A stretch of 63,218 nt of DNA, the filler included, from Basidiobolus ranarum (lineage: Eukaryota), in assembly GCA_040143965.1 (NCBI GenBank). It is 13 parts of 13 records of this genome, joined end to end, with 100 filler letters (N's around TTAATTAATTAA, not from the genome) between each part and the next. Parts side by side here need not be neighbours in the genome. Positions count along the whole stretch, not along the records: positions 24,399 to 29,171 come from JASJQH010001835.1; 12 more parts are not named here. One strand, written 5' to 3'. The notes beneath the pieces are model-generated. The model was given only the letters and a program-made list of their open reading frames with translations, was not told the DNA's origin and did not search any database. Each line of letters opens with the position of its first letter. Position 1 is the stretch's first letter. This document shows, piece after piece, positions 1 through 63,218 of this stretch. A program made the position numbers and the translations under genes.

Positions 1-3000
1 AATTTTCACTATTTTCTCAAAACTTATCCAAATCACCTCAAATTTTCACCCATGCTTAACAGGCATGTTTGTTATGATCTAAGCATGTCCAATAGTCCTT
101 TTTCATAGTAAACTATAAATAGGACATATTTGATTTAATAAAACTTAAGTGTCAAATTCACAAATCCAAACCTAGTCCAAAACACTTCCAAATCCCCTTA
201 ATACTTCTATTAGGTTATGAGCCCCAAGCTCGCTGTCACAAGAAAATCTACCAGTACTATTACCTACCTTTTTTAATCCAGAGAGTAGTCTGATGGTGAA
301 GACTTTCACTTCAGAAAGTTCAAGATGCAAATGGTGCCACAAGACAAGGACCTTTAGGGTTTTGTTGCAGGAGAAGAAACAGAGCCAAAAGGACTAACAG
401 AATCTATTCTTGCCTTTCACAAGAAGCAGAGGAAAGCCCTCTCTAAACTTTGTCGACATCTCCCACACTCTCAATTGAGGAATACACACTCAGCAAAGGA
501 CATCTAAATAGCTTGAGAACCACTTGAGGGACAACATGGGAATAAAAGTCTGGCTAATAGGCTACATATTAGGCAAGAATGACTCTACATTCAGATGAAT
601 TCTGATAATTCCTAACCAAAGATTACGGAAAAAGGATTTTTGCCAAAAAGCTAAAATTGGAACAGGAACATCAAGTATGTATTGATAGAAAACATCTATA
701 CATGTCTATTCTTTCAGTAACCATTGAAGAAGACTCACAAATGTGCTACATTGGTTCAGGAGCTTTGTAGCATATGTTAAACAAGAAAGATTGGTTTTCT
801 AGCTTAAAAGCACATCCAAACAATGAAAGTCTACTCAGGTAAAGACTATGCACTAGATGCAGTTGGTTAGGGCTCATTTGTGCTCAATATGTTGCAAAAT
901 TCAGCTACACTATCTGCAAAATGGAATGATGTACTCTATGTACCAAATATAGTCAATAATCTACTCTGAGTAAGCCTAGCAATAACTGAAGGACTAAATT
1001 TTGTGGTCAAAAAGGCTAGATGCACTATCCTATATCACAACAAAACCAAGTTAGCTACTGGTATTGAAACTGAAAACTTATTTAAGCTAGAAACCAATAA
1101 ATAGCATCCCAAGCATGCAAACTTGGCCAAAACTGGTGAAAAAAGCTGTTAATCATGACCTAGAAGATTGGGCTACATTCAGGAGCAAAAACCTACCCAA
1201 ATGGTCTATAATCAGCTTGTTTTATGCTTAGAAATTGAAATTAGCACCACATTGTATTTGTATGAAGGTTGCATGAATGAAGAACATCACAGACATTATT
1301 TTCTAGCTATGGGGAGATCAAATCCAATCAAACTCTTGCCCTGATTCATCCTTTCCTATGTTGGCCCATGAACAGTGTTTCACTAGGTAGCAAAAGGTAC
1401 TTATTACTTTTATTGAAGACAAAATAAGATATACTTTAATATTCTTTCCCAAATCATAATCTAAAGCCTTAGCTAAACTGAAGCATTGCAAAGCAATAGC
1501 AGAGAAAGAAACAGCGCAAAATAAAAGGGTACTGATGAGTGATAATGGTGGAGAATACTTCTCTTAAGACCTTGCTAGTTTTTGTTTAAACATGGAATTA
1601 AGCAACAAACTACCATACCTTTAACTCCATAGCAAAATGGAGTTGCAGTACATGCTTATTGGTTCATAGTGGAGATGGCAATCTCCTTATTACATTATCA
1701 AAAGTTGGATCACCAATATTTGGCTGGATCTGTCTGCATTACAGTCCATATCAAAAATAGATACCCACAGATTGCTATAAAATTCATCTCCATTTGAAGA
1801 CCTGTATGGATCAAAACCAAGTGTGGGTGATCTCAAGGTCTTTGGATGCACAGCATATTGGCTCATTCCAGCTCATAAATGCTCTAAGTTGGAACCCAAA
1901 ATCAGAAAATGCATATTTCTAGGATACTGTGTTGGATCTAATGCCCACATACTACTTGATACCAAAAATCAGCAGTTTAATAAGTTCAGATATATGATTG
2001 TTGATGAAAATGCAAATGTTTAACCTCAAATTATAGTTATGAATCTGGAATCATAGTCAGCACTATTCAGGAAGTGTCCAAAGAGATTCCAGCTGTATCT
2101 GAGCCCAATTCAACTAAAATAACAGCTCCAATTACATTAGAGGATTTGTTCAGGCCCTAGAAGATCATTCAGAAGGAGCAATAAGTCAAGACATTAGTGG
2201 AGCACTTCTAATAATGATGTCTATGCTTATACTTCATTTGGTGACAAGCTACAGACTACAGATCAAGCTCTGGAGAGTCCAGAATCAGAATTATGATTAA
2301 AAGCAATGCCTGATGAATTTTCTTTAATTCAGGAATATAAACATGGGTTTTAAGTCCTCAATCAGCAGGGAAAAAGTCAAAAGGTTGCAAATGGGTCTAC
2401 AGAGTCAAAAAGTGAGCCAATGGTACCAAAAAGAGGTACCAAGCAACATTAGTTGGCAATGGTCATCCCCAGACTCTAGGAGTTGATTTTAATGAAACTT
2501 TTGTTCCAGTCTAGTTCTAGAATACTCTGACATTTCCGGTGTACAAATTGTTTAAGGCTAAAGTGATGCTGACTGGGGAGGAAACCTTGAAGATAGTAGA
2601 TCAACAACTAGGTACACATTTCTCTATGGTAATGGAGCTAAACCTTGGAATAGTAAGAAGCAACCAACCATAGCACCTTCCACTACAGAAGCAGAGTGCC
2701 AGGCTGCCTCTACTTCTACACAAGAGGCTGTGTGGTAAAAGAAGTTTTTACAGACTTAGGATTCATGCATAAACATACTACTACTGTATTTGAAGCTAAT
2801 CAAAGTTAAATTTCATTAACTATAACCCTAAATTTCATGATAGAACAAAACATATACATATGAGGCATCACTTTGGTAGAGAAGCACTAGAGAATGATAT
2901 AATTGAACTTGTCTATTGCCCTATCTAAGTAATAATTGCTGATATCTTAATCAAACCATTAGCTCAAGCACAACTTCAATTATTTAGATATAAGTTAGGA

Positions 3001-3386
3001 TTAAAAAGAGTAAAAAAATTAGTTTAGGGGGAATGTGGAAATCAGATAAATAGCAACTCATTACTTAGTAGTTAGTTTATTCATATTATATTTATTTAAA
3101 ACACAATTCTGCCATTCAAAAAACATGTGCTTATTGCTCAGATTGATAGATATATCAAGCAGATCACTTTTAACAATTTTCAATATATTCTCAAAACTTC
3201 TTTAAATCACCTCAAATTTTCACCCATGCTTAACAGGCATGCTGGTTAGAAACTGAGCATGTCCAATAGCTCTATTTCATAGTAAACCTTAAATTACACA
3301 TATTCAATCCAACAAATCTTAAGTGTCCAATTCACAAATCCAAAACTTGCCCAAATCTCTGCCAATTCCCCTATATACTTTTATTA
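1..3386 (+). mobile_element. Degenerate, internally deleted Ty1/copia (Ty5/Hemivirus-type) LTR retrotransposon
   Basis: Partial 5' LTR at 1-212 matches 3175-3386 of the 3' LTR (3034-3386, starts TGTGG). PBS GGTTATGAGCCCC at 213; PPT TTAGGGGGAA just before 3034. Broken gag (DGEDFH..KFKMQM), protease, integrase (QNGVA, LKVFGCTAY..KLEPKIRKCIFLGY), RT start (KGCKWVYRVK) and RNase H (STTEAE, RTKHIHMRHH). Most of RT is deleted near 2520-2570; many stops and frameshifts. Confidence 0.92.
3034..3386 (+). repeat. copia 3' LTR (~353 bp)
   Basis: Follows the PPT. Homologous to 1-212, 32116-~32440, 33507-33855 and 36154-36505 (minus). Confidence 0.88.
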
Positions 3387-4787
3387 CCAACTCAAGTAAA
3401 CATGAAGCATCAATAAATATACATTGACCAGTGTTTTCCACTGGTACCAGATCTTCAGGATGCTGTACTTGAGCTACAGCAACATGATGATCCCTCTGTC
3501 CATTCTCATATGGGGTATCAATCAATCCCATACCATACATATGAACATCACTGTGAGAATATGGTGAAGCAGAATATGTGTTTGACCACTAAGCCTACAC
3601 AATAAACCAAATCTGCTTGGCCACATAAAAGTAGAAATCTCATAGAAAACCAGCAAACCAAAGGACTCTCAATGTCAGAGCTGCTGTCACTTACTCTGAT
3701 GATGAATGGTTTAACAATTTTGAAACTGTGTGGAAACTTGCCTTAAATCATCTTGATTTGAGTCAATTGTGGAAAAGCTTAAGACCAGACATTAATCAGA
3801 AGATTTTTGACTTATTTCATGTTGCATATCCTGGGTTTGTGCAAGCAAATGGCAATAGGGCTCATATGGGCCTATTCATGAAACATCTCAAAAATGTATA
3901 GAATTATCAACTGGGAAAAGAAAGAAAAGCAGTTACCAAAGTATTCAAGGTGCAGGAAGTTAGTTAACACAAGGGAAATGCAAAAGAGAAGGTGATTTGG
4001 CTCACTTGTTTGACTTACCAAGTACTTTACACTATTACAATAGTCTGTATTTCCAGAGTCAGATATGTCCACAGATATACTGGCAAAAACTCTTGATTAT
4101 ACTATGCTATGAAGTTGACCAGCTGGAAGAGTGCAAAAGTAGGTTGTTAATCTAACACATGGCACCTATCAACAAGACAAAATACCAGCAAATAAAACTT
4201 ATGGCTCCTTAACCTCAACTGGTACATTAGAAAGTGTTGAAATTAAAGCAAAACTTAAAGGCAAGAAAAAGGCTGGTCAAATGCTGCAAAGCATCCTGGG
4301 TAGTGTTGCACTACAAGAATGTATAAGAATAGTCAAACTGCTTGAAGAGTATTTTCAAAAGTATGAAGGGAGAAAAGCAATTCAAGTATGCAGCGAGTGG
4401 CTTAGAAGCAGAACATTCAATATGACATTCAGTCTGGTGTAGACCATGCAGTAATATGGGAAGAATGCAATACAGAGTGCTCAATATAGCCAGGTATCTG
4501 CCAGATAGCTGGAAGAATATTGATTCTGCAATGTTAATGCAATGGGGAGCTTAGATGGTGATAGTGACACAAACTTGTGTTGGGTATGAGCTAAACCTTG
4601 GGTATGAAGAACTCTATAAAAATATTCAGGAGAATATATGAAAGAGAGTACGGATTTCAAAGGTGACAAATTAGCGTTCAAGTGGTAATTGTGTAAAATT
4701 TGAGTTATGTTTTTTGCACATGTGTTGATCCATAGTTCTCTGAGATTTTAGCCAATCATTCGCAACTATTTTGCGAGATCTTGAAAT
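3387..4787 (-). mobile_element. Degenerate CMC/EnSpm transposon arm (accessory-ORF region running to the terminal segment), interrupted by the copia element
   Basis: Homologous to 46610-47640 (same orientation) and, inverted, to 45490-46330. 4680-4787 is the reverse complement of the terminal segment seen at 14178, 25941, 45363 and 63080. Confidence 0.75.
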
Positions 4788-4887
4788 NNNNNNNNNNNNN
4801 NNNNNNNNNNNNNNNNNNNNNNNNNNNNNNNTTAATTAATTAANNNNNNNNNNNNNNNNNNNNNNNNNNNNNNNNNNNNNNNNNNNN
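4788..4887. other. Artificial contig spacer. Same spacer at 9669, 14548, 19425, 24299, 29172, 34044, 38915, 43785, 48650, 53513, 58370.
   Basis: 44 N + TTAATTAATTAA (stops in all frames) + 44 N. Flanking segment lengths fall monotonically from 4787 to 4749 bp. Confidence 0.98.
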
Positions 4888-6712
4888 CTTGTGTTTTATG
4901 AATCATCATTTCGCGATGATCTTTACCCGCCATGCTCTTGAGGGTGCATGTTTTGTTTAATAAATCTCATCCAAACTCACGATCACCAATCGTTAAACTA
5001 GATTCAACTGCCGTGGTAGGATCTCATCACGATAGTGGGCGTAGATTGTTCAATGGCAAATAGTCAAAATCCTGGAGAAATCCGATCCTTTCACATAGTA
5101 ACCACTCTCTCTTGGAGATTCGTATGTTCTTGTTTGAGCAGTATTGGTCAACATCTAAGGATCCAGATGAGTATGTGGTACAGTGAATCTGACATCTGTA
5201 TAGTGGGGGCATCAGTCGAGCTTGATTGAGAGCTTACAGTTGTCTAATCGTGGCAATCTACATGCTTGGTAATGGATACCCCTCAAAAATGACGCAGCCA
5301 CAAGACCATCGGTGCCAATATTAGAAGTGACTCTTATTTCAAAATTGGACCTAATCATATAAGGCTACTGCCCTATCATGATTTTTGGAAAGGCCAAGTC
5401 AGACCAACGGTGAGCTATATCTCCAGAGTGCGGCTGTATTGCCTGAAACTACCTGATCTACTTTTCTACGACTCAATTTACGTTTCATATTGGTCTACAG
5501 TAGACTAGGTAAAATGTTATAGTTACTGCTATTATCCTTAAATCAACTCGTATAGCCAGATTTATTGCGATAATGGATGAGACACTTGCCCAGAATAGGC
5601 GTCAAGACCGTTTGGCAGACTCATGGAAGAGCAGTGGCTTGCAACCTAGAGTAGGTTGTTATAGTGGAGTTTTATTTACATGTATATACTGACCAAAGAA
5701 GTTGGGACTTTTGGGTATCCACAATTGAACTTCTTGGAAAGCTGGTTGCCAGTGTTCCAAACTAATCTTATGCACACGCATAGAAATTAGAAGCATTAAA
5801 TGCTAATGAAGAAAGCCAGGGCTTGATATCTGTGTTGGTGCGTTTAAGCCTGATTCATTAATGGAAACATTACAAATAAACAGTGTCTCAGAAGGTAGTC
5901 ATTCTATATCTTACTATGTTAATGTTGAAGGAAGAAATTTGCTAGTATGTCGATGAAAATCCGAGACACTATGTTTTAGACATGGGATTCTGACAATAAT
6001 GGTTTCTACAAGGTTCCAGCTATTTTGCGATGCATCCATGAAGTTGTTGAGTTTTCCGGAGTAATCAACAGGTTTTTTAGAGTTTGACACTACTCTTGGC
6101 ATAACTGTTTACTATGGCGAATCGTCTTGATCGACGATAAAATAGTACATTCAAGGTACTATGCAACAGGAAATCCACCCAAAACCTACCACTCTTCAGG
6201 CAGATCTATCTCGCATAGCAGGTTGTGTATCGTTTGGACCACTCGCTGTAAGCGGTTACATCTTGAAAATCTAGAACGGCATTGATGGGCCAGTGACACA
6301 CCGATATCACTAGAGCCGGCTTGTACTACTTTCCTAGTGTTGAGGGCTAATCGGCCTGGTGCTAATGACGATAAGGTCGTAACTGAAGAATTAAGTACTA
6401 TGCCTCGAGTACAGACTATTATCCCATCCACAGCCAAGTAACAAAATGTTCTGAAGTATGCAAGACTATTGAAGAGACAATAGGCATGGCGTCTTCATGG
6501 CCAAGCAATCCAAATTTTCTCATGGTACTGAATCGATTAGATAATAGTGTGAGACAATGCCAGTTACCACACTGTCCGATAAATACATAGATAGTGTAAA
6601 TCTTCATGTTGTAGGTAGCCTGGGAAAAATCTCAACACGTGATGCGATTAGTCATTACCACTCATATAAATAAGAGCATAAAGGTATGTGATTTGGCTGA
6701 AATCTTTGAAGC

Positions 6713-8165
6713 ATGACTGTGATTGTTATAGGTGCTGGTGTTATTGGACTGACGAGTGCTCTTGTTCTTCAAAGAGAAGGATACAAGGTTCACATAGTTG
6801 CCGCTCAACTACCAGGCGAATTCCATCCTGATTATACAAGTCCTTGGGCCGGTGCGAATTGGCATAGTTTCGCCGAAAAAAATGACCTGCTGCAGCAAGG
6901 TACGTCTTGTTTGAGTACACTATTTAAGATAGAGGTATATTAATACATCTGATTCTAGAATTTGATGCCAAAACATTGCAAAAATTTAAAGAATTGGAGG
7001 AAATTCCCGAAGCAGGAATTATGAGTATCGTAGGAAGAGACTATTATGAAAGCAAACCTAGCGATTGGTGCGATCCCTGGTTTTCTAATACTTTAGGGGT
7101 AAGTGAACCTTACATGATAATTTAGTGTAAGTATGAGATTTAAGCATGTTATGTTTAGTACCGTAACCTGGACATATCTGAACTACCTGAAAAAGTGGTG
7201 TTTGGCTATGAATTCAATACTGGTATGTATAGAGTTGACAATATCATGAATTTTCAGCACTCTGAAGAACTTCTGATAAAACAGTGTGTGTAAATACGCA
7301 ACAATACCTTGTTTGGCTCCAGAAACGCTTTGAAGAAAATGGAGGAACAATTGAGCAACGCAAACTCGAAGATATTCGTGACGCATTCGAGATTGATGAT
7401 CACGTGAGTGCGGTTATCAATTGTACAGGACTTCAGGCAAGGTACCTGGGCGGAGTGAAGGATAACCTGGTATACCCAACCCGAGGTCAAATTGTGATCG
7501 TGGATGCTCCGCAAGTTAATGCAACTGTAATTCGATTTGGTGTATCTGAGATAACATATATCATTCCACGAAACAACGGCCATGTTATTCTCGGAGGAAC
7601 TATGCAAGCATACAACAGGCAAAGAACGACATGATACATTTGTTGTTACTCTTTCACCAACCATTTCTTTTATTGATTTCAGTGATGAAAAGTATGACGA
7701 AGCTACAGCCAAGCAGATTATGGAGCGTGCATGCAAAACAGATCCTCAGTTAGGAGCACCTGAGAATCTGAAAATTGTCAAGCATTGTGTTGGGTTCCGA
7801 CCAAGCAGAAAAGGAGGAATCCGTATTGAAAGTCAACTACATGGTAAGTGAAAAGACAATGGAAAGAGTGAACATAGAGTTTGTGAGGATGTACACTAAG
7901 CCAAATGATTCTATTGAATAGCCCATCAGGGACGTAACATCATTGTTTGCCACCATTATGGACACGGATCTTATGGTAAGTCGGTGTACTATGTGAAGTA
8001 GTGCCGGGTTTAAAAGCCTTCGTAGAGTAGTCTTGGCAGTCAGTATTAATCGAGTAACTTTATTCAGGTTATCAAAGCAGCTGGGGCTCGGCTGAACATA
8101 TGTTGAAAACCTTCAAAGAGACAGAGCAGGATCTCAATCAACGCACATTACTACCTAAATTATGA
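6713..8165 (+). CDS. DAO1: D-amino-acid oxidase (FAD-dependent, probably peroxisomal), 7 exons
   Basis: [14 protein letters not shown] motif, [62 protein letters not shown]-terminal PKL (PTS1-like). Approximate exons: 6713-6899, 6959-7098, 7159-7222, 7285-7618, 7683-7843, 7922-7975, 8068-8165. Confidence 0.92.
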
Positions 8166-8927
8166 CCAATAAAGCAAGTAACGTGTTAACAAATGAATTG
8201 CCAACAAGAACTTAGAGTGATAAACCTCTGCATAGAACATCCTATAACAAGAAGGCAATCATGAGTTCTGCGTCAAGTACAACACTATGTATGAGGGTTA
8301 GGAACCGTTTTTTGTTACTACCCATGCAAGTCGGTGATGTCCAAAACTATGATCTAGTGACGATTTTATGCTGTATTTTTTTACTCCAATATATCAAATG
8401 CATGCACCTCTATAAAACCATCGTAATTTTGACCATTCTGCAAGTGGTTCACAATGACTCCCAAAGTTATACAAGTAGCACCTCTTCAACGAAACTAGAC
8501 ATGTTGAAATATAGATACAGAACATTGATTGATTCATGACGTTTTAGGTAACCAGTGTTTGGTATGATAGTAAACCAACCAATTTTCCGAACGTACTGCC
8601 AGATGAATGCTTTTTGACTGTGTTTTGCATCGCATAATCATTTTCAAGAGTGGAGTGACTGGTTTCACACCTAATTGGTGATCTGGTGTTTGGTTTTAAT
8701 CCAAAGCTGTATTACTTTCCCATATACCAATTACTCATCCAGTGATTCCCATGTTACTCTTTTTCTGGAAATCCCCAAGTTTCAGAAGTCGTAATCGAGT
8801 CATGTTGAGTAAACTCCCACCTAGTCAAAGTTGTCAACGAAGTCTAATTTTCCCATATATAGCCAGGAAATTGGTGCCCGATATAAATAGGAAAACAAGT
8901 GAATAGGCTGATTGGAAATCTTTAAAT

Positions 8928-9668
8928 ATGTCAGTGATTGTTATAGGTGCTGGTGTTATTGGACTGACGAGTGCTCTAGTTCTACAGAGAGAAGGATACA
9001 AGGTTCATATAGTTGCCGACCATTTACCAGGGGAATTTCATCCCGATTACACCAGCCCTTGGGCAGGTGCCAACTGGAATAGCTTTGCTGAAAAAGATGA
9101 TTGTAAATTGCATGGTAGGTCTTTGTTGCTTGCTTAATTACTACTTAATTATTGAAATACTAAAGCAGGAATGTTTTGTAGAATTTGAAAAAATCGCTTT
9201 TAATAGATTCAAGGAATTGGAGAAGTTCCCAGAAGCAGGAATTAAAAGTTTCTTAGGAATCAATTATTATGATAAAAAACCTAGCGATTGGTGTGCTCCT
9301 TGGTTTTCCACATTTTCCAAAGAAGTATTCGCTATCTAAACTATTATTACTTCATTGAGCTATAATACTAATTTTGTCTGCTCCTGTTTTTAGTATAGTA
9401 ACATGGATAGCTCCAAACTACCTGATGGTGTAGAGTTCGGGTTTGAATTTCAGACACGTGAGTATACAATTGTCAATTCTATATTATTATTTCATCTTTT
9501 AATCTTTCTCTTGATGAGATAGTGTGCGTGAATACTCAACAATACCTTGTTTGGCTTCAGAAACGCTTTGAAGAAAATGGAGGAACAATTGAGCAACGCA
9601 AACTCGAAGATATTCGTGACGCATTCGAGATTGATGATCACGTGAGTGCGGTTATCAATTGTACAGGA
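8928..9668 (+). CDS. DAO1: D-amino-acid oxidase paralog 2, 3'-truncated by contig end
   Basis: Same N-terminal motifs and intron positions as the 6713 copy; the two lie in tandem. Confidence 0.9.
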
Positions 9669-9768
9669 NNNNNNNNNNNNNNNNNNNNNNNNNNNNNNNN
9701 NNNNNNNNNNNNTTAATTAATTAANNNNNNNNNNNNNNNNNNNNNNNNNNNNNNNNNNNNNNNNNNNN

Positions 9769-11948
9769 CTGGATGTACTGCACTTGGTGAATCCACACTC
9801 GGCTTATTGACCGTAATCGATCCAAATGTACGGCTGAGGTTACCGATCACCAACCCACAAGTGTCCGGTCTAGCTTCAAATCATCTCGCGTATGTAATTT
9901 ATACTTCTGGCTCTACGGGTATTCCCAAAGGTGTGATGATTGAGCATAGAGGAGTAGTGCATCTCGCATTGGCGCAGCCAACGTATCTAGGGATTGATCC
10001 ATCCAGCCGAATTTTGCAATTTGCCTCCATCAGTTTCGATGCTAGTGTTTGGGAAATATTTATGGCACTAGGCTGTGGTGCTAGCTTGTATCTGCCACCC
10101 GGTAATGTTCGTCGTGATCGATATGAACTGTGGAATTATTTAGGAAAAAATGAGATAACGCACGTGACATTACCACCTACACTGCTTCAAAATGGCGAGG
10201 ATTTGCCTAAACTGAATACACGTCTGACATTGATCTTGGCAGGCGAAGCGATCAATACTTCCTTACTTCAAAAATTGATCCAGAACTATATTATAATCAA
10301 TGGCTATGGGCCAACAGAAACAACTGTTTGCGCTACTACATGGCGCTGTTCTGATGACTTAAGTAAGGAGATGATCGTTCCCATCGGCAAACCTATCGCA
10401 GATACACGTATCTATCTATTAGATATTCATGGCCAATTAGTTCCGTTCGGTGCAATAGGAGAAATATATATTGGAGGCTCCGGTATTGCTCGTGGTTATC
10501 TGAATCACCCTGAGTTGACCGCTGAACGCTTCCTCCGCGATCCATTCAGCAGCCGGGAAGACGCTCGTATGTATAAGACAGGCGACTTCGCTCGTTACGA
10601 TCCAGATGGAAATGTGATATTCCTGGGGCGAAAAGATCAGCAGATAAAAATACGCGGTTTCAGGATCGAACCTGGTGAGATCGAAGCTCACTTGATCGAG
10701 AATCCCCTGGTGCATCAAGTAGCTGTGACTGCGTTAGGTACGGATATCGATAGGAGATTGATTGCGTACTTAGTGGCTGAGTTCGATGGACAGCTTGCTC
10801 GTAAATTACGTGAATACCTCACAGCCAGGATCCCAGAGTTCATGGTACCAGTAGCCTATGTGAGAATTAATGCTCTCCCGCTGACTCCCAACGGTAAGCT
10901 TGATCTCCGAGCACTTCCAGTGCCAAATGCTGAAGCATTCTCCAGAAACACATATGAGGTACCGCGAGGTGAGATTGAAATTGCGCTAGCTGGAATTTGG
11001 AATGAAGTGCTTAATATCGGACATATCAGCCGTTACGACAACTTTTTTTCGCTTGGTGGGCATTCACTTCTCGCTTTAAAGATGATTAGTCGTATTGGTA
11101 CTATATTAGGCCTCGAAATCGCTCTCCGCACGGTATTTGAAGCTCCCACATTGACCGAATTGGCTTGCCATTTACTAAAGTCTGGCGTCACCAATAATGA
11201 CTCGTTTGCTATTTTACTTCCTCTCAAACCAAGTGGCTCTCGCTCTCCACTTTTCTGTGTACACCCTTTTATGGGCCTGAGTTGGAGCTATATCGGCCTA
11301 TCGAGATATGTAAACGTCGAGCAACCAATCTATGGACTCCAAGCCCGTGGACTCAACGGTATTCCCCCATTTGCGAAATCAATCGACGCTATGGCATCAG
11401 ATTATATTAAGCATGTTCGCCAAATTCAGCCCAGAGGGCCTTACTATCTACTAGGCTGGTCATTTGGGGGCAAAGTTGCTTTTACTATGGCAACACAACT
11501 TGAACAGCAAGGCGAAAGAGTGTCTCTCTTAGTTTTGTTAGATTGTACTCCAAATCATTCTCCGCAAAGCCATGAACTGATGAATAGACAGAATTTAGAA
11601 CTCATCGATGGTCTTGCTAGTTACAGTGATGAAAAATCACCAGATTCGAGAGAATATGTACGAAAAATAACTCGAGACGTTATCAATAATAACAACTGTA
11701 TCGTAAAGAGTTTCTCACCACTCGTATATTCCGGAGATGTGCTCTTCTTTCGTGCCACGATAGCTCAAGACGAATCAGGTATAATATACTCTTCAGATTT
11801 GTGGAAACCTTATGTTCTTGGTAATATTGAGGTATACGACATCCACTACAAACACCAAGATCTAGATAGCCTCGCAGCTACTGCTGAATTTGGCCCTATT
11901 CTAGCCCAGAAACTCGATGAATATCAAAAAATACCAGAAACTCGATGA
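9769..11948 (+). CDS. Non-ribosomal peptide synthetase, terminal module (A-T-TE), 5'-truncated
   Basis: A-domain cores YTSGSTGIPKG, FDAS, NGYGPTE, GEIYIGGSGIARGYL, YKTGD, GRKDQQIKIRGFRIEPGEIE, NGKLD. PCP motif DNFFSLGGHSL; thioesterase GWSFGG. Intronless in this span. Confidence 0.95.
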
Positions 11949-12050
11949 ATATCAAAAAATACCAGAAACTCGATGAATATCAAACAAATAGTAAATCAAG
12001 ATCAGAGGTAATCAAGGACTCAAATCAAGATCAGAGCTAATCGAGGACTC
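11906..12050 (+). repeat. Two adjacent short tandem duplications (28-bp x3, 29-bp x2)
   Basis: CCAGAAACTCGATGAATATCAAAAAATA at 11906, 11934 and (variant) 11962. AAATCAAGATCAGAG(G/C)TAATC(A/G)AGGACTC at 11993 and 12022. Confidence 0.9.
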
Positions 12051-12278
12051 TATCTTAAGAGCGATATTCCTTTTCTGTGCGATGTTCATTTTTTAACTGT
12101 GTCAATAAGTCCTGACATAGTGGCTAATTAATCTCGAATAGTGCTCAATAGATTCCATAACAGGATTAATATATTTAAATAAGATTTCCAAGTCTATAGG
12201 ATTTAAGCCTATCTGACTTGCTCTTGCTTGATCATATTTAATTTTGTTTCTTCATTTCTTTCATCACTTCGGATACCG

Positions 12279-13416
12279 ATGATTTCTGCTGCATCCTGGC
12301 GCACGTTTAAAAGTTTCAAGTTAAAGGTGACGATTTGAGCTTATTGAACAATATGCTAATTCAATTAAATTGGAGCTCATTGAACAATATACTAATCCAA
12401 TTAACAACCCCATTAATCTTCATATTTAGTTACTTGGTGCCGTGATTATATTCGTTTTCACATCGGCACTATTGCTAATACAACTTCGTCGAGGTATCCT
12501 CTACTTATTATATCTTGAACAACATGCAATTGCTAAACCTTTTATTACTCGAAAAGAAAAAGACATTTTACAAAGTGGTGGCAGTTTAAACAAAGTCTAT
12601 TCTCATGAGTTTTCTAAAACAGGGCTGGGAAATAAATTTTCTGAAGTTCTCATAGGTCTCTATTTTGCTCGAAACAATGGACTCAAGTATAAGTTCGACT
12701 ATGACTCTTTTGTTTTGAACCATAGAAAGGACGACTACGAATGGTTTGCAGATCTGCTCGCTAGTCGCTATAACGCTCCAGGTGTTTACAATAAACTTGT
12801 CCAAGCCAAAGACTTACTTGGTCGCCAAAGCCTCACCACTGAACAAGTTACCCATGGTTATAATGGCTTCTTCTCAAGACACTTTGAGAACTGTGGTGAA
12901 GTTTCGAATTGTTTCATGGCAGAGGTTTCATTTTTCAACGCAGTTCGAGAACTTCAGGACTTGCTTAATATCAGAAGCAGAGTTCATCGAGTAGCAATTC
13001 ACTTGCGCTTCGGAGATATAGGTTCATTTTCTTCTGTAAACCATTACCAGCAAATTCTTCGTAACCTCGACAGAATCAACAAAGAAATCATTCCAGAAGA
13101 TAGGGTTCACTTTGTTTACTATACAGCAAACGATAGGGAAGATATTCTTACCGAGTTAAAAGTAAAATTTCCAACGGCTCATTATCACAATATGAGAAAG
13201 GTTGAGGACACTATCAAGTTTCTTGCAAGTTCACAATACCACATCACTTCCGGATCCAGTCTAAGTTACATGGCTGCCTACCTTTGTCCTGATTGCCATA
13301 TCATATTTACGGAGCCCAAGGAGCGCTTTATTAGCCATCTGACTGATGAAAATCTCAACAAAACATTTTATTACATGGATGAATGGATACCTTACTACAA
13401 ACTTCTTGACAACTGA
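12279..13416 (+). CDS. Putative GDP-fucose-dependent fucosyltransferase (GT11/alpha-1,2-FucT-like), type II membrane protein, 2 exons
   Basis: Exon 1 12279-12326 (MISAASWRTFKSFKLK), GT-AG intron 12327-12429, then an in-frame exon 2 with a TM segment (LLGAVIIFVFTSALLLIQL). Motifs GLGNKF, VAIHLRFGD and FLASSQYHITSGSSLSYMAAYL resemble GT11 GLGNQ, HxRRGD and I..NSTFSWWAAYL. Confidence 0.68.
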
Positions 13417-14177
13417 GAACGTTGGGTTATACCTTCTCTTCTTACTCTTATGCTTTGTTGATGGGCGTTCAAGTTAAAACACATCATTTGTAATATTTTT
13501 TTTCAACCGTTTGTTATTCCAATATTAATGTAATGCTGAAATTCTATTTGAATAAATTCTAATCATATATACATATGACATATACCATAAATTGAAATAT
13601 TCTCTTCTAACCCTGCTTATTATCAAATTTAATCTTGATACCTAGGGGGGAGACAGTCACCAATAGGTGAAATCTTTATTTCAAGCAAAACAAAGAAGCC
13701 ATAACTACTGTTGTAGTTTCTTAATTAAAGTGTGAAGTTCTGGAGTATTGGTATGAATGTTGCAAAGTAGAAAAGTTAAGTCAGTAGAGTCTAAGATACT
13801 ATTAAGTGGAGTGAGAGGGATCAACAAAGGTAAAAATGGTTTGTCAACAATTGAAATCAGTGGAATGAGACTAGGATTCACATAAAGCATAAAGGGAGTG
13901 TGTTTCTAAAGATATTGCTGCCAAAGGTCTACCAAGTATTCCTTGCAGGCCAGGAAGGGCTTCTCAGCTTGTTCTATAAAGGAAGCAAATTTCTGTCTTC
14001 AGGATCTCCTAGCAGTATTCTCCAGCAAGATGAAAGATCAGAGAAGTGGGAACCTCTGCAGGAAATATCAGAGGGGTCTGACTCTTGCAAATCCTGATGA
14101 ATAGTCTAGTCATGAGGTAGATTGTTCTAAGACTGTGTGGAAGAAATCTAAAGGCACCAAGAATGGCATGTCTATAA

Positions 14178-14530
14178 CTCTAACAGAAATTTGAGGATTG
14201 TTATTGTAGGAAAACTGTCATAATTTTAATCCATTTGGGATTGACTGTTTACTTACCATCATAAAATTGTCAAGTTAGATTTGACTTTAATCAATTTTTT
14301 CAGCTTCAAGAGTGAAATTTCAAGATCTTGCAAAATATTTGCACATGATTGGCTACAATCTCAGAAAACTATGGATCAACACATGTGCAAAAAATGTAAC
14401 TCAAATTCTACACATTTACCACTTGAATGCTAATTTGTCACCTTTGAAATCCCTAGTTTCTTTGATTTATTCTCCTAAATATTTTTATAGAGTACTTCAT
14501 ACTCAAGGTTTAGCTCATATGCAACACAAG
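14178..14530 (+). mobile_element. CMC/EnSpm terminal fragment
   Basis: Starts CTCTAACAGAAATTTGAGGATTG, homologous to the ends at 25941, 45363 and 63080. Confidence 0.75.
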
Positions 14531-14647
14531 TAGGGGGGGGGATGAAANNNNNNNNNNNNNNNNNNNNNNNNNNNNNNNNNNNNNNNNNNNNTTAATTAAT
14601 TAANNNNNNNNNNNNNNNNNNNNNNNNNNNNNNNNNNNNNNNNNNNN

Positions 14648-15346
14648 CTTGGTTTCCCAGCCATCACCCATATTTTCACCACGAGTGGGTAAGATGATAT
14701 TGGAAGCAGGTGAGAAATGATCATTAGAGGCGGTAATAACACGAGCACCACTACCAACGGAAGCCAAATCAATAAGCTCCTCTTTGTTTTCAGGGAAATT
14801 GGGAACAATGGTACCATAGACACGGAAGCGAGCGATACCACCATCAGGGAATTGATTAATACGAATGAAGTTGTAAGTGGTCTCTGTAGGAACGTTAAGA
14901 AGGAAATAGTGTTTAGAATCAGGGTTCAATTCAACCTTGGGGAGAAGTTCTTCCCACTGATAGTTAGGTGGTTCTCCTTTGTTTAATTCATCATCACTCA
15001 CAAAGCAGCCCTCAACGGAAGCAACTGGTGCGTGGTTACCGGTGAAATGTGCAGTATCAATATCAAAGCCAACAACAGTACCAGGGAAGCCAAGTTGAAT
15101 AATGGCCCAATCGTGGTTCTGATTATGACGGCGAGTTTCCCAGCCATCAAACCAAGCGCCAGTTTCTACGAACTTGCCAATTTCACGAACGGAAGGCTTA
15201 GGATTTAACATATTGGATGCAGCAGCAAAGAATTCGTCAGAGACATCCACAACCTTGGAGCCTAGCTTGCAGTTAGCTAAGTCAACATAGTTGCCTAGAG
15301 GTGTGTTCTTGATATCATCAAGGGAGAGTCGGGTATAGGAAGACAT
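14648..15346 (-). CDS. DAL2: Allantoicase, 3'-truncated
   Basis: VSDEFFA, GAWFDGWETRRHN, DIDTAHFTGNHAP, FPDGGIARFRVYG, MGDGWET; two allantoicase repeats. Confidence 0.95.
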
Positions 15347-16659
15347 TGTGATCGTCGAGGAATTATCAAACCACTAGCGCTTAAAAGCATACAAACGACC
15401 GTATTTATGTTAAGATGAAGGATAGGGGATTAAGAATGAGATAGAAAACTTATCTCGGAAAAGGGGTGTTGGGGTGTTTGATAATCTTTTCCATGATAAT
15501 CTGAACTTCCATATTCTTCGTAATTTTCTAGGTGTGAGAGTAATCACAGTTAGATCCTATGAGGAATATTATCCTGCATGATAATCTCTAGCAAGGGCCA
15601 CAAATTAATATCAACTGATTTTCCGCTTTCTCACTCAAACTTGCAAGCTATTACAAAGCCTTAGCGATAGCTCATATATTATACGCGGGTTGACCGCAGG
15701 CTCATGACCAATCTATACTCAGGGTCCAATCTGATTGTGTAACTTGACAGTCTGGATGACATCATATCCGACCAGACTCCATATAAGCTAGCACAACTAC
15801 GCTACAACTATGCAAATTGAAGCTGTTCAGATGATATTGGTATTCAATTGGAACGACATTGTTTTTGAATTTTCACCAGTAGTACAAATCTATTGAGCCA
15901 AGATAAACCACCGATTAAATGGACTCAAGATTCTCGAGTAGTTTGCAACTGGCCAGCCTTGATTTGCTCTCAACATCCACTCAGCAGCCGGTTGCATAGT
16001 TAGGCAACGCCCAAATGTGCACATTGACAGCAGTTGGCATGGTGTCTCATGATTCACTACGAAACTGAATCTTTGACTGGATAGTTGCCCAAATGTGGTA
16101 AATAGATGCTCGATTTAGAAACAATACAGTATGCACAGTGATGGGTAAATCCTATTTTCCCTTCAGATGTAGCTTCAACCGTGTCTTGAAATATTAACAA
16201 AGACTATGTCTATGCATACAAGGCGATATCAGCACTTTCTCTCGAAAGAGAATCTTTAAGCATAGGACAGATATTCTGCTGCAGTATCAGCATCTCTGTA
16301 TCCGATTAGATCGGATTGACTCTGGGGCGCTGCTAGAGTTGCTAGTGGTGATTATATACAGCTAGCTCTTGTCTTCAATTTATCAAGCGTATCAGCGAAA
16401 TGCAAAGGATTAACCGTAACGCTCATTCCCTCATTTTCGTTCAAAAATTAGCGAACAATACGGGTAGCAGCCTGTACTGCATGATAAAATCTACGATTTT
16501 GTGCGATGATGAAGGTGTCGTTACGTTAATTCCTTGAGAATAATATAAATATAGTTGCATTCATACTAGAGTAGTTTATCTAACTTAAAGACTCTCCAAC
16601 TTTATCATTATCTCCAGAAATCCCTAATTATCACTGTGACATTTAGAAATACATCACTT

Positions 16660-17784
16660 ATGCATTCAAAAATAATATTGTCAATCACTTCGGCTCTGAC
16701 ATTCAGTGGGGTTCATGGAGCGAAATTTGATTATTGTGAAGGTGAGTTCGCCAAGAGCAACTCAAACTGCCAGATGTTCGATTTCCCAGTAAAAGCACAG
16801 TCACTTTGCGCACCTAAACTCCCTTCAAACTATCGAACAATCCTTGATAAAGAGAAAATGGATCCTCGAATGAAGAAAATGATTAGGTTGATAACTAACG
16901 TGTTTGAACACGCTAGTAAAACCATTAATTACGGGTTTTGCGAAAATATCGGAGACAAACGGGGGTATACTTGTGGCACAGTTGGATTCACTACTGGAAC
17001 CGGTGACCTCTATACTGTAATAGATGAATATGAAAGGCGTTTGGGAGCCGAAACTGGATTCTCTAGGTACCGCTCTGAGCTTCGCAAGTTGGCCAGTCAC
17101 AGCGATTGCAGTATCCCAGATGGGGATGTAAGTAGGTTGGCAGCGTTTGCGGAGCTATGGAAGCGAGAGTCATGCCTTGCTGAGTTTCGTAGCGTTCAAG
17201 ACGATGTTGCCGATATGATTTATTATTTACCAGCTGTGGAGATGGCAGCTGAAGTAGGAGTCACTTCAAGTCTCGGTAAAGCGGTATTTTATGATACAGC
17301 AGTTCAACATGGGTGGGAGGAAGATGACGGATTAAGTTTAAAGACAATTATCAACCTTGCTGGTCCGAAATCCACCTCTAGTGAACAGGAATACTTGGAA
17401 AGATTTCTAATTGTGCGCAGAAAGTTGTTATGTTGCTATCCAGATAATGTCTGGCCAGATTCTGCAGATCGCGTTAGTGATTTGATGGGCCTGGTCAGCT
17501 CAAATGACCTCGAATTCAAAAATTCCATTATACTAGAAGCCTACGAAACTACGATCACTGGTAACGAAGAGTTATTTAGTCCATGTGCGAATCCACCTAG
17601 TGGTCCTTCAATTCCAGAGCCGGGCCTGGAGCCGTTTCGTAATCGTACACCAATCAACGAAGCCAAGTCCACCTCTGGGGAAGAGGTAGACCTGCCCTAC
17701 GATGCATTGTCGGCAGGAGTTAGAACCCTATCGACAGCATCCTCTCTTCTTATTGGCATCTTAACCTTACTCTTCTCTAGATAG
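16660..17784 (+). CDS. Secreted, probably GPI-anchored chitosanase (GH46)
   Basis: First ATG at 16660 with a signal peptide. GH46 catalytic Glu (NVFEH) and Asp in IGDKRGYTCGTVGFTTGTGD; FYDTAVQHG. Pro/Ser/Glu linker and hydrophobic C-terminal tail. Intronless. Confidence 0.85.
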   Translation: MHSKIILSITSALTFSGVHGAKFDYCEGEFAKSNSNCQMFDFPVKAQSLCAPKLPSNYRTILDKEKMDPRMKKMIRLITNVFEHASKTINYGFCENIGDKRGYTCGTVGFTTGTGDLYTVIDEYERRLGAETGFSRYRSELRKLASHSDCSIPDGDVSRLAAFAELWKRESCLAEFRSVQDDVADMIYYLPAVEMAAEVGVTSSLGKAVFYDTAVQHGWEEDDGLSLKTIINLAGPKSTSSEQEYLERFLIVRRKLLCCYPDNVWPDSADRVSDLMGLVSSNDLEFKNSIILEAYETTITGNEELFSPCANPPSGPSIPEPGLEPFRNRTPINEAKSTSGEEVDLPYDALSAGVRTLSTASSLLIGILTLLFSR

Positions 17785-19122
17785 AATGAGGTTTCCATAC
17801 AGAATATATTATCTTTGATATTTATTAGAAAGCACGTCTATATATACTTGTCTTTATTTTTAATTGAACATGATTAAATTGAATATCGAAATATTTGAGA
17901 CCATATGAAAAGCCTTACAGGTTACGTATTAGACGCATCTTGAATTATCTCAATAACATAGCCATCAGTAAACATATTTCCAGTAAGAAACATGGCCTTC
18001 AGTACCTGAAATATCAAGTGTGTAATGGAACAATGCTACTAAATAGATTTCCCATGGTGTTATAGTCACCATCGAGGCTCTTGTTATTAGGCTCTCGTAT
18101 CATAAGAGATACAACTGAGATACTCTGTGTGTAAGTGGCTTTTGAGTCTTGATGAGTTCTCATACATAAATGAGTGAGTAATGGCAATGCGCCAACATTC
18201 TAGACAGACTCATAAACAATAGATAGTGTGTTCAAACATACCATTTTTGATGATAGAACACGAAAATGTTCTCATAGGAATAACCCTAGCAGACCAACAA
18301 TAGTACTATGTACTATTAATTGCGATATGGTACCAACAGATTCTCTGCCTTCCTTTGGCACGTTGGGGTTACCATCCTGAGCGGGATCTAATTCACTTGC
18401 CATTATATCTCCGATGGAAGGCTTGTAAGGTTAAAATCTTCAGTCTATCATTTGAATCTTTATTTTCTAAATCACCCAGTCAGCCTTAAATTTCCAAAAG
18501 AATCACTTTTGACTTATTTGGGAATGCATACCATGTGTATCCAAGTCTTAGAATACAAGTGATTACAGAATTATATGGTGAGATTGCTTTACAGGTGCAT
18601 GCCAACTGGTATCTAGTTGAATACAGGATTTTAACCTAAAATTAGACGATTACAAAAAATAATTAGACAATCATAGAAAAGCATTCAGACGAATGTCAAC
18701 AGTAAAACTAGACGTCTTGGTTCTGTTTAATTCGCTTTATGATAATGTAACGCATATTTCTGCCGAACGTAAATTCCTCTATATATAGTTCATAAAAAAC
18801 CAAGTTTTTTAACTAAGCTATCTCGTTTCTTGATCATACCCACACATTGTTAAGAATTGAGTCAACTTAGATTATGTTCAATGAAATCAATTAGGACTGA
18901 TTATATGCAAATTGAATCAAGTGTAAATGTGCTACGTGAGTCAATCAATAATTGTATATAAATTGTATGCACTTCTTAATAAATTGATCGATCTTTTTAC
19001 TAATCTTTACAAATCACTCTGCTAAATTCTAGCACATATGTCATCAACAAACTTATTTGATATTAAATAACATACATGAAAAGTCACACTTTTTTGTTCT
19101 TGTATATCTTTTGCTTTTACAG

Positions 19123-19424
19123 GATGCTGAAAAGAGTTCTTCGTCAAGCGTTAAGAGAATAATGACTGTCAAGATGTCGGTGTTTACCATTGGATGGAAG
19201 GAATAATATACGCCTGTCTAAAAGAGTTGGTTCATAACGTGAACAACCTTGTCACTCACACATTTACCTTATTAAAATTCATCTTTATAAAAGAGTTTGC
19301 CGAAGACAATGAATTCGGCTTGAAAAAATATGTGACAAAAGATTTTTTTCGTGAAGTCTTTATGTCTCTTGTTTACAAACGGGTCAGAGATGGAAGTATG
19401 ACCGGAAAATCCCAGCATTCAGCC
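19123..19424 (+). pseudogene. Degenerate N-terminal fragment resembling Mucoromycota-type Fanzor1 (TnpB-derived) proteins
   Basis: Reconstructed TVKMSVFTIGWKE*Y.P/LKELVHNVNNLVTHTFTLLKFIFIKEFAEDNEFGLKKYVTKDFFREVFMSLV, with one stop and one frameshift. Resembles from memory the LV...N.LVTHTF...KYIFL.E......F......TKDFF.EVFLSLV N-terminus of Rhizopus-type Fanzor1. RuvC is not in the window. Confidence 0.5.
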
Positions 19425-19524
19425 NNNNNNNNNNNNNNNNNNNNNNNNNNNNNNNNNNNNNNNNNNNNTTAATTAATTAANNNNNNNNNNNNNNNNNNNN
19501 NNNNNNNNNNNNNNNNNNNNNNNN

Positions 19525-21768
19525 TTGTATTTTTTGTACGTGCTGTTGGGATATCAACAGTCCAGTGTTTCCCTCGAGTTTCATGCTTTGCAATTCTTGT
19601 TCCAGACCGTCCATCTCTGTATTGCCAGTGGAGTTTTCTTTACTCGCGGCCTAAGAAATATCGTGATATGTTGGTTATTTGATTAATCAGTATACTAACC
19701 ACTAAGAACATGGGAATTTACCTCTTTCTCGTCTTGATACTGTGCTACTAATCTTTGTATACGGCTTTCTAACGATTTAAGCTCTTCGACCTTGTCATTG
19801 ACGACTTCAGTCAAGTGATCAAGGTTCTCCTGCAGTGCAATTGCTTCGTCTTCAGTATGATGAAGAGAACCATTAAGATTACTCCTCAGATCTACCAATG
19901 CAGGCTATTACCATAAATGCAGAATTTTAGGTGAGTGAGGAGGTATGGATTTAAGGGATAGCAGTTAACTTTACATACTCTAATAACATTCTTGATGTCC
20001 ACAGATACCATCTCCTCTATTCTAGTGGCATGCTGATTAAGTTTGATCTCGAACTCGGTTCCATTGGCATACGGGGATTCACTAGGTATTAATCCAAGTC
20101 TATACGAAGAAGAATTAAACTCTTGAATAGCTCGCTCTACCTAAATGACCGAGGAGTTGGGAGGTTAGGATTCCTCTTTTTGAAGAAACTGAATGAAGTG
20201 AAATCAGTGACATACATCATCTAACTTCTTTAGAGATTCTATTTCTTTCTCCCAAGAAATCTGGTTGACTTCATCCAATTTGGCATTGACTGACTTAAGA
20301 GTCTTGGTCAATTGATCACGCTCGGTGTTCATTCGCTCCATGTCTATTATGGAGACTTGTTGCTCATCGACTTGCTTTTGGAGGATGGCCTTGTCCTCTT
20401 CGGATTGAGTTAGTTTTTGCTCGTTTAGTAGTACCTCATTACTCAACAAACTATTGGCCTCGTGGAGTTTCTTCTTTTTACTATGCAGATGTTCTAAATA
20501 CTCTGTAAACTTCTCGGTGTCCAATTTGAGAATCTCGCACTCCTTTTGAGCGGCCACAAGAGGTGACTGAATTTGATGGACAAACAATTAAAGAGAATTC
20601 GAGAATATGACGAGAGGAAAATGCACTACCTCAATAGAGACATAACCGGTGTATTCTTCGTTGAGGTGCTCAATTTCCTGGGTAAGTTTCGTAAAGTTGG
20701 CCAGAGCCACGTCCGACTTTTGCTCTATCAGAAATTAGAAGGGAATATTTCATGTGAATTACAACTCCTCTACACAGCCATACATTACTCGACATACCAA
20801 AATGAATGGTCAGATCTTGTTCCATATTTTCGTAATTATCATCTCCACTCAAGAACGCGATGTAGGATTTGGAGATGTATTTGAAGAACATTTCATCCTG
20901 GAATGTTGGTTCGTTTCCTGGTGATCCATCCAAGTCTGACGTATGGTTTAATTTGTCGACACACTACAGAATCCCGGTTAAATTAGGTTGAAGTTGAAGC
21001 GATACTGAGATTAACAAGTACTATGATTAGATTCACAAGCCATTGAAGCATTCCTAGAAGATTGGGCCACGAATGCATGGAGCCCACAGCATACAGTTGG
21101 GATTTGCTGATCTGGTCGGCAAATGGGTATCTATAGTGTTCATCCAAAAGAGTCAGAGCTGATTGAATAAATGGATAAAGAGATGACAATTACTTTAATC
21201 CCTTCAACAGGCCAGGCACCTCTTCTTCAAATTTCTTTTGAAACACGTATCTAGAATCCAATTTGGCGTAAAGAAATTTGAATATACTTTGGAAATCCTT
21301 GGAAGTGGGTGTTTGTAAGGTTTTGATGGAGATGGGCTGATTATATCCTATCTGGATTAAAAACTCAGTGATAACTCTGATGGTATCATGTTGCCAAGAT
21401 TTATCGCGCAAGGGACGAGGGTCTTTAGAGGTGCCCGAACTGGGGGCTAAAGAGCTTCTCGCGCTAGAACGTCTATGAAGTTCAGAAGGTCAGGAGAAAT
21501 GTTCAGTATACGTGACAATAGATTGCCAATGGAGTTCGGCAACCAAATTACTGTATACGAAAGAACTAACTCACCTTACACCCATGTTACCTCCTACGCT
21601 TTGCCTATTATTGCCGGGTGCAGCTCCTCCAGTAGAGAGGCGAAAATCCGAGAGACGAAGTGGTGGACCAGAAATGCCAGTACCAGCAAGAGAGAGCCGA
21701 GAGGCAGAACGCTTTACTCCGGAAGGTGTTTGAAGCCCGGAGCCGCTAACTGAGTGTTGTTTGTTCAT
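19525..21768 (-). CDS. NDC80: Kinetochore protein NDC80/HEC1, multi-exon, 3'-truncated
   Basis: Basic/Ser-rich N-tail, KDPRPLRDK, TPTSKDFQSIFKFLY, KFEEEVP..LK.L.YPF, ISKSQLYAVGSMHSWPNLLGMLQWLV, then a long coiled coil. GT-AG introns. Confidence 0.93.
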
Positions 21769-22092
21769 ATGTATGTAGCTAGTTTTGACAAGCAGTTTAA
21801 GAAGTAGCTAAAGTAGCAGTCATGTCTGTGTATTTTATGCCCCAGATTAATTGAGTTTGTTTTGATGGTTGAGTTTATGCATGATTGGCTTATCTACTTG
21901 AATAAACAAAACGATGATTGACCGAGGTTAGCAAGTCATCTGCAATTCAATTAAATCATTCTTATTAGTCACGGGGTACAGTTTACAAAGCTAAATTTAG
22001 AGTTTATTATATTATCGCCAAGTCGGTGATAAACCCCGGTAAATGAAAATACAGTCCTTTCAATTCCATAGCACATGGCTTATTAAGGATCT

Positions 22093-24298
22093 TTAATAGA
22101 CAGGGGAATTAATTACAAACACGGATTCTTCTTCCTTGCGTACCCATTTTCTCAACGCAGTTAGAGAGCCAATTACGCTTGATTTAGAAACTAACGGTCC
22201 TAACGCTGCATATATCTCGAAGGATTGGGAGCTCTAGAATAGTCACACAAGCTCAGTGAAAATGATTTACTCAACGTGTGACTGCTATTGCACTACTTAC
22301 CCATCCAATAATCGTCTCTGTATTGGTTACTTGATAGAAGGTCTTCAGAGGTAAAGTTTTGCAATGCATTCGATCATGGACATGCTGGTACATACGGAAG
22401 AGTCTAAAGATTGTTCGAAAAGCGATTAACAGGTTATCAATCGTGGCAGCATAGAAGGGAAAACTGACCGTCGTTGCTCGTCGATACTATCGTAATGAGG
22501 TAGGTAAGCGGGGGATGTTATCTGAACATATTGCTTCGATTTGTACAAGAAGTGTCTGAGACCAGGGATTCCAAGCTCCTCTTGATAAATATATGTATCA
22601 GTCATCTATATGTATGCAGTATATATCAATGTGCATCTACCAAGAGTATATTCTTCAGAGTCTACAGTTTGGGCCATCTCCTGAAGAGCTCCGGATTGAT
22701 CCAAATGCTATATATGATCGATTAGCCGAAAATATCAGTCAGCAGAGATAAGTTTGAATGAGGATTTACCTCTACAACAATGTCTTTGGATGCTGAGCAT
22801 TCAAAAAACATATCTTTGTCTGGCGATATCAAGACCAAGCAGGTCTCTTTGGCGATGAAATAAACGTATGCATGCAAAAATCCCTTGCTATTGAATTTTG
22901 GAAGACAGATAGGTGTCCATGATTCTCCGGAACAAAAGGTGGTTGACCCGCTCACCATATTGGTAACCAAATGTAGATCTTAGATACCCTGAGTCAGTGG
23001 CTTCAACAGCGTCATTTTCACTAACTGTACTTACCTGAGGGATGTAGGCTTTGCTTTCTTGGGCGAAGTAAGGTGACCAATTTGCCACAGGCAATAAGCA
23101 TAGCAAAAAGTACATGCTAAGAAATAGTAAGAATCAGTATAAAAAGGGAGTGGCATGGATTTGCTTGCTATATACCTTTGATTTGATTAATTGTAGAGAG
23201 TTGTTGAGCTTTGCTCTTAGAGGTTTTTTCATTTTCAAAGCGTGAATTGCTCCCAGCATTATACTAGGATCATAGGTCATCTCTCTACAGAGACTATCAA
23301 GAAATACTTCGGTACCTAACACCAGAAGGGGTTTTCAGATTATGGCAACAAAGATTCTAACTCAGCCTATCTAGTGGACAACTTCCAATCCTGTAGGTGT
23401 ATCTCAACTTACCGCTCAATAAGCGACGAAGGTCAAAATTAACTCTTTGTTCGAAAATTCGAGTTAACTGAGTTGAAGTTATGATACTCAGTACTTGATT
23501 GTAGAGATACGTTAATTGGGCCCGAATCTTCCAATTAAGGAAAATCAATCAGTACTCTAACGCGTACAATAACTGTTAAAATATTTAAGCTTACATGACT
23601 CTCTGGCTCTCCTGTCTTTGCAACAGCCAAGAAGTAGAGAGGCCCCTTTAATAAGAATACAAATCTGTGTTCACCCGCACTGATGGATCTATGCAATTGT
23701 ACTGTATTAGGGAAATACGTTTTCTAAGTGGCTGAGACTGATATATCTTACTTGATGGAGTCACCAGTGTCTACAAAAAAAGAGACAATAGCCTGAATTA
23801 CACCCATATAACTAGATAGCTTCGACTCATCGCCAAAACGAGAATAGATTGGCTTCCCAGCACTACTTAATATAAAGAAATGTTTATTATGACCAGCCCA
23901 GCTAGGCGAATAAGGATCTTCAAATAACACGTAATTAGCACAATAAACGAATTGTTAAACAAACATATGTCGACAAACCTTCCTCCGCGTATATGCGGCG
24001 ATATCCATTTGATTGTTTTGAGCGGCGTTCTAATGTTTCACCGTTTACTTCTGAAAGGTCAGGGGCTTCATCCTCTGAAATATCTTTAGAGATGACTTTG
24101 CTTTCTCTAGATCCGCTTGATACTGAAGGGCTCACTAATATAACAAAAAAGTTGAAGGCTTGAGACTTTTAATTGTATTTTCATCATGTACCTGGTATGA
24201 TCTGATCAGCTGTTTCTTCTAAAGAACTTAGCTCTTCTTTAAAGGAATCCACAAACAACTCCTTAGCCATTTCGATTCCCAGTCCTGATCTCCTTTTG
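22093..24298 (-). CDS. MON1: Vacuolar fusion protein MON1 (Rab7 GEF subunit), multi-exon, 5'-truncated
   Basis: [78 protein letters not shown]-terminus [17 protein letters not shown]. Confidence 0.93.
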
Positions 24299-24398
24299 NN
24301 NNNNNNNNNNNNNNNNNNNNNNNNNNNNNNNNNNNNNNNNNNTTAATTAATTAANNNNNNNNNNNNNNNNNNNNNNNNNNNNNNNNNNNNNNNNNNNN

Positions 24399-25476
24399 AC
24401 ATCTGATCATTTGCGATTTTTGTGCACAAACACCCCCATCCAAGGGTGACAAAATCACGATTTTACTAGTAAAAAAAGACTTTGATTATTTTTGGGATGC
24501 TTATTCTCACTAATCTATGTGCGCTTTCCCTAACCACCTGTGCAAAGATTTTGTAATTGGATATGAAAACCTTTATTACAGGTTTAAAAAAGATAGAATG
24601 AATCCATACTGGTATTCAATACATTCCCGGCTGCATCTTTCACAATGCGTAGAGATTATTGGCCTGTGCTGTACATTCCAGGAGTTCCCAATGGAGTGCA
24701 CCTGCAGTGAAATGATGCATGTGTGAAATTGTCAATATTACCATATGCTAATCTGTTTAACAATGTATCAGCAAAATCAGTGATGAATGTAATGCAATGG
24801 GTTAAGGAGACTTCAGAGTATATTAACCTGCCATCAAAGGCCTCTTTTCAATTTACTTGTGGGTTTTTGCATTGATTGAGAGCAATAACAGCAACAAAGC
24901 CCAATCCATGGACACAGAGTAAGTGTCTCTATAATTGGACTAATTTGCTTTTGTGATAATCTGATGGTGTTTTAGGAAAGCTGCAAGACAGAAGTCTTGG
25001 TGAGATAGATTAGGATATGTGGTATTATCGTTTTAGCCATGGGGTAATCTGTTCCAGAATGACACATCTACTTGTGGCAGGACATTTGTTGACCGCAGGA
25101 AAGGGATATATTGGCTGAATTCTCTATGGAAATATGCCAAAATCCAAGAGCTTATTCTCATTGTGAATAGTACCAAGAATCAGCTATTTGTCAAGTGTCA
25201 GTGCTATTCAAAATTTCAGATGTTTAGCAATTTTTTCATTATTAGTTTGTGGGTAAGTGTTTTTTGCACATGCATTGATACATAGTTATCTGAGATTGTG
25301 GCCAATCATGCACAAGTATTTGGCAAGATCTTGAAATTCCATTCCTGAAACTGAAAAAATGGATTAAAATCAAATCTAACTTGACAATTTTATGATGGTT
25401 AGTAAATGGTCAGTCTCAAATGGGTTATCATTGTGATGGTTTTCCTACAATAACAATCCTCAAATTTCTGTTAGGG
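24399..25476 (+). mobile_element. Degenerate CMC/EnSpm transposase 3' part followed by an inverted terminal segment ending ...CTGTTAGGG
   Basis: YSIHSRLHLSQCVEIIGLCCTFQEFPMECTCSEM..VKLSILPYANL matches the fungal CACTA/Tnp2 H.L.H...GP....W.FPMER.CG motif. 25260-25476 is the reverse complement of the terminal segment. Confidence 0.75.
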
Positions 25477-25509
25477 TAAGTGAATTAAAATTTGCTACTG
25501 GAGCCAAAG

Positions 25510-25935
25510 TGTCTGTATATACTTATGAGAATAAGCTGTTGGATTTTTGCAAATTTCTGTAAAGAATTCAGCCAATATATCCCTAACTTGCAGTCAACAA
25601 ATGTCCTGCCACAAGTAGATGTGTCTTTGCTTGAATAGATTACCCCATGGCTAAAACAATAATACTGCATATCTTAATCTATCTCACCAAGAAGTCAGTC
25701 TTGCAGCTTTACTAGAAATACCATCAGATAAGCACACAACCAGATTAGTCCAAATTATAGAGGTACTTACTCTGTGTTAATCAATTGGACTTTGCTGCTG
25801 TTATTGTGCTCAAACAATGCAAAAACCTGTGAGCACATTGAAAAGAGCACTTTGTTAGAAGGTTAATATACTCTGGAGTCTCCTTAACCCCTTGCATTAC
25901 ATCCATCACTGATTTTGCTGATGCATTGTTAATCA
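25510..25935 (-). mobile_element. Inverted fragment of CMC transposase 3' region
   Basis: Reverse complement of about 24750-25170. Confidence 0.7.
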
Positions 25936-26446
25936 GCTTACCCAAACAGAAATTTGAGGATTGTTATTGTAGGAAAACTGTCACAATTTTAATCCAATTG
26001 GGATTGACTGTTTACTTACCATCATAAAATTTTCAAGTTAGATTTGATTTTAATCAATTTTTTCAGTTTCAGCAGTGAAATTTCAAGATCTTGCAAAATA
26101 GTTGCACACAATTGGCTACAATCTCAGAGAACTATGGATCAACACATGTGCAAAAAATGTAACTTAAATTTTATACAATTACCACTTGAATGCTAATTTG
26201 TCACATTTGAAATCCCTATTTGTTTCCAAAAACCTAAGATAAGCCAAATGAAATAAGTCAAGTGTTAAAAGTCTGGTGACTTGTGGTACAAGCAGTAATT
26301 CCCAAAGAGGAAAATACGGAGAATGGTGACTGCATCTGAACATAAAGTCTAAGGCCAATCAGTTGCTTGTATAGCTGAAATGCCAAAAGTACCATACTTT
26401 GACAGACTAGGTTAAGGTTCCCTAGCAATATAGGCATAGCATACAA

Positions 26447-26519
26447 GGACTGGTAGCTCAGTGGTTAGAGCACCTTGCTAGAGTGAAGGAGGTCCCAGGT
26501 TCAATTCCTGGCCAGACCA
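26447..26519 (+). tRNA. tRNA-like module in LTR1 (pseudo-tRNA, nominal anticodon AGA)
   Basis: 73-nt cloverleaf: acceptor GGACTGG/CCAGACC (A3:A70 mismatch), D arm GCTC/GAGC, anticodon arm CCTTG-CTAGAGT-GAAGG, short variable loop AGGTC, T arm CCAGG-TTCAATT-CCTGG. A box TAGCTCAGTGG; B box GGTTCAATTCC. Confidence 0.8.
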
Positions 26520-26779
26520 ATATTTCTCCCTAAATAATTTCAACAGGTTATGAGCCCCGGTTAGTGCTAAATCCGGAAATCCTGCTTGAGGGGGAATGTT
26601 GAAAGTCTGGTGACTTGTGGTACAAGCAGTAATTCCCAAAGAGGAAAATATGGAGTATGGTGACTGCATCTGAACACAAAGTCTAAGGCCAATCAGTTGC
26701 TTGTATAGCTGAAATGCCAAAGTACCATACATTGACAGACTAGGTTAAGGTTCCCTAGCAATATAGGCATAGCATTCAA

Positions 26780-26852
26780 GGACTGGTAGCTCAGTGGTTA
26801 GAGCACCTTGCTAGAGTGAAGGAGGTCCCGGGTTCAATTCCCGGCCAGACCA
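26780..26852 (+). tRNA. tRNA-like module in LTR2 (pseudo-tRNA, nominal anticodon AGA)
   Basis: Identical to the LTR1 copy except T stem CCGGG/CCCGG. Confidence 0.8.
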
Positions 26853-27167
26853 ATATTTCTCCCTAAATAATTTCACATCCTGAACCTTCCAAGTAATGCC
26901 TGGTTTATTGTTTTTCCACAATTGGCTTAAATCCAGGTGATTTTGGGCAAGATTTGGCATAGTTTCCAAAATGTTAAACCACTCATCATCAGAGCCAGTG
27001 ATGGCAGCTGTGACATTCAGAGTCTTTAGGGTTGCTGGATTTCCTATGAGTTTTCTACTTTCATATGCCCGAGCAATTTTGGGTCATTGGGTAGGCTTAA
27101 TAGGCCAACACTTATTCTGCTCTGCTAGATTGTCATGGTGACATTCAAATGTATGGAGTGGGATTGA

Positions 27168-27779
27168 TCAAAATCCCATATGAAAATGGACTGAGGGAAC
27201 AGCACGTTGCTGTACCTCAAGTACTGCATTCTGAAGGTCTTGCATCATTATTGAGTGACTCTCTAACTTTAACCTAGTTGCTTTTGAAGGCTGCAACAAT
27301 TGCAATATTGCGGCATTATTGCTTGTCATGGCCTGTTTAGCAACTTCATAGTTTTTACTTCTGATTGCATACAAACCATTATGGTGTTCTGCCTGCAATT
27401 CCCTTATTGTAATAATTCTATTCAAATTTTCTACAGAGGGTTGTTCAATTGTGGGCAAAGTAGCCAATTTGGAAGTTGATGGTCTTGATAGTGTTTTGGT
27501 TGAACTTTGCTCAACTGTTGATTTACTGTGTAATTGGGGAATCACAATCACTTTACTTGCACTATTGCTGGAAAGGAACAAATCTGGTAAATTGATTAAT
27601 GCTTCATCATTACTTGAGTTAGTTACAAGCATGTTAATGCCTTCCAAAATGGATAGTGGATTGCTAGCCCGCTCCTCAATTAAGTTCTCTGTTCTTGCTG
27701 TTTTTTTTCCTTTTGTGCTAGCCGGCTTTGGCTTGGTAGCCAATTTTGACTTGGATTTTGAAGGCTTTTTGAATGGCAT
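27168..27779 (-). pseudogene. Transposon-borne accessory ORF of unknown function (basic N-terminus, coiled coil)
   Basis: MPFKKPSKSKSKLATKPK... Homologous broken copies at 31519-32070 (+), 46490-47147 (+), 48340-48649 (-) and 3387-3560 (+), always inside the CMC repeat. Confidence 0.6.
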
Positions 27780-29271
27780 TGAAATTTTCAGATGGTAAGC
27801 TTGGTGTAATGAAATTGTTTAGAAACAGCTTATAATAATCCAAAATTGCCATCCATTACCAGAAATATGTTGTAAATCCCCTGATGACTTATATGTGACA
27901 CTATCTCAGAATCAGCCAAAGATATTGATAGGCTATATCTAAAATACCACCCTTATGTGGGAGGTGTTCTTTTTTCTACAATATCCTACTCATGCTGCAA
28001 CACAAATGCTTAAAGAAGCCCAGCTATTATTGTTGCAAATTCTTGTGCTATGAAAGCCCAAGGCTTCATAGAAAAAATAATCACAAGCACAGTCACTGTA
28101 CAAAATCACCGGCTGCACAAAGCCTGGTGTATAACAATGGTAATAAGTGCACTAAATTGACTTTAGATTATCAACAACTATTTTGAGGATACAGTGACAA
28201 AGGGAGTAACAGGAGTCAACTAAATAACTCTGGCTGCAATTTAGCATGGTTAACATTGTTGAGAGATTCTTTAAAAGGATTTCACCATAATGTATTGTCA
28301 AAATTAGGGGGTCTTGGAGGTATTGGAGGTCTATCTCTCAAGAAACACCCTGAAAAACTTGTCAAAGAAATTAATCCACAGTTTTTAGATCTTGTAGATC
28401 TTCCCATTGGAAAAAAGTATCAAGAGAAGAGCATTACCCCCATCACTGGTCAGATTTCAAAATGATCACCAATAGCAATTCACCAAATAGTCAGTCTAAC
28501 ATCAAGCTTGGTATAAGCTATAAGCCTAAGATTATATTGCTAAAGGGGATCAGCTGGAGCCAGTGCTTCCCAATAGGCACTATGCACTTACTATTCACCA
28601 ACATTCCAATACTACATACTCAGCTATATAGTGGAAAATTCAATATGAATGAGCCATTTGAGATAGGATCAAAGTTTGAATCCACTGGGAAAATGCTGAA
28701 AATATCAAGATACCATCATATTTTTCCAGGACTCCTATTAATATCGACTGATCTAGGTGTTTATTCAATTGCAAAGACTGGAAATATTAGATTTGTATAT
28801 ATTCAAGTGGATTTTTGAAAAGATTTCTGCCTGCTAAGTATTAGCAACATTGGGAGTTGTTTGTCAATTTTGTTAATATATTCTTATGGCATCCATTCAC
28901 ATTGGCAGATCTCAGGCAGATACATCAACTGTGCAAAGATTTTGTAATTGGATATGGAAAACTTTATCACAGGTTTAAAGAAGACAGACTGAATCTATGC
29001 TGGTATTGAATACATTCCCTGCCACATCTTTCTCAATGCTTAGATATTATAGGCTCTTACTATATATTCTGGGAGTTCCCAATGGAGCACACCTGTGGTG
29101 AAATGATGCTCCATGTGAAATTGTCAGTATTACCATATGCTAATTTGATTAATAATTTATCAGCAAAATCANNNNNNNNNNNNNNNNNNNNNNNNNNNNN
29201 NNNNNNNNNNNNNNNTTAATTAATTAANNNNNNNNNNNNNNNNNNNNNNNNNNNNNNNNNNNNNNNNNNNN

Positions 29272-30790
29272 GAAAAAGGCCAAAATTCTGTTGGAAATTG
29301 ATCTCTACAGAGCTGGAAACCGGCTGTCTGTGAGGTTTACTAAATATGCAATCTTCACACAGATCCTATTAAGTGATATTTTCAATTACTAAGCCTGATA
29401 CAAGCTGATATCAGATCATTTGGGTCAGCATTTGTTCCCCAATGTGGCCTAATCTTCCATGCCATGGTTGAATGCTTAATTTATCAATTTTGGCCAAGTT
29501 TCCTTGCTTAGAATACATTTTGTTTTAAAACTAGCTTGTATAGGTTTTGGGTTTTGATCTCAGAAGCTAATTTGGTATTATTCTGATCACTGATGGTGCA
29601 TCCAGCTTTGCTGAGCATGAAATTTAGTCCCTGAGTTGTTGCCTGGCTCACTAAGAGTAGATTCTTGGCTATATCAACTACATAGAGTACATCATCCAAT
29701 TTGGCAGATGGTGTGGCTGAATTCCAGTCTAAATTGAGCACAACTGCACCCTTACCAACTGCATCTAGTACATAGTCATTTCCTAACTAGACTTACATTG
29801 TTTGGATGGGTTCTAAGCTGGAAAACCAATCTTTCTTGTTCAACATATGTTGGGAAGCTCAGAAATCAATGTATCATATTTCTGAGTCCTCTTTAGTGGT
29901 TACTGATAGGGCAGACCCTGTTAGATGATCCCAATCAGTATTTACTTGATTTGCTTGTTCCAATTTTAGCTTTTGGGCAAAAATCCTTTTTTTGCAATCT
30001 TTGATAAAATGGCTTGGTTTCATGCAATACTTGCAGATGATTGCTATTCCATAAGGAGTACTATTATCAAAGCCTGTTACATATTTTACAGCTTCAAAAA
30101 ATGCCTGATATGAATTTTGTTGCTGAGAATTAGATCTCCATAAGTCAATAATTAGAAGCCTAGCACCCACTTTTTCCATTATTAATGGCTCTGATCTTGA
30201 TTTTAGGGCAGTTATGAGGCTCCCAAACCTATCTGGCAGGCTCCCAAGTAGTGTCATGATCAATATACTTGATTTGGAGGTGCTGCAATGGATAAGAGCT
30301 GATCAGCCTTGGTTTTTATCTAATTTATATGATTAAGCATAGAATATCAGAATTCATCTGAATTGAGAATAATTTTGCCCAAGATATGACCTATTAGCCA
30401 GACTTTTAGCCTCATTTAGTCCTGCAAATGTTTCCCAAGCATTTTGGATGCTTTTGGCTGATTGTATGTGCCTTAATTGAGAGTTTCTGAGATGTAGACA
30501 AAGTATAGAGTGCATTCCTCTGCTTCTTGTGAAAGGCTAGGATAGCTTCTGGTGGTCCCTTTGGCCTATTTCGTACTCCATGACAAATCCCCAAAGGTCC
30601 TTGTCTTCTAGCACCATTTGTATCTTGAACTTCCAAAGGTGATAGTGTCAACCATCAAACTTCTCTGAGGATGCAAAAACATTGGTCATAGTACTAGTAG
30701 CCATTCAGTTAACAGCTAGTATGGGGCTCATAACCTGATGAAAGTGCTAGGAGATGTGGAGGTGTATGGTAAAAGTGTAACAAAGCTAGT
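29272..30790 (-). mobile_element. Degenerate copia element, 5' half (LTR end, PBS, gag, zinc knuckle, protease, GAG-pre-integrase)
   Basis: PBS at 30723-30735 (reverse complement GGTTATGAGCCCC). IMTLLGSLPDRFGSLITAL; CKYCMKPSHFIKDC; LDDVLYVVDIAKNLLLVSQ; WHGRLGH. Confidence 0.88.
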
Positions 30791-30899
30791 AAACACCTGG
30801 CTGCTCAGATGGATTGAACACTCCACTAATCATTGATGAAAGTAGCTTCCTGTGCTTTAGGTGTAATATGTTGAGATATGCTTGCTAATAAACAAGAGT

Positions 30900-32115
30900 C
30901 ACCAATAAAACATTAGCTACTTCTTTGTCTGTTTCTGATATACTGCCATCAGTACTGGAATAACCAAGGTCAATATTTAGCAGCCTGTCCACAAAGTTTT
31001 CTGGACTTATTGGTTTAACCAAACTTGCACTTTGACCAACATCTTTGTGGTCATATAACTATGATATCTACAGCACATCATGACTTTCAGCTCACTTATC
31101 AAAACTTTGAGATAAAGTACAACTAAAGCATGCAGCAGGCAAAGCTCCAACAGTCTTTGTGCAATTGTTACTCTTGATACTCACCAGGCTTGGCACAGCT
31201 GGTGTATTGGTACAATGACAGTGCTGATGCTCCTTTTGTCTATGAAGCCTATGGCATTCACAGCATAAGAATTTTTGACAATAATGGTAAGAATTCTTTG
31301 AATTTTTATGTTAGGCCATGAGAAGAATACCATAGACTAAAGCACCCCTACTAGGTAAAGGTGGTATTATAGGAATATCCCATTGATACCATCAACTACC
31401 TCTAGGATGGTGCCTCTGATGAGTTCTCAGATGATTTATAAGATATTATTGGTAATGGATGGTAATATTGGCTTAATAAAGTTGTCTATAAGTTTTAGTT
31501 AACTCTCTGAATAGTCTAATGCCATTGAAAAAGCATTCAAAATCTAAATCAAAATTGGTTTCTTGGCAGAAGACTGCTGGCAGGAGAGGAAAAAGACCAT
31601 CAAGAATAGAAAACCTGATAGGTGAGCAGTCTGCCATTCCACTATCAACTTTGGAAGACACTAACATACCAGGAACTAACTCAAGTAGGAATGAAGTGGT
31701 TATCAATATACAAGATGAGTTCCTTTCTATATATAGCGCAAGAGAAGAGATTAAAATTTCCAAGTTTCATTGCAAATCAATAGTTGAGCAGATTTTCACA
31801 GACACACTGTCAAGAATATCAACTTCCATAATGACTACATGGCCAAATATTTCACACTTATCCATAGACAATATGGATAGAACTGTTACAAATTGGGAAT
31901 CTCATGCAGAACTCTAATGATTTGTATGTAATCATAAGTAATAACTAAGAAGCTGCTTTTCATACCAATTCAGTCAATTACACAGCATTATTGTAATTAA
32001 TGCAGCACTCTGACACAGCTAGTCATTAGTTAAATAGTCACCTGATAATAATACAAGACCTTCAGAATTACTTCCAGGAGACTCTCAATCCAAGAAGGCA
32101 AATCAATATGGGATT
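30900..32115 (-). mobile_element. Degenerate CMC element, central region (divergent intergenic region plus accessory ORF 31519-31917 on +)
   Basis: Reverse-complement homology to about 27170-28200. Confidence 0.65.
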
Positions 32116-32600
32116 TGTTGAAATTAGGTATATAGCAGCTTAATATTTGGCAGTTTGTTAATTTGTATTTTTAACGTTTAGACCTCAATGCTAGTTATCA
32201 AAACATGTGTTTATTACTTTAATTCATAGATATCAATTAGATCACTTGTGCCAATTATGAAAAATTACACAACACTTTTTCATATGTCCTTAAATTTACA
32301 ACAATGTTTTACCAGCTTGTTTGTTATGATCTAAACATATCTAATGATCCTGTTTCAGAACAAACTATGCACATGCCATATTGAAGTCAATAAATCTTAT
32401 GTGCTGAATGCACAATTTTTAGTCTTTTTAACTGCTTAAAAGCCACAAGTCAGCTGTCAAAGGAATGTCACAACTGCTATTTTCAGTGTTTGCATCTCCA
32501 GAGAAGTTATATTATGAAAATCATTAACTTTGCTAATAAAGATGCAACTGTTGCTATAAGATAAGCTCCCTTTGGGAATTGTGCAGGTTCTTACCGTAGT
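32116..32600 (+). mobile_element. Old copia LTR with eroded PBS and gag start
   Basis: Starts TGTTGAAATTAGG; collinear with the LTR at 3034-3386. Confidence 0.65.
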
Positions 32601-33506
32601 CAGTTACTTACCAGTTATTAATTGTGTTACAGTCTGCAATATATACTTTAACTCTTTGTTAAAGGTTTCAAAGTAAGAACCCAGATGGAAGTAAGCTACC
32701 AAACCACAGACACCTTAAACAAGAAATCTAGACTGCAATCACCAATGACACAGCCATTTTTGGTGAGAGAATACCATATGCTATTGAGAGTTGAAAACAC
32801 CAAAGCTCCCTATGAGACCAATGGAAGAAACTCCAATAGAGATTGATACAGTGAATGGAGAGCAACTACTGAAGATGTAAGCAAAGTGATTGTGCTTTAC
32901 ACACCAAAAGAAGGGACTTTATTATAGATATTGTCAAGGCAGCAAGGCATGGGATGGTAAGAAGAGCTTGAACATTGGTGTGATTCTCAATGAGTCAGAC
33001 AAAAATCAACAAGAAACTTAGGCCACATTGCAACAGAATGCTGAATATCTTTGGAATGTGAATGAGAACTCAGGAAGACTACTATATCTCAATAGAGTTA
33101 TATATGGAACTACCACCAGAATGATGATTGACATAGCTGCACCCCATAAGTACATACCATCTCAGTTTGCCAACAAAGCAGAAATCTACTCAGGCCTCTT
33201 CCAACCACCATTGTTTCTACTGGAACTTGAACAGCACACTTTAGTGGTTAAACTACAAGTTTCTTGCAAATCCCTACAGGAGACTATCAGGATGGTATAC
33301 AAACTAACTTGTTTGAGAGCTTTGATTTTGACTTGATGCCTAGAAAGACCTAACTATTCAGCATCCAAATATTAACTGGAATACCCAAGAGATTACTGTG
33401 AGAAAAGAAGGCAAGACATATCTACTTATGTCAGCAAGAATGGAGGATACCATTTTCAAGACCAGCCAAAAGAGTCATATACCTGCCTGTCTGAGTCAGT
33501 TCAGCC

Positions 33507-34043
33507 AGTTGAAATTGAGTCTATAGCAATTCATTATTTAGTAGTTAGTTTACTCATACTCTGATTTTGGCACTCAATACTGCAATTCAAAAATGTGTGT
33601 TTATTGTTCTAATTGATAGAAATATCAATCAAATCACTCTTACCAATCTTCACTATTTTCTCAACACTTCTCCAAATCACCTCAAATTTTCATCCATGCT
33701 TAACAGGCATCTTTGTTATGCTCTAAGTATGTCCAATAGTTCAATCTCATATGAAACTATAAATAGACATATTTAATTCAATAAAACTTAAGTGTCAAAT
33801 TCACAAATCCAAAACTTGTCTATGACACTTCCATATCTCCTGCGCAACTTTATTAAGTTACAAGCCTCAGACTAGCTGTTTGAGGAATGTCTACTGACAT
33901 TATTACCAAGGTTTTTGCATATACAGAGAAGTTTGATGGTGAAGACTTTCATCTTTGGAAGTTCAAGACATCAATGGTGCTAGAAGACAAGGTCCTTTGG
34001 GGATTTGTTACAGGAACAGAAATAGAGCCAAAGAGACCAGCAG
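33507..34043 (+). mobile_element. copia 5' LTR (33507-33855), degenerate PBS and gag start (33887), truncated by contig end
   Basis: LTR homology; AGTTACAAGCCTCAG at the PBS position; MSTDIITKVF..EKFDGEDFHLWKFK..MVLEDKVLWGFVTG. Confidence 0.85.
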
Positions 34044-34143
34044 NNNNNNNNNNNNNNNNNNNNNNNNNNNNNNNNNNNNNNNNNNNNTTAATTAATTAAN
34101 NNNNNNNNNNNNNNNNNNNNNNNNNNNNNNNNNNNNNNNNNNN

Positions 34144-36153
34144 GAATCTATGCTGGTATTCAATACATTCCCTGCTGCATCTGTCATAATGCTTTGAGAT
34201 TCTAGGCTCTTGCTATACATTCTGCAAGTTCCCATTGGAGTGCATCTGTGGTGAAATGATGTTTGGTGTGAAATTGTTAATATTACCAAATGCTAATCTG
34301 ATTAACAATGTATCAGCAGAATCAGTGATGGATGTATTGCAATGGGTTAAGCAGACTGCAGACAATATTAACGTTCCACAACAGGCTCTTTTCAATGTGC
34401 TCACTTGTTTTTGCATTGTTTAAGCACAATACATGCAGCATAACTCAGTCCATTGACTCCAAGTAAGTACCTCCATAATTTGGGTGAACTTGTTTGTGTG
34501 ATAATCTGATGGTTTTTTTAGTTGTTGACTGCAAGTTGAGGATATTTTGGCTGAATTCTTTATGGAAATTTGCAAAATAAAAGAGCTTATTCACACTCTG
34601 AATGGTAATAAGAGTCAGCTATTTGCCAAGTGTCAATGCTATTCAAAGTTTTGGATGTTTAGCAATTTTCCCACCATCATTTTGCTAGCACAATATATAG
34701 ATATTGCTGAGTTATGTCTGCTCAGTCAACTATGTGCATATGTAGATACTAAGCACAACAAAATTCTTGTATTTTTTGATTTTCACTATTGCTGGAATAC
34801 AAAGCCTTAAATATCTAAATATAGGCATGCATTTTAATTCAAATTTCTATAGCAGTAAACCCAGTAATTTGCCATTTGAAAGTAAGTTTTTTGTGAAAGT
34901 TGTTAGAAACTAAATAATGCAGATCAAGTATAAGGATCAATATTCATCATATATGAACACCATCAAAATCTTGTCAAGAAGCCACCATCTTACTATCAAA
35001 TAACCTGGCTGAATGTAAGCTATCAATGTTGTGATGGTCCTCTGATGGGTGGATCCAATCTAGATCAAATTGAATTTGTTTTTGTTAAGGTCTCTATGCT
35101 CACAACCAATTACTGAAAGAGCATTTGTGCTGTTAAGATATAATATCTACAAGAAGTTTGAATCTGATTGAACAGGACCATGCAAATTTATTAATTATAA
35201 AAATTTACCATATCTGGAAAAAAATTAGCAATGCATATGGATAACTTTGTGGAGCCTCCATTTGCAGAATTGGAATGGGTATCTTATGGGGTTCAGTTAG
35301 ATGAGTATTCTTTTACAGTAGGTATAATTGTATATGTTGGTGGCACTCTTGCCATTGAGAAATTTGGAGGTTCCAGCATGCAGAATGTGCCATCATGCTG
35401 TAGATTCTATCAGATCAATGGGCTTTACAGTATTAGGTATATGTAATACTACTATCCAAGTACAACACTGGACTCCATGACTTTACCATCAAGTGCCTGA
35501 TCAGATCTCAACATGCTCACTGATATCAATTCACTAAATGGTCAGTCCAATTTCAAACTTGAAATGGGCCATAAGCCTAGGATTATGTTGCTTAAGGGGA
35601 TTATCCAGGGCCAGAGCTTTCACATTAGGCACTATGCACTGACTAATCAATAATATACTAATACTGTTTACTCCACTACATAGTGGAAAACCAAGTCTGA
35701 ATGAGCCACACAAGGTCTGAGCATAGTTTGAATTCATTGCAACAATGCTTGAAACTTGCAAGACACCATCAGATTTTATTGGGACTCATATCAAAATCCA
35801 TTCATTGGGGCATTTATTCAAATGTAAAGACTGCAAGTCTTGCATTTGTATATATTCAAGTGAAATCTTGAAAAGATTACTGCCTGACAAGTAATGTGCA
35901 TCAGGAGTTACTTGTGGATATTTTAATATTTTAATATGGTGACAAGTCACATTGGCACATCTTGAGCAGAAACAGCCGCTGTGCAAAGAGTTTTAATCAA
36001 ATAAGAGAACTTTATTACAGGCTTAAAGAAGATAGACTGCACATACGCCAGTATTTGACATATTGCTGCAGCATCTTTCACAATGCCCCATAATTACAGG
36101 CCCTTTGCTATACACTCTGGGTGTTCCCAATGGGGTGTACCTGTGGTGAAATG
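34144..36153 (+). mobile_element. Degenerate CMC/EnSpm transposase fragments (two partial copies)
   Basis: IHSLLHLS...FPLECICGEMMFGVKLLILPNANLINNVS at 34150-34320. A second copy at ~35300-36153 (RGLSRARAFTLGTMH; FPMGCTCGE) is cut by a copia LTR. Confidence 0.72.
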
Positions 36154-38914
36154 TGATTAAAGTGATTAGGGGATTTGGAAGTGTTTTGGACAAGATTAGG
36201 ATTTGTGAATTAGACACTAAAGTTTTATTGAAATGAATATGTCCTGCATATAGCTTACTATGAAATAGGACTATTGGACATGGTCAGGTTGTAACAAACA
36301 TGCCTGTTAAGTATGGGTGAAAATTTTAGGTGAATTGGCAGAGTTTTGAGAAAACAGTGAAAATTGGTAAAAGTAGTCTAATTGATACTTCTATCAATTA
36401 GAGCAATAAACACACATTTTTGAATGACAGAATTGAGTGCTAAATAATCAGAATACAAATGAAATTACTACTAAATATTAAGTTGCTCTTTACCTAATTT
36501 CAACATTCCCACTCAACTAAATATTTTTTATTTCTCATAAACCTAATGTATATCTTAATAATTTAAATTTTGATTGAGATAAAGGTATGGTTAAGATGTC
36601 AGCAGTCAATTCTTCACTAGGGCAATAGACAAGTTCAATTATACCATACTCTATTGCTTCTCTAACTAAATAATGCCTAATATCTGTATATTTGGTTTTA
36701 GCATGAAATGTTGGGTTTTTAGCTAATAAAATACAACTTTGATTGTCTTCAAATACAGTAACAGCATGTTTTTGCGCATATCCTGAGTCTGTAAAAATTT
36801 CCTTAACCACATAGCTTCTTGTGTAGTAGCAGAGGCAGCCATTTACTCTGCTTCTGTAGTGGAAAGTGCTATGGCTAGCTGGTTGCTTCTTACTATTCCA
36901 AGTTATGGCTCCATTACCATAGAGAAAAGTGTACCTGGTTGTTGATCTTCTATTATCAAGGTTTCTTTCCCGGTCTGCATTACTGTAGTCTTCAAAATTT
37001 TGTGCATCAGGTGTGGCAGGGTATTCCAGCACTAGATCTACAGTTCCTCTGAAATATCTGAGTATTTGTTTTACTGCAGTTTTGTACTCAGATCCTGGAT
37101 TTTTGAGATATTGGCTGACAGTTCCCACTACCACAGCAATATCTAGACATGTTCCAACCATTGTATATATCAAACTACCCATCATGGATCAATAAGGGAA
37201 CTCCTGGCTTTGATTTGAGTAATTTTAGGCCAAATTGGATGAAATTTTAATTAATTTCATATTGGGATATATTGGTGCAGATACAGGCTTGCTATTCTTC
37301 ATATTGAAGTGTTTTAAAAAGTCTAGGATGTATCTAGACTGATTCAGCATGATTTTCTGATTGGGGTTATCTCTCTTGATTTAGATTCCAAGAAAGTAAC
37401 TTTATTCACCCATATTAGTCATCCAAGATTGGTTTGATCAGCTGCTTTTCATCTGATTCAGAGCTTCTAGATCATTTGCAGCTATGATCAAGTTATCCAC
37501 ATATAGTGCCAAGATAAGAATCCTCTTTCCAGTTCTTTTGATTTAAATACTTTAATCTGCTGGGCATTTTTTGAATTCCAGTGACTCCAAATAGGTATCT
37601 ATCTTGTTGTACCACGCTTTAGGTGCTTGCTTGAGTCCATATAGCAATTTTTGCAGTTTACAGACCATATCAGAATGTTTGAGTCAACAAATTCATCTGG
37701 TTGCTCCATCAAGATCTCTTCTTCTGTATTTCCATTCATAAAGGCTGTTTTAAATCCATTTGATGTAGATCAAGGTTATGAATGGCTGAGAGCACCAAGA
37801 TTGATATAATGGAGCCAAACTTAGCTACTGGAGTAATGTTTCATTAAAATCAACTCCAGGAGTCTGTGAACAGCATTTTGCAACTAATCTTGCTTTGTAC
37901 CTTTTTTTATGTTTTATCATCTTGGGTTTCAACTTTGTATACCCACCTGCAACCTATTGGCTTTCTCCCTGATGGAAGAGGACTTATAACCTATGATTTA
38001 ATGTCCTGAAGCTATGAAACTCATCTGACATTGCTTTTTCCCATAAATGTGATTCTGGACATTCCAGAGCTTGATCTAGAGTCTGTGGCTTGTCACAGAA
38101 TGCTTCATAAGCATATACATCTTCATTGGAAGGGTCCCACCAGTTTCCTGGCTTATATCTCATTCTGGTTGATCTTCTGGGTCCTGAATCATCTGCTGAT
38201 GTAATTGGGACTGGAATTTTGATTGAATAGAGCTCAGATACAGCTGAAATTTGTCAGACACATCCTGAATAGTGCTGATTGTTTTTTTGGGATCAGGAAC
38301 TGCGATTTGAGATGAAACTTTTGCTTTTTCATCAAAAATCGCATCTCAACACTTGATTACTTCTGATTTTTAGTATCAAACAGTCTGTAGGCCTTAGATT
38401 CATCACAGTAACCAAGAATTATGCATTTTCTAATACACTGTGCAACCATAGATCCTGTGATGATCCACACTTTGTTTTGATACATATAGGGCTTCAAATG
38501 GGTAGAATTTTGTCGCAATCTTGTTGAGCATCTGTTTTTGATATAGACTGCAGTGGAGACAGGTTCAGCCCAATATTGGTAATTTAACTCTTGATCATGT
38601 AACATTAATCTTGCTAGCTCCACTATGGTACAATTAGCATGTTCTGCAACTCCATTTAGCTGTGAGGTATAAGGAAACAGTAGTCTGTTGCTTAATTCCA
38701 TGTATAGAGCAAACACTAGCAAAGTCTTTAGAGAAGATTTCTCCACCATTATCACTCCTTGATAAACTTACTTTTCATGTTGATTCTTTCTCTATCATTG
38801 CTTTGTAGTACTTGAACGTAGCTATGGCTTCAGATTTTGATTTGAGAAAGAATACCCAAGTATATCTTGTTCCATCATCAATAAAGGTCATAAAGTACCT
38901 TTTCCCACCTAGTG
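36154..38914 (-). mobile_element. Degenerate copia element, 3' half (integrase, RT, RNase H, PPT, 3' LTR 36154-36505)
   Basis: PYTSQLNGVAEHANCTIVE, YWAEPVSTAVYIKNR, PIGCRWVYKV, YGLKQAPKAWY, LALYVDNL, GSLIYTMVGT, AITWNSKKQ, FEDNQSCI..KTKYTDIRH. PPT TTGAGTGGGAA precedes the LTR start TGTTGAAATT. Confidence 0.92.
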
Positions 38915-40054
38915 NNNNNNNNNNNNNNNNNNNNNNNNNNNNNNNNNNNNNNNNNNNNTTAATTAATTAANNNNNNNNNNNNNNNNNNNNNNNNNNNNNN
39001 NNNNNNNNNNNNNNGTTCTACAGTTGAAGTATGGGAAAAAGTTTTAGGTGCCACTTGGGGGGATTTAAATCAACTTGAATCAATAGGATTAACTCTATAT
39101 ACTAATTTCTTTATCTCTTATTTGAATATCCATGTTACCATTGTTCAAGACCGGGATCAAGATTCCATATTGCCATTTATCTCTTTGTTTTGCGAATCTG
39201 GCTGAGGTCTTGTTCATCTACGCAGTTCCCAGTTAGATAAGCTCAGTACAAGGTGCTGTTCGCTTGCTGCAAATTTGATTCATTATTCCTAATCCCCATT
39301 TGATTTAGCAGTGCATATATATATGTGTGTGTCTATGATTCGACTGGTCTCAAATCCTTTCCAGAAGAGGCAAAGAAAGCTAATGTTGTGTTCTGGATCC
39401 GCCTTCCATCTCCCTACTTTTGTATTATCACCACCAACAAACAATTCTAATTCTAATCATCCTGACCCCCCCACTTCCTTTTGTTCCACATCCATTTTAG
39501 AATCATAACAATAAGCGATTATTGTTGGATCAGAATATTTACAATGACATATACGTTGCTACTGAGTAACATTAGTTAACCGATCAATGAATGATTAAGG
39601 AGAGATAGAGTTGACCATTCTATAGTCATTTATATTAACGCATATAGCAACAACCAATTCACTTCCCCACTTGTCTCCCCACTATAAAATCTCCAACCGC
39701 ACCATAATTTTTTTTCGCCACCATTCGCTATCACGAACTAGCCTATTCCCCTTTCGGATTTTTGAGTAACAATCTTTACCTGCAATAAGTTTTTGCTACC
39801 AAAGCACTATCTCTTTTTTACAAACTCCTGTCAAGTTTTAATTTGTGCTTTAATCTGTCTTTCGTCTCATTTTTACCTGGGGTACTCGCTCATATTCGCT
39901 TTCTATTGAACCTTCCGGCTTCTTTATATTTTCTCTCGTTTTCCACTGATTTATACTTGTACATCGACCTCTATCTTTGACATTCAAGGCGTCCTTTCAT
40001 TACTACACTTTCTGTTGCTTAATTGGGATCTTCCCTGTACTATCAGTGAACAGC

Positions 40055-41680
40055 ATGCTTGTCTCCGCTCCCGACGCTTTTAGTGTTTCCAACAAGGAAC
40101 TATCTGACAGTAGTTCTCCTAGCCAAGCAAGTTACATTCCCAGGTCCTCCAACTCGCAGCCACTTTACCGTGAGCTTGACTCTGGAAGTCTTGCCGATTC
40201 TTTCCGTGGTCAACTTGAGGTAGAGTAACATCCACCTATATTTCTTGTTGAACAGTGTTTAATATGTTGATATTTCTCTTAGCAGAAAGGAAAAGGTGGA
40301 CAAAGCAACTCGCCAAACAAATCTATATTCGACAATTATACTGCCGAGCATATGAATGTCTACGAGCCTTCTACACAGTTCGTATCCACCACTTCCGGAC
40401 CTTGGTCTCAGCCATCTGCGATGGCTCATACTCCTGCTTCTCGTAAGAATTGGTATTCTAGATTGTTTGATAGCGATCCGGTGTTTAATGGGTATGAGAT
40501 TGGCAACCAGTTGGAGCGCAACCCATTCACAGGAAGCAGCACAGAAAATGGAATGAACCGTAAGCCAACTCGTAGATCAGACAACATGAGGTGGAATGAA
40601 TCGCTACACAATACAGTTATTTCTCGTGCAGCATCCAACAACCCACCGAAATATAATCCGGCTTTTGACTCGGATATATACGCTTCGACATTCCGTCTTC
40701 TCAATGAGGAATCTAGTGGAAATCCTGAATTTCTACCTCATCCATCTCAGTATTCGGAGTATAATCAATCCCCTAAAAGAATTTCAAATCAACCGGAAAA
40801 ATATATGTCGTCTAACTGGAATTGGACGACTCCTGTCCCCAAGCCTCAAGCGCCCGCTGTTTCTATGACTCCTAATAGACATATCAGCACTGGTTACGGG
40901 AGCGCTGAGCCTAATGAGAAGGTAGTACCTTCACGTAATCAAATCGATGTCTGGAAAATCGCCAATGGATATGACAACCGGACCACATTTATGATCCGTA
41001 ACATCCCCAATCGTTACACTCAAAAAATGTTACTTGAATGTTTGGACGAAACACAGAAAGGCGAATATGACTTTGTTTATTTGCGTATGGACTTCAAGAA
41101 TCACTGCAACGTTGGATACGCGTTCATCAATTTTATTAATGTAAATGCTGTTCTCTCGTTCATTGAGACTCGGGTTGGTCGCAAGTGGAGCAAGTTCAAC
41201 TCTGATAAGATTTGTCACCTCTCATATGCCAATATCCAAGGCAAGATGGCTCTTATCGAAAAATTCCGCAATTCGAGTGTTATGGAGAAAGATCCTAGCT
41301 ATCGCCCCAAGATATTCTACAGTTCGGGACCTTTAAGAGGTATGGAGGAGCCTTTCCCTGTCCCCGGAAAACTTTTGACCTCTCAAGCTGACAAGAATTT
41401 CGAGGAAGCATATTCGTTGTCAAACAGGGTGTTCACACAGCAAGTAGATTTCAATATGCTCAATTCTGCGGTGGCTGTTCAACATCAACAGCTTTCGTGT
41501 ACCAAGCCTGCTAACAAATTAGAATGGAAAGTGGATTGGCAGGAATTCGACTCTGATACCGACTCGGGTATTTCAAACTCGTTGGAAGATCCACTTGACA
41601 ATTCGTTTGGTAACCTCACCATCTCAGGTTTAAATGGAACTGGAAATAATGCTGCTGGTCACTTTGTATGTAAAAATTAG
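40055..41680 (+). CDS. Mei2-like RNA-binding protein (C-terminal RRM3/RRM_2 only), 2 exons
   Basis: DNRTTFMIRNIPNRYTQKML, YDFVYLRMDFKNHCNVGYAFINF, FNSDKIC.LSYANIQGK.ALIEKFRNSSVM, YRPKIF. Exon 1 40055-40219 splices in frame to 40283. Confidence 0.88.
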
Positions 41681-43537
41681 ATTTGTCTTGTCTTTTTATT
41701 TGTGTACCTTCACACTTCGAACCTAGTTTTGCCCCTTATATGTTACATTCTTTGATCATTGTTTACTAATAACTCAATCAGTTTTTTTGATTTTATCTTC
41801 CTCTCTTTAGCTCTACACTTCACTTTTTGACCGACAAAAAACCAAAAAACTTTTGAAATTTTCACACCTGTCTATTTAGTTCACCTTTCTTCATTTTGAT
41901 TTTCTGTATTCCACTCTTTTCCTTGCACCCACATCAGCACTCACAAACCACCCATCGCCTCTCAAGCTTGTCAGTATGGTACTAGCACCCCCCCTCCCCC
42001 CACCAAAATAGCCTTTATTCTATCTTAGTAAGATACTTTTGTTTTGATCCACTTTTAAACTGTCATATTTCTTCCAATCTCTTGTCTTGGATGAGCGATT
42101 TACATGTTGACTATTCTATTATATGATTACTACTTTTCCCACCATAAATATTCATTCCGCCATTCTTTGCGATAAAGTCTACACTACCACCAAAGTTCTA
42201 CCTAGGCCGATAGTATGAAACAACTGCGTTATACATTACAGTTAATCAATAGCATTACCAAGATATCGGTTCCGTTAACTGCATGCATCTGATCACTTGA
42301 ATGTACAAGCAACCGTCTAACAAAATTAGGAAATCATTAATTGTACTTTGAGAAACGTTACGTGCGGATAAGTCTATTTTCATGGCGTGCTTCAGGGAAT
42401 GCATAAATACACTGTGTAACACTCAGTGATATCTGTTGATAATATGCTTGGCTAAGCCACAGTTTCTGTATCGTTTCATCGGCTGATATACTTTCCTTAC
42501 CTTTCTCGCTTACGTATTACCGTAAACTTGTATGAATTTTCACCAATTTATCTGTAAAATTTACTCCTCACCAATTGGAAATCAAACTCTTTGCCACGGA
42601 TTTCGTACCATCTTTGATAAGAGAAATAGAGATCTAGCTAAAATAGCCAATCAATCAGTCATTCTCCATGAAGATCCAATGGCGCTTGTACACTCTTATG
42701 TGATTCGTGATATGTATAGAAGTGAATATATGAACAAGTCATAACAAAAACTTAAGATATTTCATAGACGAGCATGATCTGGTTACTCTCATTCAAACTG
42801 TTAAGATACTTTAGGACATTCATTAGAGACAATCAGAACTCCATGTCCTGTTCATAGCCTTATACTCTATGCGTCACTAGTCCGCCCATGTTGACCTTTT
42901 TCAGCTCACAAACAGGATATTGAAGCCCAGATTCCGGTACACACTACTATAGGATATTGTACCTCTATTAAAACTGACTTAAGTATCCCGGAATCTCCAC
43001 TGTCGAAAAGCACTTGTCGGTTGAAATTTTTGTTGCAGTATGACTAATGGAGAAATTTTGAATTCACTTGGAAACGGTTTTACTGTTTGACTAGTCTAAA
43101 TTTGATCCGATTATTTATCTATCAATTTATATTTGGGTATCTCTCGTAATGGATTTAGCTAATGTTGAGTATCCAAGTGGCGAGTTTTTGGTATATACAA
43201 CCTAATTTCTTTCTTCCTAGACTTGTCCTTCAGTTAAGATAGGCTGAAGGAGTATGACGACTACGTCAAAGATTACTTCAATACAGATTAGTTGCAACCT
43301 ATGTACAGTGAAATTCACCAAGGGAAGAGGTGAAATCATGTCTGAATGGAGGTTCCCCAGTAAATAACTTGGAATGATAGCGTTAGTATACTCTGTTCAG
43401 AAAGAAAGAACTGTTTATTTGTTACAAGCAAGCAGAGACCAATACCTCAAAATAAGGCAAGGGGAGAATAAATTTGGCAATGGTTCAATATCAAGTGATA
43501 ATATACTGAAGTGGATGATGCCAGTAACGTAACCAAT

Positions 43538-43784
<247 letters not shown>

Positions 43785-43949
43785 NNNNNNNNNNNNNNNN
43801 NNNNNNNNNNNNNNNNNNNNNNNNNNNNTTAATTAATTAANNNNNNNNNNNNNNNNNNNNNNNNNNNNNNNNNNNNNNNNNNNNCTGGTGGAATACTAAC
43901 CCGCCACTGTCATTGAATACCAGAGATGAGACTTGAACCAACTATATTG

Positions 43950-44200
43950 CGGTGTGTCGCCACTTCTCTATAGTTGGTTTTTGAGGCTTGGTACGCATTA
44001 GATCTACAGGAGAGCCATACTAAGTAGAAGAGGCCAGGCATTCAGGTGTGACCCTGTTGAAGGTAGAGCGGAAAGCCATGTAGGTACTCGGCTTCCACTT
44101 GTTGATTTGCCACATACCATTATCTCCAATATCAGGATTCCCTTTCATACTTGGCCAATAGTGGTTTACTAATAGCAACAGTGTTGTAGAAGAGAACATC
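43950..44200 (-). pseudogene. Possible highly eroded Ty3/gypsy integrase remnant
   Basis: TTLLLLVNHYWPSM followed by frameshifted HG..L.P / W...SM-like pieces, reminiscent of the integrase zinc-binding region. Confidence 0.3.
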
Positions 44201-45362
44201 CATAGATTTCTGAATCTGTACTTGATAAGATCTAAAACTCGAAGCGTAATGGAAGTAACAGGTAATTATATCTCAACTAGGGAATAGATTTAAGATATAG
44301 CTCGAATATAGCCATAAAGTAATCACAAACTGATTTGCAACAAGACAAACTAGGACGATGTGCCAATCATCTTGCAGATAGCTAAGTATGGTTCCCTAAC
44401 CCTAATTATCCACAACCTCTATAGCTTATTGACTGTTTAATTATGACTATTGTAACGATCAAATCGAAGCTGATTCTTAATATGCATAAAAGATATCCCG
44501 AAAAGACACAACGAGCAAGCTTGTCCGTAACACCTCAGACACTCGTCATGTTTTCAATACCATTAGAGAAGATTGAAACCATCATCTTACTTCCCAAAAC
44601 ACCACATTACACCATCATGCAATTCCACTCTCAACAATCAGCAAGTTAATCGAGCTAGTTTTCTCAGGTGCTACTATTTGATTGTAAATAACTATCTCTG
44701 AAATTATTACCTTGCCTGAGCTTTTGTCACTAAGATTTGTAATTTTTGATTGCATGAGAAGGTTTTAGGTATGCTGCATTTTTCATCGAGATCTCTTTGA
44801 TGACTCTATTCTGCTGAAGTTAATTGCTCGGATTGTAGGTTTGATCCCTATACCTATGCACCTATGCAGAAGTTAGCTATTATAATTTAGTCAAATATCC
44901 TGAGCTGTATTATAAGCATATATTCAGGATATTAGTGAAATATCCAAGATTCGGGATGTTGAATTTGAAGCTTTAAAGTTGGCCACATTTATCCAAATAT
45001 AGCTTTGCCAACTCCCACAAATATCTGAGCACAACCTTCTTGCTTACCTTCTTGCCTGCTTAAGTACTCCTGCTCAAAATATGAATTCAAAATAATGGAT
45101 TAATATAACCATCTCTCAAGTCCACAAAATATCCATTTTGCAAATACTCGTTCCAATGCACCTCAAATTCTTTCAGTATATTCCAGTGTAAAAAACATCT
45201 TTCCCATTGGCTTCTGGCATCACCATTAATGCTTCAAGCTTTACAACTGGAAGCTTATAAAATTTCCATATCTCACATTTGTTAAGAATAGACAGATTGT
45301 TGCGGCCAATTTAGATTGGCAGTGAGTATGTAAGTTAGCTATTCCAGAAGTGTATCTATTAC

Positions 45363-48300
45363 CCCTATAGAAACTTGGGGATTGTTATTGTAAGAAAACC
45401 ATCACAATTTTAATCCATTTTGGATTGACCATTTGCTTACCATCATAAAATCATCAAGGTAGATTTGATTTTAATCAATTTTTTTAGTTTCAGGAGTGAA
45501 GTTTCAAGATCTTGCAAAATAGTTGCACATGATTGGTCACAATTGCAGAAAACTATGGATCAACACATATCCAAAAATGTAACTCAAATTCTACACCTTT
45601 ATCTCTTGAATGCTAATATATCACCTTTAAAATTCCTACTTTTTTTGATATATTCTTGTGAATAATATATAGAGTTCCTCATACCTAAGTTTTAGCTCAT
45701 ATCTAACACAAGTTCATATCAATATCTCCATCAAAGCCCACAATTTTATAAATATTGCTGAATCAACATTCTTCCAGCTATCTGATGAATACCCTGCAAT
45801 ATTATGCCACTCTATATTAAATTCTTCCCAGATATCTGCATAGTCAACAACAGACTAAATGCTAAGTTGAATGTTCTTTCTCTGAAGCCACCTTCTGCAT
45901 ACTTGCATTGTGTTTTTCCTTTCATACTTTTGAAAACACTTCACAAGCACTTTTACTTTTTTTATATGTCCTTTTAATATGACACTACCCAGTGTGCTTT
46001 ATGGTTTTAGGGTTACTTTTTGCTTGCCTTTAATTTTAAGGCTAATTTCAACATTTTGAAAAGTACCAGTTGAGGTTGGAGAGTCCTGCATTTTATTTCC
46101 TGGTATTTTAGCTTGTTGGGAGGTTCCAGGAGTTGGATAATATCTAACTTTTACACTCTTCCAACTGGTGTACTTGTTTGCTAGATAACATCAAGCCTTT
46201 TCTCAGTCTATCTAACTCTAATAATACAGGTCTTTGAAATGATGTGAATAATGTGGTACATAGGATAGCAGAGCCTAAAATTGCTGGCTTCTATGATTTT
46301 CCCTTGGGCTTACTAACTTCCTGCTTCTTGAGTACATCTTTGTATGCTTTTCTTTCATTTCCAAGCCAATCATTAAATAAATTTCCAAGATATATCATGA
46401 ATAGGCCTATACTAGCCCAATTGCTATTTACTAAGTCAAGAACCTTTTGACTAATGCCACTCTTTGGTTTTTCACAATAGCATCAATTCTAGGCTTTGAA
46501 GTAAAAGCCTGCTGGCAGAAAGGAAAAAAACCAGCAAGAATAGAGGACTTAATTGATGAGCATTCTAGCACTCCACTATCCACTTTGGAAGGCATTAACA
46601 TGCTGGAAACTAACTCAAGTAATGATGACGCATTAATTAATTTACCAAATGTGTTCCTTTCCAGCAATAGTGTAATTGAAGCGGTTATAATCCCCCAATT
46701 ACATAGTAAATCAATAGATGAGCAAAGTACAACAGAATCACTCTCAAGACTCTCAACTTCCAAAATGGCTACTTCGCCAACTATTGAACACTGCTCCATA
46801 GACAATGTGGATAGAATTATTACAACAAGGGAATCTCAGGCAGAACACCATAATGATTGGTATGCAATCATAAGTAGAAACTACAAAGTATTATACAGGC
46901 CATGACAAGTAGTAATGCCACAATATTGAAATTAATACAGCATTCTGAAGCAACTAGACAGCAGTTAGAGAGTCACTCAACAATGATACAAGACCTTCAG
47001 AATGCTGTGCTTGAGCTACAGCAACATGCTGCTACCTTTGTCCATTCTCATATGGGGTTTCAATCAATCTCACACCATACATATGAATGTCACCATGACA
47101 ATCTGGGAGAGCAGACTATGAGTTGGATCATTAGGCATACACAATGACCCAAAATTCTTGGGCACATGACAGTAGAAATCTCATAGAAAAACCAGCAAAC
47201 CCAAAGACTCTGAATGTCAGAGCTGCTGTCACTTGCTCTGATGAAGAGTGGTTTAATATTTTTGAAACTGCGTGGAATCATGCCTAATATTGCCTCAATT
47301 TGAGCCAATTGTGAAAAAATCAAAAACTAGGCATTACTCTGAAGGATCTTGATTTATTTCATGTGACTTACCCTGGGTTTTTGCAAGCAGATGGCAATTG
47401 GGCTAATATAGGCCTATTCTTGAAAAATTCAAAAGTGTACACAATTATTGATTTAGAAAAGAAAGAAAAGCAGCTAAAGATGTATTCAAGGAGCAGGAAG
47501 TTAGTAAACCCAAGGGAAAAGCAATGGAGACAGTGAGTGTAGGCTCTACTGTCACACTTACCAAATTCTTCACACTGTTACAAAGATCTGTATTTCTGGA
47601 GTCCAATATATCACCAGAAATACTTGTAAAATGGCTTAATCTTATTATGGAACCAAGTACTCCAGTTGAAAGCATGTGGTTGGAGAGCTGTGAGTTTTAT
47701 TTCCTGGTGTTTTGGCTTGTTGAGAGGTGCCAGGTGTTGGATAAAGTTCCAAATTTAGCACTCTACCAACTGGTATACCTGGCTCCATGGAGAAATTAAG
47801 CTTTGTGCCAGTATATCTGCCAGTGTATCTGACTCTGGAAATGCAGATCTTTGTAATGGTGTGAAGAATTCAGTAAGTGGGACAGTAGAGCCTAAACTCA
47901 CTGGCTCCATTGCTTTTCCCTTGGGTTTACTAACTTCCTGCTGCTTGAGTACTTCTTTAGCTGCTTTTCTTTCTTTTCCAAGTCAATAATTGCATACATT
48001 TTTGAGATGTTTCATGAATAGGCTAATACTAGCCCAATTGCCATTTGATTGCAAAAACCCAGGATAAGCCACATGAAATAAGTCAAGAACCTTCAAAATA
48101 ACACCTGATTTTTGATTTTTCCACAATTGGCTCAAATCAGGGTGATTTTGGGAAGATTCTGCACAGTTTCCAAAATGTTAAACCATTCATCATCAGAGCA
48201 AGTGATGGCAGCTCTGACATTCAAAGTCTTTTAGTTTGCTGGTTTTCATATGAGATTTCTACTTTTATATGCCCAGGCAATTTTGGGTTGTTGTGTAGGC

Positions 48301-48649
48301 TCAATGGTCCAACACATATTCTGCTCTGCTAGATTGTCATGGCAACATTCATATGTATGGTGTGGGATTGATTGAAATCATGTATGTGAATGGATGGAGG
48401 ATGCAGCATGTTGTTGTTACTTGAGTATATCATTATGAAGTTCTTGCATCATTGTTGAGTGACTCTCTAACTGTTCACTAGTTGCTTCCAAATGCTGCAT
48501 TAATTGCAACATTGTGGCATTATTGCTTGTCATGGCCTGTATAGCAACTTTGCAGTTGTTACTTATGATTGCATTCAAATCATTATGGTGTTCTGCTTGC
48601 AATTCCCTAGTTGTAATACTTCTATCCAAATTTTCTATGGAGGGTTGTT
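45363..48649. mobile_element. Cluster of rearranged CMC/EnSpm arms in alternating orientation
   Basis: Terminus at 45363; accessory ORF copy 46490-47147 (+). About 46800-47640 and 47790-48649 are inverted homologs. Confidence 0.75.
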
Positions 48650-48749
48650 NNNNNNNNNNNNNNNNNNNNNNNNNNNNNNNNNNNNNNNNNNNNTTAATTA
48701 ATTAANNNNNNNNNNNNNNNNNNNNNNNNNNNNNNNNNNNNNNNNNNNN

Positions 48750-49137
48750 TGACAGGCCACGTACTCCATTATCAACATCAGCACCAGTGTAGCTACCTAT
48801 ATTTAGAGCAGGGGATCTACTTAAAAACCCAGCGTCAGAATTCTCATTAAACGAGCCACTCAAAAATCCAGAAGGAGTTGTAGGACTTCCAACTGCTTTC
48901 CAGCTAGGCGTAGGCGAAACACCAGATCTAACGGGGATTGGACTTGGGATGCTTGAATTTCTCAGCATATCAGAAGCTCCGGAATCAGAGCCGTTAGAGG
49001 CCTCAGAAGTAATAGTCACAGGAATGGGAGAACGGGAAGTATCACACTAGAACAAAAGAAACGACATACATTACAGTGAGAAAAATGACATAATTGACAT
49101 AAAGAGGATTAACAAGATAAAATACCTCGGAATGCAT
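48750..49137 (-). CDS. 5' part of an unidentified gene with Ser/Pro-rich N-terminus
   Basis: Micro-exon ATGCATTCCGAG (49126-49137), GT-AG intron, in-frame exon from 49046 open to the contig end. Confidence 0.55.
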
Positions 49138-51095
49138 CTTTTGTGAAGAATAGCGTACTTTGGTCGGTTTGAAAATATGTGAGAGGTTAATAAATACTTT
49201 TCATAAGAGTAATAGAATAAACTGAGCGTACCTTATTAAAGATGAATTGGTAAGTTTGAGAGCAGTATTGGAAGATGGCAAACGAAAGAAGGCTGCGTAA
49301 TAGGTATTTCGAAAATCTATTTCACTCTACGGGAAAAAAACTACAAAATATACTTTCTGATGTACAGTCTATGGGTGGTTTTGCCTCGAAAATACAAATA
49401 CTTCTATGGAGGAAAACTGTCTCTAAAACGATACGTATTTATATTCTTAAAGCGAAAAGGCTTGCTTTCGTAATCGAACGAAGCTATTGGAAAGGTTAAA
49501 AGTTCGTAATTAGATATTGGTCGGCTACAGAGAAGCAGTATAAAAGATAGATGATAAACAGCGATGTTTTAGCGGTGAATGTAGTTACCTGGAAATCAGA
49601 GCTAGTAATCGAGGGATTTCGCGATCAACACCTTACAATGAATTAGGACTATTGAAGGGACAATTTAAAAGAGGTAAAAACAAGAAGTGATGTATAAAGC
49701 TCAAAGTAAAATGAGACCAGGAAAACTTTAGTCAAGTGCAACAAAGCACTGTATAATCAAAATAAATTTGAATGTTAACCAAGTAAGCCGAGCTTTTCTA
49801 TAAATGTACAATTAATTTGACCAATAGTAGCCTACTACTTTCCCGAGTCAATAAAAGTATCAGATGAGATTTGAGAGTTTCTCCAATAAAGAGTGAGATT
49901 TTCTCTCTAAATGGTAGAATAGAGCGGTTCCGTCGGGTTGGATTCTGTGTTAGAGCAAATAACCGTGAGTTCTGTCGCCTCTAACACTACCATGAAACGC
50001 CCACAATGCTAAAGAAAGCCCTTCAGTATGCTCAGTATGGCCCAAATTGAAGTGCTGATATCAGTCAATCACGATAGGTTTTGTTGGGGAGCGGGGGATT
50101 GAGTATGTTCCATCCAATCACTTCTTCGTATTCCAGATCCAATCTTGATGGCAACACCAATGGACACCTGGGTAGAGTATTTGAACAAATCCTCATATTT
50201 GACTAGGCTTCATCTGAGCTTGATTCTTGCTGAAGATTTGATCCCAAATTGCCATGTGCTATATATTCTCTGATTTGGGCTCCAGTATCAATTTGGAAAT
50301 CTAGAAAACATCGGAAAGCTAAATCCATCCGATTTAAGGTAGTAATCTAGGTAATCCTTATCATTATCTATTGATAGCATATTTGAATTGAGCCCCATAA
50401 TGCATATGCTCTTTGGTTTGACTGAGCTTTAATGTCCCTTTATTGGCACTGGCTTGACTGAGCTTGTCGGATGCCCTCCCAAAAGAGGCACTGACTTCTT
50501 GTTACCGAATATGAGCCACTAAAGTCAGGTATCTTGGTTCACTTCGATAATATCGATGTCCTGCTTCAAGTGGAGAATATGACAAAGAGATAGTGTATGC
50601 ATTTGAACAAGTCGCATGATTGGTATCACCGACCAGAGCTCAGGTAAAAGTAATTCCACTGATGCTTAAGCAATCCAACAGGCACCCCTAATCCAAAAGG
50701 CGGTAAAATCCTGCTTTAATTGTAGGATTATACAGTAGATAATGACCTAGCAAGATATTAATCTATTTAATTTCTTCTCTTAATCAAGCAATTTAAGGAA
50801 AGTTTGGCATATTCGGGTTTTAAGCTATGTGTACGTACATGGAATCTATTAGAGATCACAAACAAGCTTGAATGTGTTCCAAAACCTTAAAAGCATTATC
50901 TCATTTTATGGCACGATTACTTTAAAAAGATCAAGTGCCTTTAGTTGCCTAGTTGATCGTATATTAATTTGGCTGAATCTGACCCACTTTTTCTGGTATT
51001 TAACTCAACTTATTTTTAGGAAGGCAACACCAGTTCAATTTCTCAATACCCTCACTATAAAATAGAAGTGGTATTTCCCTAGAAGATTGTGTATT

Positions 51096-53512
51096 ATGGA
51101 AGACTTGAGTGATTTGGTTTGGAGTACAGTCACTACAACTTCTAACGGTCGAAGCAGCCCTTTACCTTCTAGCAACAATGGCAGTAATAATGCAGGAGGC
51201 CCAAACCCATTTAGTTCCAACTCGCAATATAACTCACCACAAAAGCCTATTTCGACCTTTGGCTCTTACCGACAAAATACCCTGAATGCCCCCAACAGCC
51301 CTCTTTTATCGGGTTCTCCGAGGAATTACTCCTCTGGCAATACTCTCTCGCACAAAGTCTCACTCAATAAAATGACTAGTGATCCCTTTGAGAGTCTCGT
51401 AAATCTTGGTGCATTAACGAAAAAAACCAGTACAGCCAATCTTTCTCTTGAAGAACAGCGTAAAATCAAACTCGAAAGTCAAAAAAACCATGCTCTACTT
51501 TCAAACGCTGGAAGAAGTGCTTCTCCTGCAGACAAGCAATTTTGGGAGCAATTAGACACCAGAACTCCTAACGTGCCTCCTAAATCTGTACCATTAACAC
51601 CATCTCGCTCTTTTTCACCCTCAATAGGTAATATGAGTCCTGCTGACAATAGGCAACAAAAGCAAAATACAATGGATCCGTTTGATGAACTACTTGAGTC
51701 AACCTTAACTGGCGGTAATAACGCAAACATCTTTCCACCAAAGCTAAACTCTCCTTTTGTGTAAGTAAAATATATGTTGAATTCGAGGTAGTATTTAGAC
51801 TAATGAGAAATCGAATAATTTAGGAACTCAAAACCTTTAAATACCGAATCATTTTCGCTTCCTGTTGACTCTTGGAATCTTGACTTTCTTGAGCAGGATA
51901 GTAATATGACTAAAGGCTCTTCTAATGTAACTGTTTTGATATTAGTTTTTATGATTTGTATTTCATCTAATAGAGGTCTGAACCTAATCTAGTCTTTAAT
52001 GGATGATGATCCATTCGGTCTTGGAGCTTTCACCGGACCTTCAATGACATCCTCTACTTCTTCGAAAGTAGAAAAGCCAACATTCTCAAAACGAAATTCC
52101 AATCCTTTGGGTATTTTGGCCTCTCCAATTCCACGTAAAATTGAGCAAAGCGAGGAGTCTTCGGATAGTGAGGAATTCATAGAGGAGGTAATAGTTAATT
52201 CAGAAACCAGCTTCGATTGTTATTCACGTTGAGATATGGATTAGTGGCTAATAATTTTTGATATCTTAGTCAGGGATATTTAACAACAGAGATGATCATT
52301 TTTCTCCAGTAGATTCTGATTTGGACCGTCTTATTGCCAAGGTAATGAATATGGGCTTTGATTATGAGCAAGCACGCTCAGCCCTTGAGATCTCTGGTAA
52401 CGACTTCCAGACTGCCATCGAGATTCTTGTTGAGAATCAAAATGCTGAAGATAGGTTTGCTTATCACAAGCAACAGCATCCACCCAGATTACCCAGGAGA
52501 TCACATATATCACGTAATAGCTCTGACGAAGAAGATTATAGGCAACAGACTCCCGCTTGGAAATCCGAAAAATCACAATATATCAGTCCAAGAAATAATG
52601 GACAACGTCGAGAGTCTGGGGAAAAGCTTGGATCTGATATGGCAAGTTTTCAAGTCCGTAAAGAAAAATTCATTTCAAATGCTAGCACTGTGGGGGCTTC
52701 GGTTTTAAGCAAAGCCAATGTATTTGTGAAGCAAGCATCGGAGAAGATTAGAGAGAGTATAGATGATATTCAGCAACGAAGGGAAAATTTGCAGAAAGAA
52801 GATAATGTGTCAAGGAGATCAGGTAGGCCACGTTGGTTACAAAACTCCTCTGATAATAACAGTTCCAATGAGGATAGATACCCAAGTTCATATCACAGAT
52901 ACAAAGAAGAATTTTTGAATGACAAAGTTAGAAGCCCTTTTTCTTCTCCGAAGCAAGATAAACCTTCGATGGAATCCTACTATACAATTCGCAGAGCTCA
53001 ATCTCAGGATTCGTTAAGATACCGTCGTGCACCACCACCCAGACCCCCAATTTCTCTCAAAAGTCGAGTATCATACAAGCCTCCAGTCACTCCCAAATCT
53101 CCCCGGCTTACACGTCCACCTAGATATGTTGTCTCTGCCACCCCTGAGCAGCTTCAACTCAGCGAAAGACAAAAGACTGCAGGAACAGACAAATTTAAGC
53201 TTGGGCAGTTTGGAGATGCTGAAGAGCTATATAGTAAAGCTATCTCTACTCTCCCACCAAACCACGATAACGTGATATTGCTCTATAACAACCTAGCTGC
53301 CTCTAGAATCAAGGTTTGAGACTACAATGGAGTAATCAGCGATTGTGATAAGATAGTGGAGCTAATCCGGGACGATTATTTATACTCATCATCTAATGAC
53401 CCATTTAATTTTAAAGATCAATTAATTAAAGCAATCACGCGACGTGCTTCCGCTTATGAGGCCAAAGAGAAATATGAAGCAGCAGAAAAAGACTTCCACA
53501 AAATTATCTCCA
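51096..53512 (+). CDS. SWA2: Auxilin-like clathrin-uncoating factor (UBA + TPR; J domain would lie beyond contig end), with one in-frame TGA
   Basis: MEDLSDLVWS N-terminus; DPF motifs; UBA (IAKVMNMGFDYEQARSALEISGNDFQTAIEILV); TPRs (GTDKFKLGQFGDAEELYSKAI, LYNNLAASRIK, KAITRRASAYEAKEKYEAAEKDF). TGA at 53317-53319. Confidence 0.8.
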
Positions 53513-53612
53513 NNNNNNNNNNNNNNNNNNNNNNNNNNNNNNNNNNNNNNNNNNNNTTAATTAATTAANNNNNNNNNNNNNNNNNNNNNNNNNNNNNNNN
53601 NNNNNNNNNNNN

Positions 53613-53969
53613 GGTGGTAATGGCGGTGGTGCTGGAGGATACGACTCTGGTAATGGCTCCGGTGGCAACGGAGGAGGCAACGGTGGTGGCAATGGAGGAA
53701 GCGGTGGTAATGGAAGTGGTGCTGGAGGATATGACTCTGGAAATGGCGCTGGTGGTAACGGCGGTGATAATGGAGGCAACGGTGGCAATGGAGGCGGAGC
53801 TGGAGGATACGATTCTGGTAACGGCTCCGGTGGCAACGGAGGAGGCAACGGGGGGGACAATGGAGGCAACGGCGGTGGAAATGGTGGTGGAGCTGGTGCT
53901 TATGACACCACGGACCACAGTGGCGATGGAGGAGTTGCAGCTCTCTATAAAAGATTCTTTGGTCGTTAA
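53613..53969 (+). CDS. C-terminus of a Gly/Asn-rich repeat protein (missed by the ORF track)
   Basis: Open frame from contig start: GGNGGGAGGYDSGNGSGGNGGG... The GAGGYDSGNG unit occurs x3 plus one variant, ending HSGDGGVAALYKRFFGR*. Third positions of Gly codons vary synonymously; AATAAA lies ~65 nt downstream. Confidence 0.75.
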   Translation, partial: GGNGGGAGGYDSGNGSGGNGGGNGGGNGGSGGNGSGAGGYDSGNGAGGNGGDNGGNGGNGGGAGGYDSGNGSGGNGGGNGGDNGGNGGGNGGGAGAYDTTDHSGDGGVAALYKRFFGR

Positions 53970-54461
53970 ATGTTAATCGTTCAAATTTCACAAAATATCA
54001 CAATTTATATACACCCTCTATCAATTAAACCTTTAATAAAACCATCGGGTTAGTTCTTTCTACTTTGTTTGCCCATTTAACCATAGAGGAGATTGATAAA
54101 TAATTTTTGGTCATTGCATAGCTTAGTACTTATCGAACAAGGTGAGAAAAATTTGTGCATTATACATGATGCTAGTTTCACCACCATTTTAACAGAAGTT
54201 CTCGGTACAAGGTACTCTTCTCTACCGGTGTCGATAGAAAGATACAAACTTCAGCGATAAACATCATAACAGGAATCAAGTTAACTATTAGATTTTAATT
54301 GATTTATTTAGGTGATCGGGGTTCAAGGTATTAACATGGTTGTTACTTTATGAATTATTACATCTTGAGTAAATGAAGGTTGTTTACAGTCTTTAAGGTA
54401 AACTGAACTTTATCATTCATTCGGTTAGAGTGGTGGAACATTACTTCATAAGGGCGCTCTG

Positions 54462-54638
54462 CTAGTATTTCAGAATGATATAGAATGCGTGAATTACACC
54501 AGGAATGAAGCCCAGGAGTGTTAATGCAATATTGATTAATAAATCACAATGGCAAGGACCACGTTCCAGTAAAACACCAAGAGGTGGGAAAATAACAGCG
54601 AAGAAGAACTTGAAGATATCGGTACAAGTTAAGGCCAT
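54462..54638 (-). CDS. PMP3: Plasma-membrane proteolipid Pmp3/UPF0057
   Basis: MALTCTDIFKFFFAVIFPPLGVLLERG...DLLINIALTLLGFIPGVIHAFYIILKY, 58 aa. Confidence 0.93.
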   Translation of the reverse strand: MALTCTDIFKFFFAVIFPPLGVLLERGPCHCDLLINIALTLLGFIPGVIHAFYIILKY

Positions 54639-55195
54639 TTTAGATAGATGGAGAGTTAGTACTTCAAACAGAGCTACTTGGATCGTCTTATATCGTTCAT
54701 CTCCTTCCTCAATAGGAAGGCTGGGCATTGTGGAAAATGCAAATAGAACAATGTGAAGGTAACAATTATTTCCTTTTTAATAAAACTTATTAATAGAAGT
54801 AATACAAACGAATTCCGGCATGTATTAGACAGGTTAAGAAGCATACTTGACGATCCAAACAAATAATATTACATCAATTGAATACCCCGGAATGTCATGG
54901 GACACGATTGGGCTATGCTTCAGGTGTTACGTAATTAAGAAATCATTTGGAAATCATTTGGATTAATGACTTTGAGAAAAGGGATGATTGCAGCCAAGTT
55001 AGTGGACAAGTACTTTGAAAGGAAATAGACAATTGCAGTTGATCGGAGTTGATTGAGGTTAATCGAAGCAGATTAAAACATATCACTCAATAAACTTCAT
55101 TGATGCTTTATTAAGACTGAGATGCAGTGGAAGAAAGAGAAGGAAAGAATCGTCAAGTAACATATATTAGTAGAGATGGTTGGAACAGAGAGTGA

Positions 55196-58100
55196 TTAAT
55201 CGTTGCTTAATTCATTTTGAATTTGGCGATGAATAAAGCACAAGTAATCTACATATGACATATTATCGTTGTTTTTGTCTTCCACCAAAAGATTGGCAAA
55301 CTCGAGCTCAACCTGATCCATAGATTGACGTACAATTTGAAGCACCGGGTATCTGACACGGCCCTTCTGAAGATGATCGACCAAGGCCCGGATTCGCTTG
55401 GACATAGGGTTATCCAACTCAGGAATAGTGCGAATCCTTGGATCAAGTTCCTGCAACGAAGCCACTCCAAACACATTTTGGAGGAACTCTGAGGAGACTT
55501 GCTTACCAATCCAAAACATCAATGTTTGCGTATTCTCAAGCAAGTAAGCGCCATGTGCTTCGAGGCGAGTGTAAGAGTCTCTAATCATAGGTGGATACTT
55601 GAAAACCCCATTTTCATCTTCACAAGCTACGTCTTCAGTGAGGGTGTGAACTGGGAACAATCGAGGATAAAAGAAGGCGATCGATTGGGAAACACCGATG
55701 CTTTTGAGCAAACGCATACAAGCAACTCGTGAGTCAACAGAGACATCTATACCATTCCTTAGCGCTTTCGACTTGAGTACAGTCAATGCATTTAGAGGGA
55801 AGAGTTTGAGAGCTTCAGGTAGGATCAATTGACCCGGGGAAGTAGCCGAAGCACAGTGTTTGCGATAGGCACCAAGAATTTGGTAGCATTGTTCTGTCAG
55901 TTTGTCACGAACAGCCTTCAGTGGTGTGTTGAGTGCCTGTGTGACAGCATCCTTAACCATAAGGTTGAGTGTAGCATCCATCTCAGCATATCTAAACATA
56001 TTGCCCATCAAAGTAGTTACTGGCACACTCAAGTTGTGAAGACGAATTCTTCTTTGTCCCCCAACTGTGGTGTACAACAGAGCGCATTGGAAAGTAGCAT
56101 CTAGCTTCTCGTCGACCTTGGAGTCATGCTTAATCACAGCTCCGATTGCTTTGTCGCTATCAATCCCACCGAATTCAACATCAGTAGCGTTTCTCATGTA
56201 GAAGTTTCCAAAGTGATCGTCTACGCTCAAGCCATTAGAACATCTAATTCTCAACACACCATTGAACCCAAATTGGCGGGTGACGTTGTGCTGAAGCTCT
56301 TGATTGAACTTGAAGCCGTCTTTCTGAGCATCAAAGTTAGGGTAATGATGAATATCCCCTCCAGTAAGAGCCGGCAATGTACCAATGGTAGCAACATCAA
56401 CATAAGAGTTTGTAAATAAGAACATATCAACGCTAATTCCTGACTCAACAAACTGAGCCCCTAGATCCTTGTAGAATGCGTCTTGTGGCGAGAAAAGGGC
56501 CTTCTCTTTGTCAGTGCCCACCAGTTTGACATCGTCTCTGCTCTTCAATGGACCTGGTCCAAATGTTGGCAAGCAAGTGTGGAAAGCAAATACTTTTCCA
56601 CCCAAGTCTTTCAATGCCATGTAGGCCGATTGCATGGCAGCACCAAGTACCGGTTCTACAATTCTATTGTTTCCAAACATGGACGGGAGATTATCCAAGA
56701 GGTCTTCTATGATAGATTGAGATTGATTTGGATCAACCAAAAAGCCTTCATTCAATGGAACAAATGTATCGAACACATCCGAGACAACCATCATTTGAGC
56801 TTGTTCAAGGTTCGAAGAAAGATTGTAGAAGTGAACACTTCTATCGTACGTTACAATACCTACTCTGACTCCTTGCCCGACACCGTTGCCAGAATAAAGA
56901 GCATCTCGAATGGCTTGAGCAGCAGAGTTAAGCATTCCATTTTGAACAGCATTCCAGGATACATCAATTGCAAAGATGAAAGAAGCAGGAACTGGAGGAC
57001 GATTGCAATATTCCTATAGAACAAAGAGCTGATTTAGCATTGCAAGTGGGATGGAGCAAAGAAATTGTGTGCGTCTATACCTTGGTGGCAACAAACTCCA
57101 CGGTACCGCATCTTAGCTCAGGTCTCATATCAATATCCAAACGGCGTCCATTCATATCAAGATTGCAGAAGTAAGTGTCGGGAACTTCATAGTAATTTAC
57201 AATGAGAAGGCTAGATGTTAGACACCTATTCGTGGTCATTCATTAAATACATGTCACTCTATGTGTACCTTCGTTTTCATGCTGACACAGATTACAGACG
57301 AACTTTCTTCCACCATCGGTAAATGTAACGAATGGGTTGATGTAGCCTTGGCACCTATTACATCTAATGGGCCCAGCTTCACCAAAATCAACTACCTCAA
57401 CAGGAGCCTATGAAAAACAAATTAGTTCAGCATTGTGACTAGAGCGTAAACTACAACTTCATTCAATTATAAAGACCTCATCGTGACGCAACTCAGCCAA
57501 CGGTTGGATGACCATTCCCAAAGGCAAATGAGAGCTCTTCAAAAGATCGTGAGATGCTGGGATATTATACATAGTCATACGCATGAACCTAGGGTTGGAG
57601 CAGCCTACATTACCGTCATGAGTGACTCGATAAAACCATTCGAATAATATGGAATCTTGTTCACTTACCTTCATCAATGGCTTTGAAATTTGTACTAGCT
57701 AACGGAACACCTGCTCTAGAGAAAGTCATGTAAGGACTATCGGTGAAATTGGCCTGATTCTGCTCTTGAACGGCGATAGGAGAGGGAATCTGGTCAGGAT
57801 CGAGACGATTCCGAGGAGGGTTATCCATGACGGGACGTCCAACGCCAGGTTGGCCAGGAGCTGGTGGGCGAACACCGGTCTGATGGATAGGCTGTTGGAA
57901 TTGCGACTGAGGCATAGAAGGATAACCTGTCATTGCAGGTTGTGGTTGATGTTGTTCTATTGGGCTATAGAGTGTAGGCTGTCCGTTCTGCATGTTGGTA
58001 GGAGGGATAGGTCCTTGAGCATCGTTATTGTTGTAGTGACCAGAAGGATCCACGGGTCTTCCATCCGGGCCTAAGAAGACACGTTTGGGTTTTATATGGC

Positions 58101-58258
58101 GTTGACCGTTGGTGGGCTGAGTTGAGACCAGTGATTAATATATATCAGTTAGCAAACACACATTCTAGATAACCTTTACTTACCTCAGACACTAAATTCT
58201 GCTGCAAGTTCAAATTAGACAATTTGTTGACAAGATCATCGTTATTGTTAGGAGGCAT
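55196..58258 (-). CDS. SEC24: COPII coat Sec24 family protein (SEC24C/D-Sfb3 type), multi-exon
   Basis: Pro/Gln-rich N-terminus, RLDPDQIPSP, NPRFMRMTMYNIP, zinc finger CNRC..CNLC, trunk domain, LLYTTVGGQRRIRLHN, GQLILPEALKLFPL, LVEDK..MSYVDYLCFIHRQI. Start codon tentative. Confidence 0.93.
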
Positions 58259-58469
58259 CTGTAACTTCTGTTCGCATAGCTACTGTTTCTACTGCTGTTC
58301 CTTCGATTCGCTGAAATAGACTGTGCGTGACACTTCTGCAGCTTCGCATTCGACGAAACACTCAAGACGNNNNNNNNNNNNNNNNNNNNNNNNNNNNNNN
58401 NNNNNNNNNNNNNTTAATTAATTAANNNNNNNNNNNNNNNNNNNNNNNNNNNNNNNNNNNNNNNNNNNN

Positions 58470-59000
58470 TATAAGTCACCATATACTCTTAAGAATAAAG
58501 TAACTAAAACGCACTATCCTAAGTTGCTTCTAATACTCAAAGTCTAACCCCACTATGTCAAGATCCTCCAACAAGATGAAAAGCACTGGTTCTTCTAGTT
58601 CTCCTAACCACTTCCAATAGCTCCCAAAATACTTCAACAAATGGTACTGTTTCTAAATGTCATATGGAATCAGGCTTCACACTAAGCTGTACATCACTAA
58701 ATCAATTGACAAAATAGCAACTTTTTTGTAGATGAAATCAGAAAAGTAAATACTTGGAATCAGCAAAGTTCATAAACTAGGTATACTTCTGTATTGCAAT
58801 AAAGGAATGATGAACACAAGGGAATTGTACTGTAATGCTCTCCATCTTCTAAAAAGACATCCAATTAATATATTCCCATTGATAAGGTGCCTGTTATATG
58901 AAGAACTTCAACTGAAAGTAGTGTTCAAAAATTGATTCACAAATTATATATCTAACATACGAGATAGCTTGTCTCTTGCAAATATGCCTCTAACATCCAT
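58470..59000 (-). mobile_element. Highly eroded repeat, probably copia-derived; 58475-58568 is repeated at 62956-63045
   Basis: CpG-poor; ~90-bp direct repeat CTTAAGAATAAAGTAACTA...TATGTCAAGATCCTC; weak RT-like residue. Confidence 0.4.
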
Positions 59001-59935
59001 GCTACAATGAAACTTAAAAACCCTACTAATTATCCTCGATTCATATATGATTCGCTACTTGGTTTAGCAGGGACTTGGATATTAAAAACGTTTACACTCT
59101 GTGATTGAAATCCACTGAAATCGCAAACAGCTAAGAGTCCAAATCAGATTAAACCAAGTAGCGAGCACCCGGTTGTTATTAATCCTGGCAGGTTCTATGT
59201 TGCTGCCATCAACTGGCATCAACTGGTAGCAACATTGAGAAACATAACCACTAATTGGTCATAGCGGCCCTATTTCAATCTCTAACATTGTGTAGCTAGT
59301 TTGTAAGGCATATCTGACACGTCTCAATGTCATCTTCTAAACGCGTAGATGAAGATTGAAAAGTTATATGGTGGTATCATGTGAGTGAAAGAAACCTGTT
59401 CCGAGGAATGAAACTCCAAAAGTAAAAGCCTACATCGTGGTGCTTAATATTAACTGAATATAGCGTAACAGACTGACTGACAATACAAATACTGTTAATC
59501 AACATGATTCATTACGTGACGCTCTGTCCGATCAGTTTCCATTTTAGGCCAACTGAATTCGAAAATTATGTGGCTAATTTTAACTTGGTTCGAAAGTTAA
59601 GTACAAAATCATAAAACTTACTGTGTAATTTAGTACAAATTCTAAATGAAATCGAGTGATAAGCATGATAGCCAGTGCTAAATCCTTGACTTTCGAGATA
59701 TATTTTGCGATGCCTGCTACGCTTTACTGAGAGCTATCGTGGCATTTCCCCTTCCGCTGAGTTACCAATGAAATAGACAGCCAGACATCAACTGATCAAT
59801 CTCTAAATTTCATTTATTGTCAACATATAAGCAGGGCTCCAATTTCATTAGTGAACATTGATGAATAGACGGATTCCGAACAAAACTATTTCTGAGAACG
59901 ACTAGCGTATCAGGGCGAATATCGGAGCTGTACTT

Positions 59936-61032
59936 CTAATTGCAACCCGCTCCAAATGGAATATCCCAATATTTACGATGAGCTGCTACACTCGGTATGA
60001 TCTTTCCAGAATTACAATTAGAATCATCAGCCATGTTACCGTTGACGATGTCGTGGCAATTCAAAGTGGATTCCTTGTCATCGATCCAGATTTCATGGGC
60101 TGTGTGAAGGAAGTCCATGATTTGAGGAGGCACTCTAGGTACAATGTCATTTTTGTTGGTAACCCGGCCCAGTCTTTTTAAGTCATTGCTTCCATTGGCA
60201 ATTGTTCTATATGTTAAGTTTGCAAAAGCTGCGTTACCAACTCTAGGTGACCCATAATTGAATAAGCGAATTTTGTCCACATCAATAATGCCAAGTAATG
60301 AAGTATCGAAACACTTTTTGTCGTAGGGATTAAGATAAATCCTCTTGATATCCATAGCTGCCAATGTAGCAATGGCTGCACCCTAAAGAATAGTAGTTAA
60401 GAAAGGTGTTTCTCTCCGAGTAGATCAAATAGTTTAATGCGATCTTACCAAAGAGTGGCCCGTAACAATTAATTCATAATCGGAAGAGTCTTTGCCAATT
60501 AAAGAGAGCGTCCTTGCCAACCCTTCTCTTACCTGCGGTTCAATACTAGCATATATTCTGTAAAAGCCGCTGTGAACCCTAGCTTCTGGAGGGGCATTAG
60601 GGTACACAAATGTCCTAGGGAAGAAGTCAAAGTCCAAAATCCAATTTTCAAGGTTTGCAGTTCTAAAGCTAAAGTATAAGTATATGACATTACTCAAAGG
60701 AATAATGTTTAACCAACTCACCCTCTAAAGCTTACCACAATCTTTTTATCCTGTTGACTATATCCAATAAACCCACCCGTTTCGGTTCGGTTACTCTCAA
60801 TATAAGTTGTGACTTGGAGATCACCAACGCATCGATCTCCGCAAGACCAACTAGTAACTTGATCTTTCAGACAGTAAGCAGCTGAAGCGTATCTAGCTGA
60901 GGTTTTCAGCAAAGATAATACAGAGTCATCAACTGGGATATAGGGGCCGATGGTCTTTCTCGAGAAAAGATTGCCCAGAGAAAAGGAGGCTGCATAGCCG
61001 AAGAATAAAAGGAAGCAACTCTTTGAAAGCAT
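59936..61032 (-). CDS. Secreted class-3 triacylglycerol lipase, 3 exons
   Basis: Signal peptide; YASAAYC, IVVSFRG|T, VHSGF, VTGHSL|GAAIA nucleophile elbow, YGSPRVGN, RVTNKNDIVPRVPP, AAHRKYW. Confidence 0.92.
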
Positions 61033-61319
61033 TGTATGATGATAGTTCATGAAGTATACTTGCTGTTTATATACACCTGCTCTATGCTGAAACTCGAAGC
61101 CCACGCCCCGTAGGGTTGGGTGGTGGTGAGTGATTACCCTGAAACTTTGCTTTACATCAGTAGTTTAAGTGCCGTTTAGGGAGCGTAGTTGGCTACCATT
61201 GCTGGAGGATCTATCTAGAACATCACTGGCTTATGAAAGAGAGTAGCCTTCCGTATGAAATTTGCATATATTTTGTTGGGTCTCCTCTGAAGAGAATATA
61301 CTGCTCAACTCATAAGACA

Positions 61320-62100
61320 TGAAGAAGCTTGCTAGCTGTGCAGCTCTCTGCAATATGTCGGGTATTCGAAAGAACCAATTGGATTAGTGGGTTACCAGTG
61401 GGAATCCAACTGAGGTCGCACTTCAGGTGTTCGCTCACAAGTTCGCCATGGGAAAGCCGAACTTGGAGGAGCAGAATTATGAACTTCTATTTGAGTATCA
61501 GTTTGACTCATCAATCAAGAGAATGTCGGTCATATATCGGCTCAAAAATTCCGAAAAGTTGATTATGTTCACCAAGGGAGCAACCGAAAGAATCATTTCT
61601 CTCTGTCAAAACATCGAGGGTGACACAGAAATTTTGCAGAAAGTGGATATTTTGGCTTCGAAAGGCTTGGTAAGCTCTCTCTCCATCATGAGTTTGACGT
61701 TCTTACTAACCGGTTTTTAGCATGTCTTAATATTGGCTTATAAGACTCTCAACCTCAACCCAGAGGATGTGCAGAACTCTAGTAGATAGGATTTGGAGAA
61801 AAACCTGATGTCGTGGGACTAGTTGGCATTTATGGTAATTTGAGACTACTCCATCTTATTGTGTGCATTTTGACTCAGCCCTAGTAATATAGATCCTCCA
61901 AGACCCGAGAGTCATTGGGCAGTGCAGGAGGCTTACAGTGCTGGGATCATGGTGCATGTGCTTACCAGTGATTATGAGGAAACAGCAACTGCTATTGCTA
62001 AGGAGGTTGGGATTTCGAAGTCAAGCTTCTCCAATGAAAAGATCAAAAATTCTGTTATCACTGGACCCTGATTTGATTCCATGACTGAAGAGGAAATATC
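61320..62100 (+). pseudogene. ENA-type Na+/K+ P-type ATPase fragment (pseudogene)
   Basis: PTEVALQVFAHKF, EYQFDSSIKRMSVIY, FTKGATERI, DPPRPES, VHVLTSDYEETATAIAKEVGI (TGD decayed). Stops and frameshifts; two introns retained. Confidence 0.82.
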
Positions 62101-62400
62101 TGAAAATCTGCTTAACTGCTACAATCTGACCAGATCTACAATGATATTGGCAAATAACTCCCACAGAATATGGAATATCTGTTCATGTTCCAACCATGAT
62201 ATAAATCAAACTACCAATCATAGATTGATAAGGAAATTTCTGGCTTTCATTTGAATCAAAGAACATCCAATTTAAGCTATTTTGGCCAAGTCAAGATTTG
62301 TCTCCATTGCAAGAGATACTGGATCACATTCTCCCATTTTAAACTTTTTAAGTATATTTAGGATATACATAAACTGGTTTAAAGCTGTTAGATAATTAAT
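62100..62400 (-). mobile_element. copia RT remnant
   Basis: PYQSMIGSLIYIMVGT*TDIPY; FKMGECDPVS. Confidence 0.65.
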
Positions 62401-63079
62401 CTTTATACAACATCTAGTTAAATTTAGTTATGATACATATATCAGAAACAAAAAGCAACATATCTATAGCCCCTATATTATAATCAGAAATATATTTCTA
62501 TCTATATACCAAATATGTCTTGTTGTTAAACTAATTGGGAGCCTGTTGGAAGTGGTTTAGAGAATTAGAGAAATTTATAGTTTTCACTTCTTGATTTATC
62601 AAGTAGAAAGTTTACATTTATAGTTTTGTCAAGATGTAGGCAAACTATTAAGGGAAATGTATTAAGGAAAATTGTAAGAATATAAGCACAAAGTTTGGGG
62701 CTTCTAGCATAAGTTTGCAAAATCTATATATTTGAGAACTTCCAAGTTGGTCAAAATATTCTAAGTAAATTCCAATGGTGAAAAATGGATAATATCTTGA
62801 TGAAATATAAAATAACCAAGTACTAAGCTACATATAACTATATAGGTGCTTAGGCAATGCTAATTTCAAAACTTATTACCCTCGCTTATCATTATATCTC
62901 ATCAAACAAGTTTCTAAATATCTCAAACAATTGATTTACTTCTCTAATATATCAGTCATCACATATCTTAAGAATAAAGTAACTATAACACTAGCATAAG
63001 TTGCCTCTAATATACAAAGTCTATCCCCTTTATGTCAAGATCCTCATACAACAGTAGTTATTTTGGTAATTATATTTAT

Positions 63080-63218
63080 CCCTAACAGAAATTTGAGGAT
63101 TGTTATCATAGGAAAACCATCACAATTTTAATCCATTTGGGATTGACCATTTACTTACCATCATAAAATTGTCAAGTTAGATTTGATTTTAATCAATTTT
63201 TTCAGTTTCAGGAGTGAA
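63080..63218 (+). mobile_element. CMC/EnSpm terminal segment, truncated by window end
   Basis: CCCTAACAGAAATTTGAGGATTG... Confidence 0.75.

Follow-up and report, generated by a model that had tools for sequence, protein, structure and literature searches.

In a 63-kb window from Basidiobolus ranarum (Zoopagomycota), by which we mean the whole stretch of DNA that was analysed, we found a 615-bp LTR retrotransposon without genes at positions 26263-26877. The element is probably a non-autonomous TRIM of the Helenus type, which carries a tRNA-derived module in each LTR, was inserted into an older repeat and was mobilised by Copia. The class is not new, because tRNA-bearing TRIMs were defined by Kojima 2024 (PMC10886601), where they are named Helenus and where TRIMp3 denotes TRIMs transcribed by Pol III. 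The Helenus precedent, which the sequence-only reading had named, was correct, as exactly such elements are described in that paper. The coordinates of all features are collected in the table.

Features of the element, of its insertion site and of the Copia copies in the window
Feature	Position	Strand	Remarks
LTR1 (5' LTR)	26263..26545	+	283 bp, TG...CA; direct repeat of LTR2
Interior	26546..26596	+	51 bp, without coding capacity
LTR2 (3' LTR)	26597..26877	+	281 bp, TG...CA; direct repeat of LTR1
Primer-binding site (PBS), GGTTATGAGCCCC	26546..26558	+	directly after LTR1; complements the anticodon stem-loop of initiator tRNA-Met
Polypurine tract (PPT) region, TTGAGGGGGAA	26586..26596	+	directly before LTR2; common to Copia c4 and c1 junctions
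tRNA-like cloverleaf, LTR1	26447..26519	+	ARAGORN; Rfam RF00005 57.8 bits, two non-standard pairs
Box A, LTR1, TAGCTCAGTGG	26454..26464	+	pattern match; fits the TRGCY...YGG conservation reported in Kojima 2024 (PMC10886601)
Box B, LTR1, GGTTCAATTCC	26498..26508	+	pattern match; GGTTC kept as in Helenus
tRNA-like cloverleaf, LTR2	26780..26852	+	ARAGORN; Rfam tRNA 58.0 bits
Box A, LTR2	26787..26797	+	pattern match
Box B, LTR2	26831..26841	+	pattern match
First downstream T-run (TTTTT)	26911..26915	+	in flank; candidate Pol III stop of this copy
Presumed 5-bp target-site duplication, 5' copy (TCAAG)	26258..26262		equals the empty site of paralog B
Presumed duplication, 3' copy (TCCTG)	26878..26882		5 bases extra relative to the empty sites
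Paralogous empty host-repeat copies	near 48087; near 3806; near 47350	+; -; -	MAFFT alignment, 5-base gap each
Degenerate Ty1/copia c1	1..3386	+	partial 5' LTR 1-212, PBS 213-225, broken gag-pol, 3' LTR 3034-3386
Degenerate Ty1/copia c2	29321..30735	-	PBS 30735-30723, followed by remnants of gag and Pol_BBD (protease region)
Degenerate Ty1/copia c4	36153..38912	-	remnants of integrase, SH3, reverse transcriptase and the C-terminal part 38912-36538
c4 3' LTR	36505-36153	-	preceded by the common PPT

The two LTRs differ by 8 substitutions over 281 aligned columns and by two one-base indels (blastn identity 96.8% over 280), and with an LTR divergence of 2.8% this copy looks like an old relic. The interior is exactly a PBS and a PPT, the minimal functional set, with 27 bases between them. 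The sequence-only reading had claimed a miniature LTR retrotransposon with an anatomy of 283 + 51 + 281 bp, TG...CA ends, a PBS abutting LTR1 and a PPT abutting LTR2. LTR coordinates and alignment agree with this anatomy, PBS and PPT lie at 26546-26558 and 26586-26596, and the non-coding element of 615 bp shows the full LTR-PBS-PPT-LTR frame. Neither relaxed blastn nor nhmmer detected a further TRIM copy, a solo LTR or a fragment within the 63-kb window: self matches aside, blastn gave at best 23 nt (E 0.049), and nhmmer recovered the two LTRs alone. We take the TRIM as a member of a family because copy-and-paste insertion requires a source copy. Metagenome contigs, scanned for exact patterns from the anticodon arm of the tRNA-like module, gave 0 matches.

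The cloverleaf that had been proposed for each LTR, 73 nt long and with A and B boxes, was recovered by ARAGORN, by Rfam (~58 bits, E about 2e-11, gathering score 29) and by pattern matching, and both boxes are identical between LTR1 and LTR2. Since the module occupies an equal position in the two LTRs, the unit must have contained it already at its last reverse transcription; the module is an integral part of the LTR and not a later insertion into one of them. A scan of 25500-27700 against Rfam at E up to 1 returned 4 matches, namely the two tRNAs and two sub-threshold matches on the opposite strand (32 bits versus a gathering score of 65.7); no 5S match was among them. Identity with Cassandra was rejected on this basis, as the LTR module gives tRNA matches and no 5S.

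As a working tRNA, the module is very unlikely. In LTR1 it has AGA at the anticodon position of a class I body with a 5-nt variable loop, and eukaryotic tRNA-Ser requires a long variable arm. We rejected a genuine tRNA gene because Ser AGA is combined with such a body, because two stem pairs are mismatched and because a terminator is missing nearby. One T-stem pair reads A-U in LTR1 (26497/26509) and G-C in LTR2 (26830/26842). Each of the two changes is a transition from CpG to CpA/TpG, a type to which 3 of the 8 LTR substitutions belong, and CpG is strongly depleted in repeats (observed/expected 0.07 at 24500-39000 versus 0.79 in genes); methylation-type decay therefore explains the paired change, and selection on the fold was rejected as its cause. 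Self-priming of the element by its own tRNA-like module was also rejected, the longest exact complement between module and interior being 5 nt.

Across the 615 bp of the TRIM, runs of four or more T number four on the minus strand and zero on the plus strand, where the first such run after the LTR1 module follows 392 bases downstream, outside the element. A Pol III RNA could read through the TRIM because no T-run of this length precedes the element's end. The LTR-interior-LTR layout amounts to 1.84 copies of a 334-bp unit, which is the non-redundant length, and among strand-windows of 334 bp T4 is absent in 339 of 2274 (14.9%), as it is in 646 of 5000 shuffles. We rejected the T4-free plus strand as strong evidence for Pol III, the observation losing its significance when the redundancy of the LTRs is taken into account; as a feature of the sequence it is weak evidence for Pol III transcription.

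These numbers bear on an alternative that we regard as unlikely but worth weighing, in which the element is a conventional Pol II-driven TRIM and the tRNA-like module is no promoter but a passenger, left by a tRNA or SINE that inserted long ago and became fixed in the LTR of the family. Structure and Copia dependence would be unchanged, and the difference would concern the transcription step alone. The non-significant T4-free strand of the 334-bp unit is consistent with a passenger, and a cloverleaf this close to canonical could attract RNase P and RNase Z, whose cleavage would break a Pol III genomic RNA apart. The Pol III promoter function of Helenus is, by the account of Kojima 2024 (PMC10886601), without experimental validation. 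A mere passenger is harder to reconcile with boxes A and B that are intact in both LTRs despite 2.8% divergence, and with a module that, unlike a captured tRNA gene, is followed by no terminator; furthermore, the sister class Cassandra is reported to be transcribed and to conserve its Pol III elements (PMC7215508; Kojima 2024, PMC10886601). We retain a TRIM with a putative Pol III promoter in each LTR as the preferred reading.

The dependence of this TRIM on Copia is suggested by short signals at the LTR borders. A published antisense probe against yeast tRNAiMet has the PBS 12-mer of the TRIM as its 3' end, yeast serving as the reference in place of the host tRNA-iMet. The 13-nt PBS is identical (13/13) at the Copia LTR ends 213-225 (+) and 30735-30723 (-), and each of the three exact occurrences of the 12-mer in the window (213, 26546, 30724) directly follows an LTR end; with up to 2 mismatches, 7 matches were obtained versus 2.79 expected, a number reached by 2 of 100 shuffles. 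The PPT together with the LTR start agrees with c4 at 18/19 nt and with c1 at 17/19 nt, and on both strands of the window this motif is present at 3 places only, all of them interior/3' LTR junctions. The 3' ends of the LTRs are similar as well; the cis set common to TRIM and Copia comprises the 13-nt PBS, the PPT TTGAG(G/T)GGGAA and the LTR termini TGTTGAAA...TCA(A/T)CA. The body of the TRIM LTR scored 9 and 10 in local alignments with the Copia LTRs of the window at a shuffle mean of 10.3 (200 shuffles each), and an origin of the TRIM LTR from a Copia LTR was rejected, the similarity not exceeding that of shuffles.

The candidate partner belongs to Ty1/copia, as shown by the order of integrase before reverse transcriptase, by Pfam domains and by relatives with RVT_2. 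A 1356-aa polyprotein aligned collinearly with the window in tblastn, integrase preceding reverse transcriptase, and Pol_BBD (34.5 bits) and SH3_retrovirus (73.7 bits) were detected in the Copia copies at a cutoff of 27. A 217-aa Copia ORF matched 27 proteins, most with RVT_2 and many also with rve and copia-type gag domains, at a top identity of 42%; in a protein search with a 136-aa integrase/SH3 fragment ('longer' mode), none of 39 candidates matched at an E threshold of 0.001. Part of the reverse transcriptase is missing from c1 (collinear tblastn with P0122). Every Copia copy in the window is broken and the closest intact polyprotein found is just 42% identical, which makes this family a candidate partner only. 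Judging from the shared PBS, PPT and LTR termini, which lend support to the mobilisation in trans proposed earlier, the Ty1/copia family in the window is probably the mobilising partner of the TRIM.

The same signals speak to a second alternative, according to which the locus once held a full-length LTR retrotransposon with tRNA-bearing LTRs whose interior was deleted on the spot, leaving a single copy that never moved as a TRIM. We consider this one-off deletion improbable. Only one copy is present in the 63-kb window, and Copia c1 demonstrates that internal deletions occur; set against this, the interior retains exactly the PBS and PPT, 27 bases apart, none of the window's Copia LTRs is similar to the TRIM LTR, and a class of the same layout is abundant in other fungi (Kojima 2024, PMC10886601). 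A mobile TRIM remains our reading of the locus.

The element sits inside an older repeat. It is absent from all three paralogs of this host repeat, each of which, in a MAFFT alignment with the element excised, also lacks exactly 5 bases. TCAAG at 26258-26262 differs by one base from the empty sites of paralogs C and D, respectively, and the flanking 5-mers TCAAG and TCCTG agree at 3/5 positions only; the duplication is therefore deduced from the 5 extra bases and not from identity. The sequence-only reading had likewise taken these five extra bases as fitting a 5-bp target-site duplication. A 216-aa ORF of the host repeat had no match in Pfam and no usable match in an Atlas protein look-up. 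That a 334-bp unit with a tRNA pseudogene was duplicated locally in tandem, without any retroelement, is hardly credible: the 1.84-copy layout and the known tandem arrays of Cassandra LTR and interior (PMC7215508) would allow it, but the empty site is clean with 5 extra bases in 3/3 paralogs, the ends of the unit are TG...CA, and the supposed spacer is bordered by a Copia PBS at its start and a Copia PPT at its end, signals that recur in the Copia copies of the window.

Based on the features of the TRIM, we propose the following working model. Pol III would be recruited by boxes A and B inside the 5' LTR, with a predicted start a few bases upstream of 26447, and the RNA would extend across interior and 3' LTR to stop in the flank. 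This RNA would be packaged by Copia Gag-Pol supplied in trans and primed by a 3'-truncated initiator tRNA-Met, with plus-strand synthesis primed at the PPT held in common with Copia. Copia integrase would then insert the TRIM via a 5-bp staggered cut.

If this assignment is correct, tRNA-bearing TRIMs (Helenus/TRIMp3) extend to an early-diverging fungal phylum; the fungal hosts reported in 2024 are Pucciniales and a few Agaricomycetes, and all fungal rows in Table 1 of Kojima 2024 (PMC10886601) are Basidiomycota. The PBS, PPT and both LTR termini in common with a Ty1/copia family only some kilobases distant, next to unrelated LTR bodies, provide an unusually direct pointer to an autonomous partner and fit the idea that short cis signals alone suffice for mobilisation in trans. 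In addition, such TRIMs inflate tRNA gene predictions: ARAGORN made two tRNA calls in the entire 63-kb window, both of which lie within the TRIM LTRs and are false genes, and masking of tRNA-bearing TRIMs is advisable in the annotation of Basidiobolus genomes. The Basidiobolus TRIM resembles Helenus of Pucciniales in its putative truncated initiator-tRNA primer, probable Copia dependence, presumed 5-bp duplication and class I 'Ser-AGA' pseudo-tRNA. We are very doubtful that fungal Helenus forms a single ancient lineage as opposed to having arisen within the rusts alone. If module and interior were homologous to those of rust Helenus, TRIMp3 may predate the split of Zoopagomycota and Dikarya and have an age well beyond the proposed ~130 My, or, alternatively, may have moved between fungal phyla along with its Copia partner.

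A literature search, to which the list of screened genomes in Kojima's Table S1 was external, yielded no account of either TRIMs or Helenus from Basidiobolus. Among known systems, tRNA-derived SINEs (SINE2) are alike in that their head derives from a tRNA and bears A and B boxes, and in being short, non-autonomous parasites of an autonomous retroelement. SINEs, which lack LTRs, PBS and PPT, depend on LINE machinery for their copying; identity with a SINE was rejected, as the Basidiobolus element carries the full LTR/PBS/PPT frame. The plant element Cassandra is, like our element as we read it, a non-coding TRIM mobilised in trans with a Pol III-type promoter from a small-RNA gene in each LTR (PMC7215508). 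Its module, however, derives from 5S rRNA, whereas tRNA is the sole Rfam type above gathering at 25500-27700 in Basidiobolus; its LTR is described with a Pol III terminator and its PBS with complementarity to the 3' end of tRNA-Met (PMC7215508), whereas the Basidiobolus LTR is without a T-run and the PBS matches the anticodon loop. The nemertean TRIMs termed Ajax share the TRIMp3 concept, have 5-bp duplications, the length presumed here, and differ in a partial 5S promoter fragment, a PBS for tRNA-Leu's 3' end and an animal host (Kojima 2024, PMC10886601). Drosophila copia and yeast Ty5, as cited in Kojima 2024 (PMC10886601), likewise carry, immediately behind the 5' LTR, a PBS for the tRNA-iMet anticodon stem-loop; they are primed by a 3'-truncated initiator tRNA-Met and produce target duplications of 5 bp, the length presumed for our element; they differ in being autonomous and in using Pol II LTR promoters, whereas the Basidiobolus TRIM encodes nothing.

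The closest likeness is to Helenus, judged by its published description and not by Repbase consensus sequences. In Kojima 2024 (PMC10886601), where TRIMs were screened below 1000 bp, Helenus lengths of 311-1263 bp are reported, a range that includes our 615 bp, together with conserved boxes A (TRGCY...YGG) and B (GGTTC); two short LTRs with a module bearing these boxes and a non-coding interior of PBS and PPT are found in the Basidiobolus TRIM too. Target-site duplications are given there as 4-6 bp, and as 5 bp in fungi, comparable to the 5 extra bases in Basidiobolus, where the 5-mers agree at 3/5. A PBS against the tRNA-iMet anticodon loop is described as the dominant type in fungal Helenus, with a PBS region similar to Copia and dissimilar LTRs (Kojima 2024, PMC10886601); our element matches this in its Copia-similar PBS region and unrelated LTR bodies, and differs in having the PPT and both LTR termini in common with its candidate Copia partner too. 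It also differs in being known from one copy, in a 63-kb window, and in its host, as Basidiobolus ranarum does not appear in Table 1 of Kojima 2024 (PMC10886601). Several rust Helenus families are listed in that paper as 'Ser-AGA', and the Basidiobolus module likewise has an anticodon that does not fit its tRNA body.

The repeat alignment resolved the element into the LTR-interior-LTR layout with TG...CA ends that the sequence-only reading had described (283 + 51 + 281 bp), with LTRs that differ by 8 substitutions over 281 aligned columns and two one-base indels (96.8% identity across 280 by blastn). The primer-binding site (PBS) GGTTATGAGCCCC opens the interior flush with the end of LTR1 and the polypurine tract (PPT) region TTGAGGGGGAA closes it flush with the start of LTR2, so that both signals lie where that reading had put them. 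Elsewhere in the 63,218-base window the element had no further copy, and neither solo LTRs nor fragments of it turned up; exact patterns from the anticodon-arm part of the tRNA-like module had 0 matches in metagenome contigs.

Coordinates of the element, its tRNA-like modules and the repeat into which it inserted
Feature	Position	Strand	Description
LTR1	26263-26545	+	283-bp direct repeat, TG start, CA end
Interior			51 bp separating LTR1 and LTR2
LTR2	26597-26877	+	281-bp direct repeat, TG start, CA end
tRNA-like module of LTR1	26447-26519	+	ARAGORN call
tRNA-like module of LTR2	26780-26852	+	ARAGORN call
Host repeat	26882-27818		paralogs 46504-47348 (-), 48087-48649 (+), 3449-3805 (-), 31156-32068 (-)

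ARAGORN made two tRNA-like calls in the 63,218-base window, at equivalent places in the two LTRs. The Rfam tRNA model scored these modules at 57.8 and 58.0 bits (gathering score 29; E ~2e-11) and flagged one non-standard pair in each of two stems, the acceptor and the anticodon stem. Both LTRs keep intact forms of box A TAGCTCAGTGG and box B GGTTCAATTCC. The cloverleaf with A and B boxes claimed for each LTR is thereby borne out. The only other Rfam matches at E <=1 were two on the opposite strand, below threshold (32 bits vs 65.7), and 5S gave no match at E <=1 in the element region. Because a single RNA is the template for both LTRs of a new LTR-retrotransposon copy, the shared position implies that the module already lay within the transposing unit; the same equivalence leads us to reject a later hit in one LTR.

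It is very unlikely that the module is a functional tRNA. Eukaryotic tRNA-Ser requires a long variable arm, and here a serine anticodon is joined to a body whose variable loop has 5 nt; two pairs are mismatched, and there is no terminator. Self-priming of reverse transcription by the module was rejected, its longest complement to the interior being 5 nt. One T-stem pair differs at both partners between LTR1 and LTR2 (A-U vs G-C), a pattern that could be read as compensatory change under selection on the fold. Both changes are, however, CpG to CpA/TpG transitions, as are three of the eight LTR substitutions, and the observed/expected CpG ratio is 0.17 in the element (5 CpGs) and 0.07, with GpC at 1.23, in the repeat-rich block 24500-39000, against 0.79 in the genic stretch 9717-17784 and 0.49 in the entire window. 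Since both T-stem changes are CpG transitions in CpG-depleted repeats, CpG decay of the methylation type in LTR1 accounts for this pair, and no selection on the fold is needed. The near absence of CpG from the repeat-rich block points to cytosine methylation targeted to repeats and followed by deamination, or to a RIP-like process that affects CpG, in this fungus.

ORFs in the window include Sec23/24, a Mei2-type RRM protein, allantoicase and others, and mark it as eukaryotic; the Sec24 ORF (55199-57013, -) is 85% identical to a B. meristosporus protein and 100% identical, across 605 residues, to an NCBI protein named Basidiobolus ranarum, which makes the host a Basidiobolus. We also noted a long NRPS-like ORF with AMP-binding, phosphopantetheine-carrier and thioesterase domains (9717-11948, +) and a GH46 chitosanase ORF (16570-17784, +). 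As GH46 is mostly bacterial, an origin by horizontal transfer is conceivable for these ORFs.

The exact 12-mer GGTTATGAGCCC occurs at three sites in the window, 26546 (+), 213 (+) and 30724 (-); allowing <=2 mismatches gave 7 matches vs 2.79 expected, a number reached in 2 of 100 shuffles. The sites at 213 and 30724 directly follow LTR ends, where the match with the element extends to 13 nt, and the LTRs there are those of a repeat family present in at least 4 degenerate copies, 70-86% alike. In Pfam, fragments of this family matched Pol_BBD at 34.5 bits and SH3_retrovirus at 73.7 bits, each above the cutoff of 27, and, weakly, rve, copia-type gag and zinc knuckle. An ORF of 217 aa immediately before one 3' LTR had 27 protein matches (E <=0.001, 561 candidates) with a highest identity of 42%; RVT_2 is present in most of these proteins, and many have rve and copia-type gag domains as well. 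A 1356-residue polyprotein taken from these matches aligned collinearly by tblastn on three copies with integrase ahead of reverse transcriptase, which is the Copia order. On these domains and their order we classify the PBS-sharing family as Ty1/copia. Stops, frameshifts, deletions or assembly gaps interrupt every Copia copy in the window. The window holds 1056 N in all, and N runs cut frames 29063-29365 (-) and 38778-38966 (-) of two copies. The copy at 1-3386 has an interior of only ~2.8 kb, and polyprotein residues 922-1185 are missing from it between 2529 and 2532 (tblastn); it is classed as a non-autonomous member of this family that arose by internal deletion.

Junctions were compared by a MAFFT alignment of the Copia-family LTR regions and a motif search of the window on both strands. 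The interior/3' LTR junctions of two Copia copies read TTGAGTGGGAA/TGTTGAAA and TTTAGGGGGAA/TGTGGAAA, and the junction of the miniature element (TRIM) with its LTR2, TTGAGGGGGAA/TGTTGAAA, equals them at 18 and 17 of 19 positions. On both strands of the window the motif occurs at these three junctions only. The LTR 3' ends are also similar (Copia ...TTTCATCA and ...TTTTATTA vs TRIM ...TTTCAACA), whereas the LTR bodies are unrelated: their local alignment scores, 9 and 10, do not exceed the mean for shuffled sequence (10.3; 200 shuffles each). The TRIM and the Copia family thus have in common exactly the short cis signals of reverse transcriptase and integrase, and nothing else. The proposed mobilisation in trans is supported on structure, with the Ty1/copia family, which shares PBS, PPT and LTR termini, as candidate partner. 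The PBS complement probably corresponds to the initiator tRNA-Met anticodon stem-loop, because the 12-mer ends a published yeast tRNAiMet antisense probe; it has the CAT anticodon at its centre and does not cover the tRNA 3' end, as read from yeast tRNA-iMet, the host's being absent from the window.

For the insertion site, the element was excised in silico and the site aligned to three paralogous copies of the host repeat. All three empty sites, near 48087 (+), 3806 (-) and 47350 (-), are uninterrupted and exactly 5 bases shorter, the difference that a 5-bp target-site duplication would leave. Length thus points to the claimed duplication, which sequence identity does not prove: the flanking 5-mers, TCAAG on the 5' side of the element and TCCTG on its 3' side, are identical at only 3 of 5 positions. 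As the 5' 5-mer matches the empty sites better (identical to one of three and one base off each of the other two), the 3' copy was probably altered later at two adjacent bases. On both sides the element is bordered by an older, unclassified repeat that recurs in at least 4 further copies in the window, 71-84% alike, and whose 216-aa open frame (27171-27818, -) had no Pfam match and no usable Atlas match. The 5' flank (24749-26225) consists of nested inverted segments (24749-25161 vs 25940-25525 and 25260-25488 vs 26157-25929, 86% each), with more copies at 14177-14531, 45355-45713 and the window end (63080-63218); this nest may be a foldback or terminal-inverted-repeat element.

In the proposed life cycle, boxes A and B in the 5' LTR would direct TFIIIC and Pol III to start transcription a few bases upstream of 26447. 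Because the + strand has no run of >=4 T within the 615 bp (the first lies at 26911, in the flank), the RNA could have the tRNA-like segment, together with the part of the LTR that follows it, at either end, and this would serve as the repeat for strand transfer. It would be packaged by Copia Gag-Pol provided in trans, with the minus strand primed by a 3'-truncated tRNA-iMet, as PMC10886601 cites for Drosophila copia and yeast Ty5, and the plus strand from the PPT common with Copia; Copia integrase would recognise the common termini and make a 5-bp staggered cut. As a sign of Pol III use, the T4-free strand is weak: although rare among 615-bp strand-windows (72/2116, 3.4%), freedom from T4 is shared by 339/2274 (14.9%) of strand-windows at the 334-bp length of the non-redundant unit, and by 646/5000 shuffles. 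For the transcription step, a Pol II-driven TRIM with the module as passenger is a live rival, since RNase P and RNase Z might act on a cloverleaf so close to that of a genuine tRNA and thereby break up a Pol III RNA.

Structure thus supports a tRNA-bearing TRIM mobilised in trans, a class that the sequence-only reading had named and that is indeed described: TRIMs with tRNA-derived sequence in their LTRs were named Helenus by Kojima 2024 and grouped with Cassandra and Ajax as TRIMp3 (PMC10886601). A 2026 sugar-beet paper, in the text available, names Helenus in passing only, and the accessible literature on Helenus, TRIMp3 and Basidiobolus retrotransposons yielded no TRIM or Helenus report for Basidiobolus. 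The fungal hosts given in PMC10886601 are Pucciniales and two Agaricales (Table 1) and Amylostereum (text); early-diverging fungi are absent from both, in keeping with the suggestion that the host may be new. Basidiobolus is an early-diverging fungus (Zoopagomycota), and its element would add a fungal phylum beyond those listed hosts to a class known since 2024. Its added value lies in this host lineage and in how clearly its cis signals match those of a Ty1/copia family nearby. As described there, fungal Helenus elements are 311-1263 bp long, a range that includes the 615 bp found here, and have a Copia-like PBS region with dissimilar LTRs, as does the Basidiobolus element with its shared PBS and unrelated LTR bodies. 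Their predicted isotype and anticodon disagree, with many Ser-AGA calls in rusts, which resembles the serine anticodon on an unfitting tRNA body in Basidiobolus. Fungal Helenus makes 5-bp duplications, whereas the Basidiobolus element has five extra bases with 5-mers alike at 3/5 positions.
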